A stretch of 64,000 nucleotides of DNA from an uncultured Desulfobacterales bacterium. GTDB lineage: Bacteria; Desulfobacterota; Desulfobaccia; Desulfobaccales; 0-14-0-80-60-11. The notes beneath the pieces are model-generated. The model was not told where the DNA came from, ran no database searches, and saw only the letters and a list, made by a program, of their open reading frames with translations. A program made the translations under genes and the position numbers. Location: assembly GCA_964480485.1 (NCBI GenBank), contig CAYZOP010000003.1:184057-248056 (forward strand), written 5' to 3'. Below are positions 1 to 64,000 of this stretch, piece by piece (position 1 is the stretch's first letter; every line of letters starts with the position of its first letter).

Positions 1-815
1 TCCGGCAGGGCCAGAAATTTTTCCTCGAAGCTCCCCACCACCACCGAAGGATATTCCGTGAGAAAGGTATTCTCTTCCACCAGCCCCGGGTTGGGCACCA
101 CCTCGCCATCCACCCGGGCCGCCGCCTTGGCCATTTCCGCCTCCAGGAAGGCGCGCCGCGCCATCGGATCGACGATGACATATCCCTGCTCCAGGGCCTG
201 GACGTAGCCGGCCACATCGGTCACCTCCCGGGCTTCCCGGCCCAGGAAGCGGTGGCCGTAGGTCACCCCGCCGCTGGCCACGTCCCCCACGGTAAACGGC
301 ACCACCTCGCCCCCGAAGCGGGCCAGGATCCAGTGGATGGGTCGGGCGAAGGTGATGTCCAGCGCTCCCCAGCGCATGGACTTGGGAAAGCTCAGCCTCA
401 GGATGAACTCCGGGAGGAATTCCTGAAGACGCGCCATCGTCGGCTGACCGGTTGTCCTTTTCCTGGCCGCCAGATATACGCCCCGGGGGGTTTCCACCTC
501 GATGAGCTCGCTCACCCCCACCCCTTGGTTTTTGGCGAAACCCTGGGCGGCGGCGGTGGGCTCCCCCTGCGCGTCAAAGGCCACCGCCTTGGGCGGCCCC
601 AGGATCTCCTGGGTCACTTCGGCCTGGGTCTCCGCCAGGTCCCGGGCCACCAGGGTCAGGCGCCGGGGCGTCCCCCAGGTGACGATCTCCCCCACCGCCA
701 GCCGTTCCTGCTCGCAACGCCTGGCAAAGGCCGCAGCCATCTCCTCCATCACCGGCGGAATGAACCGGGCCGGAATCTCCTCGGTGCCGATCTCCAATAA
801 CAACTCGCGTCCCAT
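1..815 (-). CDS. glyS: glycine--tRNA ligase beta subunit, N-terminal part (3' end runs off the window)
   Basis: Reverse translation from ATG (cat at 813-815) reads MGRELLLEIGTEEIPARFIPPVMEEM..., a GlyS N-terminus. It lies downstream of glyQ on the same strand. Confidence 0.9.
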   Translation of the reverse strand, partial: MGRELLLEIGTEEIPARFIPPVMEEMAAAFARRCEQERLAVGEIVTWGTPRRLTLVARDLAETQAEVTQEILGPPKAVAFDAQGEPTAAAQGFAKNQGVGVSELIEVETPRGVYLAARKRTTGQPTMARLQEFLPEFILRLSFPKSMRWGALDITFARPIHWILARFGGEVVPFTVGDVASGGVTYGHRFLGREAREVTDVAGYVQALEQGYVIVDPMARRAFLEAEMAKAAARVDGEVVPNPGLVEENTFLTEYPSVVVGSFEEKFLALP

Positions 816-846
816 GGCGTTCCTCTGAGTCTGGGGTTGGCGGGGA

Positions 847-878
847 AGAGGGTTAAGGGCCTGGACCCTTACCCCTCT
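847..878. repeat. G-tract/C-tract imperfect hairpin (agagggttaaggg / cccttacccctct) inside the glyQ-glyS spacer
   Basis: The arms are reverse complements with one mismatch. More C-tracts (ccccatccccctcccccc) and G-tracts (gggggctgggagggggcgtggggaggg) follow up to about 1010. Confidence 0.5.
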
Positions 879-1028
879 CCCCATCCCCCTCCCCCCATCC
901 CTTATGGGCTTTTTTCCGCCTCAGAAGTCGGGCTTTCGGCCCGCCTTCCCCAGCAGCCATCTGCGGGGGCTGGGAGGGGGCGTGGGGAGGGCCGGGGGAA
1001 CTCGGTGCCCCCGACCCTCCCCCACAAC

Positions 1029-1898
1029 TCACTTCTGCAACAAGGGAAAGCCCATGGCTTCCCGTTGTTTGAGGTAGGTTTCGGAGCACAGGCGGGCCAG
1101 ATTTCGCACCCGGCCGATGATGCTGGCGCGTTCGGCTACGCTGATGGCCCCCCGGGCGTTCAGGAGGTTAAAGGTGTGGGAGCATTTCAAGCAGTAGTCA
1201 TAGGCCGGCAGCACCAGACCCTGTCCAATGATGCGCAGACTCTCCTTTTCATACATGTCGAAGAGGCGGAAGAGCATGTCCACATCGGCCTGCTCGAAGT
1301 TGTAAATGGAGTGCTCCACTTCCCCCCGGTGGTGGACGTCGCCATAGGTCAAGTCCTTGTTCCACTTGAGGTCATAGACGCTTTCCACCCCCTGGAGGTA
1401 CATGGCGATGCGTTCCGGGCCGTAGGTGAGCTCCACGCTGATGGGGTGGAGATCGATGCCGCCGCACTGCTGGAAATAGGTGAACTGGGTGATCTCCATG
1501 CCGTCCAGCCAGACCTCCCAGCCCAGGCCCCAAGCCCCCAGGGTGGGGGACTCCCAGTCGTCCTCCACGAAGCGGATGTCGTGGTCCAAAGGGTCCAGGC
1601 CCAGGGCCCGCAAGGAATCCAGGTAGATCTCCTGAATATCCTTGGGGGAGGGCTTCATGATGACCTGATATTGGTAATAGTGCTGGAGACGGTTGGGGTT
1701 TTCCCCGTAGCGGCCGTCGGTGGGGCGGCGCGAGGGCTCGACATAGGCCACGTTCCAGGGCTCCGGCCCCAGGGCTCGGAGCAAGGTGTGGGGACTGAAG
1801 GTGCCGGCCCCCACCTCCAGGTCGTAGGGCTGCACAATGATGCAGCCGCGCTCCGCAAAGAAGCGCTCCAGGGTCATGAGCAGGTCCTGAAAATACAT
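1029..1898 (-). CDS. glyQ: glycine--tRNA ligase alpha subunit
   Basis: 289 aa [41 protein letters not shown]...[19 protein letters not shown], typical GlyQ sequence and length. Confidence 0.97.
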
Positions 1899-2094
1899 GC
1901 CGCCCCTCCTCTTGGGTGCAGAAGTATCAAAAAACAGTAACCAAATGGGTCGGGAATGTCAAGATTACCCCTGAGGTTCCCAGGAAAACTCGCAGCAATG
2001 CACCTGACTCCCTGGGGTGGCCCGCGGCCCCAGGACCTGGGGCGCCAAGCAACCCCAAAGAGGCCGGGCCCCTGAGGTTTTCTCGGCTTTCCCC

Positions 2095-2123
2095 TTGACG
2101 CCGGGAACGGGGCAAGGTATATG
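2095..2123 (+). promoter_or_regulatory. candidate sigma70-type promoter for tRNA-Val
   Basis: TTGACG (2095-2100), 17 nt spacer, TATATG (2118-2123), about 12 nt before the tRNA 5' end. Confidence 0.35.
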
Positions 2124-2135
2124 AAAAGATATCAG

Positions 2136-2210
2136 AGGCACGTAGCTCAGGGGGAGAGCACCACCTTGACGCGGTGGGGGTCAGGAGTTCAAATCTCCTC
2201 GTGCCTACCA
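2136..2210 (+). tRNA. tRNA-Val (anticodon GAC), CCA encoded
   Basis: Hand-folded cloverleaf of 75 nt. Acceptor aggcacg/cgtgcct; D arm gctc-agggggA-gagc; anticodon arm ccacc-ttGACgc-ggtgg; T arm aggag-ttcaaat-ctcct; discriminator A plus CCA. Confidence 0.95.
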
Positions 2211-2394
2211 GGAAATGCCAGGGGTTACGGCTTCGGGCCGTGGCCCCTGTTTTCTTGTTTCCACCAGGCTTGCCGCCAACTGCGGCCTCCGACGCCAAGG
2301 GCCGCCGCCTCGTGGCGGGAATTCCCCCCTGCCCCCGGAAGCGTGCAAACTCGGCCCAAAACCGGTATACTTGCAAAAAAACCGGAGGCGCTCC

Positions 2395-3096
2395 GTGCAC
2401 CGTTCCGCCTGTCTTCCCCTCTGGCTGTGTCTCATGCTCCTGATCCCCCTGACGCCGGCGGCGGCCGACCCCCGGGCCGAAGTGCCAGCCACCGCCTTTG
2501 ACTTCGGGGAGGTGTTCGAGGACCGGGAACTCTCCCACACCTTCGTCATCAAAAACACCGGCGACAAAACCTTGGAGATCCAAGACATTGACGCCGACTG
2601 CGCCTGCACCACCACGGACTCCGACCGGCGCATCCCCCCCGGCGGCCAGGGCCGCCTGAAACTGACCATCGCCCCTTATTCCGTGATGCGCCAGTTTAAA
2701 AAGGAGACCAAGGTCTTCCTGAATGATCCGGCCCGCTCCCCGGTGGTCTTTCGCCTCACCGGCTACGCCCGGCCCTTTGTGGAGATTCAGCCCAGCCACG
2801 TGGTGCGTCTCCGGGGCAAACCGGGGGAGGACCTGCGGGGCCAGGTACGCTTCATCTCGCATCTCCCGGCGCCCTTTGAAATCACCGGTTTCACCACGGA
2901 TGTCCCCCACCTCATCGACGTGAGCATCAAAGCGGAACAGCCTGGCCGGATCTACGTGGTGGAAGTCAGCAACAAGAGCCGCGACCCGGGAAATTATCAG
3001 GGGCTCATCACTCTGAGCACCACCTCTGCCAAACGCCCCCGCCTGATCATGCGGGTCTTCGGCGAACTTTCCCTGCCTTCGGCCACCAGCCCGTGA
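2395..3096 (+). CDS. DUF1573 domain-containing secreted protein
   Basis: FDFGEVFEDRELSHTFVIKNTGDKTLEIQDIDADCACT matches the DUF1573 pattern (FDFG...N.G...L.I...CGCT-like). The signal-like N-terminus is LPLWLCLMLLIPLTPAAA. The start is uncertain: I chose the in-frame GTG at 2395, while the ORF is open from 2215. Confidence 0.7.
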   Translation: MHRSACLPLWLCLMLLIPLTPAAADPRAEVPATAFDFGEVFEDRELSHTFVIKNTGDKTLEIQDIDADCACTTTDSDRRIPPGGQGRLKLTIAPYSVMRQFKKETKVFLNDPARSPVVFRLTGYARPFVEIQPSHVVRLRGKPGEDLRGQVRFISHLPAPFEITGFTTDVPHLIDVSIKAEQPGRIYVVEVSNKSRDPGNYQGLITLSTTSAKRPRLIMRVFGELSLPSATSP

Positions 3097-3161
3097 GACG
3101 GCAGGCCGGGGGAGCGCGGCGCCGCCGCCCTCCCCTCCATTTCCCCACCTCCTGGATAAAG

Positions 3162-3202
3162 TTGGCCGGGGCCTCGGGCATCAAACCCGCCGCCCCGGCC
3201 AA
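3162..3202. terminator. hairpin between convergent DUF1573 gene and cydB
   Basis: Perfect 11-bp inverted repeat, ttggccggggc (3162-3172) / gccccggccaa (3192-3202). The flanking A/T runs are weak. Confidence 0.4.
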
Positions 3203-3276
3203 AATTGTTCAACTTCATCGGGGCTGGGGGGAGGGAGCAAGGGGCCGCCGTGCCTGCGCCCCTCCCCATCAGACTC

Positions 3277-4299
3277 CTAATATCCTTTTTCTCCCAAATC
3301 CTCGGCCGTCACCTTGTCTTTGAAGAGGTAATGGGCCCACGTCTGATAGGCGATGACCAGGGGCACAAAGGTGAGGGCCACGGCCAGCATGATTTTCAGG
3401 GTGAGTTGCGAGGAGGACGAGTTGAAGGCCGTGAGACTGAAGGCCGGATCCAGGCTGGAGGGCAGGAGGTTGGGGTAGAGCCCCACCACCCCGAACAGGG
3501 TGACCCCCACGATGGTGCCGGCCGAGGCGAACCAGGCCCGCCACCAGGCGTGCCGGCGCATAAAGATCCAGATGAGCATGAGGGCCGCCACCGCGGCCAG
3601 GGGCAGGGCCAGGAGAGCCGGCTGCGCCAGATAGTTGTCCCACAGATGGGTGAGCCGCCGGGTGGCGATGAGAAAGATCACCGCCAGCACCGCCAGCCAG
3701 GGCCACAGGCCCCGGGCGGTGGCCGCCGCCCGCCGGTGCATGTCGCCCTCGGTCTTCACCGCCAGCCACAAGGCCCCGTGCAGGCAGAAGAGCAGGACAA
3801 AGAGCAGGCCTCCCGCCAGCCCGTAGGGGTTGAGCAGGGTAAAGAGCGTGCCCTGATAGATGCCGTCCTTATCCAGAGGGATGCCTTGGAAGATATTTGC
3901 AAAAGCCACGCCCAAGAGCAGAGCGGGCAGGAGACTGCCCACGAAGAGGCAGCCGTCCCACAGGCGGCGCCAGCCGGGGTCGTCCACCTCGTCCCGGAAG
4001 GCGAAGGTGACCCCCCGGAGAATGAGGGCGAACAGAATGAGCATCAGGGGGGTGTAAAGGCCGCTGAACATGGCGGCGTAGGTGGTGGGAAAGGCGGCGA
4101 AGGTGACGCCGCCCGCGGCGATGAGCCAGACCTCGTTGCCGTCCCAATGGGGTTCCATCACCCGGTAGATGAGCCGCCGGTCCGTCTCGGTCTTCCCCAA
4201 GCCGGGGAGGAGGATGCCCAGCCCCAGATCAAAGCCGTCCAGCATGAAATAGACCGCCCACAGCAGGCCCCACAGCAGAAACCAGATGGTGTTCAGCAT
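3277..4299 (-). CDS. cydB: cytochrome bd ubiquinol oxidase subunit II
   Basis: 340 aa, MLNTIWFLLWGLLWAVYFMLDGFDLGLGILLP..., polytopic membrane protein. It follows cydA after a 2-nt gap. Confidence 0.95.
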   Translation of the reverse strand: MLNTIWFLLWGLLWAVYFMLDGFDLGLGILLPGLGKTETDRRLIYRVMEPHWDGNEVWLIAAGGVTFAAFPTTYAAMFSGLYTPLMLILFALILRGVTFAFRDEVDDPGWRRLWDGCLFVGSLLPALLLGVAFANIFQGIPLDKDGIYQGTLFTLLNPYGLAGGLLFVLLFCLHGALWLAVKTEGDMHRRAAATARGLWPWLAVLAVIFLIATRRLTHLWDNYLAQPALLALPLAAVAALMLIWIFMRRHAWWRAWFASAGTIVGVTLFGVVGLYPNLLPSSLDPAFSLTAFNSSSSQLTLKIMLAVALTFVPLVIAYQTWAHYLFKDKVTAEDLGEKGY

Positions 4300-4301
4300 G
4301 G

Positions 4302-5630
4302 CTAGGCACCTCCCGTCATCGCCGCCGGGGCGGGTTCCGGCCCGGCTTTGGCAAACTTGGCCATGAGGTAGAAGGCCACCACCCCCAGGATCCCATAGAG
4401 CAAGATGAAGCCCGCCAGGGTTATCCCCACTTGGCTGGCGGCGATGGGCGACACCGCGTCCCTGGTCTTCATCAGCCCGTAGACGATCCAGGGCTGCCGG
4501 CCCACTTCGGTGACGATCCAGCCGGCCTGGAGGGCGATATAGGGGAGGGGCATGGCGTAGAGCATGACCCGCAGATAGAGGGGATTTACGATGAGCCTGT
4601 TCCTGAGGAGCCAGCCGAGGCCCGTCAGGAGCACAAAGAGGAAGCCCAGGGCCACCATGACCCGGAAGGCCAGAAAGGTCAGCAGCACCGGCGGCCGCTC
4701 TTCCTTAGGGAAGTCCTTGAGGCCCTTGACCACGGCCTGGGAATCATGGAAGGCCAGGAGGCTCAAGGCGCCGGGGATCTTGCCGATCTCCACCAGGTTG
4801 CGCTCATTTTGTTCGTCGGGGATGAGGAACAGCGTCTGGGGCGCGCCGGCCTGGGTCTCCCAGAGGGACTCCATGGCCGCCAGCTTGGCGGGCTGGATCT
4901 TGGCCACCTCGGCCCCGTGGATATGGCCCTGCACCACTTCCGCCACCGAGAAAATCAGGGCAAAGACAAGCCCCATCTGAAAGGATTTGGTGAAGAAGGA
5001 CACGTGCTGATCCCTGAGCAAATGGTAGGCGCTCACCCCCATGACGAAAAAGCCCGCCAAAATGTAGGCGCCGCTCAGGGTGTGAAAAAAGATCTGCCAG
5101 GCGAAGGGTTGGGTCACCACGGCCAGAAAGTTGTCCAGCTCGGCCCGCCCGTTTCTGATCACATAGCCCACCGGGTGCTGCATCCAGGCGTTGGCGATGA
5201 GGATCCACAGGGCCGAGAGGTTGCTGGCCGCGGCCACCAGCCAGATGGTGAGGCAGTGCAGCCTGGGGGACAGCCGGTCCCAGGTGAGGGCCCAAACCGC
5301 CAGAAAGGTGGACTCCAGGAAAAAGGAAGTGGTGGCCTCGATGGCCAGGATGGAGCCGAAAATGTCGCCCACATATCTGGAATAGCGGGACCAGTTGGTG
5401 CCGAATTGAAACTCCAGAGTGATGCCGGTGACCACCCCCACGGCGAAGTTGACCAAAAAGATTTTGCCCCAGAATCTGGCCATGCGCCGGTATTCCTCAT
5501 TTCCCGAGCGCACATAAATGGTTTCCATGATGGCGATGAGGATGGACAGGCCCAAGGTCAGGGGCACGAAGAGGAAATGAAAAAAGGTGGCCGCTGCAAA
5601 TTGCAGTCGGGATAGCATGAGAACATCCAT
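4302..5630 (-). CDS. cydA: cytochrome bd ubiquinol oxidase subunit I
   Basis: 442 aa, MDVLMLSRLQFAAATFFHFLFVPLTLGLS..., typical CydA N-terminus. An AGGAGG RBS lies upstream. Confidence 0.95.
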   Translation of the reverse strand: MDVLMLSRLQFAAATFFHFLFVPLTLGLSILIAIMETIYVRSGNEEYRRMARFWGKIFLVNFAVGVVTGITLEFQFGTNWSRYSRYVGDIFGSILAIEATTSFFLESTFLAVWALTWDRLSPRLHCLTIWLVAAASNLSALWILIANAWMQHPVGYVIRNGRAELDNFLAVVTQPFAWQIFFHTLSGAYILAGFFVMGVSAYHLLRDQHVSFFTKSFQMGLVFALIFSVAEVVQGHIHGAEVAKIQPAKLAAMESLWETQAGAPQTLFLIPDEQNERNLVEIGKIPGALSLLAFHDSQAVVKGLKDFPKEERPPVLLTFLAFRVMVALGFLFVLLTGLGWLLRNRLIVNPLYLRVMLYAMPLPYIALQAGWIVTEVGRQPWIVYGLMKTRDAVSPIAASQVGITLAGFILLYGILGVVAFYLMAKFAKAGPEPAPAAMTGGA

Positions 5631-5840
5631 CCGGGCACCTACCTCCTTTGGGTGTGGATATGGCGGGGCGGGATCAGGTCCCGGTGGTCCCTGCCCGCCC
5701 CACGCCCCCTCCCAAGCGTTGCTTGGTCAGAAAAGGCAGTCGGAAGGTCCCTCTGCCCTGACCGGAAAAAAATGAACGGCTTGGGGAGAGATTGACGGCG
5801 GGGCCAGGGGGCACCGACCCCTGGCCCCCTGCCGTAAAAT

Positions 5841-6080
5841 TCACGCAACATGGGGCCAGGGTTCCTGGTCCCGGGTCTCGGCCAGGTAGCAGAAGCGGTC
5901 CCACTCCACCTCCCGGTGGGAAACGGGGCACCTGAGCCTGACCTTGCGCTCGCTCACTCCGATGACCTCCCAGTCCCCGGCCCGGGGACCGCTGGCGATG
6001 GTGATTTTCTGGCCCACTTCCAGGGGATAGGGGCGAAAGATCAGGACTCGGTGCGGGGCCGGTTTGTCGGGTTCGGGCAT
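5841..6080 (-). CDS. small hypothetical protein (79 aa)
   Basis: MPEPDKPAPHRVLIFRPYPLEVGQKITIASGPRAGDWEVIGVSERKVRLRCPVSHREVEWDRFCY... An AAGGAG RBS sits 6 nt upstream of the ATG at 6080. The gene is 25 nt downstream of the DUF3786 gene. I recognise no family. Confidence 0.55.
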   Translation of the reverse strand: MPEPDKPAPHRVLIFRPYPLEVGQKITIASGPRAGDWEVIGVSERKVRLRCPVSHREVEWDRFCYLAETRDQEPWPHVA

Positions 6081-6105
6081 CTTTTTACTCCTTGGCTCCG
6101 GGGAA

Positions 6106-6912
6106 TCAATCCAGCAAGCGCTCCATGAGCCCCTCCACCAGAAACAGGAGGGATTCCAGGTCCAAATAGGCCAGGACGCTGGCATCAAACAGGCACCGGG
6201 CCTGGGCCGGGAAGTCCTCGTCCGGCTCCGCCTCCCAGTAAAGCAGCAAAATAGGGACCCGGGGCAGCGGGCGGAAGACCAGGGTCAGGTCGGCGTCCTC
6301 GCCGGCCCGGGTGGGCTGCCCCCCCAGGGCCAGGGCCCGCTCTTGCAGGACGGCCAGGCGACCGGCGAAAGCCTCGGCCAGGTGCTGCTGCAGACGCTCC
6401 AGGGTTTTAGTCTTGGAGACGGAGTTGGGCAGGCTCTGAAAACTGATCCAAGTGCCGCGATTGGGCTCCTCCCCCGGAGAGGCCAGGTAGTTGTAAATCA
6501 GGATGGCGTCCCAGGGGTTGGCGGATACACCTGGGGGGTACTCCACCCGTTCCTTCCAAACCCTGAGCCGGTGGCCAAAAAACGGCAGGATGACATAGGG
6601 GCGGCCGTCGGCCTCGCCATACTCCAACCCGTGGCCGGACGCCTGGGCCGCAAAATCCAGGGGCGCCACCTTCTCTTCCAGGGCCTCCAGGGCGATGGCG
6701 ATGGTCTCCCGGCGGCGTCCCTGACCAGCCTGCTGCTGCTCCTTAAGCGCCGCCACGGCCGGTGCCGCGGCCTCCGGGAGATAGGGGCATTGCCTGACGT
6801 CTTCCCCTTCCTTCACCACCCGGGTGGCAAAGGCCAAACAGGTGGGCAGGCCGCAGTCGCCGCAATTGCTGCCAGGCAGCAGCTTGAACACCTCCAATAC
6901 TGACATCGCCAT
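6106..6912 (-). CDS. DUF3786 domain protein with N-terminal putative Fe-S cluster-binding domain
   Basis: The N-terminus LPGSNCGDCGLPTCLAFATRV resembles the CxxCxxxxC putative Fe-S cluster domain (PF04060-like) seen in RnfB/CdhD-type proteins. The remainder resembles DUF3786. Both family assignments are from memory. Confidence 0.75.
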   Translation of the reverse strand: MAMSVLEVFKLLPGSNCGDCGLPTCLAFATRVVKEGEDVRQCPYLPEAAAPAVAALKEQQQAGQGRRRETIAIALEALEEKVAPLDFAAQASGHGLEYGEADGRPYVILPFFGHRLRVWKERVEYPPGVSANPWDAILIYNYLASPGEEPNRGTWISFQSLPNSVSKTKTLERLQQHLAEAFAGRLAVLQERALALGGQPTRAGEDADLTLVFRPLPRVPILLLYWEAEPDEDFPAQARCLFDASVLAYLDLESLLFLVEGLMERLLD

Positions 6913-6999
6913 GAATTCACCAACTCCCTGGGTATGCTCTGGCAGCGGTCCTGATTCTGCCGGCCCGTCATTATAGATAAATTATCTACTAATCAATAA

Positions 7000-7027
7000 T
7001 TGTTACTGTCTTAAGGGATACTATAAT
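7000..7027 (+). promoter_or_regulatory. candidate sigma70-type promoter far upstream of the FadL-family gene
   Basis: TTGTTA (7000-7005), 16 nt spacer, TATAAT (7022-7027). The -10 box sits in the loop of the inverted repeat cttaaggga (7010-7018) / tcccttaag (7031-7039). Confidence 0.4.
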
Positions 7028-7074
7028 GCCTCCCTTAAGGCGATTCAACCCTCCTCGGCAAACTTCCCTTAAGA
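7010..7074. repeat. three copies of the 9-mer TCCCTTAAG (one inverted, two direct); putative operator
   Basis: cttaaggga at 7010-7018 (inverted copy), tcccttaag at 7031-7039, and tcccttaag at 7066-7074. Confidence 0.5.
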
Positions 7075-7457
7075 AACTGTACCCGCTCCACAACATTAGT
7101 GAGGCCATCCGCAGACCCTCCGGCCAGTGAAACGTCAAAACCGCTGCGTTCGGCGCCGGACCGCAGAGGTTGCCGGCAGGCAGTGGGGCCCCACCCCGGG
7201 AAACAAAGGAGAACCAGTACCGCGCCTGCCTTCCCCCTCCTTTCCCAGGAAAAAAGTGCCATTTCCTCTCGAAGGTTCAGACAAGGATTGCCGATGGCAA
7301 ACTAAAGGTGATTAATGTTTTTAAGATTCGACGATTTCGTGCTATCCTTAGCCCACTCTGCTTCCTTGATGGGGTTCCCCTAAGGATAATAGCTATCGCC
7401 TCGGGGAATCCCTGATATCGGCGGAATGCTTGGGGCATTCTTTCGTGGGGGCTACCT

Positions 7458-8834
7458 ATGACGTATCGGCAATGGTTCCGGCGGCCAGCCCTTGACAGCC
7501 TCTTGCGGTCAGGCTTCCTCAGCCTGGCTGCGGTCCTTTCCGTCCGCAGCCCCGGTCCCGCCCTGCTGCGGCGCTGCTGGCTGGGGCTCCTGGCCCTGAC
7601 CGTGGGAGTCGTCACTCCCGAGCCGGGTAAAGCCGCGGGCTTTGCCTTGGTTCAGCAGGGCACGGCGGCCATGGCCCAGGGAAACGCCTTCGTGGCGGAA
7701 GCCAACGACCCCTCGGCGATCTTTTATAACCCGGCAGGCCTCAACCAACTCAGGCGCCCCGAGGTTTATCTCGCCACCATCTTCAATGCTCCAGACCGGG
7801 AATATCACGGATCCGGCGGGGCTTTTTCCCAGACCAATCACCGCCTCTACCGGTCCTCGTCCCTCTACTTGGTGTGGCCCATTCATAAACGGGTGGCGGC
7901 CGGCATCGGCCTGTTTGCCCCCTTCGGCCTGGGTACCGCCTGGCCGCCGGGCTGGGCCGGACGCTATCTGACCACGCTTTCCAGCCTGAAAACTTACAAC
8001 CTCAATCCGGTGGTCTCGGTGAAGCTCTGGCGCAACGTCTCCGTGGCGGTGGGTTTCAATGCCCTGTATGCCGATGTGGAACTGAAGCGCCAGCTTCCCG
8101 TGGTGGTGGGCGCGACGGTTTTGCCTGACGGCGAAGCGGCGCTGTCCGGCGACGGCACCGGCTTCGGTTTTAATGCGGGAGCGCTCTATGAACCTTGGTC
8201 CGGGGTGAAGCTTGGCCTGTCGTATCGCAGCTCCATCGACGTCACCCTCAAAGGAGACCTGCAGACCTTCCTGCCGGCCCCCTTGCCGTCGTTGGCCCCC
8301 ATCCCTGGCTCGGCCCGCCTGAACCTGCCGCCTTCCCTCACCTTCGGGCTGAGCCTCAGCCGCTGGCAGCCAGTGACGGTGAACGTGGACGTCACCTGGA
8401 CCGGCTGGTCCACGTACGACCGCCTCAAGGTCGATCTGGATCGTCCCCTGCTGGTCAACGGCAGGCTCACCCAATCCCTCATCACTCCCAAGAACTGGCG
8501 CGACGCCTGGGCTTTCCGCGTGGGGGCCAATTATCAGCTCGGGGAAAAGATGAAGCTTAGAGCCGGCTACATCTACGATCAGACCCCGGTGCCGGACGCC
8601 ACCTTCGATCCCCAGGTGCCGGATAACGACCGTCATATCTTCACCCTGGGAGGCGATCTGACGATATCCCGGTTCACCCTGGGCCTCGCCTACAATTACA
8701 TCTATAGCGAACAACGCACCAAGGCCAATGCCCTGGGCCTGAACGGTCAGTCTCTGCCGGCAGCCTTGCAGGCCAACGGCACCTATAAAAGCGATGTTCA
8801 TTCCCTGGGACTGAGCCTGTCAGCCCGCTTTTAG
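7458..8834 (+). CDS. outer-membrane transport protein, FadL/OmpP1/TodX family
   Basis: AGFALVQQGTAAMAQGNAFVAEANDPSAIFYNPAGL is the family N-terminal signature (NPAG). The sequence has alternating beta-strand character and a C-terminal Phe (SLSARF). The N-terminal leader is unusually long, so the start is uncertain. Confidence 0.9.
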   Translation: MTYRQWFRRPALDSLLRSGFLSLAAVLSVRSPGPALLRRCWLGLLALTVGVVTPEPGKAAGFALVQQGTAAMAQGNAFVAEANDPSAIFYNPAGLNQLRRPEVYLATIFNAPDREYHGSGGAFSQTNHRLYRSSSLYLVWPIHKRVAAGIGLFAPFGLGTAWPPGWAGRYLTTLSSLKTYNLNPVVSVKLWRNVSVAVGFNALYADVELKRQLPVVVGATVLPDGEAALSGDGTGFGFNAGALYEPWSGVKLGLSYRSSIDVTLKGDLQTFLPAPLPSLAPIPGSARLNLPPSLTFGLSLSRWQPVTVNVDVTWTGWSTYDRLKVDLDRPLLVNGRLTQSLITPKNWRDAWAFRVGANYQLGEKMKLRAGYIYDQTPVPDATFDPQVPDNDRHIFTLGGDLTISRFTLGLAYNYIYSEQRTKANALGLNGQSLPAALQANGTYKSDVHSLGLSLSARF

Positions 8835-9962
8835 TCAGGACAGGCTGATCCGGGCCATGGCCAGGTCGTTCAAAAACTCTTCCTGGACCGAGATGCCCAG
8901 ACCGGCCCCGGGAAGCGGCAGCCCCAGGCCCTCGTCACCGAAGGCCACCGAAGGCCGCACCGGATCCCGGGCCAGGAGATAAGGGGCCAGAGACCCCTCC
9001 ATGTACGCCAAAGGCCCGGCGCTCAGAGCAAAGTGCCGGCCGGCGGCCGCCAGGATGCTGGTCTCCCCCACGTGGCAGCCCACCTGCACCCCCAGTCCCG
9101 CCTTTCTGGCCATCTGGGCCAAACGCCAGGCAGGGCCTAACCCGCCGCACTTGGAGAGCCTGAGGTTGAAGATGCGGCAGGCCTTGAGCTCAATGAGCCG
9201 GGCGGCGTCTTTCTCGTTGCACAGCGATTCGTCGGCGATCACCGGGATGGGCAGCGCCGCCTGCACCCGCTGCAGGCCGGCCAGGTCGGCCTTGGCCACC
9301 GGCTGCTCCACCGCGCTGATCTTGAAGGGCAAAAATTCCCTGAGGCGGCGGATGGCTTGGTCCGCCTGCCAAGCCCCGTTGGCGTCCACGCGGATGTCGA
9401 TGTCCCAACCGCACTCCTCCCGGGCCCGGGCCAGGGTCTCCACATCGGCGGGTTCCCCCACCTTGAGCTTGAGATACCGCAGGCGCTTCTCCTTGACCAG
9501 GCGCAGAAACCTGTCTAACCGCTCGCCGGAGGCCAAGGGCAACACGGCGCTGTAGTAAACCCCTGGGCTCTGCTGGGATCCCAGGAGACGGCCCAGAGGC
9601 ACCCCCCAGGTGCGGGCGCCGGCATCCAGCAGGGCCAGCTCCATCGCGCAGGCGGCGGCGGGAAAGGAGACCGCCAGCTTTTCCAGGCGTTCCTGCAAGC
9701 CCCTCCATAGCGCCGCCGGGCCTCCCCAGGAAGAGCCGATAAGACCCGGCCCCAGAGTGCCCTCCAGGAGGGTCAGGGAGGCGGGAAGGGACTCCCCGGT
9801 CACAAAGTCCCGGGGAATCCCCTCGCCGTAACCCGTCAGGCCGTTCGCCGTTACCACCCGCACCACCAGGTTCTCGGAGAACTGGTGGTTCGCCAGCTTA
9901 TGCCTGAAGGGGAAGAGAAACGGCAATCTCAGGTGCCAAATATCCAGCCTCTCGATGATCAT
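8835..9962 (-). CDS. enolase-superfamily enzyme (dipeptide epimerase / muconate-lactonizing-enzyme subgroup)
   Basis: MIIERLDIWHLRLPF..., YLKLKVG, IRVDANGAW, VIADESL and FNLRLSKCGG carry the KxK / D / E / D / K catalytic pattern. I preferred the ATG at 9962 (GAGG upstream) over the TTG at 9986. Confidence 0.85.
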   Translation of the reverse strand: MIIERLDIWHLRLPFLFPFRHKLANHQFSENLVVRVVTANGLTGYGEGIPRDFVTGESLPASLTLLEGTLGPGLIGSSWGGPAALWRGLQERLEKLAVSFPAAACAMELALLDAGARTWGVPLGRLLGSQQSPGVYYSAVLPLASGERLDRFLRLVKEKRLRYLKLKVGEPADVETLARAREECGWDIDIRVDANGAWQADQAIRRLREFLPFKISAVEQPVAKADLAGLQRVQAALPIPVIADESLCNEKDAARLIELKACRIFNLRLSKCGGLGPAWRLAQMARKAGLGVQVGCHVGETSILAAAGRHFALSAGPLAYMEGSLAPYLLARDPVRPSVAFGDEGLGLPLPGAGLGISVQEEFLNDLAMARISLS

Positions 9963-10896
9963 GGGCAGCCTCAAGTTCCGGGGCAATCATGGTGCCGAAT
10001 TTCTTCCATTGATACCACAAAGCTGGCTCCGCCAGAACGGCTTTTTCCAGGACCGCCAGACAGCGGGGGGCAACCGGCAACGGTTCCGGCTGGCCGGGGC
10101 GGGTCACCGCCTCCAATTTAAGGGCGTAGCGCCTACCGCCCAGGCGGTGCACCAGACCCACCACCACCGGGGAACCCGACCGCTTCCGCAAGATTTCCAG
10201 GGTCTTGTCCGCCGGCAAGCGGCTGTTCAGAAAGGTGACCCCGGACTGGTCATCAAGGCGCCATTCGTCGAATTCATCCATCTCGGTGATGAGAATCCGG
10301 CCGGCCTTGAGGGCTTTGACGGCGGCCAGAAAGACATTGCCGCCGCTGGCATCGATGATGTCGAGATGTACCGCCCGGGCCCGCCTCAGGAGCGATTCCC
10401 GCAGGCGGTCGGTCTGGAACCGGCAGATCATGGACACGGGGAAGCCCTTAACCGCCAGACAGCCGGGCAGAAATTCCACCGCCCCGAAGTGGCCCGTCAC
10501 CAGAATGACCCCCCGGCCCTGGGCCAGGGCCTCCCGAAGCGCCGCTTCTCCTGTAAGGGAAATCCGTTTGTCCAGGAAACGCAGCAGTCGGGGAAAGTTG
10601 GAGTAGGCGGTGAAGAGCTTCTCGTGGTAGTGGTCCAGGATCCCTCGGAAGATGCGGCGGGTGGTGGCCCCCAGGCTTCCGGGAGGCCGGCTCCCCCCCA
10701 GGACATACCTGGCCACACGCCGGATGAGGTTCTTTTCCTTGCGGTTGAGCCAGAAATACAGCGCCCCCAGGAGGCCCAGATACCAGCGGGAAAGCCGGAA
10801 GGGCAGGAGGCGGAACAGGAAAACATTGCCCCTGGCCTGGCAAAATTTGCTGAGGCTGGGGGTGAAGCGGAAACCGGACAACAGGTGGGACAACAT
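9898..10896 (-). CDS. lysophospholipid/lipid A acyltransferase family protein (LpxL/HtrB-like)
   Basis: MLSHLLSGFRFTPSLSKF... with a membrane anchor, and ILVTGHFGAVEF (HX4E acyltransferase motif). AGGAGG lies upstream of the ATG at 10896. The 3' end overlaps the next gene by 65 nt. Confidence 0.8.
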   Translation of the reverse strand: MLSHLLSGFRFTPSLSKFCQARGNVFLFRLLPFRLSRWYLGLLGALYFWLNRKEKNLIRRVARYVLGGSRPPGSLGATTRRIFRGILDHYHEKLFTAYSNFPRLLRFLDKRISLTGEAALREALAQGRGVILVTGHFGAVEFLPGCLAVKGFPVSMICRFQTDRLRESLLRRARAVHLDIIDASGGNVFLAAVKALKAGRILITEMDEFDEWRLDDQSGVTFLNSRLPADKTLEILRKRSGSPVVVGLVHRLGGRRYALKLEAVTRPGQPEPLPVAPRCLAVLEKAVLAEPALWYQWKKFGTMIAPELEAAHDHREAGYLAPEIAVSLPLQA

Positions 10897-11489
10897 GGGG
10901 GGATCCTCCTTTCTTGGCCCGGCCCGGCTGGGCCATCGCCTGCAAACCTGAGGGCTCACCGGTTGGGCTGGGTTCGCCAATTTCTTGCTGGTGGGGAAAG
11001 ATGCATCAGCCACGCCCCGAAGGCTCATTTTTTCCCTGATAATTCTAGGGATTTTGCCTGGCTGATTGACAAACCTGATTATTTCTGAAAGGGTATTGCT
11101 GAGATACTTATAAGGTAATTCCTTAGTCTATTACAAGGAGAAACCGCTCCCCAAAAATAATTCTTGCCCGGAAAAATATTGTTAAAAGAATTTTCTATTC
11201 AATTACAAAGGGATACATATTTTCGGCCAACCAGCCGGAGCGGTGGCCGGGGGGGTCGGGGGGAGGGAAATTGTTGCCGGCTCCACCAGCGATGGCCCCG
11301 GTTTTTTCCCCAAATTTTTGGATAGACCACTTTTGTGGTATGATAATCACATTGTCGTCAGCCATTTTGCACCAGAAGCCGGTAAGGTTTTCCCGGCTCA
11401 GGCGGTGGCCGTCTGGCACCGCCCTGCCGGGCTCAGGCCAAGCCCACGGGAAACGCGTCGTCTCCGGGTTCTGACAAGGCCACGGCCTC

Positions 11490-13826
11490 ATGGAAAAACA
11501 CCACAGCTGCCTGAACACCCGGGCTATCATCGAATATTTCCAGGAGCATTTCCCCCACCAGGTGGAGAGTTTGTTGAGTGGACTGGACGCGGAAATTTGC
11601 CGGCTCCCCAACCCCCGGGAGTTCCTCATGGAGACCAACAACTGGGTTTCCAGCCGCGTGGTCATCCAGATGTTTGACAATGCCAAGCGGCTCACCCGGG
11701 ATCCGGAAATCGCCTTCAAAATCGGCTTTGACTCCGCTTCCCGCAAAAAATTGGGCTACGTCCAGCGCATTATCCTGTTGGCTTACAAAAATCCCCGCAT
11801 GTCTGTCAAAAGAGTGCAGAAAATTAATGATAAATTTAATAGAAACAAGCGCATCGAACTTGTTAACAGTGATCGTACCAGCGCTACCATCAGGCTGCAC
11901 TGGTTTAAAGATATCCCCAGCGCGAAAGACTTTTGTCGGTTCAACAAGGGAATATATGCCGGCATCCCCACTATTTGGAATCTTCCCCCTGCCATTCTGG
12001 AAGAAACCCGGTGTTTTTTTCAGGGCGAACCTTATTGCGAGTATCACATCAAGTGGATAAAGAAATTCTCTGTAAGAGAACGGTTATTGAATTTTCTCGT
12101 TCCTTGGCGGGCCCTGAAATATACCATTGAGGAACTGGAGCGCGACAAGGATCTTCTCAGGGCAAAATTTGAAGAAGTCCATCGCTTGAATATTGAGCTC
12201 AGGGAAAAAATCGACGAACTCCTCAAGTTGCAGGAGGAGTTGCGCAAGAGTGAAGCGAAATTCCGCAACCTTCTGGATTACCTGCCTGGGGTGGCCGTCC
12301 AGGGTTATGACGCCCGGGGGCGGATTCTTTACTGGAACAAGGCCAGCGAGGAGATTTACGGGTATACTGCCGCTGAAGCCGTGGGACAGAGCGTCGAGAC
12401 CCTGATCATCCCCCCGGGGCTTACCGATTGGTTCCGGCGGGGTTTGCAGCAGGGGGCCGAAGCCTTCAGGAGCGGAGAGTTCCTGCCGCCCGGAGAGCAG
12501 TATCTGAAGCGCAAGGACGGCGGCCTCAGGCCCGTGCACTCCATCCACACGGTGGTCTGCCTGGACCAGAGCGAACCCCTGATGTTCCGCATCGACGTGG
12601 ACCTGACGGAGCGCAAGCGGGTGGAGGAAGAGCTCAGGAACTACCGGGACCACCTGGAAAAGCTCGTCCAGGAACGCACCGCCGAACTCACCGAGGTCAA
12701 CCTCAGTCTCCAACAGGAAATCCAAGGACACCAGCGCACCGAAAAGGCGCTCCGGGCCAGCGAAGAGCGGTTTCGCACCATCTTTGAAGGGGCTCCCGTG
12801 GGCATCGGCCTGAGCGACCTGGAGGGATGCTTCCTCACCGGCAACCCGGCTTTGGCCCGGATCCTGGGCTACAGCCTGGCCGAACTGCGGGGCTTGAACT
12901 TCAATGCCCTCTGCCACCCCGAGGAGGCGGCTGTGGGGGAGACCCTCTTTGGGGAACTGATCCGGGGAAACCGGCCGTTTTATGAGCGGGAAGGACGCTG
13001 CCGCCATCGCAACGGGTCATATCTCTGGTACTGGGTGCATGTCTCGCCCATTCGGGACACCGCGGGGATACCCCAGTTCGCCCTGTTCATGCTCAAAGAC
13101 ATCACCCGGGACAAGCAGGTTCAGGAAGAGATTCAGGCCTATCAGGAGCGGCTGCGCTCCCTGGCTTCTGAGCTGGCCCTGACCGAAGAGCGGGAGCGGC
13201 GCCGCCTGGCCGCCGACCTCCATGACCATATCGGCCAGATCCTGGCCATGGCCCAGATCAAGCTGGGGGCGATCCTGAACGAGGCACAGTCCCCCGCCGC
13301 CGAGGCCGCGGTCCACGAGATCCGGACCTTGCTCCGCCAGGCCATCCAATATTCCCGCTCCCTCACCTTTGAATTGGGCCTGCCGGTGCTCTATGATCTG
13401 GGGCTGGAAGCTGCGGTGGAATGGCTGGCCGACCAGATTCATGAGCAGCACGGCCTCCCCGTCCGGGTGACCCGGGACCAGCAACCCAAGCCCTTGGGGG
13501 AGGCGGCCAGCCTGCTCATCTTCCGGGTGCTGCGGGAATTGCTCATCAACGTGGTGAAACACGCTGACGCCTCCCGGGTGGAGATCGATATCCACCGGGA
13601 GGGAGACCATCTGGCTGTCCGGGTAACGGACGACGGCCGGGGATTCGATCCCAGGGAGGCCGCTTCCCTGGCAAGGCGCACCCCCGGGTACGGGTTGTTC
13701 AGCATCCGGGAGCGCCTGAGCCACTTGGGCGGCTATCTGGACATCCGCTCCGGGGCAGGCCGGGGCACCTCCGCCACCGTCGTGGTCCCCCTGGATCTGA
13801 ATAAGGAGATGATGGTGGCCAATTAG
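11490..13826 (+). CDS. sensor histidine kinase: V4R/DUF2378-like N-terminal domain, coiled coil, PAS domains, HisKA_3, HATPase_c
   Basis: The N-terminal roughly 190 aa end in LEETRCFFQGEPYCEYHIKW (V4R-like Cys pair). PAS segments follow (YWNKASEEIYGYTAAEAVGQS; FLTGNPALARILGYSLAELRG). The dimerisation/phosphoacceptor region is RRRLAADLHDHIGQ (NarX/DegS type). The ATPase region is GRGFD...GYGLFSIRERL. Confidence 0.9.
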   Translation: MEKHHSCLNTRAIIEYFQEHFPHQVESLLSGLDAEICRLPNPREFLMETNNWVSSRVVIQMFDNAKRLTRDPEIAFKIGFDSASRKKLGYVQRIILLAYKNPRMSVKRVQKINDKFNRNKRIELVNSDRTSATIRLHWFKDIPSAKDFCRFNKGIYAGIPTIWNLPPAILEETRCFFQGEPYCEYHIKWIKKFSVRERLLNFLVPWRALKYTIEELERDKDLLRAKFEEVHRLNIELREKIDELLKLQEELRKSEAKFRNLLDYLPGVAVQGYDARGRILYWNKASEEIYGYTAAEAVGQSVETLIIPPGLTDWFRRGLQQGAEAFRSGEFLPPGEQYLKRKDGGLRPVHSIHTVVCLDQSEPLMFRIDVDLTERKRVEEELRNYRDHLEKLVQERTAELTEVNLSLQQEIQGHQRTEKALRASEERFRTIFEGAPVGIGLSDLEGCFLTGNPALARILGYSLAELRGLNFNALCHPEEAAVGETLFGELIRGNRPFYEREGRCRHRNGSYLWYWVHVSPIRDTAGIPQFALFMLKDITRDKQVQEEIQAYQERLRSLASELALTEERERRRLAADLHDHIGQILAMAQIKLGAILNEAQSPAAEAAVHEIRTLLRQAIQYSRSLTFELGLPVLYDLGLEAAVEWLADQIHEQHGLPVRVTRDQQPKPLGEAASLLIFRVLRELLINVVKHADASRVEIDIHREGDHLAVRVTDDGRGFDPREAASLARRTPGYGLFSIRERLSHLGGYLDIRSGAGRGTSATVVVPLDLNKEMMVAN

Positions 13827-13842
13827 GGGCCGCCGGGCCAGC

Positions 13843-14478
13843 ATGGAAGAGCGGGTCAGCATTCCGGGGCCGGGAGTCTGCCTGGAGGGGCGGTTTCAGG
13901 CCGGGACCGGGGCCGGGGGGGTGATCATCACCCACCCCCATCCTCTCTACGGTGGCAGCATGGACAACAACGTGGTGTGGACGGCCCGGCAGGCCTTTGG
14001 GGCTCGGGGGGCGGCCACTTTGCGCTTCAATTTTCGCGGCGTGGGGCAGAGCACCGGGACTTTCGGCCAGGGACTGAAGGAAGTGGAGGACCTGGAGGCA
14101 GCCTTGGCCTGCTTGCGCGGCCGCACTCCGGGTCCCTATGCAGTGGTGGGATATTCCTTCGGCGCGGCGGTGGCAGCCCGGTCCTTGCTGACCGGTCTCC
14201 AGGGGGTGGCAGGCCTCCTCATCGCCCCGCCCATCGCCTTCATGGACCTGGCCTTTCTCCCCCGGGTGCCGCGGCTTGCCGGCCTCGTGGTGGGGGAGTT
14301 TGACGATCTGTGCCCCCTGCCGGAACTGAAGCGTCTGCTGTCGGGCCGACCCGAGCCAGTGCCTCTTTCGGTGGTGCCGTTGGCGGACCATTTTTTCAGC
14401 GGCAGAGAGGAGGCTTTATACCAGGTGCTGAAAGATTTTCCCCTGATGGGCTGGGGACCGGCTGATGCGCCCGCCTGA
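13843..14478 (+). CDS. alpha/beta hydrolase (COG2945-like)
   Basis: ITHPHPLYGGSMDNNVV and the nucleophile elbow GYSFGA. 211 aa. Confidence 0.8.
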   Translation: MEERVSIPGPGVCLEGRFQAGTGAGGVIITHPHPLYGGSMDNNVVWTARQAFGARGAATLRFNFRGVGQSTGTFGQGLKEVEDLEAALACLRGRTPGPYAVVGYSFGAAVAARSLLTGLQGVAGLLIAPPIAFMDLAFLPRVPRLAGLVVGEFDDLCPLPELKRLLSGRPEPVPLSVVPLADHFFSGREEALYQVLKDFPLMGWGPADAPA

Positions 14479-15682
14479 GTCGCCGGCGGATTCCGGGCCG
14501 TCCCCTGAGCAGGCCGTGTCCCGGGTGCTCATCGTCGCCTGGGACCGGACCTGCCTCATCCCGGTGTTCGGCGAGGCCGCCTTGTTCCGCCTGGTGCGCC
14601 TGGCCGCTTCCGAAAACCGGGCAGTCACGGTGTGGCTGGCCCCCGATCTCCTCACCGTCCTTGCCGGGAGGCCCCGGCAGGCGCAGACCCTGGTGAGCTG
14701 GCAGGTTTTGGATTTCGCCGAACTCCCGAAGGCCGGCCCTACCCTGGCAGCCGACCCCGACGAGACGCTTCTGGTACTTTCTGGGAACAGCGTCTGGGAC
14801 CGCCTCACCTTCCGGGCCGCCCTGGGAGCGGCCGGGAGGCACGGCCCGTTTTCTCCCTGTCGGCTGAAGGCCCGGGAGGTGACGGCAGCGGTGGCCGGAT
14901 GGCGGGAAACCGGCGGGAATCTGCCTGCCTTGGGTTCCACCCTGCCGGTTTTTCTCCACCGCCCGGAGGATTCCCGGCTGGCAGAGTCCCTGCTGGTGTC
15001 GGCCCTGGCGGCAGCCACCCAGGGAAGTGACGGCATGCTGGCCCGATGGGTGGACCGCCCCCTTTCCCGGCGGCTCAGCCCGGTGCTGGCGGCCCGGCGG
15101 ACGTCGCCCCACGCCGTCACGCTGGCGGGAACCACCGTCGGCTGTCTGGGGGCCCTGCTTCTGGCCCAGGGCGGTTATTGGCCGCATCTTTTGGGAGCCC
15201 TGCTGTTTCTGGCGGCGGTGGTCCTGGATGGGGTGGACGGCGAGGTGGCCCGCCTGACCGTGAGGGAGACGCGCTTCGGCCACTACCTGGACATCATCAC
15301 CGACAACCTGGTTCACCTGGCCGTGTTCTGCGGCATTGCCTGGGGGTTGTCCCGTCAGGCCGCCGATGTCCGCCACCTCTATGCCCTGGCCCTGCTGCTG
15401 CCAGGCTTCGGATTGAGCGCCCTGGCAGCCTACCTGGTGCTGACCCGAATCGAACTCCCGCCGGAGTGTTGGCCATCCTGGACGCGCCGGTTGGTGGCCG
15501 CCCTCAACAGCCGGGACTTTGCCTATGTGGTGGTGCTCCTGGCAATGATGGACCGGTTGGCCTGGTTTCTCTGGGGGGCGGCGGTGGGAAGCAATGTCTT
15601 TGCCGGCTGCTTGTTTCTGCTTTACCGACAATGCCGGCGCCCTCCGCCCCAAGGCGGCTTAAGTATAAGGAGACCCACGTGA
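14465..15682 (+). CDS. CDP-alcohol phosphotransferase, DIPPS-like, with N-terminal degenerate nucleotidyltransferase-like domain
   Basis: Perfect motif D-x2-DG-x2-AR-x8-G-x3-D-x3-D (DGVDGEVARLTVRETRFGHYLDIITD, nt 15227-15304). The preceding linker DGMLARWVDRPLSRRLSPVL resembles IPCT-DIPPS fusions. The N-terminal roughly 190 aa lack a GxGxRL loop. Confidence 0.85.
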   Translation: MRPPESPADSGPSPEQAVSRVLIVAWDRTCLIPVFGEAALFRLVRLAASENRAVTVWLAPDLLTVLAGRPRQAQTLVSWQVLDFAELPKAGPTLAADPDETLLVLSGNSVWDRLTFRAALGAAGRHGPFSPCRLKAREVTAAVAGWRETGGNLPALGSTLPVFLHRPEDSRLAESLLVSALAAATQGSDGMLARWVDRPLSRRLSPVLAARRTSPHAVTLAGTTVGCLGALLLAQGGYWPHLLGALLFLAAVVLDGVDGEVARLTVRETRFGHYLDIITDNLVHLAVFCGIAWGLSRQAADVRHLYALALLLPGFGLSALAAYLVLTRIELPPECWPSWTRRLVAALNSRDFAYVVVLLAMMDRLAWFLWGAAVGSNVFAGCLFLLYRQCRRPPPQGGLSIRRPT

Positions 15683-15801
15683 TGTCAACCGGCACCGCCA
15701 GAGCCTCGGGCTGGGGGCGGTGACTCCCCGGAAAGCTTCATGGCCCGCCGCGCCGGTGCCCGGTCAGTCTTTTTTTCACCCTTATGCCCAAGTGAGAACC
15801 T

Positions 15802-16509
15802 ATGTCCCCGATTGATTTGCGCCACGTTCAGGGAGTCCTCTTCGATCTGGGGGGCACCCTGGACGGCGACGGCGAACACTGGCTGAACCGCTTCTGGCTG
15901 CTCTACCAGAAGCATCTCCCGGAGGTGACCTTCTCCGAGCTGAAGGCCGCCTTTTACCGAGCCGAGGAGGTCTGCCTGGCCGATCCCCAGGTTGCCTCCC
16001 TTACCCTGCCCCGCCTGGTTGATTTCCATGTGGCCCGGCAGTTAGCCGCCCTGGGGCTTGGTGAGGCCGCCGCCCCCAAACTCTCACGGGAATTTCTGGA
16101 GGGCTGCCGCCAGGTTATCCGGCGCAACGCCTATCTTCTGCACAGTCTGGTTAACCGCTACCGGCTGGGGGTGGTCACCAACTGGTACGGCAACGCCGCC
16201 CGCCTCCTGGCTCAGGAAGCCATCGCCCTGTGGTTCGCAGTCATCGTGGATTCAGCCCAGGTGGGCGTGCGCAAGCCCGATCCGGCCATCTTCCGCCTGG
16301 CTGCTAAGGAACTGGGCTTCCCACCGGACCAGGTGGTTTATGTGGGGGACTCCTACGGCCAGGACATCCGGCCGGCCAAGGCCGCGGGCCTGATTACCGT
16401 GTGGCTCCGAAACGACGCCATGAGCGCGCCGCTGCCCCCGGACTTCGACCCCGCCCTGGCAGACTTCGAGATTCACCGCCTCACCGAATTGGAGGAACTC
16501 CTGCCGTGA
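15802..16509 (+). CDS. HAD-superfamily hydrolase
   Basis: Motif I is VLFDLGGTLD (D-x-G, so the second Asp is replaced). Motif IV is VYVGDSYGQDI. 235 aa. Confidence 0.85.
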   Translation: MSPIDLRHVQGVLFDLGGTLDGDGEHWLNRFWLLYQKHLPEVTFSELKAAFYRAEEVCLADPQVASLTLPRLVDFHVARQLAALGLGEAAAPKLSREFLEGCRQVIRRNAYLLHSLVNRYRLGVVTNWYGNAARLLAQEAIALWFAVIVDSAQVGVRKPDPAIFRLAAKELGFPPDQVVYVGDSYGQDIRPAKAAGLITVWLRNDAMSAPLPPDFDPALADFEIHRLTELEELLP

Positions 16510-17198
16510 AGGGAGGCATCATCGCCGCCGGGGTGGGCAGCCGCCTGGCCCAAGGCGGCGTGGTTGCTCCCAAACCCCTGGTGCGGGTGGCGGGCGATAC
16601 TCTCATCGGCCGGGTCATCCGGGAAATGGCCGCCGCCGGCGCCGCCTCGGTGGCGGTCATCACCACCCCGGCCTTCCCTCAAGTGGCTGCCTACCTGCGC
16701 CGGGAGCCCTGGCCTCTTCCGGTGTCCGTTACGGAATGGGCCAGCCCCCATTCTCTGGCCAGTCTGCTGGCGCTTAGGCCCTTTCTGGACGAACCCTTTG
16801 TGCTGTCCACGGTGGACGCCATCCTGGCCCCCGGCGCCCTGGCCCGCTTTGCCGCCGCCGCCCAAGCTGCCGCCGCTGACGGAGCCCTGGCCCTCACCTC
16901 CTGCATCGACGACGAAAAGCCGCTGTATGTGGAGCTGGGGCCTGACCACCGGGTGCTCTCCGTGGGCCGGGGGAAAAGCCCCTGGATCACCGCGGGCTGC
17001 TATGCCTTTACGCCCCGGGTGTTCGACTTCGAGGCCGCGGCCCGGGCCCGGCGGTTGTCGGCCCTGCGGCAGTTCCTGGCCTTCCTGGCGGAGGCTGGCT
17101 TCACCCTGACGGGAATCGACGTGGGTCCGGCGGTGGACGTGGACCACCCTGAGGACCTCGCCCGGGCCGAGGCGTTTCTGAGATCCGGCGTCTTCTGA
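16506..17198 (+). CDS. nucleotidyltransferase (NTP transferase fold), candidate inositol-1-phosphate cytidylyltransferase
   Basis: The GTG start at 16506 overlaps the HAD stop (GTGA). GIIAAGVGSRL is the GxGxRL nucleotide-binding loop, followed by KPLVRVAG. The substrate is inferred from context only. Confidence 0.75.
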   Translation: MKGGIIAAGVGSRLAQGGVVAPKPLVRVAGDTLIGRVIREMAAAGAASVAVITTPAFPQVAAYLRREPWPLPVSVTEWASPHSLASLLALRPFLDEPFVLSTVDAILAPGALARFAAAAQAAAADGALALTSCIDDEKPLYVELGPDHRVLSVGRGKSPWITAGCYAFTPRVFDFEAAARARRLSALRQFLAFLAEAGFTLTGIDVGPAVDVDHPEDLARAEAFLRSGVF

Positions 17199-17392
17199 AA
17201 GAGGGAGGTGGAGGCCCCCGGCCAGCCCCCTCAGGCTCCCTCCCCCAACCCCTGATTGGGAGGCTGATGGGCGGGTTTGCCCAAAGACCGGAGCGCCGCA
17301 CTCCCCCAGGCCTCCCCGCACCGGCGGTTAGCCGGGCCCCTTCCTCATTTTGGGGATGACAAGGGGGCCGGCGACCTGATAGAAAATACCAT

Positions 17393-18226
17393 TTGGCTGA
17401 CGCGATGCTTCGACCTGAGCGCACCATCGTCGGCATCTACCGGGAGACCGCCCTGTCCCCCGGCAAGGTGGAAGCCGACGCCGCCATCTTAAACGAGGTG
17501 CTGGCCGGCCTGGAAACCGCCGGCTGGAAGACCCTCACCCTCTCTGCCGACGACCTGCCCCAGAGGCCGCCGGCGGCCAGGGGGGTCTTGCACCTGGCCC
17601 AGGGGCCTGAGGCCCTGAAGCGCCTCATAGCCTGGGAGGCTGCGGGCCTGAGGCTCATCAATTCGCCCCAGGCGGTCCGTCGCTGCTACCGGCGGTTTCT
17701 GCCGCCCATCATGGCGAAGGCCGGGGTGCCTTACCCGGAGACCCGCCTGTACGGCCGGCTGCAGGCCGAGGCCGACTTCCCCCGGGAGTTTCCCGGCCCC
17801 GGCTGGCTGAAGCGGGCGGAAATCCACGCCGAGGGCCCCGGCGATGTGCGCCTGGTGCATACCCTGGGCGAGGCTTGGGAGGTATTGGGGGACTTCCGAG
17901 CCCGGGGCATCGACGCCTTGGTCTGGCAGGAGCACCTCGCCGGCCGGGAGATAAAATTTTACGGCGTCGGCCCGGGACGGTTTTTTTGGGCTGCGGCCGC
18001 CGACGGCGAGGCCGACCTGCCGCAGGCAGAGAGGGCGCGGCTGGCCTCCCTGGCCGTCAAGGCCGCCGGGGCGGTGGAGCTCACGGTCTTCGGCGGCGAT
18101 GCCATTCTCACCCCCGAGGGGAACCCCGTACTCATTGATCTGAACGACTGGCCCAGCTTTTCCCGCTGCCGGGAGGCCGCGGCCAAGGAGATTGTGGCCC
18201 ATGTCCTTGACACCTTCGCAGACTGA
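17393..18226 (+). CDS. ATP-grasp fold protein, function unknown
   Basis: The C-terminal FGGDAILTPEGNPVLIDLNDWPSF is the ATP-grasp metal-binding strand (D-x-N variant). 277 aa. An alternative start exists at 17405. Confidence 0.7.
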   Translation: MADAMLRPERTIVGIYRETALSPGKVEADAAILNEVLAGLETAGWKTLTLSADDLPQRPPAARGVLHLAQGPEALKRLIAWEAAGLRLINSPQAVRRCYRRFLPPIMAKAGVPYPETRLYGRLQAEADFPREFPGPGWLKRAEIHAEGPGDVRLVHTLGEAWEVLGDFRARGIDALVWQEHLAGREIKFYGVGPGRFFWAAAADGEADLPQAERARLASLAVKAAGAVELTVFGGDAILTPEGNPVLIDLNDWPSFSRCREAAAKEIVAHVLDTFAD

Positions 18227-19550
18227 ACCAACCCCTTCCTCCCGCTCCCGGGAGCTGTTTCAGGCCGAACTCCCGTATCTCTCCCCGGGGTTCCAGAACG
18301 TGGCCCTGCTGGCCGAACTGGTGCTGGACCGGGGCCGGGGGCGCCACCTGTATGACGTGGACGGCAACCGCTATCTGGACTTCATGGCGGGCATCGGCGT
18401 CTGTTCCCTGGGTTACAGCCACCCGGCCTGGGTCAAGGCGGTGAGCGAGCAGGTGGCCAAACTTACGGTGGGGAGCTTCGCCACGGAAAACCGGGGGAAG
18501 TTTTTAAGACGCCTGGCCGAAGTCGCCCCGGGGGAGCTCTCCCAAACCATGCTCTACTCCGGCGGCGCCGAGGCGGTGGAGGCGGCCATCCGCCTGGCCA
18601 AAGCCTACACCGGCAAATTCGAGGTCCTGGCCTTCTGGGGCGGCTTCCACGGCAAGACCGGCGGCGTCCTCGGCCTCATGGGCAGCACCTTCAAGCAGCA
18701 TTGGGGGCCGCTGCATCCCGGCCTCCACCTGGCGCCCTACGCCTACTGCGAGCGCTGCCCCTTCAAGCTCACCTACCCGGGCTGCGGCCTCCACTGCCTG
18801 GACTTCGCCCGGGAGGTCCTCCGGCTGAACACCGCCGGCGCCCTGGCCGCCATCCTGGTGGAGCCGGTGCAGGGCACCGCGGGCAACGTGGTGCCGCCCC
18901 CGGAATTCCTGCCGGGGGTGCTGGAGATCTGCCGGGAGCAGGGGGCGCTTTTGATTGCCGATGAAATGCTCACCGGCTTCGGCCGCACCGGTCGGCTCTT
19001 CGGGTGTGAGCACTTTGGGGTGGTCCCCGACGTCATCACCATAGGGAAGGGCATGGGGAGCGGCTTCCCGGTGAGCGGACTGATCTCCACGCCGGAGATC
19101 ATGCGGGCCAAACCCTACGCCAACCCGTCCGCCGCCTCTTCCAGCTACGGGGGCAACCCCCTGGCGGGCACCGCGGCCTGGATCACCCTGGAGACCCTGC
19201 TGGCCGAAAAGATCGTGGAAAATTCCGCCAAGGTGGGCGACTACCTGCTCCACCGCCTCCTGGAACTCCGGGAACGCTACCCCTTTATCGGCCGGGTGCA
19301 GGGCAAGGGCCTGATGATCGGCCTGGAATTCGTGCGGCACCGGGAGCATGACCGCACCCTGCTCCCCGGCAAGGTCATGGAGGTGGTCTTCAAGGAGTCG
19401 CTGAAGCGGGGCCTGATCAGCATGAACTACACCGCCCAGTTCCGCATCAACCCGCCCCTGACCCTCACCGAGAGCGAGGCCGACGAGGGGGTGCGCATCC
19501 TGGATGAGGTCTTCGCTCTGGTGGAGCGACAGGAACTCCACCGCCGGTGA
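18201..19550 (+). CDS. class-III PLP-dependent aminotransferase
   Basis: LDFMAGIGVCSLGYSHP, ADEMLTGFGRTGRLFG and VITIGKGMGSGFPVSG (PLP lysine). ATG at 18201 with AAGGAG upstream. The gene overlaps the ATP-grasp 3' end by 26 nt. Confidence 0.9.
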   Translation: MSLTPSQTEPTPSSRSRELFQAELPYLSPGFQNVALLAELVLDRGRGRHLYDVDGNRYLDFMAGIGVCSLGYSHPAWVKAVSEQVAKLTVGSFATENRGKFLRRLAEVAPGELSQTMLYSGGAEAVEAAIRLAKAYTGKFEVLAFWGGFHGKTGGVLGLMGSTFKQHWGPLHPGLHLAPYAYCERCPFKLTYPGCGLHCLDFAREVLRLNTAGALAAILVEPVQGTAGNVVPPPEFLPGVLEICREQGALLIADEMLTGFGRTGRLFGCEHFGVVPDVITIGKGMGSGFPVSGLISTPEIMRAKPYANPSAASSSYGGNPLAGTAAWITLETLLAEKIVENSAKVGDYLLHRLLELRERYPFIGRVQGKGLMIGLEFVRHREHDRTLLPGKVMEVVFKESLKRGLISMNYTAQFRINPPLTLTESEADEGVRILDEVFALVERQELHRR

Positions 19551-19703
19551 GGCTGAGAATGGCTGGGGCGGGGGGAACCGGACCCCCCCTGCCCTGAAAC
19601 TCCCTGCAAGGGGCTGGGGGAGCGGTTTGGAAAGGGGGAAGGGGTCTGGGGCCCTGGGCCCCCGCTCCCCCCTTAGGTTCATCATGGTTTTCAGGATTTG
19701 GAG

Positions 19704-20744
19704 ATGTCGCCGCCTGTCCCTGAGCAACCTCTGACCGGCGCACTGGTGGGCTTCGGCAAGGTGGCGGAGATGGCCCATCTGCCGGCGTTTCAGGCCACCC
19801 CGGGCTTCCGCCTGGCCGCCGTGGCTGATCCTCTGCCTGAGCGCCGGGCCCGGGCCCGGGAGCTGCTGCCCGATATCCCGGTCTATCCCGACCAGGCCGC
19901 GCTCCTGGCGGGCCAGGCCCCCCTGGATTTCGTGGACCTCTGCACTCCGCCCGCCGACCATTCCCCACTGGCCCTGGCGGCCCTTGCCGAAGGCTGCCAT
20001 GTCCTCTGCGAAAAGCCGCTGACTCTTAATCTTTCGGAACTGGCCGTTCTGGCCGACGCGGCCGCAGCCCGCGGCCGGGCCCTGGTGACGGTGCACAACT
20101 GGAAATACGCCCCCATCATCGCCACCGCCCTGGATTGGCTCAGGGCCGGCGCAGTGGGGGAGGTGAGGCACCTGGAATGGGAGGTGCACCGCACCTCGGG
20201 CAGCGGCGGCGGCCTTACCGACTGGCGTCAGCAGGGGGGGAGCAACACCGGGGGCATCCTGGTGGACCACGGCTGGCATGCCTTTTACCTCCTCCTGGGC
20301 TTGGCCGGGGCCGCGCCCCAGGCGCTCAGGGCCAGGATGGCGCCCCTCCCCGAGGCGCCCCGGGGGGTGGAGCACGAGGCCGAGGTGGACCTGAGATTCC
20401 CCGGCGCCCGGGCCCGCCTCTTTCTCACCTGGCGGGCTGCGGTCCGGCGCAATTGGGGCAGGGTGGCGGGAACCACGGGGGAGCTGGTGCTGGACGACGA
20501 CCGGCTTATTCTCCGCCGGGCCCATCAGCCGGAGGCAGTGCAGCGGTTTCCGGAGAAATTGAGCGGCGGCTCCCACCACCCCCAATGGACCTTGGGCGCC
20601 TTGGAGGAGTTTGCCGGCGAAATCCGGGAGCCCGGCCGCCGGGGGCGGAATCTGGCGGAAGCTGCGGCCTGCGCCCGCCTCATCGACCTGGCCTACCGCT
20701 CCCATGCCGCCGGCGGGGCTTGGCAGGACTATCCCTCCGGATGA
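19704..20744 (+). CDS. Gfo/Idh/MocA family oxidoreductase
   Basis: GALVGFGKVAEMAHLPAF (Rossmann fold) and GCHVLCEKPL (EKP motif). Confidence 0.85.
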   Translation: MSPPVPEQPLTGALVGFGKVAEMAHLPAFQATPGFRLAAVADPLPERRARARELLPDIPVYPDQAALLAGQAPLDFVDLCTPPADHSPLALAALAEGCHVLCEKPLTLNLSELAVLADAAAARGRALVTVHNWKYAPIIATALDWLRAGAVGEVRHLEWEVHRTSGSGGGLTDWRQQGGSNTGGILVDHGWHAFYLLLGLAGAAPQALRARMAPLPEAPRGVEHEAEVDLRFPGARARLFLTWRAAVRRNWGRVAGTTGELVLDDDRLILRRAHQPEAVQRFPEKLSGGSHHPQWTLGALEEFAGEIREPGRRGRNLAEAAACARLIDLAYRSHAAGGAWQDYPSG

Positions 20745-21715
20745 AACTGCGCCTGGATTTCAATCTCCTGGCGGGCTGCCTGGGGGCCCTGGTGCTGGCG
20801 GTCCTGCTGTACCGCCTGGGGCCGGCCGCGGTTCTGGCGGAACTTGGCCGGGTGGGCTGGGGCTGGGCCCTCATCATCGGCCAGGAAATCCTGCCCATCC
20901 TGGCCAACACCTGGGGGTGGCACTGCACCTTCCTCAAGCCCCTCCGCCAGGTTCCCCTGGGGCGTCTGTTCCGCATGCGCCTGGCCGGAGACGGCTTCAA
21001 TTATCTCATCCCCAGCGCCACCCTGGGGGGAGAGGTTCTCCGCGTCAACCTCCTGCGCCGGGAGATGGCCGTGGGGGCCGCCGCCGCCTCGGTAACCGTG
21101 GCCAAATTCACCCAGTTCCTGGGCCAGGCCCTCTTCATCGCCTTGGGCCTGATGTTGGCCGCGCCCTTTGCCCCCCTAAAGCCCGGTCTCCTGCCGGTGC
21201 TCTGGGCCCTCCTGCTGGGCTGCGTCATCTTTCTGGGGCTGGTGCTCCTGGGCCTGTGGCGGGGGATGTTTTCCCGGCTCACCCGCCTGCTCCTGGCCTG
21301 GCTGCCGGCGCGGCTCAAGGGCTACCTCCCGGTGGACCAGGCGGCGGAGCTGGACCGGGACATTTCCGCCTTCCTCAGGGACGACCAGCCCGCCTTCTGG
21401 GCCTCCACCCTTAGCTTCGGCCTGGCTTGGGCGCTAGGCTCCGTGGAGGTGCTCCTCATCTTTTATTTCTTAGGGCTGCCGCCGGACCTGGCCACCGCCG
21501 TCACGGTGGAGACCTTGAGCGTCTTCATCGACGCGCTGCTCTTCTTTGTGCCCGGGAAGCTGGGCACCCAGGAGGGCGGCAAGGTCCTTATCTTCATAAG
21601 CCTGGGCCTGCCGCCGGTCTCCGGCCTGGCTTTCGGCCTCATCCGCCGGATCCGGGAGCTCACCTGGGCCGGCCTGGGCGTGGCCTGCCTGTTTACCTTT
21701 CGGGAAGACCGTTAA
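20741..21715 (+). CDS. UPF0104 / lysylphosphatidylglycerol-synthase-TM-like (flippase-like) membrane protein
   Basis: The ATG at 20741 overlaps the oxidoreductase stop (ATGA). MKLRLDFNLLAGCLGALVLAVLLYRLG... is polytopic, and FFVPGKLGTQEGG is typical of the family (from memory). Confidence 0.75.
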   Translation: MKLRLDFNLLAGCLGALVLAVLLYRLGPAAVLAELGRVGWGWALIIGQEILPILANTWGWHCTFLKPLRQVPLGRLFRMRLAGDGFNYLIPSATLGGEVLRVNLLRREMAVGAAAASVTVAKFTQFLGQALFIALGLMLAAPFAPLKPGLLPVLWALLLGCVIFLGLVLLGLWRGMFSRLTRLLLAWLPARLKGYLPVDQAAELDRDISAFLRDDQPAFWASTLSFGLAWALGSVEVLLIFYFLGLPPDLATAVTVETLSVFIDALLFFVPGKLGTQEGGKVLIFISLGLPPVSGLAFGLIRRIRELTWAGLGVACLFTFREDR

Positions 21716-21882
21716 GGAGCGGGCCGGGAGCGTTGGCCTCCCCGCCCCCCCTCAAACTCCTCTCCCAGTCCCCCAAATTAACCGGGGAAGGCCGGGTCGA
21801 TGACCCTGCCTTCCCCGGTTTCCCATTCAGGATTGGGGGTGGGGGCAAGGGGCCGCACCCTTTACCCCCTCCCCTGTAGGCG

Positions 21883-23034
21883 TTACCGTTCCCTCTTCCC
21901 CTGGATGAATTCCTCCACCCCCTTGGCGGCTTCTTCGTCCGGCATGGTTTCGGGAGGGTGTTTCATGGTGTAGGCGGAGATGGAGGTCAGGGGCCCCCCA
22001 ATGCCCCGGTCCCGGGCCAGTTTGGCGCAGCGCACCGCGTCAATCATACAGCCGCCGCTGTTGGGGGAGTCCTCCACCGAGAGGCGCATCTCCAGATGCA
22101 TGGGGAAACCGCCGAATCCCCGGGCCTCAAGGCGCAGAAAAGCGACTTTGTTGTCCTTCTGCCAGGGCACATAATCCGAAGGGCCTACGTGCAGGTTGTT
22201 GGCCTCGAAATCCGGGGGGAGCAGGGAGCTCACCGCCTCCGTCTTGGAGCGCTTCTTGGTGGCCAGCCGCTCCCGGTTCAGCATGTTCAGGAAGTCGGTG
22301 TTGCCGCCGACGTTGAGCTGATAAGACCGGTCCACCGTGAGGCCCCGCTGCCGGAAAAGGTGCACCAGGGTGCGGTGCAGGATGGTGGCGCCCAACTGGC
22401 TCTTGACGTCGTCCCCCACCACCGGAATCCGGGCCTCGACAAACCGCCTGGCCCACTGGGGGTCGGAAACAATGAAGGTGGGCATGCAGTTGATGAAGGA
22501 GACCCCAGTCTTTAGGCAGCATTCGGCATAATGGCGGGCGGCCTGCTCGGAGCCAACCGGCATGTAGTTGAGCAAGACTTCGGCGCCGCTCTCTTTAAGC
22601 ACCTGGGCCACGTCCACCGGCGGCGCTTCGGCCACGACAAAGGTCTGCTCCGGGGGGTACTGGGCCATGTGCGGGGAATAGCCGTCCAACACCGGGGCCA
22701 TCTGCACGGTTACCGGGATCTCCGGGAAATCTTCAACGATACGGTAACAGCAGTTGGGAGGGGCGAAGATGGCCTCGGAGACCGGCCGCCCCACTTTGCG
22801 GCGGTCGATGTCAAAGGCGGCCACCACCTTCAAGTCACCGGGGGCATAGCCGCCGATATCCGGGTGCATCAGCCCCGGGGGCCATGCTCCGGCCTGACCC
22901 TGAAACCTGCGATAATACTCAATTCCCTGCACCAGGGCGCTGGCGCAGTTCCCCACTCCAGCGATGGCAATCCGGATTTTTCCCACGAGGGCTTCTTTTC
23001 CACAAGGTAAGTGTGCGCGGCGGGACTGACCCAC
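21883..23034 (-). CDS. ino1: myo-inositol-1-phosphate (inositol-3-phosphate) synthase
   Basis: KIRIAIAGVGNCASALVQGIEYY..., a roughly 380-aa prokaryotic MIPS type. The start is uncertain: ATG at 23034 or GTG at 22986. Confidence 0.9.
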   Translation of the reverse strand: MGQSRRAHLPCGKEALVGKIRIAIAGVGNCASALVQGIEYYRRFQGQAGAWPPGLMHPDIGGYAPGDLKVVAAFDIDRRKVGRPVSEAIFAPPNCCYRIVEDFPEIPVTVQMAPVLDGYSPHMAQYPPEQTFVVAEAPPVDVAQVLKESGAEVLLNYMPVGSEQAARHYAECCLKTGVSFINCMPTFIVSDPQWARRFVEARIPVVGDDVKSQLGATILHRTLVHLFRQRGLTVDRSYQLNVGGNTDFLNMLNRERLATKKRSKTEAVSSLLPPDFEANNLHVGPSDYVPWQKDNKVAFLRLEARGFGGFPMHLEMRLSVEDSPNSGGCMIDAVRCAKLARDRGIGGPLTSISAYTMKHPPETMPDEEAAKGVEEFIQGKRER

Positions 23035-23049
23035 CGCCAGGATGGTTCA

Positions 23050-23077
23050 ATAATACTCAAAAATCCCCTTCATGCAA
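23050..23077 (-). promoter_or_regulatory. candidate sigma70-type promoter for the MIPS gene
   Basis: On the reverse strand: TTGCAT (23077-23072), 16 nt spacer, TATTAT (23055-23050). Confidence 0.35.
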
Positions 23078-23298
23078 ACCAAATGTATTCCTTATTTTTT
23101 TAACGCGGCGGTTCTCATGGACGGCTACCGCGGCAGGAAAATCGGGGCGCCCCCCTGTTCCCGCCTCCAGCCGCTGCGGCGCGCTCACCGGAGGTGGCTT
23201 GAAACGAAAACCCCGCAGCAACCAGGTTCAAACCCGGTCGGCGGGGTGCCCCCAAAGGGAGAAAGACTGGAAGGCCTGTTGTTCTGGGAGGCCGAAGT

Positions 23299-24000
23299 TT
23301 ACCGGAGAAGAGGCAGGTCGATGACCTCCCGACGATCTTGCGTCCGTTTCCCGGCCATCGCCGCGACTCGCCGGGGGTTGGCGAGGCGGCCCGGAAACTG
23401 CTCCAGCAGCGTCAGGCAGTCTTCCACCTTGTCAGCCAAACCGACAAAAATCCGGCGGGCGGCTTCGTCCTGCTGAAGAGTCGCCGGATTCCCGGCCAGT
23501 TGCTTCAGTGCTCCAGCCACGGAAAGGAGCCGCTGGTGGCCGACCTTGGCCAGATGGCGCAAGGCAAACCAGGCCCGGAGGTTGTAGGCGGCGGCCAGCC
23601 CCTCAGCCCCGGCCCGGGTGCGGCGATACGACAGGCCCAGGCAACCGGCCACCCGTCGGCCCACTGCCTCCGGGCTGGCCGGGATGACGAGGTAGTCATC
23701 CACCCGGAGGTGAAACACCACGGGAGGCGGAACCTCATCCTCCCTTCCCAAGACCATCACCGCTGGAGCGGGGGCGAGTTCCATGGCCGCTTCCACCACG
23801 GCCAAGCCGGCCGGCATCGCCTTCCCCAGTTCCACTAAGACCACATCGATGGCCTCGCAGCCCATCACTTCCAGGGCGCAGTCCGCCTGGGAGGTAAAAA
23901 GAACCTGATACCCCTGTTCCTGGAGGCTGGCGGCCAGATCCTGGGAAAACTGCGATCTCGCCGCCACCAGCAGAACCTCCGGTTTCCAGAGAGCCCCCAT
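23299..24000 (-). CDS. pseudo-receiver domain protein with helical C-terminal domain
   Basis: The layout is receiver-like, but key residues are replaced: LLVAARSQ instead of DD, VLVELG instead of the phospho-Asp, and YLVIP instead of KP. The C-terminal roughly 130 aa are helical. The start is uncertain (ORF open to 24093). Confidence 0.55.
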   Translation of the reverse strand: MGALWKPEVLLVAARSQFSQDLAASLQEQGYQVLFTSQADCALEVMGCEAIDVVLVELGKAMPAGLAVVEAAMELAPAPAVMVLGREDEVPPPVVFHLRVDDYLVIPASPEAVGRRVAGCLGLSYRRTRAGAEGLAAAYNLRAWFALRHLAKVGHQRLLSVAGALKQLAGNPATLQQDEAARRIFVGLADKVEDCLTLLEQFPGRLANPRRVAAMAGKRTQDRREVIDLPLLR

Positions 24001-24272
24001 TCGGTGACCGCCGCCCATCGAGTGGCTGAGGCCGGCCTGAGGCCTGAGATGGTGCCCGTATCTGGCTTTTCTGCCCGTTCCCTTACGCGTCATGACCTTC
24101 CCTCCTGGAAACCACTGCAGTCATGCCCCGGCTGGACCATGGCGGCCAACTGCAGCCATCCTGGCGTCTGCCGGGGAACGAAGCGGCGGCTTCAGGCCAA
24201 AGCCCATTCAAGGTCTGCCGCCCCGGGGTGGCCGGGAAGAGGCCGCACCCATGGGGCAAGGTCTGCATGCCC

Positions 24273-24791
24273 TCAAAACGGGGTCAGCAGGGGAGAGACA
24301 AACCTGCCCCCGGCCAGAACCTGCCGGATGGCGCCGATGAGGTCCGTATCGGTATCTTCTTTCAACAGATAGCCGTTGGCGCCAGCCTCCAGAGCCTGCT
24401 CACAATACTCCCGGTTGCGGTGCATAGTCAGGACCAACACCTTGATGTCCGGGTGGGCTGCTTTGAGGCGGCGGGTGGCTTCAATGCCCGGCAACCGGGG
24501 CATGGTGATATCCATGATGACGAGGTGGGGGCGGCAGGTTTCCAATAGCGCCAGAAGTTCCAGGCCATCGCGAGCCTCCCCGATGACCTGGAAGTCGGCT
24601 GCACCTTCCAGGAATCGCCTGACCAGCTGGCGAAAGAGCTGGTGATCTTCGGCGATGACAATAGTCCAAGGACGAGGCGCAGCATCTTCAGAGGTTCGGG
24701 CGGGATGCCCTCCAGCACTCATCAGCGTCCCCAAATTTTTCCGGGATGGCTCCATGACTCTTATCTGGGCATCCAGTAGTTCCGTCATCAC
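24273..24791 (-). CDS. stand-alone response-regulator receiver protein (NarL-type REC without HTH)
   Basis: IVIAEDHQLF, HLVIMDITMP, VLVLTMH and GYLLKED retain all receiver catalytic positions. The protein ends where the neighbouring paralog continues into its LuxR HTH. The start is uncertain (24791, 24755 or 24722). Confidence 0.8.
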   Translation of the reverse strand: MMTELLDAQIRVMEPSRKNLGTLMSAGGHPARTSEDAAPRPWTIVIAEDHQLFRQLVRRFLEGAADFQVIGEARDGLELLALLETCRPHLVIMDITMPRLPGIEATRRLKAAHPDIKVLVLTMHRNREYCEQALEAGANGYLLKEDTDTDLIGAIRQVLAGGRFVSPLLTPF

Positions 24792-24900
24792 GTGAGTAGC
24801 CGTATTGTATGGAAAGGGCTCCCGTTGAGTCCATAGTACTTAACGACTATTTTAATGATGAGTAAAACTACTTAGGCCGGAGGGGGGAAGGGCCCGGGAG

Positions 24901-25548
24901 TCAGGTGGCGTAGCCTTTTTGCAGGGCGTAGCGCACCAGGTCGGTGGTCTTTCTCAGATTCAGCTTCCGCATGATGTTGGCCCGGTGATTCTGCACCGTA
25001 CGGTCGCTGATGAAGAGTAGCTCTGCAATCTCTTTGCTGGATTTGCCTTCGGCGATGAGCTTGAGTATCTGCTTTTCCCTCAGCGTCAGCGGCTCGGTCA
25101 GCGACGGCCCCCGGCCCTGATATTCGCTGATGAGCAGGTCCTGGAGGCGGGGGGCCATCAGGGGCGAAAGGTATTTTTCTCCGGATTGGAGGGTCCTGAC
25201 GGCCTGGAGCAGTTCCTGGGAGGCATCCTCTTTGACCAGGTAGCCGTCGGCCCCGTTCCGGAAGGCGTGGTAGAGATATTCCTGTTCCTTGTGCATGGTC
25301 AGCACCAGGACCTTGACGGCGGGGGTCAGGGATTTGATTTCTCCCAGCACCTCCATGCCCCGCATCTGAGGCATGGAGATATCCAGCACCACCAGCTGGG
25401 GGGTGACGGTCTTCAGCAGATTGAGGAGCTCCAGGCCGTTGTTGGCTTCCCCGATGATGTGGACTTCGGGCAGCTCCTCCAGGATCCGCCGGATGCCTTG
25501 GCGGAACATGGGATGATCATCGGCCAAAACGACGGTGACGGGCTTCAT
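24901..25548 (-). CDS. NarL/FixJ-family response regulator (REC + LuxR-type HTH)
   Basis: VVLADDHPMF, LVVLDISMP and GYLVKED, then LTLREKQILKLIAEGKSSKEIAELLFISDRTVQNHRANIMRKL. Confidence 0.95.
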   Translation of the reverse strand: MKPVTVVLADDHPMFRQGIRRILEELPEVHIIGEANNGLELLNLLKTVTPQLVVLDISMPQMRGMEVLGEIKSLTPAVKVLVLTMHKEQEYLYHAFRNGADGYLVKEDASQELLQAVRTLQSGEKYLSPLMAPRLQDLLISEYQGRGPSLTEPLTLREKQILKLIAEGKSSKEIAELLFISDRTVQNHRANIMRKLNLRKTTDLVRYALQKGYAT

Positions 25549-28427
25549 GGCGATCCCGGCTCCCGGTGGATGGGAAGACTGAACCTGATGGACGTGCCTC
25601 GGCCGGGCTGGCTCTTTAACTCAAGGGTGCCTCCCAGCATGCGCAGGCGCTCCGTCATGGTGGCCAGCCCCATGCCGCAGCCCCCCTGCTTTCCGGCAGG
25701 CAGGAGGGCCGCCTCCATGCCCCTGCCGTCGTCCTCCACAGAGCCGATAATGCGGTTTCCCTGATGCTGGAGCCGAATGACCACCCGGGAGGCCCCGGCA
25801 TGTTTGCCGACGTTGGTGAGTGCTTCCTGGAATACCCGGTAGAGGTTGGTCTGGGCTTCGGGACCGAGGAATTCATCCACTGATTCCACCTCGGCCTCCA
25901 GGACTTGGAAGTCAGGGTGCCGGCGGAATTCCTCCACCAGGTGGCGCAGGGCCGCCGACAGGCCCAGGTCCTCCAGGACCGAGGGGCTCAGGTCCCGGGA
26001 GAGGCGCCGGACGTTTTCCACGATGGCGTCGAGGTACCCAAGGATACGGGCGCAGTCCTCCCCCATGGCGGAGTCCGTGGCCCGCCGTTCGATGTTCCGC
26101 AATTGCATCTTGAGGACCAACAGCGACTGGCCCAACTCATCGTGCAGTTCCCGGGAGAGGCGGCGGCGCTCCTCTTCCTGGGCCGAGAGCAGCTGGGAAG
26201 TCAACAGCCGCAACTGGGCCTCCGTCTGCCGCCGTTCGGTAATATCCCGGGCAATGGTGGAGTAAAATTGCTCCTTCCCTCCAGGGTCCCGGTGCACAAT
26301 GACCACCTGGGAAACGGGCACCTCCCGCCCGTCCCGGTCCAGGAAGGCGGTTTCCCCCTGCCAGAGGCCTTGAGCCCGGGCCGTGGGCAGGGCCTCCTGC
26401 ATCAGGAGGGTTTGCGCCCAAGGAGGATGGCATTGCAGGAAATGCATGCCAGCCAGGTTCCCCTTAAGAGGCAACCCCAGCATCCGGCGGCCGGCCTGGT
26501 TGATATAGAGCACGGTGCCGGACACGTCGGTGACGCCCACAAAGTCCGAAGTCGCCTCCAGGATGGCGGTGAGCCGCTGCTGGGCCTCCTCGGCCCGGAC
26601 CCGGGCGGTGATGTCGATGCCCATCTCCAGCACCAGGGGGGAGCCATCCCAGTCGGCGAACGGGTAGTCGTGAATCTGAAACGTCCGCCCGTCAGGCCGG
26701 GTCCACTCCCAAACGTGCGGCGTGCCGGTGTGAAAGACCCGATTGGTGGGACACTCCGTGCAGGGCTGGTCCCGCCCCCACAGAATTTCATGGCAGGGGC
26801 GGCCCCGGGGTTCGCCGAAATTCTCCCGGAAAAACCGGTTGGCGAATTTCACCCGGTAGTCCGGGGCCTGGAGAAAGACGTAAGCCGGCAAATGGTCCAG
26901 GAGAGAGAACAGGCGGCGCCTCTCCATCTCCACGGCCGCCTGGGCTTCCCGACGCTCGGTGACGTCCTGCCCCACCACGAGGATTTCCGCAGGCTGGCCG
27001 GCCGCATCCCGGATGAGGCTGGCATTCCACAACAAGAACCGCTCACCCCCGTTTTTCAGGAGGATGGGGAACTCTAAGCTGCGGACCACCTCCCCGGCCC
27101 GGATGCGGGCGAACTCCTCCCGGGCCCGGGGCAGGTTCTCTGGCTTGAGCAAGAGGGAGAAGACGTCGCGGCCCTGGACTTCTTCCCGCCGCCAGCCGCT
27201 CAAGCGCTCGGCTTCATCGTTGAATTCCAGGATGCGGCCGTCGGGGGACAGGGAGACCACAAAACTGGCGGCGGTTTTCAGGAGGGAGCGGTAGCGGTTT
27301 TCAGAGTCCCGCAGGCGGGCTTCGGCCTCCTGGCGTTGGGCCATTTCCTCCCGGAGTTGCTCATTGGCCCATCTGAGCTCCGCTGTGCGCTCCGCCACCC
27401 GCAGCTCCAGACTGTCATGGGCCTGGGTGAGCCGTTGTTCCGCAATCTTGCGGAACGAGATGTCTTCGGCCAGCAGGAAGCAACCCAGCACCTCCTCTCC
27501 TTCGCCCCGGTGCGGCAGAAAGCGGATGTGCCAATGGATGGACTGCCCGTTGGGCAGCCTCAGCGGCGTTTCCCATTCCGTCGGCTGCCCGGCCAGGGTC
27601 TGAAACAGAATAGGCTGCAGCTGGCGAGCGAGCTCCGGCCCCAAAGCCTGGGACACCGGCAGGCCCAACACCTGCTCCGGCGCCACCCCGAACCACTGTT
27701 CATACTGCCGGTTGACAAAGCCCAGTCGCCCCTCCCGGTCCGCATAGGCGATGAGCACCGGCAGGCTGTCGGCGATGAGGCGGAGGTGGGCCTGGCTGCG
27801 CCGCACCGCCTCCTCGGCGCGATTGTTCAACAGGGCGACGGCGGCCAGCTCTGCAAAGCCTGAGGCCAGGCGGCAGTCGTCCTCCGTAAAGCCCCCGGGT
27901 TTGTTGGCCAGCCCCAAAAGCCCCACCGTCTGGCCTTCGGCCTTCAGGGGGGCGAACAGAACATTTTCCAGCGCCACATGCCCATCCGGCAGAAACCGCT
28001 GATGGCGGCTGGCGGAAAAATCGTTCTCGCAGACCGTCTGCCCGGTCCGGTAAGCCTCAGCCCGCAGGCCCCGGATAGGCATGGGAGCCAGGGGGTCCAC
28101 ACTGCACGGCAGCCCGCCGGCCTCCAGAAATACCACCTCGTTGGCGTCCCCTGCCGGGTTGGCCAACGAAATATAACCCGCCGGCGCCCCGATGAGCTCC
28201 CGGCAATGGTCGAAGATCGCCCGGGCGGCTGCGGCAAAGGTGCGGTTCCGGGAGAGGGCCTGGGCTGCAGCCAGCATTCCCCGCAGCTCACGCTCCCGGT
28301 CCGGGGGCAAGGCCGGATCCGGCGCGTCAGACTGGGTCCCCTTGCGGCTTGGCTCCATTGGGGTTCCGTGCTGTTGGATTGGGTAGCGGCGTCGGGGAGG
28401 CGACGGCCGGCCGCACTGACGCCCCAT
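25545..28427 (-). CDS. multi-domain sensor histidine kinase (GAF, several PAS, HisKA_3, HATPase_c)
   Basis: The GAF-like N-terminus is GYISLANPAGDANEVVFLEAGG...LLGLANKPGGF. At least four PAS-like blocks follow, then RRRLSRELHDELGQ (HisKA_3) and GRGME...GMGLATMTERL. The 3' end overlaps the response-regulator start by 4 nt. The start is uncertain (28427 or 28358). Confidence 0.9.
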   Translation of the reverse strand: MGRQCGRPSPPRRRYPIQQHGTPMEPSRKGTQSDAPDPALPPDRERELRGMLAAAQALSRNRTFAAAARAIFDHCRELIGAPAGYISLANPAGDANEVVFLEAGGLPCSVDPLAPMPIRGLRAEAYRTGQTVCENDFSASRHQRFLPDGHVALENVLFAPLKAEGQTVGLLGLANKPGGFTEDDCRLASGFAELAAVALLNNRAEEAVRRSQAHLRLIADSLPVLIAYADREGRLGFVNRQYEQWFGVAPEQVLGLPVSQALGPELARQLQPILFQTLAGQPTEWETPLRLPNGQSIHWHIRFLPHRGEGEEVLGCFLLAEDISFRKIAEQRLTQAHDSLELRVAERTAELRWANEQLREEMAQRQEAEARLRDSENRYRSLLKTAASFVVSLSPDGRILEFNDEAERLSGWRREEVQGRDVFSLLLKPENLPRAREEFARIRAGEVVRSLEFPILLKNGGERFLLWNASLIRDAAGQPAEILVVGQDVTERREAQAAVEMERRRLFSLLDHLPAYVFLQAPDYRVKFANRFFRENFGEPRGRPCHEILWGRDQPCTECPTNRVFHTGTPHVWEWTRPDGRTFQIHDYPFADWDGSPLVLEMGIDITARVRAEEAQQRLTAILEATSDFVGVTDVSGTVLYINQAGRRMLGLPLKGNLAGMHFLQCHPPWAQTLLMQEALPTARAQGLWQGETAFLDRDGREVPVSQVVIVHRDPGGKEQFYSTIARDITERRQTEAQLRLLTSQLLSAQEEERRRLSRELHDELGQSLLVLKMQLRNIERRATDSAMGEDCARILGYLDAIVENVRRLSRDLSPSVLEDLGLSAALRHLVEEFRRHPDFQVLEAEVESVDEFLGPEAQTNLYRVFQEALTNVGKHAGASRVVIRLQHQGNRIIGSVEDDGRGMEAALLPAGKQGGCGMGLATMTERLRMLGGTLELKSQPGRGTSIRFSLPIHREPGSP

Positions 28428-28626
28428 TGGGGAAGAAATTTTGGGACAACGTTATCAAATTTTTAGATGGAAAGGAACACCTCAGGTGGGATTGAAATGA
28501 AGGAGATAAAACCAGCCGCCGTTTCCCTTCCCGGATTGCGCCAACCCCGTCGGGGCGGAAGCAGACGTTACCCCGGCTGGGCCGCAGACGGGGGCGCCGG
28601 GCGCAATCCATGAGGTGCTTGGCCGA

Positions 28627-28902
28627 CTATTTCTGGTGAGTCTTTTCGATGCCCTCTTTCAGGTGCAGGCGGACCCCCTGGTTGGTCAGGTGTTCTTCCT
28701 CCAGGAGCTTTCTGATGGTGTCAATGAGATGCAGATCGGCCGTGCTGTATTCCCGGCGCCGGGAGGAAGTGCGCTCCGGCTGCAGAAATTCGGGGAAGCA
28801 TTTCTCCCAATAGCGCAAGGTGCACTTGCGCACCCCGGTGAGTTTGGAAACCTGGTCGATGTTCAGCAAGACTTTGCGCCCGATGGCATCCATGTCGATC
28901 AC
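28627..28902 (-). CDS. short MerR-family HTH transcriptional regulator
   Basis: LNIDQVSKLTGVRKCTLRYWEKCFPEFLQPERTSSRRREYSTADLHLIDTIRKLL is a MerR-type HTH plus wing. There is no long effector domain. Confidence 0.85.
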   Translation of the reverse strand: MIDMDAIGRKVLLNIDQVSKLTGVRKCTLRYWEKCFPEFLQPERTSSRRREYSTADLHLIDTIRKLLEEEHLTNQGVRLHLKEGIEKTHQK

Positions 28903-29170
28903 CTTCCAACTCTGGCCTTAACGCTCCAAGACTTCCCATGAATCTCTTGCAATACTTTTCGAACCGAGCCGTGGACTTCTTTAAATTTTTCTTGACCCAA
29001 ACAACCACGCCGCTCCAGGGGTTCCTATCCGGGCCGGCGCGGCCGGAGGAAGCCTCCGGCCCTGGCAGGCCTGGCGCCTGGCGCCTGCAGCACCCTTCTT
29101 GTCGTCTCACTTTTTGCCGGGATGTGGTATGGTGAGGGCACCTTGCCGGAGAGGCTTTCAGGAGGAGGCC

Positions 29171-32100
29171 ATGAGCAGAGCCATCGGGGATCCGGGCCGT
29201 TGTGCGAACCGGCGACCTCGGGTGCAGGTGTGGGCAGCCGCTTTGCTGCTGCTGTTCGGAGTCATCTCTGGTGCGGTGGCCGCGTCCCCCACGGGTCCGG
29301 CCACCTCCCACGGCATCGACCCCAACCGGGAATTCACCATCCTTCGCATCGAGCCGGATATCTCCCGGGAGGAAGTCCGGCTGGTTTTCAGCCACCCACT
29401 GCCCCGGGAAGTGCTGGCCGCCCATCTGCGCTTCCTGCCGCGGCTGGCGGTAAACTGGCAGGGTTCCACCGTAAGCCCCGAAGGCGTTCTCACCCTCAAG
29501 GGAAATTTCCGCTTCGGCCGGACCTACCAGGTAAACCTGCCCGAAGACCTGCAGGTGGCGGGCCGCACCTATAAAAAGACCGTACACCGGTTTTTCCTCC
29601 CCGACCGGCTGGCCCGGCTGGAGTATGTGGAGCACCAAAACGTCATTGAACGGGACAGCCGCCAATTGCTGCATGTGCGGGGCGAAAACGTCGGACCGCT
29701 CCTGGTGGAGGCGCTCACCGTGCCGCCGCTGCTTCTTCCCCAGGTCCTGGCGGCGGAGCGGGAGGGCGCCGCCCCGGCGCAACTCCAGGAGCTTCTAACG
29801 ATGGCCCTCCAAGAGCTGAGGCCCCTCCTCCGGGAGGTGCGGTCCCTGGAGGGATTCACCGCCGCGCCTCTTCTGGAAAAGCAATTGTTCGGGGTCTCCC
29901 TGGAAAAGAACAGGATGACGGCCATCTCCCTGCCCCTCACCTTCCGGGCCCTCAAGACCAGGGGAGGCCTGGCCTTTATCCGGGTGCAGGACGAGCGCCC
30001 CGGCAGCGGGGCCCGGACCCCCTCCCGCCTCTTTTCCCTTACCGACCTGGGCCTCACTTATAAGGCAGGAAGCCAAAGCCTCCTGGTCTGGGCCAGCTCC
30101 CTGGCGGCAGGGCAACCCACCCCCGGGGTCCAGGTGGCGGCCATCACCCGGGACCTGGAGGTTTTTCCCCTGGGGGAGACGGGGCAGGACGGCACCCTGG
30201 AATTCGGCGGCCGGGAACTTGCCGGGCTGGCTCTGAAGCAGCTGGGGGGCTTTGCCCCGGTGAAGCGTCGGGTGGCGGCCGAGGAAGTCCGGTTTCTGCT
30301 GGCCGGCAAAGGCGAGGATGTCACCTTCCTCGCCGTCAAGGCCCAGGGCGCCATGCAGCCCGCCAGGGTGTGGCAGGTGCCGGCGGAGGCGGCGGTGCGG
30401 CCCCTGCGCGGCCAGGTCTTCACCGAGCGCGGCGTCTATCAGCCCGGGGAGCGGGTGTTTTTCAAAGGCGTGGTTCGGCAGTGGCGGGACGGTCGGATCT
30501 TTTCCCCGGTGGGGGACCGGTGCTCCTTTGAGGTGGTAAGCTCCAGGGGCGAAAAGATTCTCTCTTCCGAAGCCCGGCTTTCGGAATTCGGCACGGCGGC
30601 GGGCGAACTCACCTTGCCCGGCCACAGTCCCCTGGGCACCTACACGCTGATTATGCGCTTCGGCGCTGACCTGAGCCAAGCCGCAGGGACCGCCCCGGAC
30701 CCTGACCGGGAGACGGAGGAAACCGACGAGACGCAGGGCGAGCAACGACCCAGGGAGGAGGCCCGGACCACCTTTGAAGTCCAGGAGTTCAAGCCGCCCC
30801 GCCACTATGTGGAGCTCAACTTTCAGCGCCTGAGCCGTCCGGACCCTGGCTACGTCAACCGGGAACGCCGGGGCGAATTCGTCCGCATCGGCATCACCGG
30901 CGGCTATTACGCCGGAGGCCCGGTGAAGAACGGCCAGGTGCGCTGGAAAATCTCCCGGACCAAAACCCACTTCCAGGTGCCGGGGTTTGAAGACTTCACC
31001 TTCGGCTACGACGAAGGGAAGCGGGAGGAGCTCATCGAGGCCGGCCAGGCCCTGCTGGATGAGCAGGGGCGGGGGGAGATCCTCTTTCCCCTGGACCAGC
31101 CGGTCCTCACCGGCCGCCACGGCCTCCTGGTGGTGGCCACGGTCCTGGATTTTGACGGCCGGGCCGCCTCCCAGAGCCAAACCTTCCAGGTGGAACCCGA
31201 GATTCTGGTGGGCATCAGCCGCCTTCCGGACAGCCTGCGGGTGGGAGAGTCCCAGACGGTGCGGATCGTGGTGGTGAAGCAGGGCAAGGCCCTGAAGACC
31301 GGCGCCATCCAGGCCGAGGTGCTCCAGGAGGGCTGGACCTATCTGGCCAAACGCAACGACCAGGGGGACCTCTATTGGGATGAACAGCCGGTCTGGCGCC
31401 GGGCCTTTGCCAGCACGCTCTCCCTGGAAAAGGGCGAGGCTCGCTTCGCCGGCGATTTCTCCCGGGGCGGTCCCCATCTGTTGTCCTTCACCTACCGGGA
31501 TGCCGCCGGCTTGAGCTTTGCCGCCGCCGCCTCCCTGACGGTGGAATGGGGCTACGACGAGGCTGGCCGCAGACGCCGCCATTCCTCCTATCAACCTCTG
31601 GAACTGTCAGCCGACCGGGCGGCCTATGAACCCGGCCAGACCGCCCGGCTCACCGTGTCCGCCAAGCGCCCCGTGACCCATTACCTGGTGACGGTGGAAC
31701 GCCAGGGCATCCTGGCCCGCCAGGTGGTGGCCGCCAAAGGCTCCTCCCAGGACCTGGAGATTCCCATTCGGGCCGATTACGCCCCCAACGTCTTTGTCTC
31801 GGTTTTGGGCTTGAGCCCCCGGGGCGATTTCCCGGTTTACGCCGGCCGCTACGACGCCGAGGCGCCGGGGTTGGTCTGGCGCACCCTCAACCTGCCGGTG
31901 CGCCTGGAGGTGGAGGGACTGGCGGTCAAAATCGCCCCGGACAAACCGGAGTTGCGGGCCGAACCCGGGGCCCGGGTCACCCTGGACTTCCAGGTCGCCG
32001 GCAAGGATGGCCGGGGCGTGGAGGCTGAACTGGCGGTGGCCGTGGTGGACGAAGCGGTTCTGGCCCTCACCGGCTTCAAGACCCCCACCCTGGACGCCCT

Positions 32101-34327
32101 CCTGCGCTTCGACCTGCCCCTGAGGGTCGCCACCGGCGATCTGCGGGCCCTGCTGCTGCACCAGACCCCGTTTTATCTGGCAAAAAGCGAGGCCCTCACC
32201 GGCGGCGGCGGTCTGCAGGAAGACCTGGTAGCCAAGCTGCGCCAGCGCTTTCGGGCGGTGGCCTACTTCAACCCCGCCTTGAGGACCGACTCCCGGGGCC
32301 GGGCCCAGGCCGTTTTCACCCTGCCTGACAACCTCACCGCCTTCCGCACCTATGTGGTGGCCCTGGACCGGGGCAGCCGCTTTGCCAGCACCCAGCGGCC
32401 CCTGGTGGTGAGCAAGGATTTTTACCTGGAGCCCGGGATGCCGGGGTTCTTCACGCAGGGCGACACCTTCCGGTTCCAGGTGAACGCGGTCAACGGCACC
32501 CCCCAAGTCGGGCCCCTGAAGTTCAGCGCCACTGCGGACGGCGGGCTCTTTCTCAAGGCCGGGGAGGCGGCCGCCACCCTGCCGGCCAAAGACAGCCTCA
32601 AAGTTTCGGTGAGCGGCGAGGCGGCCCAAGCCGGGCCGGCCGCGGTGCGTTTCGCCGGGGAATTCCTGGGCCGGGCTGACGCCGTGGAGCTGCCGGTGCG
32701 GGTCAATTCCGGGCTCGTGCGGGAAACCGAGGTCCTTCTGGGCTCGTTTATCGGCAGCGAGGAGCTTTCTCTCACCCTCCCTCCCCTGCTGACCCAGGGG
32801 GCGGCCAACGCGGCCCCGGGCGAGATGCAGGCGGTGCTCACCTTCACCGGTTCGCCCTTTGTGCGCCTCTCCCGGGCTATCCGCTATCTGTTGACCTACC
32901 CGTATGGCTGTGTGGAGCAGACCGCCTCCGGCGTCCTGGGTCTGGCGGCTCTCAAGGACGTGGTCCAAAAGGGGCTGGTGGAAGGGGTCAACGCCCAGGA
33001 GCTGGACGCCTACTTGAAGGGCGGCCTCAGCCGTATCCTCAGCCTGCAGACGCAGACCGGGGGCTTTGCTTACTGGCCCGGCGGCCGGGAGACCCACCCT
33101 TGGGGGACCCTCTATGCCGCGGCCGCCCTGGGGCTGGCCAAAGCCAAAGGTCTGCCGGTGCCGGAGACCGGGTTGCACCGGACCGTGGATTACCTGAAAT
33201 ACCGCATCAAGGACGAACGCACCCCGCCGCCTTACAAGGCCTTTACTGCCTACGTCCTGGCCCTGGCCGGGGCTTTGGACCGGGCCACGTTCACCCAGGC
33301 AGCCAAAGAGGAGCCCCGCCTCCACCGGGAAGGGAAAATCCTTCTCATCCTGGCGGCCCGGCAGGCCAACCTCAAGACCCCCAAAGACCTGAAAGCGGCG
33401 CTCAAGCCCTTGCTGACCCTCCGGGAGGAAAAGCCGGCATGGGCCGATGAATTTCAGGCACGGTTCCGGGGGCCGGCCCTGGCGTTGTTGGCCGGGCAGC
33501 TCCTGCTGCCGGGCGACCAGGAGGTCAAGGAGGCGGCCCTCTATCTTTTGGGCGGATTGGACCGCCAAGGACTCTGGACCTCCACCAGCGACACCGGATG
33601 GGCCCTCCTGGCCTTGGGGGAATATTACCGGGGAGCCAGCTTTAGCCGGGAGCCCGGCACGCTCACGGTCAGCCAACCCGGGGGTGGAGTTCAGCAGGTC
33701 ACCGTGGAGCCCGCCGGCTTCCGCCGCGTCTCTCTGGACCCCGCCCTGCTGCTCCGGGCCCCCAAGGTGCAGCTCACCGGACCGCCTGGACGCACGTGGT
33801 TATATAAGCTGGAACTCACCACCCCCCGGCCGGATATCGCCAAGACGGGGGAGGCCAAGGGCTTCGGCGTGCAAAAGACCATAGCCAACACCGACGGCTC
33901 CCAAGAGATCAAGGTAGGCGATCTGGTCAAGGTCACGGTCTCTCTGGAGGCCGCCCACCGCAGCCAGCGCTACGTGGTGCTGGACGACCCCCTGCCCGCC
34001 GGCTTGGTGGCCATCAACACCGCCTTCAAGACCGAGGAGTCGGTATCCCACCGCCCGGGGGATGCCGAGGAGGGGGAGGAAGATCCCTTTGACTATTTCG
34101 GCCCCGGAGGGATCCTGCGCTATCGCCCCAACTTTTTCGAGATCCGGGGAGACCGGGTATTGGCCTTCCGGGATGAGGTCTGGTCCGGGCCACAGGTGTT
34201 TGAATACTACGCCCGGGCCGTATGCGAGGGCACCTTTGTCATCCCGGCCACCAAGGTGGCTGCCATGTACTCCCCCCAGGTGCATGGCTATTCCCCCCAG
34301 GGCCGGCTCACCATCAAAGGCCGCTGA
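29171..34327 (+). CDS. bacterial alpha-2-macroglobulin family protein with thioester motif
   Basis: 1718 aa from the ATG at 29171 (GGAGGAGG RBS). It has a signal peptide, and YPYGCVEQT contains the CxEQ thioester (nt 32909-32920). It is followed by pbpC, as in classical A2M operons. Confidence 0.95.
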   Translation: MSRAIGDPGRCANRRPRVQVWAAALLLLFGVISGAVAASPTGPATSHGIDPNREFTILRIEPDISREEVRLVFSHPLPREVLAAHLRFLPRLAVNWQGSTVSPEGVLTLKGNFRFGRTYQVNLPEDLQVAGRTYKKTVHRFFLPDRLARLEYVEHQNVIERDSRQLLHVRGENVGPLLVEALTVPPLLLPQVLAAEREGAAPAQLQELLTMALQELRPLLREVRSLEGFTAAPLLEKQLFGVSLEKNRMTAISLPLTFRALKTRGGLAFIRVQDERPGSGARTPSRLFSLTDLGLTYKAGSQSLLVWASSLAAGQPTPGVQVAAITRDLEVFPLGETGQDGTLEFGGRELAGLALKQLGGFAPVKRRVAAEEVRFLLAGKGEDVTFLAVKAQGAMQPARVWQVPAEAAVRPLRGQVFTERGVYQPGERVFFKGVVRQWRDGRIFSPVGDRCSFEVVSSRGEKILSSEARLSEFGTAAGELTLPGHSPLGTYTLIMRFGADLSQAAGTAPDPDRETEETDETQGEQRPREEARTTFEVQEFKPPRHYVELNFQRLSRPDPGYVNRERRGEFVRIGITGGYYAGGPVKNGQVRWKISRTKTHFQVPGFEDFTFGYDEGKREELIEAGQALLDEQGRGEILFPLDQPVLTGRHGLLVVATVLDFDGRAASQSQTFQVEPEILVGISRLPDSLRVGESQTVRIVVVKQGKALKTGAIQAEVLQEGWTYLAKRNDQGDLYWDEQPVWRRAFASTLSLEKGEARFAGDFSRGGPHLLSFTYRDAAGLSFAAAASLTVEWGYDEAGRRRRHSSYQPLELSADRAAYEPGQTARLTVSAKRPVTHYLVTVERQGILARQVVAAKGSSQDLEIPIRADYAPNVFVSVLGLSPRGDFPVYAGRYDAEAPGLVWRTLNLPVRLEVEGLAVKIAPDKPELRAEPGARVTLDFQVAGKDGRGVEAELAVAVVDEAVLALTGFKTPTLDALLRFDLPLRVATGDLRALLLHQTPFYLAKSEALTGGGGLQEDLVAKLRQRFRAVAYFNPALRTDSRGRAQAVFTLPDNLTAFRTYVVALDRGSRFASTQRPLVVSKDFYLEPGMPGFFTQGDTFRFQVNAVNGTPQVGPLKFSATADGGLFLKAGEAAATLPAKDSLKVSVSGEAAQAGPAAVRFAGEFLGRADAVELPVRVNSGLVRETEVLLGSFIGSEELSLTLPPLLTQGAANAAPGEMQAVLTFTGSPFVRLSRAIRYLLTYPYGCVEQTASGVLGLAALKDVVQKGLVEGVNAQELDAYLKGGLSRILSLQTQTGGFAYWPGGRETHPWGTLYAAAALGLAKAKGLPVPETGLHRTVDYLKYRIKDERTPPPYKAFTAYVLALAGALDRATFTQAAKEEPRLHREGKILLILAARQANLKTPKDLKAALKPLLTLREEKPAWADEFQARFRGPALALLAGQLLLPGDQEVKEAALYLLGGLDRQGLWTSTSDTGWALLALGEYYRGASFSREPGTLTVSQPGGGVQQVTVEPAGFRRVSLDPALLLRAPKVQLTGPPGRTWLYKLELTTPRPDIAKTGEAKGFGVQKTIANTDGSQEIKVGDLVKVTVSLEAAHRSQRYVVLDDPLPAGLVAINTAFKTEESVSHRPGDAEEGEEDPFDYFGPGGILRYRPNFFEIRGDRVLAFRDEVWSGPQVFEYYARAVCEGTFVIPATKVAAMYSPQVHGYSPQGRLTIKGR

Positions 34328-36708
34328 TGTTCAAAGAGCCACGTCTGAAGCGGCGCCTCCTGCCCGTTGTTCTGGTCCTGGGCCTGGGGGCGGCGGTCTT
34401 TTTGGCGGAGAGGGCCTCCCGCTTTGACGCCGCGCACCTGTCTCCATTGGCCGGAGCGCTGGTTACGGATCGGTCCGGCAAGATTCTAAGGCTGGTGCCC
34501 GAGGCTCAGGGCCGCAAACTGGTGAAGCTGCCGCCCGGACCCCTGCCGGCCCGGGTCGTCCAGGCTTTTATTGCCGCAGAGGACCAGCGCTTCTGGCAGC
34601 ACCCCGGGGTGGATCTCCTGGCCGTGGGCCGGGCGGCCTGGACCAGCCTGGCCGCCGGCCGCATCGTTTCCGGGGCCTCCACCCTCACCATGCAACTGTC
34701 CCGGCTGGCCTATCCCGGCCCCAGGACCCTGACGGGCAAACTCACGGAAATGGCCCGCAGCCTCCGCCTGGAGATGACCCTGAACAAGGCGGACATCCTC
34801 CGCTACTACCTGGACCGGGTGCCCTTGGGGAACAACCTCATGGGGGTGGAAACCGCAGCCCTGGCCTACTTTGGCAAACCCGCCGGTGATCTCACCGCGA
34901 GCGAAGCGGCCACGCTGGCGTCTTTGGCCCGGGCCCCCGGTCGGCTGAACCCGCTGAAGCCTGGAAACCGGCGCCTGCTGGCCCGCCGGGACTGGGTATT
35001 GGGGCGTATGGCCAGGCTCGGTTTTCTTACCCCCCGGGAACTGGCTGCGGCCCGGGAGGAGCCCCTCGCCCTGGTGGCCGGCGCTCCCCGCTTCCCCTTT
35101 GCCGCCCCCCACTTGGTCAACCTGGTGCTGGCCAGCCAACCGGGGACCTCCACCGGGGCGTTGAAGACCACCCTGGACCTGGACTTGCAACAGCGGGCTG
35201 AGTCGGTGGTGGCCGCACATGGGGACCGGATCCGCAAAGGGGGCGCCACCCAGGCTGCGGTACTGGTTCTGGACCATCGCGCCGGGGAGGTCTTGGCCCT
35301 GGTAGGCTCGATCTCTTATGGCCCCCGGGACCAGGGCATGGTCAACGGCGCCGCCGCACCCCGCTCCCCGGGTTCCACCCTGAAGCCCTTTCTCTATGCC
35401 TTAGCCCTGGACGAGGGCTTCACCCCGGCCACCCTCCTGGAGGATGTGGAGCGACGCTACCGCATCCCCGGGGGCGAATTTAATCCCCTGAACTTCGACC
35501 GGGTGGCCCATGGCCCGGTGTCTTTCCGGGAAGCTCTGGGCAATTCCCTCAACCTGTCCGCCGTGCGTCTGCTGGAAGCTGTGGGGCCGGGAACCTATTT
35601 CGAGACGCTTAAAAACCTGGGGCTCATCAACCACCCCGAGCGCGGGCCTGACCATTACGGCCTGGGTCTGGTGGTGGGCAATCCCGAGGTCACCCTCCTG
35701 CAACTGGCCCAGGCTTACGCGGTGTTGGCCAACGGCGGCCTCTTTCGGCCGCTGCGGCTGACCCTGGAGGCGCCCGCCCCCTCGCCCCGCCGGATTTTTT
35801 CACCCCAGGCGGCTTACATCGTTTGGCATATTCTTGCCGATCCCGCCGCCCGGGGCCGCATCTTCGGCGCTTCCCAGGCCATGAACCCTCCCTTCCCCCT
35901 GGCCATCAAAACCGGCACCAGCACCCGCTACCGGGACTGCTGGGCCGTGGGGATCAGCAGGGACTACACCATCGCCGTCTGGGTGGGCAACTTCGACGGC
36001 CGTCCCACCTCTGAGGCCAGCGGCGCTTCATTGTCTGCGCCCATCCTGTCCGATTTAGCCGGGGAACTGATGCGCCACGCTTTGCCCGAGCCGCTTCCCC
36101 GGCCGCCGGGCTTGGTGAGCGCCACTATCTGCGCCTTTTCCGGACAGAGGCCCACCGCCGGTTGCCGCCACCGGATTCGGGAGTTCTTCATCGCCGGCGC
36201 CGATCCCACCGAGACCTGTCACCTCCACCAGCCGGGGGAGCCCTGGCACCGCCTGCCCACGGCGTTCGCCGGCTGGCTGCACGGACGCCACCTCCGAGGG
36301 GGGACGGGCCGGTTCCGCCTGGCGGGGTTTGATGCCGACCTCCAGAGCCTCTTTACCCGTCCCCCTCTGTCCCAGACGTTGCCGTTCCCTACCATCGAAA
36401 CGACCCCCATGCCCGGCCCCGACACCCAGACTATCTCCACCGCCGCGGCACCAGCCGGCGAGGTGGCCATCATCGCGCCCCTCCAGGGCGACCGCTTCCT
36501 GCTCCAGGGAAACGAAGCCTGCCGGATCACCGCCAGGGCGGTCTGCCGGCGCCCCCTGCCGGCGGTCACCTGGTTTCTGGATGGCCGGGAGGTGGCCGCC
36601 GTCGGCCCCCCCTATGAGGTGGAGGTTTTCCTCACCCGGGGCCGCCACCGGTTGAGCGCGGTGGGGGAACAGGGCCGGGGCCACGAAGTGGAGGTGCTGA
36701 TTGAATAG
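34327..36708 (+). CDS. pbpC: penicillin-binding protein 1C (glycosyltransferase + transpeptidase)
   Basis: The start overlaps the A2M stop (TGATG). FIAAEDQRFWQHPGVD and GASTLTMQLSR are GT51 motifs. STLKPF is the SxxK of the transpeptidase, and KTGTS is also present. Confidence 0.95.
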   Translation: MFKEPRLKRRLLPVVLVLGLGAAVFLAERASRFDAAHLSPLAGALVTDRSGKILRLVPEAQGRKLVKLPPGPLPARVVQAFIAAEDQRFWQHPGVDLLAVGRAAWTSLAAGRIVSGASTLTMQLSRLAYPGPRTLTGKLTEMARSLRLEMTLNKADILRYYLDRVPLGNNLMGVETAALAYFGKPAGDLTASEAATLASLARAPGRLNPLKPGNRRLLARRDWVLGRMARLGFLTPRELAAAREEPLALVAGAPRFPFAAPHLVNLVLASQPGTSTGALKTTLDLDLQQRAESVVAAHGDRIRKGGATQAAVLVLDHRAGEVLALVGSISYGPRDQGMVNGAAAPRSPGSTLKPFLYALALDEGFTPATLLEDVERRYRIPGGEFNPLNFDRVAHGPVSFREALGNSLNLSAVRLLEAVGPGTYFETLKNLGLINHPERGPDHYGLGLVVGNPEVTLLQLAQAYAVLANGGLFRPLRLTLEAPAPSPRRIFSPQAAYIVWHILADPAARGRIFGASQAMNPPFPLAIKTGTSTRYRDCWAVGISRDYTIAVWVGNFDGRPTSEASGASLSAPILSDLAGELMRHALPEPLPRPPGLVSATICAFSGQRPTAGCRHRIREFFIAGADPTETCHLHQPGEPWHRLPTAFAGWLHGRHLRGGTGRFRLAGFDADLQSLFTRPPLSQTLPFPTIETTPMPGPDTQTISTAAAPAGEVAIIAPLQGDRFLLQGNEACRITARAVCRRPLPAVTWFLDGREVAAVGPPYEVEVFLTRGRHRLSAVGEQGRGHEVEVLIE

Positions 36709-36744
36709 GAATCGGGAGGTGCGACGGCGAGAACAGAGATGGCG

Positions 36745-38028
36745 TTACTTTGTCAAGTCATTGCACTGTTCATTGCCGGCAGGCGAAGGCGTTCTCTCGT
36801 GCAGGAGCTGTTGATATTTTTTTTTGTACTCATGTTCCAGGCTCAAGTCGGGAGAGGCACAATGGGCTTTTATCAGATAGGCGTTGATATGAATCCTGTT
36901 TTTTAAAAACACATAAGCTGCAAGTCCATCATTTTGTACTTTTGCCTGCTTGGGCCACCGCAGAATAATTTCCTTTCCCAAAACATAATTCTTTAAATAG
37001 GAAACTGTTTCCTCTTTATTGTCAATTTTTATCCCCAAAAAAGTAACCATCTGGCCGTTTTCTAATACCAACGTGGCATCGCTTAAGACTTTTTTAACTC
37101 TATGCAGTGAACACGGCTCCCATTTGGTTTTTATTAATGCTGGCTGGGGCCTGGCCTCCCCGATCACTGGGGTATAGTTCAGGGATTCCCTCGGGGCTGG
37201 GGGGATCTCCTGCCGCATCAGGTTTATCACGGCTTCGAAAGGACCTGTCGGCCTGGAGCGCATCTTCTCCCTGATCCTGGGGACAAAGCTCTCGTTGACC
37301 TCGTAGCCCACGCCGTTTCTTCCCAGGTCCAGGGCCGCCTTCACCGTGGTGCCGCTGCCCACAAAGGGGTCCAGCACTGTGTCCCCCACGAAGCTGAACA
37401 TGCGGATGAGGCGCCGGGGGAGCTCCTCCGGGAACATGGCCTCGTGACCCGCCTGCCGGGCGCCGCCGAAGCGCCAGTGGCCGGCGAAATACTCCTTCCA
37501 TTCCGCCTTGCTCAGCCGGGAGGCCTCTCTAATCTCCGGCGACACCTTTTTGGGGGGCCCCGGTTTTTTGAAGATCAAAATAAATTCGTAATCAATTTCC
37601 ACCAAACCATTGGGCGGGAAGGGGTAGGAGCCCATCACCGGCGCCCCCCCGCTGGTGTTCATGGTGGTCTTTTTCTGCCAAATGATGCTTCCCAGGAAGT
37701 CCAACCCCAGATGCTCCCCCTGGGCAATGATCTCGGCGTGCAACGGAATGACCTTGTAGCGGCCGTACACCTTGGCCCGGGCGAACTGGTCGCCAACGTT
37801 GACGCACAGCCGTCCCCCCAACCTCAGCACCCGGAAGCACTCCCGCCACACCCGGTAGAGGTCCTGCAGGTACTCGTGCAGGCTCTGCCCAAAGCCGATT
37901 TGGCCCGGCACGCCGTAATCTTTGATATGCCAGTAAGGCGGCGAGGTGACCACCAGGTCCACGGTCTCCGCCGCCAGCTCGTCCATCCGCCGACTGTCCC
38001 CGATAACAATCCTGGCCCACGTGTTCAT
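36745..38028 (-). CDS. beta-class DNA methyltransferase (SPPY motif, N4-C or N6-A) fused to a C-terminal SNase-like OB-fold domain
   Basis: DLVVTSPPYWHIKDY (motif IV) lies N-terminal to VLDPFVGSGTT (motif I), with HEAMFPEELPRRLI also present. The C-terminal roughly 150 aa (VLSDATLVLENGQMVTFLGIKIDNKEE...DGLAAYVFLKNRIHINAYLIKAHCA) align by eye with staphylococcal nuclease. Confidence 0.9.
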   Translation of the reverse strand: MNTWARIVIGDSRRMDELAAETVDLVVTSPPYWHIKDYGVPGQIGFGQSLHEYLQDLYRVWRECFRVLRLGGRLCVNVGDQFARAKVYGRYKVIPLHAEIIAQGEHLGLDFLGSIIWQKKTTMNTSGGAPVMGSYPFPPNGLVEIDYEFILIFKKPGPPKKVSPEIREASRLSKAEWKEYFAGHWRFGGARQAGHEAMFPEELPRRLIRMFSFVGDTVLDPFVGSGTTVKAALDLGRNGVGYEVNESFVPRIREKMRSRPTGPFEAVINLMRQEIPPAPRESLNYTPVIGEARPQPALIKTKWEPCSLHRVKKVLSDATLVLENGQMVTFLGIKIDNKEETVSYLKNYVLGKEIILRWPKQAKVQNDGLAAYVFLKNRIHINAYLIKAHCASPDLSLEHEYKKKYQQLLHERTPSPAGNEQCNDLTK

Positions 38029-38086
38029 AGGGAAGAAGGTTGCTTGCGGAAAGGATCGGCGGGGCGGTGGCTCCCCCTCCCTCCCC

Positions 38087-38668
38087 TCACTTCGCCAGCC
38101 ATTTCAGCCCCAGGCGCAGGAGGTCTTCCAGGGAGGCCGCGCCCTGGCTGGCGGCGGCATCCAGGGCTTTTTCCGCTACATTTTTAGGGTAACCCAGATT
38201 CACCAGGGCCGACAGGGCATCCTCCCGGAGTCTGTCCTGCAAAGGTGCAGGGCGGCCCCTGGCCACAGCCATGGCTTTGTCCCTGAGTTCCAGGACGATG
38301 CGCTCCGCAGATTTTTTCCCCACCCCCGGAATGCTCGCCAGGCGTTTGACGTCGCCGGCGGCCAGGGCCTGGTGAAATTCCCCGGGATCAGCGCCGCTCA
38401 GGATGTTCAGGGCCATGCGGGCCCCAATGCGGGGTATGGCGATGAGTCTCAGGAACAGATCCTTTTCCTCCGGCTGGGCAAAGCCATACAACTGGATGGC
38501 GTCCTCCTGGAGGCGGGTGTGGATGTGGAGGGCCACAGGGGCCGGCGGTTCAGGCAGGGCATAAAAGGTGGTGAGGGAAATATGCACCCGGTAGCCCACC
38601 CCCCCCACCCGGAGGAGCAGCTGGCCGGGGGTCTTTTCCAGGAGCTGACCTTCCAGAAAGCCGATCAT
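38087..38668 (-). CDS. ruvA: Holliday junction branch-migration complex subunit RuvA
   Basis: [35 protein letters not shown]..., 193 aa. Confidence 0.95.
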   Translation of the reverse strand: MIGFLEGQLLEKTPGQLLLRVGGVGYRVHISLTTFYALPEPPAPVALHIHTRLQEDAIQLYGFAQPEEKDLFLRLIAIPRIGARMALNILSGADPGEFHQALAAGDVKRLASIPGVGKKSAERIVLELRDKAMAVARGRPAPLQDRLREDALSALVNLGYPKNVAEKALDAAASQGAASLEDLLRLGLKWLAK

Positions 38669-39153
38669 GTGCTGGTCAGGGGAGAGCGCAGGTGGAAGAG
38701 GTGGCAGACCCCCACCGCCAGGGCGTCGGCCGCGTGCTGGTTGGCCACCGTGAGGCCCAGCAGCTGCTCCACCATGAGCTGCACCTGGGCCTTGCTGGCC
38801 TGGCCATAACCCACCACGGCCTTTTTGACCACCAAAGCGGGGTAGACATGGACCGGGACCCGGGCCTTGGCTGCGGCCAGGAGCACCACGCCCCGCACCT
38901 GCCCCAGGATGAAGGCGCTCCGGACGTTTTTCCCCAGGAAGATCTCCTCCAGCGCTAAACTATGCGGGCGGTGTTGGCGAAGCAGCTCCACCAAACCGTC
39001 ATAAATTTGACAGAGCCGCTTCTCCAAAGAGGATCGGCTCCCAGGAGTGATCTGGCCGTGGGTCACATGGGCCACGTCGCGGTGCCCGGTGGCCACCACT
39101 CCATAGCCCGTGGCCAGCGACCCCGGGTCCACTCCCAGCACCACCCGGCTCAC
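38665..39153 (-). CDS. ruvC: crossover junction endodeoxyribonuclease RuvC
   Basis: [20 protein letters not shown]..., 162 aa. 4-nt overlaps with both yebC and ruvA. Confidence 0.95.
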
Positions 39154-39893
39154 ATCAGGGCCTCCAGCACCTTGTCGGGAATATCGAAATTGGCGAAGAC
39201 GTTGCTGACGTCGTCGTGGTCCTCCAGCATCTCCACCAGTTTTAGAACTTTCAGGGCCCGATCCTCCTCGGTGATGGCCACCGTGGTTTTGGGGCGGAGT
39301 TGCAGCTCGGCCAACTCCGGCTTAAATCCCCGGGCCTCCAGAGCCTCTTTGACTTCCACGAACCTGCCTGGGTCGGTGAGCACCTCCAACTGGCCGCCGC
39401 TGGCTTGAAGATCCTCGGCGCCGCACTCCAGGGCCGCCTCTAACAGATCGTCTTCATCCAGGCCCTCGAAGACAATAACCCCCTTTTTATCGAACATCCA
39501 GGAGACGCAGCCAGGCTCCCCCAAGCTGCCGCCGAACTTGGTGAACAGGTGGCGGACGTCGGCCACGGTGCGGTTTTTGTTGTCGGTGAGGCTCTCCACC
39601 ATGAGAGCCACGCCCTCAGGGCCGTAGCCCTCATAGTAAACCTCCTCCAGGTTGCCGCCGGCTTCTTCGCCGGTGCCCTTGCGGATGGCCCGGGCGATGT
39701 TCTCCTTGGGCATGTTCTCTTCCTTGGCCGCGGCGATGGCCGCCCGCAGGCGTGCATTGCCGTCCGGGTCGCCGCCCCCCAGACGAGCCGCCACCGTGAT
39801 TTCCTTGGCCAATTTGCTGAAAACCTTCCCGCGCTTGGCGTCGGCCGCGCCCTTCTTGCGTTTGATGGTGCTCCATTTGGAATGACCAGACAT
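39150..39893 (-). CDS. yebC: YebC/PmpR-family DNA-binding transcriptional regulator
   Basis: [37 protein letters not shown]..., 247 aa. Confidence 0.95.
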
Positions 39894-39942
39894 CTTGCCC
39901 TACCCCTCCATAAACCAAGCGATCCCGCCATCGCCGCAAAGG

Positions 39943-40554
39943 TTAGGCCCTTTGCCCGGGAACCTTCTTCCGCAGGCCCAGAATATAGAGCTCCCGGCTG
40001 GCCTGACGGGAACCCGGCGGCTTGAGGCGGTGGCACTGTTCAAAGACCTCCCGGACTTGGGCCACCAACCCGGGGAGCCCGGGGCCTTCAAAGACCTTCA
40101 CCAGGAAATGGCCGCCCGGCCGGAGCAACTCGCCCGCAGTTGCCAGAGCCGCCCGGGCCAGCGCCAGGGAGCGCTCTTCGTCCACCTCCCGGATGCCGGA
40201 GGTCCGGGGGGCCAGGTCGCTGACCACCAGGTCATAGACTGGGGAGAATGCCTTAAGCGTCTCCAAGTCTAGACTTTGCAGGTCACCCGCCACAAAGTAT
40301 AGGGGCGGCGCCAACGGGACCGCCGGCGGGTTGACATCCACCCCCACCACCAACCCTCCCGGCCCCACCCGCTCTCCCAGGTATTGCATCCAGGAACCGG
40401 GACTGCATCCCAGATCCAGCACGCGTTGGCCCACCTTCACCAGACGATGCTTGGCGTCAATGGACTTCAGCTTATAAACCGCCCGGGAGACATAGCCGGC
40501 GGCCCGGGCTTGCCGCCGAAACGGGTCCGGGATTCCAGGGCGGGGCATGGCCAA
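39943..40554 (-). CDS. rlmE: 23S rRNA (uridine-2'-O)-methyltransferase RlmE/FtsJ
   Basis: GYVSRAVYKLKSIDAKHRLVKVGQRVLDLGCSPGSWMQY and DLVVSDLAP. Confidence 0.9.
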   Translation of the reverse strand: MAMPRPGIPDPFRRQARAAGYVSRAVYKLKSIDAKHRLVKVGQRVLDLGCSPGSWMQYLGERVGPGGLVVGVDVNPPAVPLAPPLYFVAGDLQSLDLETLKAFSPVYDLVVSDLAPRTSGIREVDEERSLALARAALATAGELLRPGGHFLVKVFEGPGLPGLVAQVREVFEQCHRLKPPGSRQASRELYILGLRKKVPGQRA

Positions 40555-40608
40555 CGCTTCCTATCCCTTGAGATTAATTGGCAATCTTTTATCATGCAGG
40601 CCCTCTCT

Positions 40609-40624
40609 TGGCAATGAAAAAGCC
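40609..40624 (+). promoter_or_regulatory. weak sigma54-like element (GG-N10-GC) upstream of fliL
   Basis: TTGGCAATGAAAAAGC, with GG at 40610-40611 and GC at 40622-40623. The -12 region is AAGC rather than TTGC. The octamer TTGGCAAT also occurs at 40579-40586. Confidence 0.2.
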
Positions 40625-40750
40625 CGATGGTCCTATTGTCAATTATTTGACTAATCTCCACTTCTTTGACAGGAGGGAAAGTCTGGGCAAAAGGATAAAG
40701 TCAATAAAATCAATGATATATGTGCCGTAGCAGCCAAATTTTCCCTTGGC

Positions 40751-41275
40751 ATGCTCGTTGCTCCATGGAAAAGGCAACCGCGTCACTTCAGAGTTAGCCC
40801 GAAGAGGTTTCCCGTGGATCAACCCCCGTCGCCCAAACGCAGCAAGAAAAAGCTCATCCTGTTGGCCGTGCTGGGGACTCTGCTCATCGTCGGCGGTGGC
40901 CTGACTTATCTCTTCCTCACCGATGATCCCGGCGAAGCCTCCGCCTTGCAGCCGGCCGAGGTCCAGCAGGCCGGAGGGGCCACCATGGTTCTGGAGCCAT
41001 TTCTCGTTAATCTGGCCGACCTGGAGACCCGTCGTTACTTGAAAATTAAGATGGAGGTGGAAGTGGAGGGGGAGAAGGTCATCAAGGAACTGGAAAAATC
41101 CGTTCCCCGCATCCGGGATGCCCTCATCCTGCTCTTGGCCAGCAAAACCTACAGCGACCTGGGAACCGCGGACGGCAAACTCCGCCTGAAGGAAGAGATC
41201 CTCCAGCAACTGGCCAAGGTTCCCGGTGGCAAAAAAATCAGAAACGTCTTCTTCACCGAGTTCGTGGCGCAATAG
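40751..41275 (+). CDS. fliL: flagellar basal-body-associated protein FliL
   Basis: KKKLILLAVLGTLLIVGGG (TM segment), then LEPFLVNLADLETRRYLKIKMEVEV...IRNVFFTEFVAQ. An alternative in-frame GTG start at 40814 has a GAAGAGG RBS and may be the true start. Confidence 0.85.
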   Translation: MLVAPWKRQPRHFRVSPKRFPVDQPPSPKRSKKKLILLAVLGTLLIVGGGLTYLFLTDDPGEASALQPAEVQQAGGATMVLEPFLVNLADLETRRYLKIKMEVEVEGEKVIKELEKSVPRIRDALILLLASKTYSDLGTADGKLRLKEEILQQLAKVPGGKKIRNVFFTEFVAQ

Positions 41276-41281
41276 GGGGCA

Positions 41282-42265
41282 ATGGTGACCAAGGTCCTCT
41301 CCCAGGAAGAGGTGGACGCCCTGCTCAGGGGATTGGTGGAAGGGGAAATCGAAGCCGAGCGACAGTCTCATGATTATGCCGATGGCATCATCCCGTACGA
41401 TTTCACCTCCCAGGAGCGCATCATCCGGGGGCGCATGCCCACCATGGAGGTCATCAACGAGCACTTTGCCCGGGCGTTCCGCATCTCCCTTTCCATGATC
41501 CTCAGGCGAACTGTGGACATCCAGACCAACTTCGTGCAGATGCTCAAATTCAGCGAGGTCTTGAAATCCTTGCTCCTGCCCTGCAGCTTTCACATCTTCA
41601 AAATGGAGCCCCTGCGGGGGCAATGCCTGTTGGTGGTGGACAGCAAACTGGTCTTTACTCTGGTGGAATGTTTCCTGGGCGGCAGTTCGAAAACCAGCTT
41701 CAAAATTGAAGGCCGTGATTTCACCAGCATCGAGCGCCGACTCATCCAAAAAGTGGTGCTTATGGGCTTTCAGGATCTGGAAAAGGCCTGGGCTCCGGTG
41801 CATCTGGTGAAAATGCACTTGGTGCGGGTGGAAATCAACCCCATGTTTGTGGGCATCGCCACGCCCAACGATATCATGGTGGTGAGCCGCTTCCAGGTGG
41901 AGATGGAGGAGGCTGACGGCTTCATTACCGTCTGTATGCCATACGCCACCATTGAACCCATCAAGGGAAAGCTTTATTCCGGCTTCCAAAGCGAACAACT
42001 GGAACAGGATGGCCGCTGGACCTCCCGCATTCAGGAGGAAATCCGGGAGATGCCGGTCAATGTCGTGGTGGAATTGGCTTCCACTGCCATGACTGCCAGG
42101 GATGTTCTCGGGTTGGCCACCGGAGACATTATCCTGTTCGATAAAAAGGTGACTGATCCCCTGGTTGCCAGGGTCGAAGGTATTCCCAAGTTCACCGGTT
42201 ACGCCGGCCAGTATCATCGTGCCCGGGCCTTGCGGGTGCAGCGGTTGCTGTATCCCCTGGCCTAG
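41282..42265 (+). CDS. fliM: flagellar motor switch protein FliM
   Basis: [17 protein letters not shown] (LSQxEIDALL-type CheY-P binding N-terminus). 327 aa. Confidence 0.95.
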
Positions 42266-42293
42266 CGCCGGCCTGAAGAAGGGAGAAGCACGC

Positions 42294-42701
42294 ATGGCAG
42301 AAGGTTCCCCCCCCGGTCCCCCCCTCGACCTCGACTGGGAGCAGGCCCTAAGCGAGCAGGCCGCCCCAGTTGGTTCGGATAAGGCACCGACCGTCAGGCC
42401 CGCCTCCGGGCCGGCAGATCCGGGCATGACCACAGAGGGAGCGCCCAATCTCTCCCTGCTCCTGGACATCCCCCTGGAGATCACCGCCGAACTGGGACGG
42501 ACCCGGATGATCATCAACGACCTGCTGCAACTGGGGCAGGGCTCCGTTATCGAGCTGAATAAATTGGCAGGGGAGCCCCTGGAAATCCTGGTCAACCAAA
42601 AGCTCATCGCCCGGGGGGAGGTCGTGGTGGTTAATGAAAAATTCGGTATCCGCCTCACCGACATCATCAGTCCGGTAGAACGCATCAAACAATTGGGGTA
42701 G
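42294..42701 (+). CDS. fliN: flagellar motor switch protein FliN
   Basis: The C-terminal SpoA domain is [70 protein letters not shown]. Confidence 0.9.
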
Positions 42702-42704
42702 GGC

Positions 42705-43088
42705 ATGAACTTGGCGGCATCCCAAGAGCTGGTGCGACAGGCAGTCATTCAGCAGGAGACAGGCCTCCCCGGAACCGAAACGGTGGTAGCCATCGCCGGC
42801 GCCTCGTTTTGGGTTGAGTGGCTGCGGATGCTGGGGATCCTGGTGAGCCTGGGCGCCCTGCTGCTGATAACCTTGCACGTGGCGAAGCGATACTGGAAAA
42901 AGCCCCAGGGCTTACCGCTCATTCGGGTTCTGGGAAGGTATTACCTGGCATCGCGTCAGGCCCTTCTGGTGGTGGCCGTGGACCATCAGCGCTTCCTGCT
43001 GGCCAGCAACCAGGACCGGGTCGATTTTTTGACGTCCTTGTCGGATCCCCCGGTCCCCCCGCCCGATTCCGCCCAGGAGGAAACATGA
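42705..43088 (+). CDS. fliO: flagellar biosynthesis protein FliO
   Basis: Single TM segment (MLGILVSLGALLLITLHV), then VLGRYYLASRQALLVVAVDHQRFLLA. It sits between fliN and fliP. Confidence 0.75.
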   Translation: MNLAASQELVRQAVIQQETGLPGTETVVAIAGASFWVEWLRMLGILVSLGALLLITLHVAKRYWKKPQGLPLIRVLGRYYLASRQALLVVAVDHQRFLLASNQDRVDFLTSLSDPPVPPPDSAQEET

Positions 43089-43813
43089 GCAATCTTCTGG
43101 CTACCCACCTGGCGGGTGCGCTTCTGGGGGTTCCCGCCCCCGCGGGTGCAGGCGGCTGGGGGCTGGAGCAGGCGTTGGCCCCCGAAGGCCTCAGTTTGTC
43201 TCTGCACCTCCTCCTGCTTCTCACCGCCCTTTCCCTGGCCCCGGCCCTGATCATCATGCTCACCTCCTTCACCCGCCTGGTGGTGGTGTTTTCTTTCCTG
43301 CGCCATGCCCTGGGCACCCAACAGTTGCCCCCCAACCAAATCCTCATCGCCTTGGCCCTCTTCCTCACGGTTTTTATCATGGCGCCAGTGTGGCTGGAGA
43401 TTCAGGAACAGGCGGTACGGCCCTATGTCAACCGGGAGATCGGCAGCGAGGAGGCCGTGGTCCGGGGGGTGGCCCCCCTGCGCAGCTTCATGTTGAAACA
43501 GACCCGGGAAAAGGATCTGGCCCTCTTTATTAATCTGTTGAAAAAGCCCAAACCGCAAAATGTTCAGGAAGTTCCCACCACCGCCGTCATCCCGGCTTTC
43601 CTGATCAGCGAACTGCGCACCGCCTTCGAAATCGGCTTTCTGCTGTTTCTGCCGTTCCTCATCATCGACATGGTGGTGGCTTCAGTCCTCCTTTCCATGG
43701 GCATGATGATGCTGCCGCCGGTCATGATCTCTCTGGTGTTCAAGGTGCTGCTGTTCGTCCTGGTGGACGGCTGGAACCTGGTGGTGGGCTCCATGGTGCG
43801 GAGTTTCCAGTGA
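43085..43813 (+). CDS. fliP: flagellar type III export apparatus protein FliP
   Basis: The ATG overlaps the fliO stop (ATGA). TSFTRLVVVFSFLRHALGTQQLPPNQILIALALFLTVFIMAPV and FLISELRTAFEIGFLLFLPFLIIDMVVASVLLSMGMMMLPP. Confidence 0.95.
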   Translation: MSNLLATHLAGALLGVPAPAGAGGWGLEQALAPEGLSLSLHLLLLLTALSLAPALIIMLTSFTRLVVVFSFLRHALGTQQLPPNQILIALALFLTVFIMAPVWLEIQEQAVRPYVNREIGSEEAVVRGVAPLRSFMLKQTREKDLALFINLLKKPKPQNVQEVPTTAVIPAFLISELRTAFEIGFLLFLPFLIIDMVVASVLLSMGMMMLPPVMISLVFKVLLFVLVDGWNLVVGSMVRSFQ

Positions 43814-43835
43814 AGAACCCCACGGAGGAGGGGTT

Positions 43836-44105
43836 ATGAGCCCGGAAGTAGTTTTGGAACTGTGCCGCCAGGCCGTTAAGGTGACCCTCCTGGTGAGCCT
43901 CCCCATTCTGGGTATCGGCCTGGTGGTGGGGGTGCTGGTCAGCCTCTTTCAGGCCGCCACCCAGGTCCAGGAAATGACCCTGACCTTTATCCCGAAAATC
44001 ATCAGCATCTTGGTGGGGCTCCTGTTCCTCCTGCCGTGGATCATGCGTCACCTCATGGGCTTCACCACCGACCTTCTGGAGAACCTGCCCCGGTTTATCC
44101 GGTAG
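43836..44105 (+). CDS. fliQ: flagellar export apparatus protein FliQ
   Basis: 89 aa, LLVSLPILGIGLVVGVLVSLFQAATQVQEMTLTFIPK. Confidence 0.95.
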   Translation: MSPEVVLELCRQAVKVTLLVSLPILGIGLVVGVLVSLFQAATQVQEMTLTFIPKIISILVGLLFLLPWIMRHLMGFTTDLLENLPRFIR

Positions 44106-44113
44106 GAGCTATC

Positions 44114-44890
44114 ATGGCGGAACCTCTGGGTTATCTGCAAAACTTCCTCCTGGTGGGCCTGCGCACCTTATGCATCCTGGCCTTCTGGCCGTTGTGGGAC
44201 AGCCGGCTGGTGCCCCTGCCAATCCGCATCGCTTCAGTCCTCGCCATTGCCCTGGCCCTCACCCCCCAGGCGGCGCCGAGTCTGCCCCCCTGGCCCCCGT
44301 CATGGTTCGCCCTATCGGTTCTGGTGTTGCAGGAATTCGGCCTGGGGTTTTGCCTGGGGCTGGCGATGCGCTTCCTCATGGCCGGCATCCAAATGGCCGG
44401 CAACCTGGCAGCGGTGCAGATGGGCTTTGGCATGGTCACCCTGATAGATCCCCAGAGTCAGGCCCAAAATGCCGTGCTGGGCGATCTCTTGGCCAAACTG
44501 GCCACGCTCCTGTTTCTGCTCAGCGACGGGCACCATCTGCTGCTCATGCTGTTGGCCCGGAGTTTCGGGGAACTGCCCATGGGGGCCACTCTGGGATGGT
44601 CCGCCGGGTTGGGCCGCACCCTCGTTGCCCTGGGGGCCGGCATGTTTCAGGTGGCAGTTCAACTGGGCGCCCCTATCCTGGCTATCCTCTTTCTCACTCA
44701 GGTGGCCTTGGGGCTGGTATCCCGGGCCATTCCCCAGGTGCAGGTAATGCTCTTGAGCTTCCCCCTCACCATCGCTTTGGGGCTGTTGACCCTTTCCCTG
44801 ACGCTTGCCCTGGCGGGCCCGTATCTCGTCCATCGGTTTCGTGAGCTTGAGCAACCCGTTTCCCTCATACTCCATGCCCTCAAAGGATGA
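44114..44890 (+). CDS. fliR: flagellar export apparatus protein FliR
   Basis: Polytopic protein of about 258 aa in the conserved position. GGAG lies upstream of the ATG at 44114. Confidence 0.9.
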   Translation: MAEPLGYLQNFLLVGLRTLCILAFWPLWDSRLVPLPIRIASVLAIALALTPQAAPSLPPWPPSWFALSVLVLQEFGLGFCLGLAMRFLMAGIQMAGNLAAVQMGFGMVTLIDPQSQAQNAVLGDLLAKLATLLFLLSDGHHLLLMLLARSFGELPMGATLGWSAGLGRTLVALGAGMFQVAVQLGAPILAILFLTQVALGLVSRAIPQVQVMLLSFPLTIALGLLTLSLTLALAGPYLVHRFRELEQPVSLILHALKG

Positions 44891-44893
44891 GCC

Positions 44894-45970
44894 ATGGCCG
44901 AGGATTCCTTCCAGGACCGCACCGAACAGCCCACCCCAAAGCGTCGTAGCGAGGCCCGACGTGAAGGACGCCTCGCCCGCAGCCGGGACCTGGGCACGGC
45001 CGTGTTCCTCATGGCCGCCGTGGGGTTTTTGGCGGTCTGGACCCCCTGGGCGGCGGGTAACTGCGAAAAGCTGCTCCGCTCCTGGCTGGAAAGCCTCCAG
45101 CCCGGTCGGCTGAACCCCGCGGATCTCACCGGTTTAGGGGGGCGGTGCACCCTCACCCTGGGAGTCATCCTGAGTCCGGTGCTTCTGGGCTTGGCCGCAG
45201 CTTCTCTGGGCGCCAACCTTATCCAGGGGGGCTGGGTGTTTGCCCCTCAACGGCTGGCGCCCGATTTTTCCCGACTGCAACCCTTAAACGGCTTCAAGCG
45301 ACTGTTTTCCGGGCAGTCCCTGGCGGAACTTGGCAAAGCCCTGGCCAAGGCGGCGGCCATCGGTGGCCTGGCTTATGTCAGCCTGAGCCGCCTGTTGCCT
45401 CACCTGCCGGCATTGCTGCTGCAGGACCCCGTTCACCTGGCCCCTTTCCTTAAGACCCAGGGGATGGGCCTGACCTGGCGCATCCTGCCGGTTTTCCTGG
45501 TCTTGGGAGGCCTGGACTATCTGCATCAGCGTCACCGGTTCGAAAAAAGCTTGAGGATGACCAAACAGGAAGTAAAGGAAGAGATGCGCCAGGTGGAAGG
45601 CGACCCCCGGATCAAGGCCAGGATGCGGAGTCTGATGCGGCAAATGGCCACCAAGCGGATGATGGCCGACGTCCCCAAGGCGGATGTGGTCATTACCAAC
45701 CCCACCCATGTGGCAGTGGCCTTGCAATACGACGGAGCCTCCATGGCCGCCCCCCGGGTGGTGGCTAAGGGCCAGGGATTCGTGGCCCTGAAAATCATGG
45801 CCCTGGCTCAGGAAGTGGGGGTCCCCATGGTGCAAAATGTGACCTTGGCCCGGTCCCTCTATAAAACCGTGGAGGTGGGCGAATTCATTCCCACCTCCCT
45901 CTATCGGGCGGTGGCCGAAGTCCTGGCCTATGTCTACAGTCTCAGAGCCGTAGCGGCAGGTGACCGATGA
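44894..45970 (+). CDS. flhB: flagellar export switch protein FlhB
   Basis: MAEDSFQDRTEQPTPKRRSEARREG and the autocleavage site VVITNPTHVAVAL. Confidence 0.95.
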   Translation: MAEDSFQDRTEQPTPKRRSEARREGRLARSRDLGTAVFLMAAVGFLAVWTPWAAGNCEKLLRSWLESLQPGRLNPADLTGLGGRCTLTLGVILSPVLLGLAAASLGANLIQGGWVFAPQRLAPDFSRLQPLNGFKRLFSGQSLAELGKALAKAAAIGGLAYVSLSRLLPHLPALLLQDPVHLAPFLKTQGMGLTWRILPVFLVLGGLDYLHQRHRFEKSLRMTKQEVKEEMRQVEGDPRIKARMRSLMRQMATKRMMADVPKADVVITNPTHVAVALQYDGASMAAPRVVAKGQGFVALKIMALAQEVGVPMVQNVTLARSLYKTVEVGEFIPTSLYRAVAEVLAYVYSLRAVAAGDR

Positions 45971-48069
45971 CCCAGGCGGCGCACCTCCCGACCCAGGCCT
46001 TGCCCCGGATGGGCCTCCACAAGGGCGAACTCTTTGTGGCCCTGGGAGTGATCGTCACTCTGCTGGTCATGATCTTCCCCCTGCCCCGGACGCTCTTGGA
46101 TCTGCTGTTAAGTTTCAACCTCACCTTTTCCCTGATGGTGCTGCTCCTCTCCCTCTACACCATCAAGCCCATCGAATTTTTTATCTTCCCCTCCCTGTTA
46201 TTGGTAACCACCCTGTTCCGCCTCTCCCTGAGCGTGGCTTCCACCCGTCTCATCCTCCTCCACGGCGGGGAGGGCCTGGAGGCCGCCGGGGTGGTCATCC
46301 GTTCCTTCGGCAGCTTCGTGGTGGGCGGCAATTTTGTCGTTGGCGGCGTGATTTTCACGATCCTGGTAATCATCAATTTCATTGTCATCATCAAAGGTTC
46401 AACCCGCATCGCCGAAGTAGCGGCCCGCTTTACCCTGGACGCCATGCCCGGGAAGCAGATGAGCATCGACGCGGATCTCAACTCCGGTTACATCGATGAT
46501 CAGGAAGCCCGCCGCCGCCGGGCCAACCTAGCCCGGGAGAGCGAGTTCTACGGGGCCATGGACGGCGCCTCCAAGTTTGTCCGGGGCGAGGCCATGGCTG
46601 GTCTTTTGATCATGGTGATCAATATCCTCGGCGGGCTGATCATCGGGCTGGCCCAACACGGCCTCTCCCTGGCCGAGGCCGCCCAAACCTTCACCCTGTT
46701 GACCATCGGCGAAGGCTTGGTGAATCAGATTCCTGCCCTGTTCGTCTCCACCGCCGCCGGTTTGGTGGTCAGTAAAGCGGCTTCCGAAGCCAGTCTGGGG
46801 GAAGAATATGCCGCCCAATTCGTCCTGAAACCGCAGGCCATGAGCGTGGCTGCCGGCATCATCTGTCTGGTGGGCTTGGTCCCGGGTCTCCCTCATCTGC
46901 CATTTTTGATCCTGGCCGGCGTCACCGGGTCGCTTTCGTACCTCGCCTGGAAGGTCCGGCACCGGGAAGCGAGGGAGGCTGACCGCCAACAGGCGGCTGC
47001 TCCCCGCCGGAAAGAAGAAGACCCCTTGGATCATCTGCCGGCCCTGGATCTGTTGGAAGTGCAGATCGGCTACGGATTGATTCCCTTGGTGGATGAAGCC
47101 CAGGATGGCGAACTCCTGGAACGCGTCCGGGCGTTGCGGCGGCAATTCGCCCAGGAAATGGGGGTGGTGATTCCGCCGATACACATCCGGGACAATCTGC
47201 AATTCAAACCCGGGGGCTACGGCATCCTGATCAAGGGGGTAGAGGTGGCTCGGGGTGAGATTATGGTGGGTTGTTACTTGGCCCTGAGTCCCGGGGACAC
47301 TTTGAGGCAGATCGAGGGAATCCCCACCCGGGAGCCCACCTTTAACCTGCCGGCCATGTGGATTAATGCCTCCCGCAAGGAGGAGGCCCAGCACCTGGGC
47401 TACACCGTCGTCAATCCCGCCAGTGTCATTATCACACACTTGGCGGAGCTCATTCGCAGCCATTGCGATGAATTGCTGGGACGCCAGGAGGTCCAGCGCC
47501 TCCTGGACCGGTTGGCCAAAACCCACCCCAAGGTGGTGGAGGAATTAGTGCCTGGGCTTCTCCCTCTGGGGGTGATTCAGAAAGTTCTGCAAAACCTGGT
47601 GCGCGAGCGGGTGTCCATCCGCGATTTCCTGACCATCATGGAGACCCTGGCAGATTACGGGGCCTTCACCAAGGATCCGGATGTGTTGACGGAATACGTC
47701 CGTCAACGTTTGGGGCGCGCCTTGACCCAGGCCCTGGAGTCGCCTGAACGCCGCCTGCTAGTGTTCACCCTGGACCCCGGCATCGAGGACCTCATCAAGG
47801 ACAGCTTGCAACGCAGTGATTACGGGGTTTATCTGGCAATAAACCCAGAAGTCGCGGAAGCGATCCTCAAATCCTTGCGTGAGGCCACGGAACGGGCCGC
47901 GAAGCAAAACCTCCCCCCGGTGGTGGTCTGCTCACCCACCGTCAGACGGCACCTGGCCCGGCTCGTGGACCGACACCTTCCCAACCTCAGGGTGCTGTCC
48001 CATGGCGAATTGGTCACCGATGGCACAATCCAATCATTGGGGGTGGTGAGTTTAGGCCATGGAGCTTAG
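45967..48069 (+). CDS. flhA: flagellar export gate protein FlhA
   Basis: 700 aa, FPSLLLVTTLFRLSLSVASTRLIL...ARFTLDAMPGKQMSIDADL. ATGA overlap with flhB. Confidence 0.97.
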   Translation: MTQAAHLPTQALPRMGLHKGELFVALGVIVTLLVMIFPLPRTLLDLLLSFNLTFSLMVLLLSLYTIKPIEFFIFPSLLLVTTLFRLSLSVASTRLILLHGGEGLEAAGVVIRSFGSFVVGGNFVVGGVIFTILVIINFIVIIKGSTRIAEVAARFTLDAMPGKQMSIDADLNSGYIDDQEARRRRANLARESEFYGAMDGASKFVRGEAMAGLLIMVINILGGLIIGLAQHGLSLAEAAQTFTLLTIGEGLVNQIPALFVSTAAGLVVSKAASEASLGEEYAAQFVLKPQAMSVAAGIICLVGLVPGLPHLPFLILAGVTGSLSYLAWKVRHREAREADRQQAAAPRRKEEDPLDHLPALDLLEVQIGYGLIPLVDEAQDGELLERVRALRRQFAQEMGVVIPPIHIRDNLQFKPGGYGILIKGVEVARGEIMVGCYLALSPGDTLRQIEGIPTREPTFNLPAMWINASRKEEAQHLGYTVVNPASVIITHLAELIRSHCDELLGRQEVQRLLDRLAKTHPKVVEELVPGLLPLGVIQKVLQNLVRERVSIRDFLTIMETLADYGAFTKDPDVLTEYVRQRLGRALTQALESPERRLLVFTLDPGIEDLIKDSLQRSDYGVYLAINPEVAEAILKSLREATERAAKQNLPPVVVCSPTVRRHLARLVDRHLPNLRVLSHGELVTDGTIQSLGVVSLGHGA

Positions 48070-49234
48070 AACCTTTGTCGGCAGAGACTACCAGGAGACT
48101 CTGGCCCGGATCAGGCAGGAACTGGGGCCCGAGGCCGTTATACTCTCCACCCGGGCACGCCAGGTTCTTCGCAGCGGCTCCACCCAACCGCGCCGCCGGG
48201 AGGTCCAAGTCACCGCCGCCACCGGGCCTCCCCCCTCAGGCTTGAGAGAGACCGGACCTGCCCTCGCCGCAGCAGAGACCCCGGTTCGGCTCGCAGACTT
48301 TGAGGCCCTTCGGGAGGAGATTCGGGATTTGAAAACCCTCCTGCGCGAACGTCAGCACAGCTCCCTCCACCGGGACTTGATTCACTCTCAGCCGGAGGTG
48401 GCGGCCCTCTACCACGAACTCGCCAGGCTGGGGGTGCAAGAACCGGTGATCGCCAAATGGCTTCAGCAGGTGCAAATCCTGCTGCGGCCAGACGCGCAAA
48501 AGCGGCTGGGACGCCAAGCAGTGCTGCACGCGCTGATGCAGTCCTTCTCAGTAGCCGATCCCTGGGAGTCAGCCGGGGACGGCCCCCGGTGCTGGGCCTT
48601 TTTGGGAACCGCCGGTGTGGGCAAAACGACCACTTTGGCCAAGCTGGCAGTGGTTGCGGCATTGGCCCGCAAGCAGCGGGTGGGGTTGATCTCCCTGGAT
48701 CACCAGCGGCTTGGGGCCATGGAGCAGTTAGCCGCCTTTGCCCGCCTCACCGATTTACCGTTCCTGAATGTGCATGGCAGAACGGAATTGATCCAGGCCG
48801 TCACCGCCATGCACCACCTGGACTGCATCTTTATTGACACACCCGGGCGAAACCCTCATGAGCCTATTCTCGGCCGGGAACTGAAAGAGCTGCTGGGTGA
48901 CCTTCCCCACCTGCAGTGCCACTTGCTCATCAGCGCCGGGGCGGCTGAAAGCCTCCTGGCCGCCACCATCAAGGGTTTCGGGGCCCTTCCCCTCGCCTCC
49001 CTGATTCTTGCCAAGGTGGATGAAAACCCGGAACCCGGCGGTTGGTTCAATCAAATCTGCTTGAGCGGCCTGTCCCTCTCGTTTCTTACCACCGGTCCGA
49101 GGGTGCCGGAAGACCTGGTGCCGGCCAGCCGACCCCTGGTGGTATCCCTGTTGTTGGGAAGCACGGCCCTTTCCCAGGAGACCGAGGTCCCTGACACGCA
49201 ACCTTGTGAGGTCAACCATCATGCAGGCTTGTAA
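48059..49234 (+). CDS. flhF: flagellar SRP-type GTPase FlhF
   Basis: WAFLGTAGVGKTTTLAKLA (G1), FIDTPGR (G3) and ILAKVDE (G4). Confidence 0.9.
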   Translation: MELRTFVGRDYQETLARIRQELGPEAVILSTRARQVLRSGSTQPRRREVQVTAATGPPPSGLRETGPALAAAETPVRLADFEALREEIRDLKTLLRERQHSSLHRDLIHSQPEVAALYHELARLGVQEPVIAKWLQQVQILLRPDAQKRLGRQAVLHALMQSFSVADPWESAGDGPRCWAFLGTAGVGKTTTLAKLAVVAALARKQRVGLISLDHQRLGAMEQLAAFARLTDLPFLNVHGRTELIQAVTAMHHLDCIFIDTPGRNPHEPILGRELKELLGDLPHLQCHLLISAGAAESLLAATIKGFGALPLASLILAKVDENPEPGGWFNQICLSGLSLSFLTTGPRVPEDLVPASRPLVVSLLLGSTALSQETEVPDTQPCEVNHHAGL

Positions 49235-50090
49235 ACCCGCACCCTTGCCTTCCTCATCCAGGGACGGAATCTCCTCCTCCCCCCCCAGGGTGATCGCGGT
49301 GACTTCCGGCAAAGGGGGGGTGGGAAAATCCAATCTGGTGGTAAATGTCGGCATAGCCCTGGCACGCCAGGGTCGGCAGGTGCTGTTGATTGATGCCGAC
49401 CTGGGATTGGGGAACCTGGATATCCTCTTGGGGTTGCACCCCTCCTGTACGATTCACGACGTCCTGGCGCATCGCAAGAGCCTTTCCGAGGTCCTGGTGG
49501 AGGGTCCGGAAGGCATCAAAATCCTCCCCGCCTCCTCGGGAATCCCGGAAATGGCCGAACTGGACAGCCGGCAAAAATTGTTCCTCTTGCATGAATTGGA
49601 TACGTTCTCTCCCGATCTGGATGTGGTGCTCATCGATACCGGGGCGGGAATATCCCGCAATGTCCTGTTCTTCAACATCGCCGCCCAGGAAATCCTGGTG
49701 GTGGCCAACCATGAGCCAACCTCCCTCACCGATGCCTATGCCCTCATCAAGGTCCTGGCAACCCAGCACGGCGAACGGCACTTCCGCCTGGTGGTCAACG
49801 GCATAGCCGACCCTGCCGAAGGCCGGGCGGTGTACCGCACCCTGCTCAACGTCACCGATCGCTTCCTGGGACAAGAGATCTCATTGGACTTCCTGGGAGC
49901 CATCCCCCATGACGAAGCCCTGGGACGGGCTGTGTTACGGCAGCAGGCCGTCCTGCAGCTCTACCCCAAGGCCAGGGTAAGTCGCTGGATCACCCAACTG
50001 GCCCAGCGGTTGTGGGAATCTGCCCCGCTGGTCCCCAGCCGGGGCAACGTCAAATTCTTCTGGCAGCGTCTGGCGCACACGCCGATGTAA
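49221..50090 (+). CDS. flhG: MinD/ParA-type flagellar number regulator FlhG (FleN/YlxH)
   Basis: VIAVTSGKGGVGKSNLVVNVGIALA (deviant Walker A) and LLIDADLGLGNLD. An alternative GTG start exists at 49206. Confidence 0.9.
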   Translation: MQACKPAPLPSSSRDGISSSPPRVIAVTSGKGGVGKSNLVVNVGIALARQGRQVLLIDADLGLGNLDILLGLHPSCTIHDVLAHRKSLSEVLVEGPEGIKILPASSGIPEMAELDSRQKLFLLHELDTFSPDLDVVLIDTGAGISRNVLFFNIAAQEILVVANHEPTSLTDAYALIKVLATQHGERHFRLVVNGIADPAEGRAVYRTLLNVTDRFLGQEISLDFLGAIPHDEALGRAVLRQQAVLQLYPKARVSRWITQLAQRLWESAPLVPSRGNVKFFWQRLAHTPM

Positions 50091-50100
50091 AGGTCAGGGA

Positions 50101-50904
50101 ATGATGAAAAAGCAATCATTGGCGCAAGTTCAGGCAAAAGCCGGCCCGGAGCAGTGGCCGCCAGTGGTGGATGCCGCCTGGCAGGAGCAGATGGTGGTCC
50201 AGTATGCCCCTCTAATCAAATATATCGCCAGTCGTCTGGCGTTGAGGCTTCCTTCCCACATCTCCCTGGATGATCTCATCAGCTCCGGAATCATCGGCCT
50301 CATCGATGCCATTCATAAGTTTGACCCGGGCAAGAATATCAGTTTCAAAACCTACGCCGAGTTTCGCATTAAAGGGGCTATTTTTGATGAGTTGCGCAGT
50401 TTGGACTGGATTCCCCGGTCCGTCCGGAAAAAGTCCCACGTGATCGAAAAGGCGTACGCCGACTTGGAACGGCATCTGGGCAGACCGGCGGAGGCCGAAG
50501 AGGTTTGCCAGGCTTTGGGTATGGAATTGGAAGAATTCTATCAGCTCCTGGATGAGACTAAGAGCATCTCCCTGGTGGAGCTGGAAAGCGTTTGGAAGGC
50601 AAACCGGCCAGTTCCGGAGCTTAGCGAAACCGAGATTTCCGAGATCCTCCAGGACGACTCCACCCGTGATCCCTTCCTGGTTTTGCACTTTGCCGAGTTG
50701 CAAGGAATTTTGGTAAAGGCCATCGACTCCCTGCCGGATAAGGAAAAACTTCTGGTATCCCTCTATTACTATGAAGAACTTACCATGAAGGAAATCGGAG
50801 AAATCATGGGGTATACCGAATCCCGCATCTCCCAGTTGCACACCCAGGCCATGCTGCGGCTTCGGGGTAAGCTAAAGGATGCCCTTAATCCCGGGAGCGG
50901 CTGA
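50101..50904 (+). CDS. fliA: flagellar sigma factor sigma-28 (FliA/WhiG)
   Basis: LISSGIIGLIDAIHKFDPGKNISFKTYAEFRIKGAIFDELR (region 2) and ELTMKEIGEIMGYTESRISQLH (region 4). Confidence 0.95.
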   Translation: MMKKQSLAQVQAKAGPEQWPPVVDAAWQEQMVVQYAPLIKYIASRLALRLPSHISLDDLISSGIIGLIDAIHKFDPGKNISFKTYAEFRIKGAIFDELRSLDWIPRSVRKKSHVIEKAYADLERHLGRPAEAEEVCQALGMELEEFYQLLDETKSISLVELESVWKANRPVPELSETEISEILQDDSTRDPFLVLHFAELQGILVKAIDSLPDKEKLLVSLYYYEELTMKEIGEIMGYTESRISQLHTQAMLRLRGKLKDALNPGSG

Positions 50905-51350
50905 TGGCAGGCCATGGAACCCCGGCTGGCAAACGATGGGGCGCCATCCTGCTCCTGGCGCTGTCCCTGGTGCATGGCTGGCAGGAAGTCGCCAGAGCCG
51001 GGATAAGCAGCGACGGAGCGGCAGACCCCCCGGCAGTTCTCCCACGCTCCTCAGACCTCGGCCCTCATGCAGGGTCGTCAGTGATCCTTGCCCCTTTTTA
51101 TGTTTTTCGGGAAGAGGGGGCCCGGGCGTGGCTGGAAAGAATCCAGGTAACCGTGAAGGGAGTGGGGCCGCTCAATACCCCAGGGACCGTGGACACAGCG
51201 GAGGTTCGCCAAGCCATCCAGGAGGCCCTGCACGGCGCAGGAGAAGAGGCAGCGATTGCTGAGCGCCTGCAGCGAACACTCGGCCCGCTGCTGAAAATGG
51301 GCCGGGAGCCGCAGGTACACCTCAGTCGCTGCTTTCTGCTCCTGCCCTGA
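50904..51350 (+). CDS. hypothetical secreted/anchored protein, possibly a divergent FliL-like paralog
   Basis: The ATG overlaps the fliA stop (TGATG). It has an N-terminal hydrophobic segment (WGAILLLALSLVHG). The C-terminal SVILAPFYVFREEGARAWLERIQVTVKG...VHLSRCFLLLP parallels the FliL pattern LEPFLVNL...YLKIKMEVEV...VFFTEFVAQ. The similarity is by eye only. Confidence 0.55.
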   Translation: MAGHGTPAGKRWGAILLLALSLVHGWQEVARAGISSDGAADPPAVLPRSSDLGPHAGSSVILAPFYVFREEGARAWLERIQVTVKGVGPLNTPGTVDTAEVRQAIQEALHGAGEEAAIAERLQRTLGPLLKMGREPQVHLSRCFLLLP

Positions 51351-51359
51351 AAAAAAGCC

Positions 51360-51548
51360 ATGGATACCATCGAACTCCCTAAAATTACCGAGCTTCTCAA
51401 CCAGAAACCTCCCGGCGACGGCCATGGCCAACGGGAGCGTCCAGAATTCCGAAAGCATGAGGCGGGTAACCGACCCGACCCAGTGTCCGTCAACCCCGAG
51501 GCCGCATCAGAACCAGACACCAAAAGGCTGGTGGACCTCATGGTGTAG
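51360..51548 (+). CDS. small hypothetical protein (62 aa)
   Basis: ORF MDTIELPKITELLNQKPPGDGHGQRERPEF... lies 9 nt after the previous gene. It has no clear RBS and no recognisable family. Confidence 0.3.
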   Translation: MDTIELPKITELLNQKPPGDGHGQRERPEFRKHEAGNRPDPVSVNPEAASEPDTKRLVDLMV

Positions 51549-51571
51549 CGGCACGTGAAGGAGAGACAACG

Positions 51572-52015
51572 GTGAAGAACCTGGAATACTGGCTTCTCGC
51601 GCAAGCTGGCGTAGAACTCTTGCTGATAGGGCTGGTGGCCCTGTTCCTCTATAAGACCAAGAGTCTTGGCCGGAAGCTGACAGCATTGGCAGCGGCTGAG
51701 AACCCCGTGGCCGGCAAGGTGGAGGACCTCACCCGGAAGATGGGAGAATGGGAACGGCGCCTGAAGCTTGCCGAGGAATTGACCCACGTTCTGGCCGAGC
51801 GCCTGGGGGCGTTGTCGGCCGGTCAGCCCTCCATGGGCGGGTTCCCCTCCCCCCCCATGCCATCCTCGGAACGGCACCGGGGGGCCAGCCTGCGGGCGCA
51901 GGTGGAGGCCCTTTCCCGGCAGGGGTTCCCGCCCGAGGACATCGCCCGTCGATTGGGGCTGCAACTGGCCGAGGTCAAGGTGGCGCTGGATCTGGCCCGG
52001 GTGCGGCCAGCGTGA
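51572..52015 (+). CDS. membrane-anchored coiled-coil protein with C-terminal HTH-like segment (DUF2802-like, flagellar-locus associated)
   Basis: GTG start with a GAAGGAG RBS. It has an N-terminal TM segment (WLLAQAGVELLLIGLVALFLY). The C-terminal LSRQGFPPEDIARRLGLQLAEVKVALDL resembles the small HTH of DUF2802 proteins; the family call is from memory. Confidence 0.6.
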   Translation: MKNLEYWLLAQAGVELLLIGLVALFLYKTKSLGRKLTALAAAENPVAGKVEDLTRKMGEWERRLKLAEELTHVLAERLGALSAGQPSMGGFPSPPMPSSERHRGASLRAQVEALSRQGFPPEDIARRLGLQLAEVKVALDLARVRPA

Positions 52016-52303
52016 GCCTTCGGGGCTTTCCCTTCTCACCCCGGGCCCGCCGCCCCGTCATTGTGTCCCTTCCTGATTTGCGCTACACTCAACATCCATG
52101 ACCTGATATCTTTTTCCCTGCGCAGTTGGGAGGCGGGACCGGGAAGGATCTCCTCCCCGCTCCCGCTTACCCCCAGGCAACCTCAGCAACGCTTGGGTGA
52201 GGATGCGGGTAAGGGCGAGGTTGCAGGGCCTGTGCCCCGGTTTGCGGGGCTGGTGATCCAGAGCTTGCATCAAGGGACTTCATAGCATGCCTGGGAAGGG
52301 ACA

Positions 52304-54022
52304 ATGGATCTGAACCGCTGGCGACGCCGGCTTGATGTGGCTCAGGGCCGGGCCGCCGCCGAGCTGGTGCTCACGGGCGGCCGGGTGGCCAATGTCTATA
52401 CCGGGGAGTGGCTGGAGCAAGAGGTGGCCCTCTTCGACGGGGTGGTGGCGGGATTCGGGGATTATCCCGGTCCCCGCCTGGATCTGGGGGGCCGCTTTCT
52501 CCTGCCCGGTTTCATCGACGGCCACCTCCACCTGGAAAGCAGCATGCTCGCCCCCGGGGAACTGGCCCGGGCCCTCCTTCCCCGGGGCACCACCGCAGTA
52601 GTGGCCGACCCACATGAGATCGTCAACGTTTGGGGCACGGCGGGGCTGGATTATCTCCTGGCCGCCAGCCAGGACCTCCCCCTGGACATTTTTTTCATGC
52701 TGCCCTCGTGCGTTCCGGCCACCCGGCTGGAGACAGCCGGGGCCCGGGTGGAGGCCCCGGACCTGGCGCCGTACCGGCATTTGCCCCGGGTCGTGGGACT
52801 GGCGGAAATGATGAATGTTCCCGGAGTCCTGGCCGGAGATGCCCAGCTTTTTGCCAAACTGGCGCTCTATCCTGAAGGGCCGGTGGACGGCCACGCGCCC
52901 CTGCTCTCCGGCCATGGCCTACAGGCCTACCGGCTGAGCGGCATCGGCTCGGACCATGAGTGCACCGAAGCCGGGGAAGCCCTGGAAAAGCTGCGGCTGG
53001 GGTTTTACCTTATGGCCCGGGAAGGCAGTTTGGCCCGCAACCTGGCGGACCTCCTGCCGGGGGTGCCGCCGGCCGCCTGGCGCCGGGTCCTGCTGGTAAC
53101 CGATGACTGCCATCCCGAGGACCTGGCCCACCGGGGACACCTGGATCAGCGCCTGGCCTTGGCGGTCAGCCTGGGGGTTAATCCCCTCACCGCCATTGCC
53201 CTGGTTACCCTGAATCCCGCCGAATACTTTCGCCTGCGGGACCGGGGCGCGGTGGCCCCGGGACTGGCCGCCGACTTGGTGGTGGTGGAGGACCTGCAAC
53301 AATTTCGAGTGGTCATGGTCTTTAAGAACGGACGGCTGGTGGCCGAACGCGGGCATTTGGTGGCCGACCTGGAGCTGCCGGCGCCTCCTGCGCCCCCCTC
53401 CTCCTTCCAGGTTAAAGGCCTGAACTCGGAAGCCCTGGCACCTCCGGTGGAGGGTGAAACGGTCAAGGTCATCGGCCTCATCCCCGGCCAACTCCTCACG
53501 GAAAAGCGGGTGTTGCCCACGCCAGCCAGCGCTGGCCGGCTGGCGGCCGATCCGGACCGGGATCTTTTAAAACTGGCGGTCATCGAACGCCACCATGGCA
53601 CCGGCAACCTCGGCCTGGGGCTGGTCCAGGGGTTCGGCTTGCGGCAGGGCGCCCTGGCCTCTTCCGTGGCCCACGATTCCCACAACCTGGTGGTGGTGGG
53701 GGCCGACGACCAGGACATGCTCTGGGCCGCCGAGCATCTCATCCGGCTCCAGGGCGGCCTAGCCGTGGTGGCCGGCGGCCGGGTGCTGGCCGACCTGCCG
53801 CTGCCCATCGCCGGATTGGTCTGCAACGCCCCTCTGGAGGAAGTGGTCCAGGCCCACCGGCAGCTCAAAGAGGCATACCGGTCCTTGGGTGGTACCCTGC
53901 CCGACCCGTTCATGGCCCTCTCCTTTCTGGCCCTGCCGGTCATTCCGGCCCTGAAACTCACCGACTTGGGGCTGGTGGACGTGAACCGGTTCCGGCTGGT
54001 ATCGCTGTTCGGCGAGGATTGA
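52304..54022 (+). CDS. ade: adenine deaminase
   Basis: LVLTGGRVANVYTGEW...LLPGFIDGHLHLESSML...GTTAVVADPHEI. 572 aa. Confidence 0.92.
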   Translation: MDLNRWRRRLDVAQGRAAAELVLTGGRVANVYTGEWLEQEVALFDGVVAGFGDYPGPRLDLGGRFLLPGFIDGHLHLESSMLAPGELARALLPRGTTAVVADPHEIVNVWGTAGLDYLLAASQDLPLDIFFMLPSCVPATRLETAGARVEAPDLAPYRHLPRVVGLAEMMNVPGVLAGDAQLFAKLALYPEGPVDGHAPLLSGHGLQAYRLSGIGSDHECTEAGEALEKLRLGFYLMAREGSLARNLADLLPGVPPAAWRRVLLVTDDCHPEDLAHRGHLDQRLALAVSLGVNPLTAIALVTLNPAEYFRLRDRGAVAPGLAADLVVVEDLQQFRVVMVFKNGRLVAERGHLVADLELPAPPAPPSSFQVKGLNSEALAPPVEGETVKVIGLIPGQLLTEKRVLPTPASAGRLAADPDRDLLKLAVIERHHGTGNLGLGLVQGFGLRQGALASSVAHDSHNLVVVGADDQDMLWAAEHLIRLQGGLAVVAGGRVLADLPLPIAGLVCNAPLEEVVQAHRQLKEAYRSLGGTLPDPFMALSFLALPVIPALKLTDLGLVDVNRFRLVSLFGED

Positions 54023-54150
54023 GGTCCAGCCCCGCCAGATGCCGCCGCCCCCCCACCTGAAATCGTGAACGGCTTCCGGCTCCGGCGGCTGCCAGGCAAG
54101 GAGTATTCCCTGGGAAAATGTGATAAAATATAACCTGGTTAGGAGTGGTT

Positions 54151-55869
54151 ATGCGTTTTTCCCGTCTGCTCATCCCCACCATGAAGGAAAACCCCACCGA
54201 GGCCGAAGCCGTCTCCCACCGGCTGCTGCTCAGGGCCGGCATGATCCGCAAACTGGCCTCCGGCATTTATCATTACCTCCCCCTGGGACTCCGGGTGTTG
54301 CGCAAAGTGGAAGCCATCGTCCGGGAGGAAATGAACCGGGCCGGGGCCCAGGAAGTGCTGCTCCCCGCCGTCCAGCCTGCCGAGCTCTGGCAGGAGAGCG
54401 GCCGCTGGGAGATTTACGGCAAGGAACTGCTGCGCTTCAAGGACCGCCACAACCGGGACTGCTGCTTTGGGCCCACCCATGAGGAGGTCATCACGGACCT
54501 GGTGCGCCGGGAGGTGCACTCTTACCGGCAGCTTCCCCTGAACCTCTACCAGATCCAGGTGAAATTCCGGGATGAAATCCGCCCCCGCTTCGGGCTGATC
54601 CGGGGCCGGGAATTCATCATGAAGGATGGCTACAGTTTCGACGCCAACGAAGCCGGCGCCGAAGCCACCTACCGGGCCATGTATGAGGCTTATAACCGCA
54701 TCTTCCAACGGTGCGGCCTCAATTTTAAGACCGTGGAGGCGGATACCGGTCCCATCGGCGGCAGCTTTTCCCATGAGTTCATGGTGCTGGCCGACACCGG
54801 CGAGGACACCCTGGCCTCCTGCACGGCGTGCGATTATGCCGCCAACCTGGAGAAGGCCGAGGTGGTGCCGCCGGCACCCCGGTCCGGACCGGCCATGGTG
54901 GCCCCCCCTTTGGATCAGGTGGCTACGCCAGAGTCACGCAGCGTCGAGGAGGTGGCCGCCTTTTTCCAGGTTTCTCCCCGGGAAATCGTCAAGACCCTGC
55001 TGTATGAAACCCAACAGGGGGTGGTGGCCATACTCCTGAGGGGCGACCACGAGGTCAACGAGGTCAAGGTAAAAAACCTCCTGGGGGTCACCGAGCTCAC
55101 CCTGGCCGGCGCGGCCCGGGTGGAGAACCTCACCGGCGCCGAGGTGGGGTTCAGCGGGCCGGTGGGTCTGAACCTGCCGCTCTATGCCGACCAGGCGGTG
55201 ATGGCCCTGTCCTCCTGCATCACCGGCGCCAACCGTACCGGCTTCCACCTGAATCATGTCCAGCCCGGCCGGGACTTCCAGCCCCTCCGGGTGGCGGACC
55301 TGCGCACGGTGACCGCCGCCGATCCCTGCCCCCGCTGCGGCGGCGTCCTCACTCTGCTCAAGGGGATCGAGGTGGGCCACATCTTCAAGCTGGGCTTGAA
55401 ATACTCTCAGGCCCTGAAAGCCACCTTTTTGGACGCGGCGGGGGTCGAACAGTTCATTTTCATGGGCTGCTATGGCATCGGCGTTTCCCGCATTGTGGCC
55501 GCGGCCATCGAGCAGGGCCACGACGCCGACGGCATCATCTGGCCGGTGGCCCTGGCTCCCTTCCAGGTGATGCTCATTCCCATCAGCCTGCACGACGAGC
55601 CCACGCAGGCCGCCATCCTCAAGCTCCATGAGGAGCTTACCGCCGCCGGCCTGGAAGTCCTCCTGGATGACCGGGATGAACGGCCCGGCGTCAAGTTCAA
55701 GGACTGCGACCTCCTGGGGATTCCCCTGCGGGTGGTGGTGGGGCCCAAGACCTTGGCCCAGGGCCAGGCGGAAGTGCGCCGCCGCCGGGACCGGCAGACG
55801 GTCTTCATCGGGTTGGACAAGCTTGGGGCTTACGTAAAAGCGTACGTAAACCAGGAACTCCATGGGTAG
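54151..55869 (+). CDS. proS: proline--tRNA ligase (bacterial type with editing insertion)
   Basis: [46 protein letters not shown]. An AGGAG RBS lies before the ATG at 54151. Confidence 0.97.
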
Positions 55870-57997
55870 ATTCATCCGCCTCCAGGACATTGAAGAAGAG
55901 GTCCTCAAACACCACCCGGGGGCGGATATTTCCCTCATTCAGAAGGCCTACATCTTCTCCGCCAAGGCGCATGAAGGTCAAATGCGCCTGAGCGGCGAGC
56001 CCTATCTCTCCCACCCCCTGGAAGTGGGCTACATCCTGGCCCAGATGGGCCTGGGGCCCGTCACCGTTTCCTGCGGCCTGCTGCATGACACCGTGGAGGA
56101 TACCTTTGCCTCCCTGGACGAACTGGATGAATACTTCGGGGAGGAAGTCACCGATATCGTCAACGGGGTCACCAAAATCGGCCAGCTCGTTTTCGGGGAC
56201 AAGCTCACTCAGCAGGCGGAGTACCTGCGCAAAATGGTACTCTCCATGTCCCACGACATCCGGGTGCTGCTGGTGAAGTTGGCCGACCGGGTGCACAACA
56301 TGCGTACCCTGGGGCACATGGAGTCCCACAAACAGAAACGCATCGCCCGGGAAACCCTGGACATCTACGCCCCGCTGGCCGGTCGCCTGGGGATGTTCCG
56401 GCTCAAGGCTGAGCTGGAGGACCTGGCCTTTTTCTATCTGGAACCCGAGGCCTATCAGCAAATCCAGGAAGGTCTCATCCGGAAAAAAGGGGAACGGGAA
56501 AAATACATCCAGGAGGTCTGCCAGCTTCTCCGGGACAAGCTGAAGGAGCACGGCCTCACCGGCGAAGTAAGCGGCCGGCTGAAGAACCACTACAGCATCT
56601 ACCGCAAGATTCAGTCCCAACAGATCAGTCTGGACGAACTCCACGACATCCTGGCGTTCCGCATTATCCTGAATACCGTGGGGGAGTGCTACGAGGCCTT
56701 GGGGATCATCCACCATTATTTCCGGCCGGTGCCGGGCCGCCTGAAAGATTATATCGGCATGCCCAAGGCCAACCTCTATCAATCCATCCACACCACGGTC
56801 ATCGGCCCTTATGGCGAGCGCATGGAGGTGCAGATCCGCACCCAGGAGATGCACCGGGTGGCCGAGGAAGGCATTGCCGCCCACTGGAGCTATAAGGAAA
56901 AACGCCCCTTTCGGGAACAGGACGCCCAGCGCTTCGCCTGGCTGAGGCAGATGGTGGACCTGCAAAAAGACCTCACCAGCCCGGAAGACCTGCTGGAAGG
57001 GGTGCGGCTGGAACTCTATCCCGACGAGGTCTACGTCTTCACCCCCCAAGGCGAGGTCAAGGAGCTGCCCCGGGGCTCCACGCCGGTGGATTTTGCCTAC
57101 AGCATCCATACCGAGGTGGGCAACTCCTGCGTGGGTGCCAAGGTCAACGGCCGCATGGTTGCCTTGCGCTATGAGCTGCAAAACGGCGACACCGTGGAGA
57201 TCCTCACTTCGCCCAACCAGCACCCCAACCGGGATTGGCTGCAATTCGTCAAGACCACCAAGGCCCGGGCCAAAATCCGCCAATGGCTCAAGGCCACCGA
57301 GCGGGCCCAGAGCATCAGCCTGGGGAAAGAGCTGCTGGAGCGCGAATTGCGCAAACACGGCTTGCAAAAACTGCTGAAGGAGGGAGACGACCTCCGGAAA
57401 ATTGGGCAGGAGCTCTCTCTGGTGCGCCTGGATGATCTCTTTGAAGCCATCGGCCACGGCAAATACTCCGCCGGCCAGGTGGTGGGCCGGGTGCTCAAGA
57501 GCCTGGCTCCCGAGCCGGAACCGCCCACGGAACTGGAGACCAAACCTCCCAAAGAGCTGGGCCCCATCCGCATCAAGGGTCTCCAGGACCTCCTCATCCG
57601 CCTGGCCAGCTGCTGCCAGCCCATTCCCGGCGACCCCATCCTGGGTTACATCACCCGGGGCAAGGGGGTGACTATCCACCGGGCCGACTGTCCGTATCTG
57701 GCCCGCACTGAGTCTTTCCGCCAGATCCCGGCGGAATGGGACGGGCATCAGCAGAATCTCTATCCGGCCAACATCCAAGTGGTCACCGTTGACAAACCCG
57801 GCATGTTGGCGGATATCACCGGCGCCCTCAAGGCCGCCGACGTCAACGTCACCAAGGCCTCGGTGGAAACCACGGCGGACCGGCGGGGGATTGCCAACTT
57901 CACCGTGCAGGTGGCCGACCAGCAGCACCTGGACCGGGTGCTGGCCTCCATCAAACGGCTGAAAGAGGTGATCTCGGTGCGGCGGGTGACCGGGTAG
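55862..57997 (+). CDS. rel: bifunctional (p)ppGpp synthetase/hydrolase (RelA/SpoT homolog)
   Basis: The HD domain is [34 protein letters not shown]. The synthetase domain contains SIYRKI...DILAFRIIL...[11 protein letters not shown] and ACT domains form the C-terminus. Confidence 0.95.
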
Positions 57998-58012
57998 AGG
58001 GCAGAAATTGGT

Positions 58013-58052
58013 GCGGGGAGGGTGGGGAGCCATGGCTCCCCACCCTCCCCGC
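58013..58052. terminator. perfect 40-nt GC-rich palindrome between convergent rel and rpmB (likely bidirectional terminator)
   Basis: gcggggagggtggggagccatggctccccaccctccccgc equals its own reverse complement. It starts 15 nt after the rel stop. No clear U-tract is present. Confidence 0.6.
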
Positions 58053-58143
58053 CATCGCCCCACCCGCTTGAAGGGATTGGGGGAGGGAAAGTGGGAAAGG
58101 GGTCAGGCCCTGGGCCTTGGGCCCCCTCCTCCAACACCAGGCT

Positions 58144-58335
58144 TCACGCCGGCTTGACCACGGCGCCGGAGCGCAGGCAGCGGGTGCAGACCCGGACGAA
58201 GCGCACCGTGCCGGCGCGCAAAGCCCGGACCCGGCGCAGGTTGGGCTTCCAGCGCTTCTTGGTGCGGTTGTTGGCGTGGCTGACATTGTTGCCCATCTGG
58301 GGGCGCTTGCCGCAGATTTCACACGTATATGCCAT
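58144..58335 (-). CDS. rpmB: 50S ribosomal protein L28
   Basis: [37 protein letters not shown]. 63 aa. Confidence 0.95.
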
Positions 58336-58400
58336 GGTTGCATGCTCCTTCTGAACTGAGGTACTGTACCCGATTTTTTTGAAATGACAAGGGCAACCAC

Positions 58401-59252
58401 ATGAAATTTCTTTGCTGGGCCTGCCTCCCGGCCCTTATCCTGGCGGTCTGGACACCCGGGCACGGAGCCCCGCCGGCCGCTTTGCCGCCGGCCGAGGAAG
58501 CACAGCTCTATTCCCTCAGGGATTTGGGGCCGGTGGACTTCTCCCCCAAGACCCTGGCGGTGGAAATCTATTCCGCCCCCTTGGACGAACTCAAACCCTT
58601 TTTGCGGATGCTCCCCCAGGTTTGGACCAAAGCGGAGACGTTTTACCGCCGGCTGGGGGTAAATTTGGTCCAGGTCCCGGCCACCACCCGCCCGGGGCCG
58701 TTGGCCCCGGCTCAGCGCCTCCGTCTGGAGGCCCTCCCCTACCAGGAATGGCTGGCCCGCAGTTTTCAGGCCTTTAACGTGGCGCCCCCCTTCCGCCTCA
58801 GCTTTCTCTCTGTCTGCCAGAACAAGTATGCCTTTGCCCATCTCCCCCTGTCAGTGGTTCATTTCTCCTACCGGCGGTTTCAGGAGGCGGTGCTGGTCCA
58901 TGAACCGGGAGGCGCCCAGCTGTCCCCCCAATGGCTGGCCAATGTCATCATCCATGAGTTGGGCCATCTCATGGGGCTCTTCCATGCCCACGAGTTCATC
59001 AACGATCCGGTGGAAGAGTTCCTCCCTGACGGCCGGACGCCCAACTTCATGAGCCACTACCTCACCCATAAGGGGGAGTTGGGCTGGGTCCCCTGGCAGC
59101 GGACGGCGATCCACAGCTATTTGGCAAAGGGCAAGGTGTTCGAGCAGTACCGCCGGGTGGAGTTCGATCCCCTGCGCTACCTGGAATTGGTAAAGCAGCA
59201 CAACGACTTCCGGGAGCCCGGCAAGGAAGACCCCAGGTGCCCCAGGGACTGA
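58401..59252 (+). CDS. secreted metzincin-like zinc metallopeptidase (HExxHxxGxxH)
   Basis: Signal peptide [22 protein letters not shown]. The motif [16 protein letters not shown] fits HExxHxxGxxH, and a candidate Met-turn lies at PNFMSHY. Confidence 0.7.
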
Positions 59253-59298
59253 TGGTGCCGGGTTCCTGAAGCCGGGGCCGGTGCCCCTTCCTGTGGCT

Positions 59299-60210
59299 TC
59301 ACTGCGTCCCGATGAAAAAGGGGCGGAAGGCGCTCTCGGGGCGCCTCAGGGCGGCCTCGATCTCCGCCGTCAGCCGCGCCCGGTCCTCCGGCAGCCGTCC
59401 CCGGAGATCAAGATAGTTGGTGTAATGGTCACTCACCACCTGGGCGGGCACCTCGATGGCCTCGATGAGGGTGCGGGTTTCCCGGAGAATCTCATGCGGA
59501 CCTGAGAGGTGGAAGCGGCCGGCTTGCAACTCCGCCAACAGCGGGGTATCCACCTTGGGAACCAGGGTGCGCAGGCGCACGAAGGCCGGCCGCGCCGCGT
59601 TGATCACGGCCGCCGAGGCCAGGGCATGGCGCCTTGCCCCCTCCGGTCCGCCCAAACCCAAAATCAGGTAGGCCGACAGCTCGATGCCCGCTTCGTTAAG
59701 CAATGCCCCGGCCTCTATGTGGGTGGCGGCGGCGGCTCCCTTCCGGACCCGCACCAGGAGCTCATCGTCCCCGCTTTCGAACCCGGCGTGAATCCTGCTC
59801 AAGCCGGCTTGGGCCAGGCGCCGCAGTCCTGCCAAGCCATGGCGCACGATATACTGGGAGGAGCCGTATACGGTGAGGCGCTCCAGGCGGGGGAAGACTT
59901 CCCGGCCGTAGGCGCAGATGGCGGCCAGGGCCTGGGTGGGCATGGCAATGGTGTTGCCCGCCGGGAAAAAGAGGGTCCGGACCCGGTGGCCATATACCCG
60001 GCGAGCCTCTGCCAAATCCTCCTTGATCTCCGCCACCGGCCGGATTTTAAAGCGGGTCTTCTTATAGACCATGCAGAAGGTGCAGCGGTTGTGGGGGCAG
60101 CCCACGGTGGCCTGAATCAGCAGGCTGTCGGCTTCGCTGGGCGGGCGGTAGATGGGACCTTCGTAGCGCATGGCGGTTTTCGGCGCCAACCGCTGGCCAA
60201 GCAGCGGCAC
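59299..60210 (-). CDS. radical SAM domain protein
   Basis: YRPPSEADSLLIQATVGCPHNRCTFCMVYK has a cluster-binding triad spaced Cx4Cx2C. This was verified at DNA level (TGC CCC CAC AAC CGC TGC ACC TTC TGC on the reverse strand, about 60072-60098). Confidence 0.8.
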   Translation of the reverse strand: MPLLGQRLAPKTAMRYEGPIYRPPSEADSLLIQATVGCPHNRCTFCMVYKKTRFKIRPVAEIKEDLAEARRVYGHRVRTLFFPAGNTIAMPTQALAAICAYGREVFPRLERLTVYGSSQYIVRHGLAGLRRLAQAGLSRIHAGFESGDDELLVRVRKGAAAATHIEAGALLNEAGIELSAYLILGLGGPEGARRHALASAAVINAARPAFVRLRTLVPKVDTPLLAELQAGRFHLSGPHEILRETRTLIEAIEVPAQVVSDHYTNYLDLRGRLPEDRARLTAEIEAALRRPESAFRPFFIGTQ

Positions 60211-60281
60211 CGTTCTTCCTTTGATTATACCACCGGAACCTGGCGCCGCCGCCCCAGGGTGAGACAGGAGGGCTTCGCCCC

Positions 60282-60662
60282 ATGGTACGGATGAAGCGGG
60301 TCTATGAGGCCCCCGACCCCGAGGACGGAGGGCGTTTTCTGGTGGACCGCCTCTGGCCCCGGGGGGTGAAGAAGGAAGGCGCCGGGCTCACGGGCTGGCT
60401 CCGAGACTTGGCGCCCTCGGATGAGCTGCGGCGCTGGTTCCACCACAACCCGGCCCGCTGGGAGGAGTTCCGGGCGCGCTACCGCCGGGAGCTGGCCGCG
60501 CCCGCCTGCCAGGCGCTGCTGCGGGACCTGGCGCAGCGGGCCCGCACCGGGGTCGTGACCCTGGTCTATGCGGCCAAGGACGAGGCGCATAACAACGCCC
60601 GGGTCCTCAGCGAGGCGCTGGAGGAACTCCTGTCTGATCCCGCCGGGAAAGGGTCGGCATGA
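60282..60662 (+). CDS. DUF488 family protein
   Basis: MKRVYEAPDPEDGGRFLVDRLWPRGVKKE...LAPSDELRRWFHHNPARWEEFRARY...TLVYAAKDEAHNNA, typical DUF488. An AGGAGG RBS is present. Confidence 0.85.
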   Translation: MVRMKRVYEAPDPEDGGRFLVDRLWPRGVKKEGAGLTGWLRDLAPSDELRRWFHHNPARWEEFRARYRRELAAPACQALLRDLAQRARTGVVTLVYAAKDEAHNNARVLSEALEELLSDPAGKGSA

Positions 60663-61063
60663 CGACTCTTCCGTCCGGGGGGAAACGTTGCCGCCGGACA
60701 AGGGCAGAGGCCCGGGGCGCGGTCATCTTCGCCCCCCGGGAGGGCCTCCTGCGGCTCCGGAACCGGGGGGCCGCAAAAATTTTCGGGCACTCCGAGGCCT
60801 TGGGCCGCTCCCTGGACCTCGTCATCCCGGAGCGCCTGAGGGAGCGGCACCGGCAGGAAGACCTGAAGCTCACGGCCCGCCTTATCGCCCCGGGAGGCCG
60901 GGTGCACCCCACAGAGGGGAGAAAGCGGCCCGCCCCTCATTCCTCCCAGGAAATGGCCGAGGCCGGGCAGGAATTGATGGCGTCCTCGATGCAGGCGGGA
61001 TCCCCGCCTTCCGGCACGAGAACCCGCGATTTGCCCAACACCTCGTCCAGCTCAAAGATCTGA
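60659..61063 (+). CDS. PAS-domain fragment ORF (possible truncated gene/pseudogene)
   Basis: The ATG overlaps the DUF488 stop (ATGA). RNRGAAKIFGHSEALGRSLDLVIPERLRERH looks like the first half of a PAS domain. After that the sequence is low complexity, and the ORF overlaps the convergent ferredoxin gene by 127 nt. Confidence 0.3.
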   Translation: MTTLPSGGKRCRRTRAEARGAVIFAPREGLLRLRNRGAAKIFGHSEALGRSLDLVIPERLRERHRQEDLKLTARLIAPGGRVHPTEGRKRPAPHSSQEMAEAGQELMASSMQAGSPPSGTRTRDLPNTSSSSKI

Positions 61064-61131
61064 GGGCACAAAGCGGCACAGGTGCCGCACCCCAGGCAGG
61101 CCTCCTGGTCCACCACGACTTTCTTCGCCAT
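60937..61131 (-). CDS. small single-cluster [4Fe-4S]/[3Fe-4S]-type ferredoxin
   Basis: MAKKVVVDQEACLGCGTCAALCPQIFELDE...DPACIEDAINSCPASAISWEE (CxxCxxC...CP). An AAAGGAG RBS lies before the ATG at 61131. Confidence 0.85.
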   Translation of the reverse strand: MAKKVVVDQEACLGCGTCAALCPQIFELDEVLGKSRVLVPEGGDPACIEDAINSCPASAISWEE

Positions 61132-61247
61132 GCCTGCTCCTTTCCGCATTGTCCTCCGTGGTTCACTGACACGGGTTTTGAGATGGGGGGGTGAGGGAGG
61201 AGGCAGGGGTTGGCAAGCTGCGCCCCCCTCACCTGCTGACCTCGCCC

Positions 61248-61565
61248 TCAAATGGGCGGCGCAATGGTCACCAGCAGACGCACCTCCGTGGCAGCCCGAA
61301 ACCCATGGGGTTCAGCAATATCGCACACCAGCACATCCCCTGGCTGTGCTGGCATTTTGGCGTCACCTTTCCCCAAAAACTCGCCGCGCCCCTCCAGGAC
61401 CACCAGGCTGAGCTGGCCCTCCACCTGATGGGCGTGCACCGGCAATTCCTGCCCTGCCTTGAAATTAAAATTAATGATCTTGAAGTAGGGCGAGTCATAC
61501 ACCAGCAGGCGCTTGAAAGACGTATCGCTGAAGTCATTGGCCTCGATAAGGTTGATCTTTTTCAT
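61248..61565 (-). CDS. cupin domain protein
   Basis: 105 aa. FKAGQELPVHAHQVEGQLSLVVLEGRGEF...PGDVLVCDIAEPHGF matches cupin motifs 1 and 2. An AGGAGG RBS is present. Confidence 0.85.
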   Translation of the reverse strand: MKKINLIEANDFSDTSFKRLLVYDSPYFKIINFNFKAGQELPVHAHQVEGQLSLVVLEGRGEFLGKGDAKMPAQPGDVLVCDIAEPHGFRAATEVRLLVTIAPPI

Positions 61566-61761
61566 GGCACGGGCCTCCTTGAGGGAAAATGGGCGGGATA
61601 AACCTGCCCTTTAGAATAGAGCCCGATTTGCCAGATGTCATGACGTGAGTCAACATCCTGTCAAAGCGGGGAAAAAAGGACCGACGGCCGAAAAAATGCT
61701 CTTACGGGGATGAGGGAGGGGGCAGGGGCCACCGGGCCTCGGCCCCATCACCTGCCCGGGC

Positions 61762-63051
61762 TCAATGCTTGAAGGCCCGCTGGCCGGTGAAGACCATAGC
61801 CACCGGCGGCTCCGCTTCGTTGCAGGCCTCGATGACCTCCCAGTCCCGGATGGAGCCCCCGGGGTGGCAGACGGCGCTGATACCCTGGCGGATTCCCACG
61901 TCCACCCCGTCCCGAAACGGGAAAAAGGCATCGGAAATCATCACCGAGCCCAGGAGGCCGCCTTTGGCGTCTTCCGTTTCCTTGTCGATCTCCACCTTGT
62001 CCGAGGGTTCCTTTTTCCTCTGAAGGATTTCCAGTTCCAGGGTCTTGTAAGGGATGCCGAAGCGCTGGAAGCAAAGCTTGTCGGCATACTTGGTGTACGC
62101 CTTGAAGATGGCGATTTCGGCCACCCCCACCCGGTCCTGCTCACCGGTGCCGATGCCCATGGTCACCCCGTCCTTGACGAAGAGCACTGAGTTTGAGGTC
62201 ACTCCCTGCTCTACCCACCAGCCGAAGAGCAGGTCCTCATATTCCCGGTCCGTGGGCTCCCGGCGGGGGCGGTATTCTTTCCCCTGGTAGACTGCTACGG
62301 CGGGCTTGAAGTCCTCCTTTTTCAGGATGGCGCAGATGGGCGACTGCTGGACGATGAGGCCGCCGTCGATGAGGCTCTTGAAGTCCACGAAGCGGCCGGT
62401 GAGGAATTCCCCCAACCGGTCGAAGCGCTTCACCTGGATGATGCGCAGATCCTTGGACTTTTTCAGAATATCCAGGGAGCCTGCCTCATAGTCCGGCGCG
62501 GCCACCACCTCCAGGTAGTTTCGGCTCACCAGCTCCGCGGTGGTCTTGTCCAGGGCCCGGTTAAAGACCGCGGCGCCCCCGAAGGCGGCGATGCGGTCGG
62601 CCATGTTGGCCTTGTCATAGGCTTCGGCCAGCGTCGCACCCCAGGCCGCGCCGCAGGGGTTGTTGTGCTTGAGGATCACCGCCGCCGGCTTGGCGTTAAG
62701 GAACTTGATGATATTCAAACCGTTGTCCAGGTCGGTGAGGTTGGTTTTGCCCGGGTGTTTGCCGGCCTGGAGCATCCCCGCTTCGTCCAGGGCGCTGGTG
62801 AGGCCGTTGCCCGGCTCGATGAACCGACAGTTCCCCAACACCAGGTTACCGTTCACCAGCTCGTAGAGGGCCGCCTCCTGGTCGGGATTCTCCCCGTAGC
62901 GCAGGCCGCTCTCGATGAGTTCTCCCTTGGCGTCGGGAATCTTCCAGGTGCGTTTCCGATAGACGAGCTTCTGGTCGCCGAAGGTAATGGTGAGTTCCGG
63001 CGGAAAATGGTCCGTCAGGATGGTGCGGTACATGGCCTTCAGGTCACTCAT
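61762..63051 (-). CDS. purH: AICAR transformylase-domain protein (PurH-like, lacks the N-terminal MGS/IMP-cyclohydrolase domain)
   Basis: LRYGENPDQEAALY, ILKHNNPCGAA, NSVLFVKDGVTMGIGTGEQDRV, and a C-terminal AFFPFRDGVD...HPGGSIRD...TGQRAFKH. AAGGAG lies before the ATG at 63051. Confidence 0.9.
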   Translation of the reverse strand: MSDLKAMYRTILTDHFPPELTITFGDQKLVYRKRTWKIPDAKGELIESGLRYGENPDQEAALYELVNGNLVLGNCRFIEPGNGLTSALDEAGMLQAGKHPGKTNLTDLDNGLNIIKFLNAKPAAVILKHNNPCGAAWGATLAEAYDKANMADRIAAFGGAAVFNRALDKTTAELVSRNYLEVVAAPDYEAGSLDILKKSKDLRIIQVKRFDRLGEFLTGRFVDFKSLIDGGLIVQQSPICAILKKEDFKPAVAVYQGKEYRPRREPTDREYEDLLFGWWVEQGVTSNSVLFVKDGVTMGIGTGEQDRVGVAEIAIFKAYTKYADKLCFQRFGIPYKTLELEILQRKKEPSDKVEIDKETEDAKGGLLGSVMISDAFFPFRDGVDVGIRQGISAVCHPGGSIRDWEVIEACNEAEPPVAMVFTGQRAFKH

Positions 63052-63301
63052 CGTCGTCTCCTTATGGAGGCAGGTGGTGTACAGAGGGAGGGCCGAGGGT
63101 TGCAAAGCCCCTCCCCTTCCCCCGCAGCCCCCTCCCAACCGGCAGATATTTAAAGGGAATGCGGCTCAAACTCTTTTTGCCACCCGATATGTGTGGAAAA
63201 GGGAGCGATTCCAGGTCCCGGCTGCGAAACCCTTGCCTGGCAATCCTCCTCTATTCTGCCATGCCCCTCTTTCCCTGGCAAGCGGGCCGCAGCAGGACCG
63301 A

Positions 63302-63329
63302 TTGACGCCTGCGCTTTCCCCTGTATAAT
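63302..63329 (+). promoter_or_regulatory. near-consensus sigma70-type promoter
   Basis: TTGACG (63302-63307), 16 nt spacer, TATAAT (63324-63329), about 60 nt upstream of the 63391 ORF. Confidence 0.45.
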
Positions 63330-63390
63330 TTTCTTATCAGGTAGGTGCAACTGAAACAGACCTCAACGGAGGTGGACAGCCTCAGTCAAT

Positions 63391-63675
63391 ATGGATATCC
63401 GGGGCGTGGATCTCCTGCTGGGCCTGCTTTTGGGCGTGGGGCTGGGCGTCGGTCTGACCCTGGCCGTTGGCCGGGTGCGCCTCTGGCTGGGAAAATCCCC
63501 CACCGCCCGCCTGGCCGCGGAAAACCGGGAACTCAAACAGCGCCTCAAGGAAAAGGACCGACACGTCGGCCGCATGCTGGCGGAAACGAAAAAGCTGGCG
63601 GAAAAACTGGGAAAAACCAAACCATCGGTGAACATCGTCCCACCTGACGAACGCAACCCCGGCAAGGCGGGGTAA
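63391..63675 (+). CDS. small membrane-anchored coiled-coil protein (94 aa), hypothetical
   Basis: N-terminal TM segment (LLLGLLLGVGLGVGLTLAVG), then a charged helical region (ENRELKQRLKEKDRHVGRMLAETKKLAEKL). No family recognised. Confidence 0.5.
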   Translation: MDIRGVDLLLGLLLGVGLGVGLTLAVGRVRLWLGKSPTARLAAENRELKQRLKEKDRHVGRMLAETKKLAEKLGKTKPSVNIVPPDERNPGKAG

Positions 63676-63690
63676 GGGCAAGGAGGTTTT

Positions 63691-64000
63691 ATGGCCACGC
63701 ACGACCTGTCCATCAAAGGCGCCGCCGTCGGCGCGGTGGCGGGACTGGCCGCAGAGCTCACCCTCCAGGAGCTCACCGGCCACCACTTCACTCACGGCCT
63801 CCTGGAGCTTATCGGCGCGGCCGCCGGCCTCTGGCGCCTGGACCGCCGCCTGGCCGAGGCCCTCAGGGACACCCTGAACCAGGCGAAGGAACACGACGAC
63901 CAGGACTACAGGGAAATCAAACGGCGCATCCGCGAACTCACCGATGACCTGCCGGAACTGCGGGAAATACTGGACAACCTGGTGGACGCCGGCATCTCGG
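63691..64000 (+). CDS. hypothetical protein, 5' part (runs off the window)
   Basis: ATG at 63691 preceded by AAGGAGG. The translation is MATHDLSIKGAAVGAVAGLAAELTLQELTGHHF...DYREIKRRIRELTDDLPELREILDNL. The ORF is open to the window end. Confidence 0.5.
   Translation, partial: MATHDLSIKGAAVGAVAGLAAELTLQELTGHHFTHGLLELIGAAAGLWRLDRRLAEALRDTLNQAKEHDDQDYREIKRRIRELTDDLPELREILDNLVDAGIS

Follow-up and report, generated by a model that had tools for sequence, protein, structure and literature searches.

What does a group of nine genes make that joins inositol-phosphate enzymes to an ATP-grasp enzyme, an aminotransferase, an oxidoreductase and a flippase-like protein, and so goes beyond the known di-myo-inositol phosphate (DIP) pathway? 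We addressed this in a window of 64,000 nucleotides, the whole stretch of DNA analysed, from an uncultured Desulfobacterales bacterium. All nine genes were present at the stated coordinates and could be assigned to families, with eight on the + strand (13843-21715) opposite a convergent MIPS (myo-inositol-1-phosphate synthase) gene on the - strand, as originally predicted. Direct reading of the junctions found all four of the start/stop overlaps that had been claimed, of 14 nt between the hydrolase and transferase genes, 4 nt (GTGA) between the HAD and NTP-transferase genes, 26 nt between the ATP-grasp and aminotransferase genes and 4 nt (ATGA) between the oxidoreductase and flippase genes. 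The description 'tightly packed' suits these four translationally coupled pairs but needs qualifying, because between successive pairs lie gaps of 119, 194 and 147 nt. A PAS/HisKA_3 sensor histidine kinase gene (11490..13826, + strand; Pfam families) stops 16 nt short of the first cluster gene (13843), in a position conserved in four related loci; it is probably co-transcribed with the cluster and its product is a candidate regulator. The first cluster gene itself, encoding an alpha/beta-hydrolase (Abhydrolase_6/Hydrolase_4 profile match; 13843..14478, + strand), occurs only in a Desulfobaccales-like subgroup of seven loci and is a lineage-specific accessory.

Contigs of Desulfobacca acetoxidans-like bacteria and of other Desulfobacterota showed the same gene order at 45-85% protein identity, and Desulfobacca acetoxidans and Desulfoferrobacter suflitae DRH4 are among the carriers. 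The cassette is also present in Binatia and in Methylomirabilota/Rokubacteria, as well as in numerous metagenome contigs from peat, soil and sediment. The order HAD-NTP-ATPgrasp-AT-GFO(-flippase), where AT is the aminotransferase and GFO the oxidoreductase, lies by the transferase gene in 31 of 69 GTDB loci and in 39 metagenome contigs, from several phyla. This arrangement is far beyond chance, and the expected synteny of the downstream genes with the inositol core is seen across phyla in dozens of genomes. The operon is thus real, widely conserved in bacteria and hitherto uncharacterised, and we treat it as one pathway because gene order is conserved, natural fusions occur and four gene pairs are coupled.

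The CDP-alcohol phosphotransferase (14465..15682, + strand; CDP-OH_P_transf PF01066, E 6e-13) is AF2299-like, with a degenerate cytidylyltransferase-fold domain (about residues 1-165) and a six-helix membrane domain whose signature is intact (D255-G-x-D258-G-x2-A-R...G272-x3-D276-x3-D280). Its profile scores were 96 bits for AF2299 (E 2e-26), 83 for AfDIPPS and 59/45 for PIPS, all 15 family members scored DIPPS > AIPS ~ PIPS >> PgsA/PssA, and its AF2 model (pLDDT 84) had its best Foldseek match in the IPCT-DIPPS structure 4mnd (435 columns, TM 0.62). The enzyme groups with AF2299 and IPCT-DIPPS, outside PgsA/PssA. The label 'DIPPS-like' therefore stands as to nearest relatives, AF2299 and AfIPCT-DIPPS, but we rejected a true DIPPS: the GxGxR loop is deleted from the N-terminal domain, and the family motif N-R-D-F-A-Y, with its invariant Ala, takes the place of R-D-x-R-L. 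About 60 family members have Ala, Thr or Ile in place of the second Arg of RxxR, which is conserved in four DIPPS-type proteins; no conserved C-terminal Arg was present in the family. Scores on the DIPPS equivalog model (73 bits, cut-off 580) and the PIPS model (58 bits, cut-off 170) were below threshold. In PIP synthase the second Arg (R155 of MtPIPS) binds the acceptor phosphate (PMC4634129), and because it is Ala here a DIP-type reaction seems unlikely; since both it and the C-terminal Arg are missing in the family, the acceptor would not be a phosphate ester.

These residues bear directly on whether the product could be a soluble compatible solute, that is, a modified di-inositol-phosphate- or glycerophosphoinositol-type phosphodiester made from a CDP-alcohol and a phosphorylated acceptor and then dephosphorylated by the HAD. 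IPCT and DIPPS are the closest characterised relatives, six-helix enzymes of this class have so far been found with soluble acceptors only, lipid-acceptor enzymes having extra helices (PMC4634129), the HAD could serve as product phosphatase, and the record titles of some carriers point to hot or hydrothermal samples. We nevertheless find this reading quite improbable: the family has lost both Arg positions that bind phosphate in the acceptor pocket, which true DIPPS-type proteins keep, the DIPPS equivalog score falls far below its cut-off, the oxidoreductase gene is translationally coupled to the flippase gene in the window, relatives are flanked by hopanoid genes and by RND/OEP/MlaC-like genes for lipid export, and metagenomes from peat, soil and sediment, in which one would not look for thermoprotective solutes, commonly carry the cassette.

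Downstream, the HAD-IA hydrolase (15802..16509, + strand; profile match) has a non-canonical motif I, F-D-L-G-G-T-L-D (DxGGT), without the Asp+2 general acid of ordinary phosphatases. The stand-alone IPCT-like NTP-transferase (16506..17198, + strand; NTP_transf_3) has an intact signature (A-A-G-V-G-S-R-L ... K-P-L), and its nearest solved relative is the A. fulgidus CTP:inositol-1-phosphate cytidylyltransferase 2xme (full length, E 3e-6); with the transferase nearest AF2299/AfIPCT-DIPPS, the proposed inositol-type core of IPCT/DIPPS chemistry is borne out. The orphan ATP-grasp enzyme (17393/17405..18226, + strand) was recognised from a weak sequence signal together with AF2/Foldseek, every signal in the Pfam search being sub-threshold with no family reached. 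Its ATP site is intact (K136, Q175-E-H-V, K184-F-Y, D245-L-N247), its motifs D-x-N-x-[WF]-P-S-F and K-F-Y-x-x-G resemble those of ITPK kinases, and its AF2 model (pLDDT 94) matched ArgX/LysX/RimK/Ddl at a Foldseek TM of about 0.74, with profile matches in the PDB to PsnB (1e-6), ITPK4 (0.002), RimK (0.007) and ITPK1 (0.01). The family comprises about 560 clusters at 50% identity (E<1e-30) and includes natural NTP-ATPgrasp fusions in at least 7 clusters (six confirmed by Pfam), a HAD-NTP-ATPgrasp fusion (P0287) and an ATPgrasp-CDP-OH transferase fusion. The HAD accompanies the ATP-grasp in 31 of 31 cassette loci and occurs in none of the 38 loci without it; HAD, NTP-transferase and ATP-grasp form an inseparable trio.

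The ATP-grasp had been proposed to acylate or phosphorylate the product. Because the trio is fused and is kept where the aminotransferase and oxidoreductase are absent (six loci, one with MIPS), the enzyme more likely belongs to the activation core, as a kinase or activation-step enzyme rather than an acylase of the new amine; the second half of the proposal is favoured and acylation is not obvious. The acylating version, in which a carboxylate-amine or ester-forming ligase would yield an N-acyl or aminoacyl inositol-phosphate lipid moved by an MprF-type flippase, a tRNA-independent MprF analogue, draws on the Foldseek top 50, all of them ligases (ArgX, LysX, RimK, Ddl, PsnB; TM 0.6-0.75), on the ester-forming PsnB as top profile match (E 1e-6), on ATPgrasp_ST and RimK as the commonest weak Pfam matches, on the 26 nt overlap with the aminotransferase gene and on the LPG_synthase_TM flippase. 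The aminotransferase-made amine cannot, though, be an obligatory substrate, because the ATP-grasp is kept in loci without the aminotransferase; the recurrent fusions are with NTP-transferase, HAD and CDP-OH transferase and not with the aminotransferase, and many family loci have the flippase but no ATP-grasp. We regard the ligase as rather unlikely.

The class III (PLP) aminotransferase (18201..19550, + strand; Aminotran_3 PF00202, 327 bits) has GABA-AT-like enzymes and racemases as nearest solved relatives and a top NCBIfam score of 363 bits against a cut-off of 552. The Gfo/Idh/MocA NAD(P) oxidoreductase (19698/19704..20744, + strand; profile match) retains the motifs G-F-G-K-V-A, E-K-P and D-H-G-W-H, the solved structures related to it are of dehydrogenases for secondary alcohols of sugars and cyclitols, and it reached at most 78 bits on an NCBIfam model whose cut-off is 330 (IolG, 48 bits). 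Neither reached a substrate-specific NCBIfam cut-off, and neither fits a family of known substrate specificity, in keeping with the original prediction. The stand-alone flippase-like membrane protein (20741..21715, + strand; LPG_synthase_TM PF03706, 99 bits) is HpnL-like, scoring 141 bits on TIGR03476 (cut-off 196), and its gene adjoins the oxidoreductase gene in most related loci. A lipid-linked product, as had been suggested, fits this flippase and the HpnN-like/OEP/MlaC-like export genes adjoining relatives' loci.

The MIPS (21883..23034, - strand; Inos-1-P_synth PF01658, 121 bits) scored 428 bits on TIGR03450 with an alignment beginning at ORF residue 20; its true start is probably near 22980, and a promoter-like site precedes it at 23078-23050 on the - strand. 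Its convergent position is conserved in 11 loci, and a second, co-directional arrangement directly upstream of the HAD occurs in nine, among them L123, where HpnA overlaps MIPS by 4 nt. Counted within 10 kb, MIPS is adjacent in 5 of 31 cassette loci (GTDB), 13 of 39 cassette metagenome contigs and 10 of 38 cassette-free family loci. The supposed co-occurrence therefore recurs in two arrangements but is seen in no more than roughly one sixth to one third of loci. Inositol is the substrate we favour because MIPS adjoins the cassette in two different arrangements. Were the adjacency incidental, another phospho-sugar or phospho-acid would pass through dehydrogenase, aminotransferase and HAD steps of the kind known from NtdCAB (kanosamine) or SerACB and then be CDP-activated. 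Roughly two thirds or more of cassette loci lack a MIPS gene within 10 kb, the oxidoreductase and aminotransferase fit no substrate-specific family, and IPCT-like transferases accept phosphocholine, phosphoglutamine and phosphoglycerate, the last being used by CpgD (PMC12275187). Such a substrate is very doubtful all the same, given that MIPS adjacency recurs in divergent lineages and two gene orders, including the HpnA/MIPS overlap in L123, and in cassette-free MIPS-NTP-transferase loci, that both core enzymes are nearest inositol-phosphate enzymes and that MIPS may lie elsewhere in genomes with MIPS-less loci.

In other bacteria the transferase family is often embedded in hopanoid loci, a strong association that did not figure in the original prediction. 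The L123 contig reads HpnB-SQS-HpnH-HpnA-MIPS-HAD-NTP-ATPgrasp-AT-GFO-transferase-HpnL, and beside family members we found HpnK (351 bits, cut-off 233), HpnI (316, cut-off 310), HpnH (542, cut-off 225), HpnA (506, cut-off 368) and HpnB (385, cut-off 379), as well as SHC, SQS (squalene synthase), HpnN-like RND and MlaC-like HpnM. No hopanoid genes were present in the 64 kb window or within +/-10 kb in its nearest relatives. The searched hopanoid literature, in which the function of HpnL is stated to be unknown (bioRxiv 10.1101/2025.07.29.667474), made no mention of a CDP-alcohol transferase, MIPS or such an ATP-grasp, and the literature searched yielded no phosphorylated hopanoid. The presence of the same genes inside hopanoid lipid gene clusters elsewhere hints at an undescribed lipid class.

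We put at about even the chance that the cluster is an operon that makes and activates a polar head group derived from inositol, probably an aminated one, and attaches it to the membrane. From the family assignments we infer the reaction steps. MIPS would convert glucose-6-phosphate to inositol-3-phosphate, which the HAD, Gfo/Idh/MocA dehydrogenase and class III aminotransferase could take through free inositol and inosose to an aminocyclitol (inosamine), the dehydrogenase/aminotransferase pair being an optional add-on. The ATP-grasp, as a kinase or other ATP-dependent activating enzyme, would supply a phospho-alcohol, from which the IPCT-like NTP-transferase and CTP would give CDP-(amino)inositol. 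The AF2299-like transferase would then form a phosphodiester with an acceptor that bears no phosphate. For this a membrane lipid alcohol is most likely, of diacylglycerol type, or a bacteriohopanepolyol where the genes sit in hopanoid clusters, and the HpnL-like flippase would carry the product to the outer leaflet, with further export in relatives by HpnN-like RND, OEP and MlaC-like proteins. Of the modified inositol-phosphate solute or phospholipid head group first proposed, this retains an inositol-derived lipid head group and gives up the DIP-type reaction and the acylating ATP-grasp.

The polarity could also be reversed, with MIPS and HAD (with or without GFO/AT) supplying free (amino)inositol as a soluble acceptor, the ATP-grasp and NTP-transferase phosphorylating and CMP-activating a lipid alcohol such as a bacteriohopanetetrol side chain, and a PI-synthase-like transferase yielding hopanoid-phospho-(amino)inositol. 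This would explain the six-helix architecture, the loss of acceptor-phosphate Arg residues, the strict HAD/ATP-grasp co-occurrence even in loci without AT/GFO, the NTP-ATPgrasp and ATPgrasp-transferase fusions and the embedding in clusters such as L123. We hold it improbable, however, in that IPCT itself is the top match of the NTP-transferase, which is IPCT-like, small and soluble, and we know of no soluble enzyme of that fold activating a lipid phosphate; the MIPS-NTP-transferase-flippase loci without the cassette, in Nitrospinota and Erythrobacter, fit a CDP-inositol donor better, and neither hopanoid genes in the window and closest relatives nor a phosphorylated hopanoid in the searched literature were found. 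Against the CDP-(amino)inositol route we likewise counted that, to our knowledge, inosose aminotransferases are DegT-type and not class III. Also counted against it were the other phospho-substrates of IPCT-like transferases (CpgD, phosphoglycerate; PMC12275187) and the six-helix enzymes known with soluble acceptors only. The same holds for the lack of MIPS within 10 kb in most cassette loci, the nearest ATP-grasp structures being carboxylate-amine ligases and not kinases with Pfam signals sub-threshold, the HAD without Asp+2 and the 64 kb window without a hopanoid gene.

Chemical precedent exists in the streptidine pathway, where an inositol phosphatase, a Gfo-type dehydrogenase, an aminotransferase and an inosamine kinase act in sequence, the kinase on the aminocyclitol; its scyllo-inosamine steps and NtdCAB kanosamine synthesis share with the window a Gfo/Idh/MocA enzyme for the ketone, an aminotransferase for the amine and an HAD or other phosphatase. 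As far as we know, however, their aminotransferases are DegT/StsC-type, their kinases are not ATP-grasp enzymes and neither pathway finishes with CDP activation or attachment to the membrane. AF2299 of Archaeoglobus fulgidus (PDB 4o6m/4o6n/4q7c), the top profile match of the transferase, is structurally solved, and we know of no physiological reaction assigned to it. In both proteins a 'cytidylyltransferase-like' domain outside the membrane sits on a catalytic domain of 6 TM helices (PMC4634129 for AF2299; Foldseek), but at only about 17% identity the orthology is putative. The PIP synthase route (Mycobacterium PgsA1, Renibacterium PIPS, Bacteroides BT_1523/BT_1525) likewise pairs an inositol-phosphate-clade class I CDP-alcohol phosphotransferase with a subsequent phosphatase; it differs in the acceptor-phosphate Arg pair, not conserved in the window family, in the PIPS score and in that a CDP-DAG-dependent route would need no soluble NTP-transferase. 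With hopanoid side-chain/transport clusters (hpnA-hpnN, hpnL) the window shares an HpnL-like flippase, though one below the HpnL cut-off, and bona fide HpnA, HpnB, HpnH, HpnI and HpnK lie next to the transferase or cassette in related loci.

Also similar by description is the putative 'alternative inositol lipid cluster' of Bacteroides vulgatus/Prevotella, with MIPS, NTP-transferase, CDP-alcohol phosphatidyltransferase and HAD, often adjoined by a lysyl-PG-synthase-like (flippase-domain) gene, for which a Kennedy-type CDP-inositol route is proposed and functionally unconfirmed (Heaver et al. 2022, PMC9246714). Genes of all five kinds also occur in the window, whereas ATP-grasp, class III aminotransferase and Gfo/Idh/MocA genes and a hopanoid association are absent from that description, and the HAD is strictly tied to the ATP-grasp in the window's family. 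The top sequence and fold matches are to the IPCT/DIPPS pathway to DIP (Archaeoglobus, Thermococcales, Thermotoga; PDB 4mnd, 2xme), which has in common with the window MIPS, a CTP:inositol-phosphate cytidylyltransferase-like enzyme, a class I CDP-alcohol phosphotransferase and a phosphatase-family gene, and in the transferase the cytidylyltransferase fold, six TM helices and intact DxxDGxxAR...GxxxDxxxD. Unlike IPCT/DIPPS, the window transferase has no GxGxR loop, the active NTP-transferase being a separate gene, and lacks the second RxxR Arg and the C-terminal Arg; the window adds ATP-grasp, aminotransferase, oxidoreductase and flippase genes, and its family is set among hopanoid genes and genes for lipid export, not in a context of solute production.

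The genes named in the original prediction were all recovered by ORF listing and profile searches. Along the + strand an alpha/beta-hydrolase gene (13843-14478) is followed by those of a CDP-alcohol phosphotransferase with an N-terminal extension of ~165 residues (14465-15682), a HAD-IA hydrolase (15802-16509), an NTP_transf_3 nucleotidyltransferase (16506-17198), an ATP-grasp protein placed by profile search with faint RimK/ATP-grasp signals only (17405-18226), a class III aminotransferase (18201-19550), a Gfo/Idh/MocA oxidoreductase (19704-20744) and an LPG_synthase_TM flippase-like protein (20741-21715), whilst the gene for MIPS (myo-inositol-1-phosphate synthase) lies on the - strand (21883-23034). 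All four claimed start/stop overlaps were confirmed (-14 nt, GTGA, -26 nt and ATGA); the four translationally coupled gene pairs that they form are spaced 119, 194 and 147 nt apart. GC content in the window is 57-69%, and the nearest named relatives of its proteins belong to Desulfobaccales MAGs and Desulfobacca acetoxidans. Scanning for promoters and terminators found nothing significant inside the cluster, with 9 terminator-like sites against 13.5 expected from shuffles and so no enrichment. Between the transferase and HAD genes, the 119-nt gap holds a short GC hairpin with a T-run (15752-15775), which might act as a weak terminator or attenuator within the cluster.

A PAS/HisKA_3 histidine kinase gene (11490-13826, +) ends 16 nt upstream of the cluster, a position kept in four related loci (L001, L003, L010 and L011), and past MIPS the stretch 24273-28427 (-) holds two response regulators, one of the LuxR/GerE type, and a large HisKA_3 kinase with GAF/PAS domains, a group also kept in L003 and L005. 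Two-component control of the cluster is a possibility. Further upstream (7458-10896) a FadL/Toluene_X outer-membrane channel gene (+) stands beside an overlapping - strand pair, a dipeptide-epimerase-like MR_MLE gene and an LpxL/PatA-like acyltransferase gene (Lip_A_acyltrans). Among the relatives only close ones (L001, L003 and L011) have this group beside the cluster, so that a link to lipid remodelling is possible and inseparable from general synteny. Downstream are a classic A2M/PBP1c pair, i.e. a bacterial alpha-2-macroglobulin (1742 aa) and an overlapping PBP1c-type penicillin-binding protein (29099-36708), an N6/N4 DNA methylase (36745-38028, -) and a flagellar export block encoding FliR, FlhB, FlhA, an FlhF-like SRP GTPase and an FlhG/MinD-like ATPase (44036-50090, +), with ProRS and RelA/SpoT later.

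The synteny of the four downstream genes with the core is firm across Desulfobacterota, Binatia, Methylomirabilota/Rokubacteria and other groups, as the counts in two differently anchored sets of loci demonstrate. In the first, 80 GTDB species-representative loci anchored on the transferase were scored with the window proteins and the 69 of at least 6 kb were counted. ATP-grasp was found in 31 of these 69, accompanied by HAD in 31/31, the NTP-transferase in 30, the aminotransferase in 26, the oxidoreductase in 24 and the flippase in 18, and HAD occurred in none of the 38 loci without ATP-grasp. The second set took ATP-grasp as an independent anchor and comprised 39 metagenome contigs, each 6 kb or longer, with the NTP-transferase in 38, HAD in 33, the aminotransferase in 32, the oxidoreductase in 30 and the flippase in 24.

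The constant unit of this cassette is the trio HAD-NTP-transferase-ATP-grasp. Aminotransferase and oxidoreductase are cleanly missing in six loci (L039, L043, L118, L119, L140 and L141), L140 for example reading MIPS-HAD-NTP-ATPgrasp-flippase-OEP-RND. Searching 1.84 billion representatives at E<1e-30 returned an ATP-grasp family of about 560 clusters at 50% identity, among which at least seven clusters are natural NTP-ATPgrasp fusions, six of them Pfam-confirmed (P0240, P0268, P0273, P0306, P0324 and P0352) and P0363 recognised by length only. One homologue (P0287) is a natural HAD-NTP-transferase-ATP-grasp fusion, and another (P0319) joins ATP-grasp through a linker domain to a CDP-OH transferase. 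Together, trio constancy and fusions place ATP-grasp in the activation pathway itself, and its retention without aminotransferase and oxidoreductase means that it cannot depend on an amine made by the aminotransferase. The proposal that ATP-grasp acylates the new amine is weakened by both observations; we favour a kinase-type or other activating step beside the cytidylyltransferase.

The ATP-grasp AF2 model (pLDDT 94) matches ArgX, LysX, Ddl and RimK in Foldseek (TM 0.70-0.75), making the predicted fold assignment secure, and K136, Q175, K184, D232, D245 and N247 are invariant. Against solved structures the family profile gave PsnB (1e-6), ITPK4 (0.002), RimK (0.007) and ITPK1 (0.01), the ITPK matches resting on the C-terminal motifs D-L-N-D-W-P-S-F and K-F-Y-x-x-G. 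Pfam signals among 36 members were weak (ATPgrasp_ST in 24/36, RimK in 8/36 with a best E of 6e-6, Ins134_P3_kin in 7/36), and the window protein fell below the cut-offs for ATPgrasp_ST (16 bits; cut-off 31.4) and RimK (12.6 bits; cut-off 21). With sub-threshold signals divided among these three models, the family is an orphan. A ligase, giving an aminoacyl or acyl head group, is the rival to a kinase here: RimK-type similarity recurs in profile and fold, the Ins134_P3_kin and ITPK matches recur beside it, and the persistence of the trio without the amine-forming pair stands against acylation of that amine.

In other loci the cassette often has a gene for a B12-binding radical SAM protein beside it (L004, 11186-12508; next to HAD in many loci, among them L015, L019, L021, L027 and L039), with none in this window. 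Its identification as HpnJ or HpnR was rejected (77-80 vs 578 and 56-61 vs 650 bits, respectively), the best matches being BchE and a ‘lipid biosynthesis B12/radical SAM’ model.

The CDP-alcohol phosphotransferase carries the class I signature (D255-G-V-D258-G-E-V-A-R263 ... G272-H-Y-L-D276-I-I-T-D280), invariant in 15 family members. NCBIfam models ranked identically for the window protein and 14 relatives, with IPCT/DIPPS, the archaeal di-myo-inositol phosphate (DIP) enzymes, ahead of archaetidylinositol-P synthase and PIP synthase (PIPS), which were about level, and ordinary PgsA/PssA far behind and lowest in 15/15 members (window protein: DIPPS 73 bits, PIPS 58, PgsA 27, PssA 25). None of the 15 reached an equivalog cut-off, the window protein scoring 73 bits on NF041135 vs a cut-off of 580, and the best E on that model was 2e-27. 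Against solved structures the family profile scored 96 bits with AF2299, 83 with AfIPCT-DIPPS and 59/45 with PIP synthases, and Foldseek returned 4o6m/4o6n/4q7c (E about 1e-9, TMt 0.68-0.71). The AF2 model (pLDDT 84) aligns to the whole bifunctional 4mnd structure (TM 0.62), indicating a cytidylyltransferase fold in the N-terminal domain. The closest relatives are thus AF2299-like proteins, combining a cytidylyltransferase-like extramembrane domain with a six-helix catalytic domain.

Two features of the family depart from this template. A 12-residue loop with GRSERL in P0089, P0094 and P0097 is deleted, and the family alignment contains no GxGxR motif; the predicted cytidylyltransferase domain is therefore degenerate, its fold kept and its nucleotide loop lost. 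In one distant member (L082, 9272-10723), whose transferase part is of the family type (NRDFAY), the fused N-terminal domain has an intact GKGSRF loop, which suggests descent of the degenerate domain from an active cytidylyltransferase. The acceptor pocket has also changed: the window protein reads R350-D-F-A353-Y where DIPPS-type proteins have R-D-x-R-L, and ~60 family members show N-R-D-F-[A/T/I]-[Y/H] and no conserved C-terminal Arg. The second Arg of RxxR presumably corresponds to R155 of M. tuberculosis PIPS, a mapping made partly through the PgsA1 sequence, of which the first 125 residues were confirmed by alignment. R155 binds inositol phosphate, and R155/R195 are residues of the PIPS pocket (PMC4634129). 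Loss of the second and the C-terminal Arg suggests an acceptor other than a phosphorylated cyclitol, which is evidence against a DIP-type or PIP-type reaction. The same evidence weighs against a soluble DIP-like solute as product, a reading to which the IPCT/DIPPS kinship would lend itself. Of the description ‘DIPPS-like enzyme’, the kinship with IPCT/DIPPS/AF2299 stood up by profile and fold; catalytic equivalence did not, given the missing GxGxR loop and acceptor Arg and the low NF041135 score, and judged by sequence the transferase is AF2299/IPCT-DIPPS-like but no DIPPS. A second CDP-alcohol transferase paralogue occurs beside oxidoreductase and flippase in five hopanoid loci (L013, L014, L021, L066 and L073), with G-R-R-[NS]-I-Y where the family has N-R-D-F-A-Y.

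The soluble NTP-transferase keeps the GxGxR/K signature, and its best solved relative over the full length is the A. fulgidus CTP:inositol-1-phosphate cytidylyltransferase. A MIPS gene is found no more than 10 kb away in 5/31 transferase-anchored and 13/39 ATP-grasp-anchored cassette loci and in 10/38 cassette-free family loci, the last including MIPS-transferase-NTP-flippase in Nitrospinota and MIPS with NTP in Erythrobacter/Qipengyuania. It recurs in two orders, convergent downstream in a Desulfobaccales-like group that includes this window, and co-directional directly upstream of HAD in a ~40%-identity lineage (L110-L112, L116, L123, L134, L136, L140 and L145). This independent recurrence and the kinship of the two core enzymes with IPCT/DIPPS make inositol the best-supported substrate; as MIPS is missing from most loci, it is a substrate that we infer. 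A cassette substrate other than inositol would suit the loci without MIPS, and phosphocholine, phosphoglutamine and phosphoglycerate are likewise activated by enzymes of the NTP-transferase fold (PMC12275187); the MIPS linkage and the affinity for inositol enzymes favour inositol. An aminopentanetetrol (APT) head group was considered and dropped as less likely, the MIPS linkage favouring a cyclitol and the family matches including no Aquificae/Thermodesulfobacterium-type taxa; APT lipids are known from Aquificae and Thermodesulfobacterium.

The aminotransferase and the oxidoreductase each appear catalytically intact, and neither reached a substrate-specific cut-off that would place it in a known-substrate family (aminotransferase 363 bits vs 552; oxidoreductase 78 bits vs 330, with IolG at 48 bits). 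Solved-structure searches with these two proteins and HAD returned generic relatives only. The aminotransferase, considered as a possible HpnO orthologue, was always located within the cassette, and hopanoid loci that lack the cassette do not have it. In HAD, motif I reads F-D-[LF]-G-G-T-L-D, with a conserved Gly replacing the Asp+2 general acid/base of HAD phosphatases (DxDx(T/V)); this holds in essentially all homologues covering the motif, one having G-A-T and 2/27 homologues being truncated there, and motifs II-IV ((T/S)N, K, GDS..D) are present. The Gly suggests an unusual substrate or leaving group, and HAD may be no routine sugar-phosphate phosphatase. The flippase-like protein (324 aa; PF03706 over residues 9-307) lacks a synthase domain and scored 17 bits on the bifunctional MprF model (cut-off 600), which sets it apart from MprF; its best NCBIfam match is HpnL (TIGR03476, 141 bits; cut-off 196), the same model giving 102-121 bits for flippases from bona fide hopanoid loci.

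All ORFs of the related loci were clustered and representatives scored against models. Beside the family or cassette this returned HpnK (351 bits; cut-off 233), HpnI (316; 310), HpnH (542; 225), HpnA (506; 368) and HpnB (385; 379), together with a squalene-hopene cyclase with the DDTA motif, squalene synthase, an HpnG-like phosphorylase, and HpnN-like RND transporters with OEP and MlaC-like partners. Counting hopanoid-specific and HpnN-like genes together, 15/31 and 18/39 loci with the cassette and 20/38 family loci without it have at least one, and squalene-hopene cyclase and/or HpnH adjoins the genes in ten (L020, L026, L032, L037, L073, L111, L116, L123, L136 and L154). Cassette and hopanoid side-chain genes are joined most directly in L123, a contig of 13 kb with 12 co-directional genes (1-12671) in the order HpnB-squalene synthase-like-HpnH-HpnA-MIPS-HAD-NTP-ATPgrasp-aminotransferase-oxidoreductase-AF2299-like transferase-HpnL-like, HpnA and MIPS overlapping by 4 nt. 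No hopanoid genes were found in the 64-kb window, nor within 10 kb in its nearest relatives L001, L003 and L005. To our knowledge HpnA and HpnB are still without functions. A hopanoid survey states the function of HpnL as unknown and leaves inositol and CDP-alcohol enzymes unmentioned (bioRxiv 10.1101/2025.07.29.667474).

We classify the cluster as a CDP-alcohol-based head-group pathway. The family assignments and gene linkage are observed, and the order of reactions proposed from them, the one that we consider most likely, is conditional. Ins-3-P from MIPS would be converted by HAD, oxidoreductase and aminotransferase, where the last two are present, to an inosamine; ATP-grasp would supply the phospho-alcohol and the IPCT-like enzyme the CDP-alcohol, which the AF2299-like transferase would couple to a non-phosphorylated, probably lipidic acceptor, the product being flipped by the HpnL-like protein. 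The streptidine pathway offers a precedent, proceeding from phosphatase to Gfo-type dehydrogenase, aminotransferase and kinase. With the polarity reversed, a hopanoid alcohol would be phosphorylated and CMP-activated and free (amino)inositol would be the acceptor, which agrees with the six-helix ‘soluble acceptor’ rule and with the Arg loss but needs an unprecedented substrate for the soluble NTP-transferase. We tentatively suggest, as a possibility that we consider less probable than its converse, an undescribed lipid class in which the AF2299-like transferase places a phospho-inositol or phospho-aminoinositol (inosamine) head group onto bacteriohopanepolyol or a glycerolipid co-exported with hopanoids.

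Were this true, AF2299-type enzymes, for which a physiological reaction would be suggested, and the flippase-like HpnL family would gain first functions, as would the orphan ATP-grasp family, in the role of a bacterial cyclitol kinase; that family is abundant in environmental anaerobes. An N- and P-bearing hopanoid or inositol biomarker would become predictable from Desulfobacterota, Binatia and Methylomirabilota genomes (peat, soil, sediments), and as a product, a phospho-(amino)inositol lipid or hopanoid would add to the known membrane components and could serve as a geochemical biomarker. Desulfobacca acetoxidans and Desulfoferrobacter suflitae DRH4 are cultured carriers. Inositol lipids are regarded as uncommon in bacteria, and a CDP-inositol (‘Kennedy-type’) route, so far unproven, has been proposed for Bacteroidetes; the cassette would extend such a route by amination and an orphan ATP-grasp step, and physically ties it to hopanoid biosynthesis and export genes.

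Literature on inositol gene clusters with ATP-grasp and aminotransferase genes, inosamine phospholipids, the biosynthesis of aminopentanetetrol, CDP-inositol lipids since 2022 and bacteriohopanepolyols with inositol yielded no characterised pathway of this kind, no aminoinositol lipid and no phosphorylated hopanoid. The gene set resembles the archaeal DIP pathway and also the ‘alternative inositol lipid cluster’ of Bacteroides/Prevotella, function unconfirmed, which comprises MIPS, an NTP-transferase, a CDP-alcohol transferase, HAD and a lysyl-PG-synthase-like neighbour (PMC9246714), five gene classes all present in 14465-23034. Bacteroidota matches to the family are distant Saprospiraceae only (30-31%). 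Unlike both known systems, the window combines a degenerate cytidylyltransferase domain and an altered acceptor pocket with an obligatory HAD/ATP-grasp partnership and an optional dehydrogenase/aminotransferase pair, and the family is linked to hopanoid biosynthesis and export.

Follow-up and report, generated by a model that had tools for sequence, protein, structure and literature searches.

A candidate gene cluster for a modified inositol phosphate head group, built around an ATP-grasp enzyme and an optional aminotransferase/oxidoreductase pair

What do an ATP-grasp protein, a class-III aminotransferase, a Gfo/Idh/MocA oxidoreductase (Gfo) and a UPF0104 membrane protein make when their genes lie side by side in the genome of an uncultured Desulfobacterales bacterium? 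The initial annotation of the window (the whole 64,000-nucleotide stretch of DNA analyzed here) read them as a four-gene module for the amide-linked decoration of an inositol-derived lipid or solute. All four families were found and had been correctly named, but the functional unit is wider. The four genes form the 3' half of a nine-gene unit spanning 13843-23034, which also holds an IPCT-DIPPS-like CDP-alcohol phosphotransferase (CDPOH), a HAD hydrolase, an IPCT-like cytidylyltransferase (NTP), a convergent myo-inositol-1-phosphate synthase (MIPS) and an alpha/beta hydrolase (Table 1); HAD and NTP are invariant partners of ATP-grasp. In our judgment there is about an even chance that the product of this cluster is a modified inositol phosphate head group, joined to a membrane lipid through a CDP-alcohol route of the Kennedy type.

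Table 1. Members of the cluster and their positions in the window
Gene product	Position	Strand	Basis of assignment
Alpha/beta hydrolase, 211 aa	13843..14478	+	Pfam Abhydrolase_6, 38.8 bits
CDP-alcohol phosphotransferase (CDPOH), 405 aa	14465..15682	+	Pfam PF01066, 50 bits
HAD-IA family hydrolase, 235 aa	15802..16509	+	Pfam Hydrolase and HAD_2
IPCT-like nucleotidyltransferase (NTP), 230 aa, GTG start	16506..17198	+	Pfam NTP_transf_3, 48 bits
Orphan ATP-grasp enzyme, 273 aa	17405..18226	+	AlphaFold model fold
Class-III (omega-type) PLP aminotransferase, 449 aa	18201..19550	+	Pfam Aminotran_3, 326.7 bits
Gfo/Idh/MocA NAD(P)-dependent oxidoreductase, 348 aa	19698..20744	+	Pfam PF01408, 71.5 bits; PF22725, 64.7 bits
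UPF0104/LPG_synthase_TM polytopic membrane protein, 324 aa	20741..21715	+	Pfam PF03706, 98.9 bits
Myo-inositol-1-phosphate synthase (MIPS)	21883..23034	-	Pfam Inos-1-P_synth, 120.6 bits

Gene families were assigned for 9/9 cluster members using Pfam and NCBIfam profile searches and, for ATP-grasp, a structure model, and the scores for Aminotran_3, GFO_IDH_MocA (N-terminal and C3) and LPG_synthase_TM exceed the curated Pfam cut-offs. Overlapping junctions join the hydrolase to CDPOH (14 nt), HAD to NTP (GTGA), ATP-grasp to the aminotransferase (26 nt) and Gfo to UPF0104 (ATGA, read at 20741-20744 in the window sequence). Public gene calls for identical proteins, together with the window sequence, correct the ATP-grasp start from 17393 to 17405 and the aminotransferase start to the ATG at 18201, the ATP-grasp stop being at 18224-18226. 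The GTG start of NTP, within the GTGA shared with the HAD stop, was likewise taken from a public gene call and from the letters of the window, and an alternative ATG for Gfo lies at 19704.

The ATP-grasp family comprises 561 clusters at E<=1e-30 and is encoded in 502 species genomes. Conservation was counted across 58 well-flanked loci, representing at least 8 phyla, as the families found near ATP-grasp: NTP in 58/58, HAD in 57/58, CDPOH in 54/58, Gfo in 53/58 and the aminotransferase in 52/58, with UPF0104 (31/58) and MIPS (16/58, within 10 kb) being rarer. The aminotransferase follows ATP-grasp in 52/58 loci, and 52 of the 53 Gfo-family loci pair with it; at locus L080 the match is to a divergent paralogue encoded on the other strand. 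Chance is a very poor account of the arrangement. ATP-grasp, aminotransferase and Gfo form an uninterrupted run in one direction in 52/58 loci ranging over Thermodesulfobacteriota, Verrucomicrobiota, Binatia, Methylomirabilota, Acidobacteria, Elusimicrobiota, Polyangiales, Betaproteobacteria and others. Scattering of the genes among relatives, which the initial annotation had named as fatal to its idea, is not what we found. The alpha/beta hydrolase is an accessory gene of the closest relatives only, with orthologues at the same position in just five loci (L001, L006, L007, L010 and L087). The aminotransferase/Gfo pair is itself an optional add-on to the core cluster, being absent from 10 ATP-grasp loci in three clades, among them Sphingobacterium, where the cluster is MIPS-NTP-ATP-grasp-CDPOH-UPF0104-HAD.

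The proposed link to inositol is strongly supported, and by context that the initial annotation had left unused, namely the convergent MIPS and the upstream NTP and CDPOH genes. MIPS, which scored 427.7 bits against TIGR03450 (below the cut-off of 638), is predicted to supply the cyclitol. It adjoins clusters both with and without the aminotransferase/Gfo pair in several phyla, and was not found within 10 kb at the Verrucomicrobial loci. NTP aligns over its full length with the Archaeoglobus fulgidus CTP:inositol-1-phosphate cytidylyltransferase (IPCT; 2XME, E 8e-6) and with IPCT-DIPPS (4MND, E 2e-5), and is predicted to make the CDP-activated head group. CDPOH has the IPCT-DIPPS/AF2299 architecture, with a cytosolic N-terminal domain of degenerate nucleotidyltransferase-like type ahead of a 6-TM catalytic domain, and its translation carries the signature DGvDGEvAR...GhylDiitD. 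Its top PDB sequence matches are AF2299 and IPCT-DIPPS, and the top whole-chain Foldseek match of its AF2 model (pLDDT 88) is 4MND, IPCT-DIPPS of A. fulgidus (E 9e-11); the N-terminal domain alone gave weak matches to GlmU, HddC, MurU and IPCT folds. The predicted role of CDPOH is to pass this activated head group on to a lipid acceptor. HAD, a core gene, is as a working guess a head-group phosphatase. Canonical phosphatases have a general acid at Asp+2 of motif I, whereas the cluster enzyme has a glycine there, in a non-canonical DxGGT motif shared by 77/79 orthologues.

The aminotransferase belongs to class III rather than the DegT type, as the initial annotation had stated, and its translation contains the motifs DEmltGfGRTG and TiGKGmGsG (PLP lysine). 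It reached none of the NCBIfam equivalog cut-offs, and among solved structures it comes closest to archaeal broad-specificity racemases and to GABA and putrescine aminotransferases. Gfo displays a GfGkvA Rossmann motif and an lCEKPl motif, scored 48 bits against the IolG equivalog (cut-off 355), and has a mixture of sugar and inositol dehydrogenases as PDB neighbors. The substrates of the two enzymes are not readable from sequence. Oxidation followed by transamination to an amino head group, as suggested earlier, stays the best reading of the pair, and an inosamine head group is its plausible product.

The ATP-grasp gene matched no Pfam or NCBIfam family at cut-off in the profile searches. Its fold is confirmed by a predicted structure: the AF2 model (pLDDT 93) matched ArgX, LysX, RimK and Ddl in Foldseek (E about 1e-15, TM 0.74), and its invariant residues include K136, R137, H141, D147, K184, D232, D245, N247 and D248. 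Residue 66 is Q in 71/71 loci with the aminotransferase/Gfo pair, and its place is taken by R, K or E in 10/10 loci lacking the pair (3 independent clades), a covariation that rests on only three independent transitions. No column in NTP, HAD, CDPOH or UPF0104 tracks the pair in this way, and the ATP-grasp enzyme plausibly sees the product of the pair. Fusions of NTP to ATP-grasp occur in 7 independent 50%-identity clusters, alongside a HAD-NTP-ATP-grasp triple fusion (MBI4055633.1) and a 700-aa ATP-grasp-CDPOH fusion on 4 contigs, which suggests that ATP-grasp works beside the cytidylyltransferase. Fusions of kinases to nucleotidyltransferases are a common pattern, as in HldE and FKP. We favor, short of proof, a cyclitol(-phosphate) kinase over an amide or ester ligase. 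Against a kinase, the closest folds in Foldseek are carboxylate-amine ligases, and likeness to inositol-phosphate kinases is confined to the C-terminal Mg-binding motif. Nor is a kinase obviously required, because MIPS, IPCT and BEPIS are described as sufficient for the CDP-inositol route of Rhodothermus marinus, which involves neither a kinase nor a HAD (PMC4587543).

The nearness to ligases favors a model along the lines of the initial annotation, in which ATP-grasp would be a carboxylate-amine ligase adding an amino acid or other acid to an inosamine head group (or, in clusters without the aminotransferase, forming an ester on a ring hydroxyl) before an MprF-like UPF0104 flips the lipid. 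The nearest folds (LysX, ArgX, RimK, Ddl and PsnB) are all ligases, NCBIfam gave weak RimK-family matches, the aminotransferase gene begins 26 nt before the end of the ATP-grasp gene, residue 66 tracks the amine-forming pair, and MprF-type domains translocate aminoacylated lipids. We nevertheless consider this model unlikely, and amide decoration is now a minority reading. The ATP-grasp gene is a core gene, equally conserved and with the same invariant residues in the 10 loci of three clades that lack the pair, so its job cannot depend on acylating an amine. The RimK loop with R-x-N...GG is missing from the ATP-grasp alignment, and the fusion partner is a cytidylyltransferase, which belongs to precursor activation. 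The inositol sphingolipid reported from Sphingobacterium, one of the pair-less lineages, is ceramide phosphoinositol with no decoration. Plain PI-dihydroceramide is the lipid reported for species to which the alternative cluster of Bacteroidota has been assigned, and which may encode ATP-grasp (Heaver 2022, PMC9246714). UPF0104 is absent from 27/58 loci and consists of the flippase-like domain alone, with no aminoacyl-transfer domain. It scored below cut-off against both HpnL (140.7; cut-off 195.65) and bifunctional MprF (16.6; cut-off 600). Its homologue BT_1521 is found with the inositol-lipid cluster of Bacteroides thetaiotaomicron, whose listed genes do not include an ATP-grasp (Heaver 2022, PMC9246714), and UPF0104 is therefore a companion of inositol lipids in general rather than of aminoacylation. 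It is predicted to translocate the finished lipid.

Whether that product is a lipid at all bears on a different proposal, a soluble phosphodiester compatible solute akin to di-myo-inositol phosphate (DIP), for instance an aminated analogue, with CDPOH using a soluble inositol-phosphate acceptor, as DIPPS does, and HAD as the final phosphatase. The DIP gene set comprises MIPS, a phosphatase and enzymes of the IPCT and DIPPS kinds, and NCBIfam NF041135 gave matches here; the top structural and sequence matches of CDPOH are IPCT-DIPPS and AF2299, and several relatives are hot-spring metagenome-assembled genomes. Yet 20 loci from mesophilic soil phyla (Verrucomicrobiota, Acidobacteria and Betaproteobacteria) have Spt-like and GNAT genes flanking the cluster, 6 of them also with a sphingolipid desaturase, and in Verrucomicrobiota the cluster sits amid sphingolipid genes. 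Bacteroidota with the alternative-cluster NTP, CDP-alcohol transferase and HAD genes make inositol lipids (Heaver 2022, PMC9246714), and BEPIS, of the same CDP-alcohol transferase family, makes lipid from CDP-inositol (PMC4587543). Given the sphingolipid-gene flanks and the flippase-like membrane gene, a lipid is the favored product, and a solute appears distinctly improbable. We rate still lower, as very unlikely, a non-inositol substrate, for which the pair and ATP-grasp would build another amino-alcohol phosphate for CDP activation (aminopentanetetrol-, serinol- or amino-sugar-type), with MIPS a mere neighbor or serving a parallel inositol lipid. IPCT-like (COG1213) cytidylyltransferases do take phosphocholine, phosphoglutamine and phosphoglycerate (PMC12275187), MIPS lies within 10 kb in only 16/58 loci, the Verrucomicrobial loci have 2-3 CDP-alcohol transferases plus a second NTP transferase, and aminopentanetetrol head groups exist, the literature retrieved on them naming no biosynthetic genes. 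Against it stand the direct adjacency of MIPS to both cluster types, the correlation of the Bacteroidota core cluster with inositol lipids, and the cluster's lack of any pentose- or serine-pathway gene.

For the preferred reading, a modified inositol phosphate lipid head group, we infer the following enzyme activities. MIPS would provide inositol phosphate, a ring hydroxyl of which would be oxidized to a ketone by Gfo and then converted to an amine by the class-III aminotransferase, giving an inosamine-type cyclitol. The soluble ATP-grasp enzyme would act on this cyclitol, most likely as a kinase that makes or re-positions a phosphate, which NTP would then activate with CTP. The IPCT-DIPPS-like membrane transferase would pass the phospho-cyclitol to a lipid alcohol, probably a diacyl- or ether-glycerol in the window organism and ceramide in Verrucomicrobiota. 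HAD would remove a leftover phosphate at some step, and UPF0104 would carry the lipid across the membrane. If this is true, the aminated inositol-based head group would represent a lipid type not yet described.

The route has a precedent in R. marinus, for which experiments reportedly showed inositol phospholipids to be made by way of CDP-inositol (Jorge 2015, as outlined in PMC4587543). Once the aminotransferase and Gfo are set aside, the core has the same genes as the putative "alternative" cluster for CDP-inositol lipids in Bacteroidota, and the Sphingobacterium cluster holds every family listed for the alternative cluster of the B. vulgatus type (Heaver 2022, PMC9246714).

We have found that the four genes which the initial annotation set apart as a module (ATP-grasp, class-III aminotransferase, Gfo/Idh/MocA oxidoreductase and UPF0104) belong to a larger unit of nine genes, eight of them co-directional on the + strand (13843-21715) and the ninth, encoding myo-inositol-1-phosphate synthase (MIPS), convergent with them on the - strand. 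All four named families are present, three above Pfam cut-offs and the ATP-grasp protein through its structural model and Foldseek. Four junctions overlap, namely alpha/beta hydrolase/CDP-alcohol phosphotransferase (14 nt), HAD/NTP transferase (GTGA), ATP-grasp/aminotransferase (26 nt) and Gfo/UPF0104, where the ATGA noted in the initial annotation was found in the window sequence. The starts of the NTP transferase, ATP-grasp and aminotransferase genes match public gene calls for identical proteins. An Rfam scan returned a tRNA at 2136-2207 as its sole match, without other RNA elements, and promoter and terminator scans gave nothing decisive, with terminator-like sites rarer than in shuffled sequence.

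Genes of the cluster in window coordinates
Gene product	Position	Strand
Alpha/beta hydrolase	13843-14478	+
CDP-alcohol phosphotransferase, 405 aa	14465-15682	+
HAD-IA hydrolase	15802-16509	+
NTP transferase	16506-17198	+
ATP-grasp protein	17405-18226	+
Class-III aminotransferase	18201-19550	+
Gfo/Idh/MocA oxidoreductase	19698-20744	+
UPF0104/LPG_synthase_TM membrane protein	20741-21715	+
Myo-inositol-1-phosphate synthase	21883-23034	-

Relatives of the ATP-grasp protein were scanned in one genome per species; 502 genomes were positive and 80 loci were fetched. Neighboring genes were then counted by tblastn and multi-seed phmmer at the 58 loci whose flanks reach 4 kb or more upstream and 5 kb or more downstream. 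The NTP transferase lies near ATP-grasp in all 58, followed by HAD (57/58), CDP-alcohol transferase (54/58), Gfo (53/58) and aminotransferase (52/58), while UPF0104, at 31 of the 58, is the least constant of the four genes first singled out; GNAT and Spt-like genes occur at 20 loci each, MIPS at 16 and a sphingolipid desaturase at 6. Scattering of the four genes in close relatives, which had been named as fatal to the original idea, was not what we found: the order HAD-NTP transferase-ATP-grasp-aminotransferase-Gfo is kept across phyla, being common to Thermodesulfobacteriota, Verrucomicrobiota, Binatia, Methylomirabilota, Acidobacteria, Elusimicrobiota, Polyangiales and Betaproteobacteria. 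The aminotransferase and Gfo genes (hereafter the pair) are missing at ten loci, which fall into three separate clades in the tree of ATP-grasp proteins; these loci retain HAD, NTP transferase and ATP-grasp together with UPF0104 and a CDP-alcohol transferase. One of these ten, from Sphingobacterium psychroaquaticum, reads MIPS-NTP transferase-ATP-grasp-CDP-alcohol transferase-UPF0104-HAD-HAD, and within the ATP-grasp family Bacteroidota form a very large branch with 5579 hits, Dyadobacter, Pedobacter and Sphingobacterium among them. MIPS adjoins clusters with and without the pair; MIPS, an IPCT-type cytidylyltransferase and the CDP-alcohol transferase all lie within 13843-23034 of the window, and the same set occurs in relatives. 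Since the pair-less loci match, apart from ATP-grasp, the putative alternative inositol-lipid gene set of Heaver et al. 2022 (PMC9246714), the cluster in the window is of a known kind, with the pair inserted and, in addition, a hydrolase seen solely in close relatives.

The CDP-alcohol transferase scores 50 bits against PF01066 (cut-off 22) and carries the signature D(x)2DG(x)2AR...G(x)3D(x)3D in its translation, with D255, G256, D258, G259, A262, R263, G272, D276 and D280 invariant. Its best sequence matches are AF2299 and IPCT-DIPPS, and for its model (pLDDT 88) the best structural match is IPCT-DIPPS over the whole chain (E 9e-11). The NTP transferase aligns over its full length with the A. 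fulgidus IPCT structure 2XME (E 8e-6), a glucose-1-phosphate thymidylyltransferase match being about as good, and scores 43.5 with the NCBIfam IPCT-DIPPS model (cut-off 580). In the HAD protein, motif I reads D-x-G-G-T-L-D, with glycine in place of the Asp+2 general acid of canonical HAD phosphatases; D-x-G-G-T recurs in 77 of 79 orthologues (the window and the relatives' loci L001-L087), and as judged from this motif the cluster HAD is possibly no ordinary phosphatase. In Prevotella veroralis a CDP-alcohol transferase is fused to a HAD (Heaver et al., PMC9246714), which suggests that the HAD works at or directly after the membrane step. The UPF0104 product is a polytopic membrane protein matching PF03706 over residues 9-307 (98.9 bits; cut-off 33.4).

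Of the pair, the aminotransferase matches PF00202 (Aminotran_3) at 326.7 bits against a cut-off of 30.5 and shows the motifs TiGKGmGsG, with the PLP lysine, and DEmltGfGRTG. PF00202 was the sole Pfam family reported and DegT/DnrJ/EryC1/StrS was not matched, which bears out the earlier observation that the enzyme is class III rather than the usual DegT type. The oxidoreductase matches PF01408 (71.5) and PF22725 (64.7) and contains lCEKPl, an EKP motif. It misses the IolG equivalog TIGR04380 (48.3 bits against 355, N-terminal domain only), and its substrate is therefore left unassigned by homology. Neither enzyme reaches an NCBIfam equivalog cut-off and their solved relatives are functionally mixed, so the substrate of the pair is read only from the gene context. 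The standard means of converting a secondary alcohol to an amine is oxidation by a Gfo-type dehydrogenase and then transamination, as in the inosose/inosamine steps of the streptomycin and rhizopine pathways and in GnnA/GnnB acting on UDP-GlcNAc, and class-III aminotransferases take ketones or aldehydes without an alpha-carboxylate. The most economical reading is that the pair would give an amino-deoxy-inositol head group.

The ATP-grasp protein reaches no Pfam or NCBIfam cut-off, and falls short of the RimK/LysX ligase models in particular (TIGR00768, 28.2 against 143.4; LysX, 17.5 against 275.6; Pfam RimK, 12.6 against 21). Its AF2 model (pLDDT 93) has the three-domain ATP-grasp fold, and Foldseek matched it to ArgX, LysX, RimK and Ddl (E 2.6e-15 to 1e-13, TM ~0.74); in alignment, the RimK R-x-N...GG loop falls on a gap. 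The Mg/ATP-binding acidic triad (D/E ... D/E-x-N) and the ATP-binding lysines are present, and D232, D245, N247, K136 and K184 are invariant in alignments of 27 and 19 sequences that cover both cluster types. In a library of 1.84 billion representatives this orphan family comprises 561 clusters at E<=1e-30. Among public metagenome and MAG proteins, fusions of NTP transferase to ATP-grasp occur in 7 independent clusters, together with a HAD-NTP transferase-ATP-grasp fusion of 802 aa (Elusimicrobia, MBI4055633.1) and an ATP-grasp-CDP-alcohol transferase fusion of 700 aa on 4 contigs (fusion proteins P0360, P0383, P0387, P0422, P0426, P0434, P0480, P0404 and P0437). These fusions to cytidylyltransferase, HAD and CDP-alcohol transferase place ATP-grasp in precursor activation. 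Residue 66, in a loop that follows strand three in the N-terminal domain of the AF2 model, is Q in 71/71 loci with the pair and R, K or E in 10/10 without it, through three independent transitions, and no column of the NTP transferase, HAD, CDP-alcohol transferase or UPF0104 tracks the pair in this way. ATP-grasp therefore appears to sense the ring position that the pair alters.

The step proposed for ATP-grasp is phosphorylation of a free or mono-phosphorylated cyclitol, which would supply the cytidylyltransferase. We predict this kinase role with slightly less than balanced confidence. It would explain the core status of the gene, the fusions and the residue-66 pattern, and would mirror kinase-nucleotidyltransferase pairs elsewhere. 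An ITPK-like kinase by homology was considered and dropped: Ins134_P3_kin was matched by 5/27 and 2/19 members of the two alignments (best E 0.0019) with no cut-off reached, ITPK4 and ITPK1 matched the PDB profile only over the C-terminal ~45 residues, and ITPK was absent among the top 50 Foldseek matches. The kinase idea is thus one of context and not of homology. That ATP-grasp is instead an amide or ester ligase is possible, if somewhat doubtful. Against the kinase, the nearest folds are ligases, the ITPK similarity is confined to the C-terminal Mg-binding motif, and the CDP-inositol route of Rhodothermus marinus is described without a kinase in the summary given by PMC4587543. Against a ligase stand the fusions, and the occurrence of ATP-grasp as a core gene, with identical invariant residues, whether or not the cluster has the amine-forming pair, so that the amine cannot be a requirement of its basic chemistry. 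The initial interpretation, an amide-linked decoration of an inositol-derived lipid or solute, is supported in part: an inositol-derived, aminated compound is upheld, and support is wanting for the four-gene module, the central place of an MprF-like gene and amide formation by ATP-grasp.

As to the product of the cluster, a lipid is more likely than a DIP-like solute, because sphingolipid genes neighbor the cluster in Verrucomicrobiota and other soil phyla and because a flippase-like gene is present; a solute, which would accord with the match of the CDP-alcohol transferase to IPCT-DIPPS, is improbable. Locus L074 (5259-15710) and ~20 similar loci (e.g. L041, L048, L055, L059, L067-L069 and L085) from Verrucomicrobiota, Acidobacteria and Betaproteobacteria have flanks with two to three CDP-alcohol transferases, a second NTP transferase, a 427-aa GNAT and an Spt-like class I/II aminotransferase, and in some cases a sphingolipid delta-4 desaturase; UPF0104 and MIPS were not found within 10 kb at these loci. 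The Spt-like, GNAT, CDP-alcohol transferase and desaturase genes around the cluster therefore suggest a ceramide anchor in the soil phyla. Since MIPS adjoins the cluster, a C6 cyclitol is favored over an aminopentanetetrol head group, for which no biosynthetic genes are named in the literature found and which is kept as part of a minor rival. HpnL is a UPF0104 protein and HpnO a class-III aminotransferase; a hopanoid link was rejected, as the window UPF0104 protein falls below the HpnL cut-off and no hopanoid genes were found among the Pfam-scanned window genes.

The boldest reading, possible as a whole and rather short of probable, is of a membrane-lipid class so far unrecognised, its head group an aminocyclitol phosphate. 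A Kennedy-type route through a CDP-cyclitol, with a new ATP-grasp family of cyclitol kinases and a class-III inosose aminotransferase, would lead to 'phosphatidyl-inosamine' in Thermodesulfobacteriota and Binatia, and in soil Verrucomicrobiota and Acidobacteria to 'ceramide-phospho-inosamine'. In gut Bacteroidota, under the same reading, ATP-grasp would be an essential part, so far overlooked, of the alternative inositol-lipid pathway. Species assigned the Bacteroidota core cluster, which may carry ATP-grasp, make plain inositol-phosphoceramide (PMC9246714), which counts against a ligase and is indirect evidence for a lipid product. No description of this gene combination, of inosamine or amino-inositol lipids, or of ATP-grasp with inositol lipids was found in the searchable literature, which did not include subscription journals.

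The remaining window is ordinary chromosome, with glyQ, cytochrome bd, flagellar export, relA, proS and purH. Judged by amino-acid identities, it appears to come from a member of Thermodesulfobacteriota that is Desulfobaccales/Syntrophobacterales-like. Upstream of the cluster (7458-13826) lie genes for a FadL-type outer-membrane transporter, an MR/MLE enolase-superfamily protein, an LpxL-like (Lip_A_acyltrans) acyltransferase (9898-11028, -) and a PAS/HisKA_3 histidine kinase, and their order beside the cluster is kept in close relatives (loci L001, L010 and L087). The acyltransferase is a candidate that could act on the lipid. Its reading frame is one of two long ORFs that overlap on opposite strands, the other being at 9955-11088 (+). 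The minus-strand ORF alone is matched by Pfam and by homologues in relatives, and the one on the plus strand is probably a high-GC shadow ORF. Downstream of MIPS (23299-28427, -) are a receiver-domain protein, a LuxR-type response regulator and a 960-aa GAF/PAS HisKA_3 kinase; the first of these had no Pfam match at the default threshold and NCBIfam response-regulator matches only. With the HisKA_3 kinase upstream, regulators thus stand on both flanks of the cluster. Farther on are a bacterial alpha-2-macroglobulin (1742 aa) followed by a PBP1C-type transglycosylase/transpeptidase (29099-36708, +), a known paired arrangement; an N6/N4 DNA methyltransferase gene (36745-38028, -) with no obvious restriction partner among the neighboring genes scanned; and a 701-aa ORF (40643-42748, -) of coding-like GC3, matching no Pfam family at E<=1e-4, directly upstream of the flagellar export genes fliP, fliR, flhB and flhA (42818-48069).

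Inositol lipids are regarded as rare in bacteria. To our knowledge, the CDP-inositol lipid route has been shown in one organism and is no more than proposed for gut Bacteroidota. An extended form of it would now be present in at least 502 species genomes, including those of abundant soil Verrucomicrobiota and anaerobic Thermodesulfobacteriota. The predicted lipid is measurable and new, with an amino-inositol head group that would be zwitterionic like phosphatidylethanolamine and cyclitol-based. Two conserved enzymes stand outside current pathway schemes, the orphan ATP-grasp protein, often fused to the cytidylyltransferase, and the HAD protein without the canonical general acid. The prediction is directly testable in cultured carriers of the cluster (Desulfobacca acetoxidans DSM 11109, with all nine genes at locus L087, and Desulfoferrobacter suflitae DRH4, locus L025) and of its amine-less version (Sphingobacterium, Dyadobacter and Pedobacter).

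Among known systems, the MprF flippase domain and HpnL share family PF03706 with the last + strand gene of the cluster. Unlike bifunctional MprF, the UPF0104 protein (324 aa) has no second, C-terminal aminoacyl-transfer domain and scores 16.6 bits against the NF033480 cut-off of 600; with respect to HpnL, it scores 140.7 against 195.65 and has no hopanoid genes beside it in the window. The best whole-chain structural matches of the CDP-alcohol transferase, IPCT-DIPPS of A. fulgidus (PDB 4MND; di-myo-inositol phosphate synthesis) and AF2299, share with it an N-terminal nucleotidyltransferase-like domain, seen in the model of the window protein, followed by a 6-TM catalytic domain with DGx2AR...Gx3Dx3D. 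In contrast to IPCT-DIPPS, the N-terminal domain of the window protein lacks the GxGxR nucleotide-binding motif, a separate gene encodes the NTP transferase, the NCBIfam IPCT-DIPPS equivalog is matched at only 73 (cut-off 580), and the product is probably a lipid and not a solute. The early aminocyclitol steps of the streptomycin and rhizopine pathways employ an inositol dehydrogenase, an inosose aminotransferase and an inosamine kinase, and the chemistry proposed here is alike in that a ring hydroxyl would be oxidised, transaminated and phosphorylated. The window differs in that its aminotransferase is class III and not of the DegT/StsC type, its putative kinase would be an ATP-grasp protein, its product would be CDP-activated and lipid-linked rather than glycosylated, and the cluster has no amidinotransferase or glycosyltransferase genes.

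R. marinus is reported to make inositol phospholipids via CDP-inositol with MIPS, IPCT and BEPIS (Jorge, Borges & Santos 2015, as summarised in PMC4587543). That Kennedy-type route resembles the one proposed here in that a cytidylyltransferase forms CDP-inositol, a membrane enzyme of the CDP-alcohol family passes phosphoinositol to a lipid alcohol, and MIPS is clustered with both; the operon as described in that summary has three genes, unlike the window, and no HAD, ATP-grasp, aminotransferase, oxidoreductase or UPF0104 gene. In B. vulgatus and Prevotella, the putative alternative cluster described by Heaver et al. 2022 (PMC9246714), and proposed without genetic verification to act through CDP-inositol, combines MIPS with neighboring genes for a HAD, an NTP transferase and a CDP-alcohol phosphatidyltransferase, and a lysyl-PG-synthase-like (BT_1521-like) gene is nearby. 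ATP-grasp is unmentioned in its text and supplements; an orthologue accompanies the same gene set in the Sphingobacterium locus, and we infer that B. vulgatus carries one only from locus-tag spacing and the Sphingobacterium synteny, the predicted gene being that between BVU_RS13095 and BVU_RS13105 of Phocaeicola vulgatus. The window and the alternative cluster thus have in common MIPS, NTP transferase, CDP-alcohol transferase, HAD and the lysyl-PG-synthase-TM gene, along with the proposed logic of CDP-inositol formation and transfer to lipid, and beyond these the window has the class-III aminotransferase, the Gfo/Idh/MocA oxidoreductase and the alpha/beta hydrolase.
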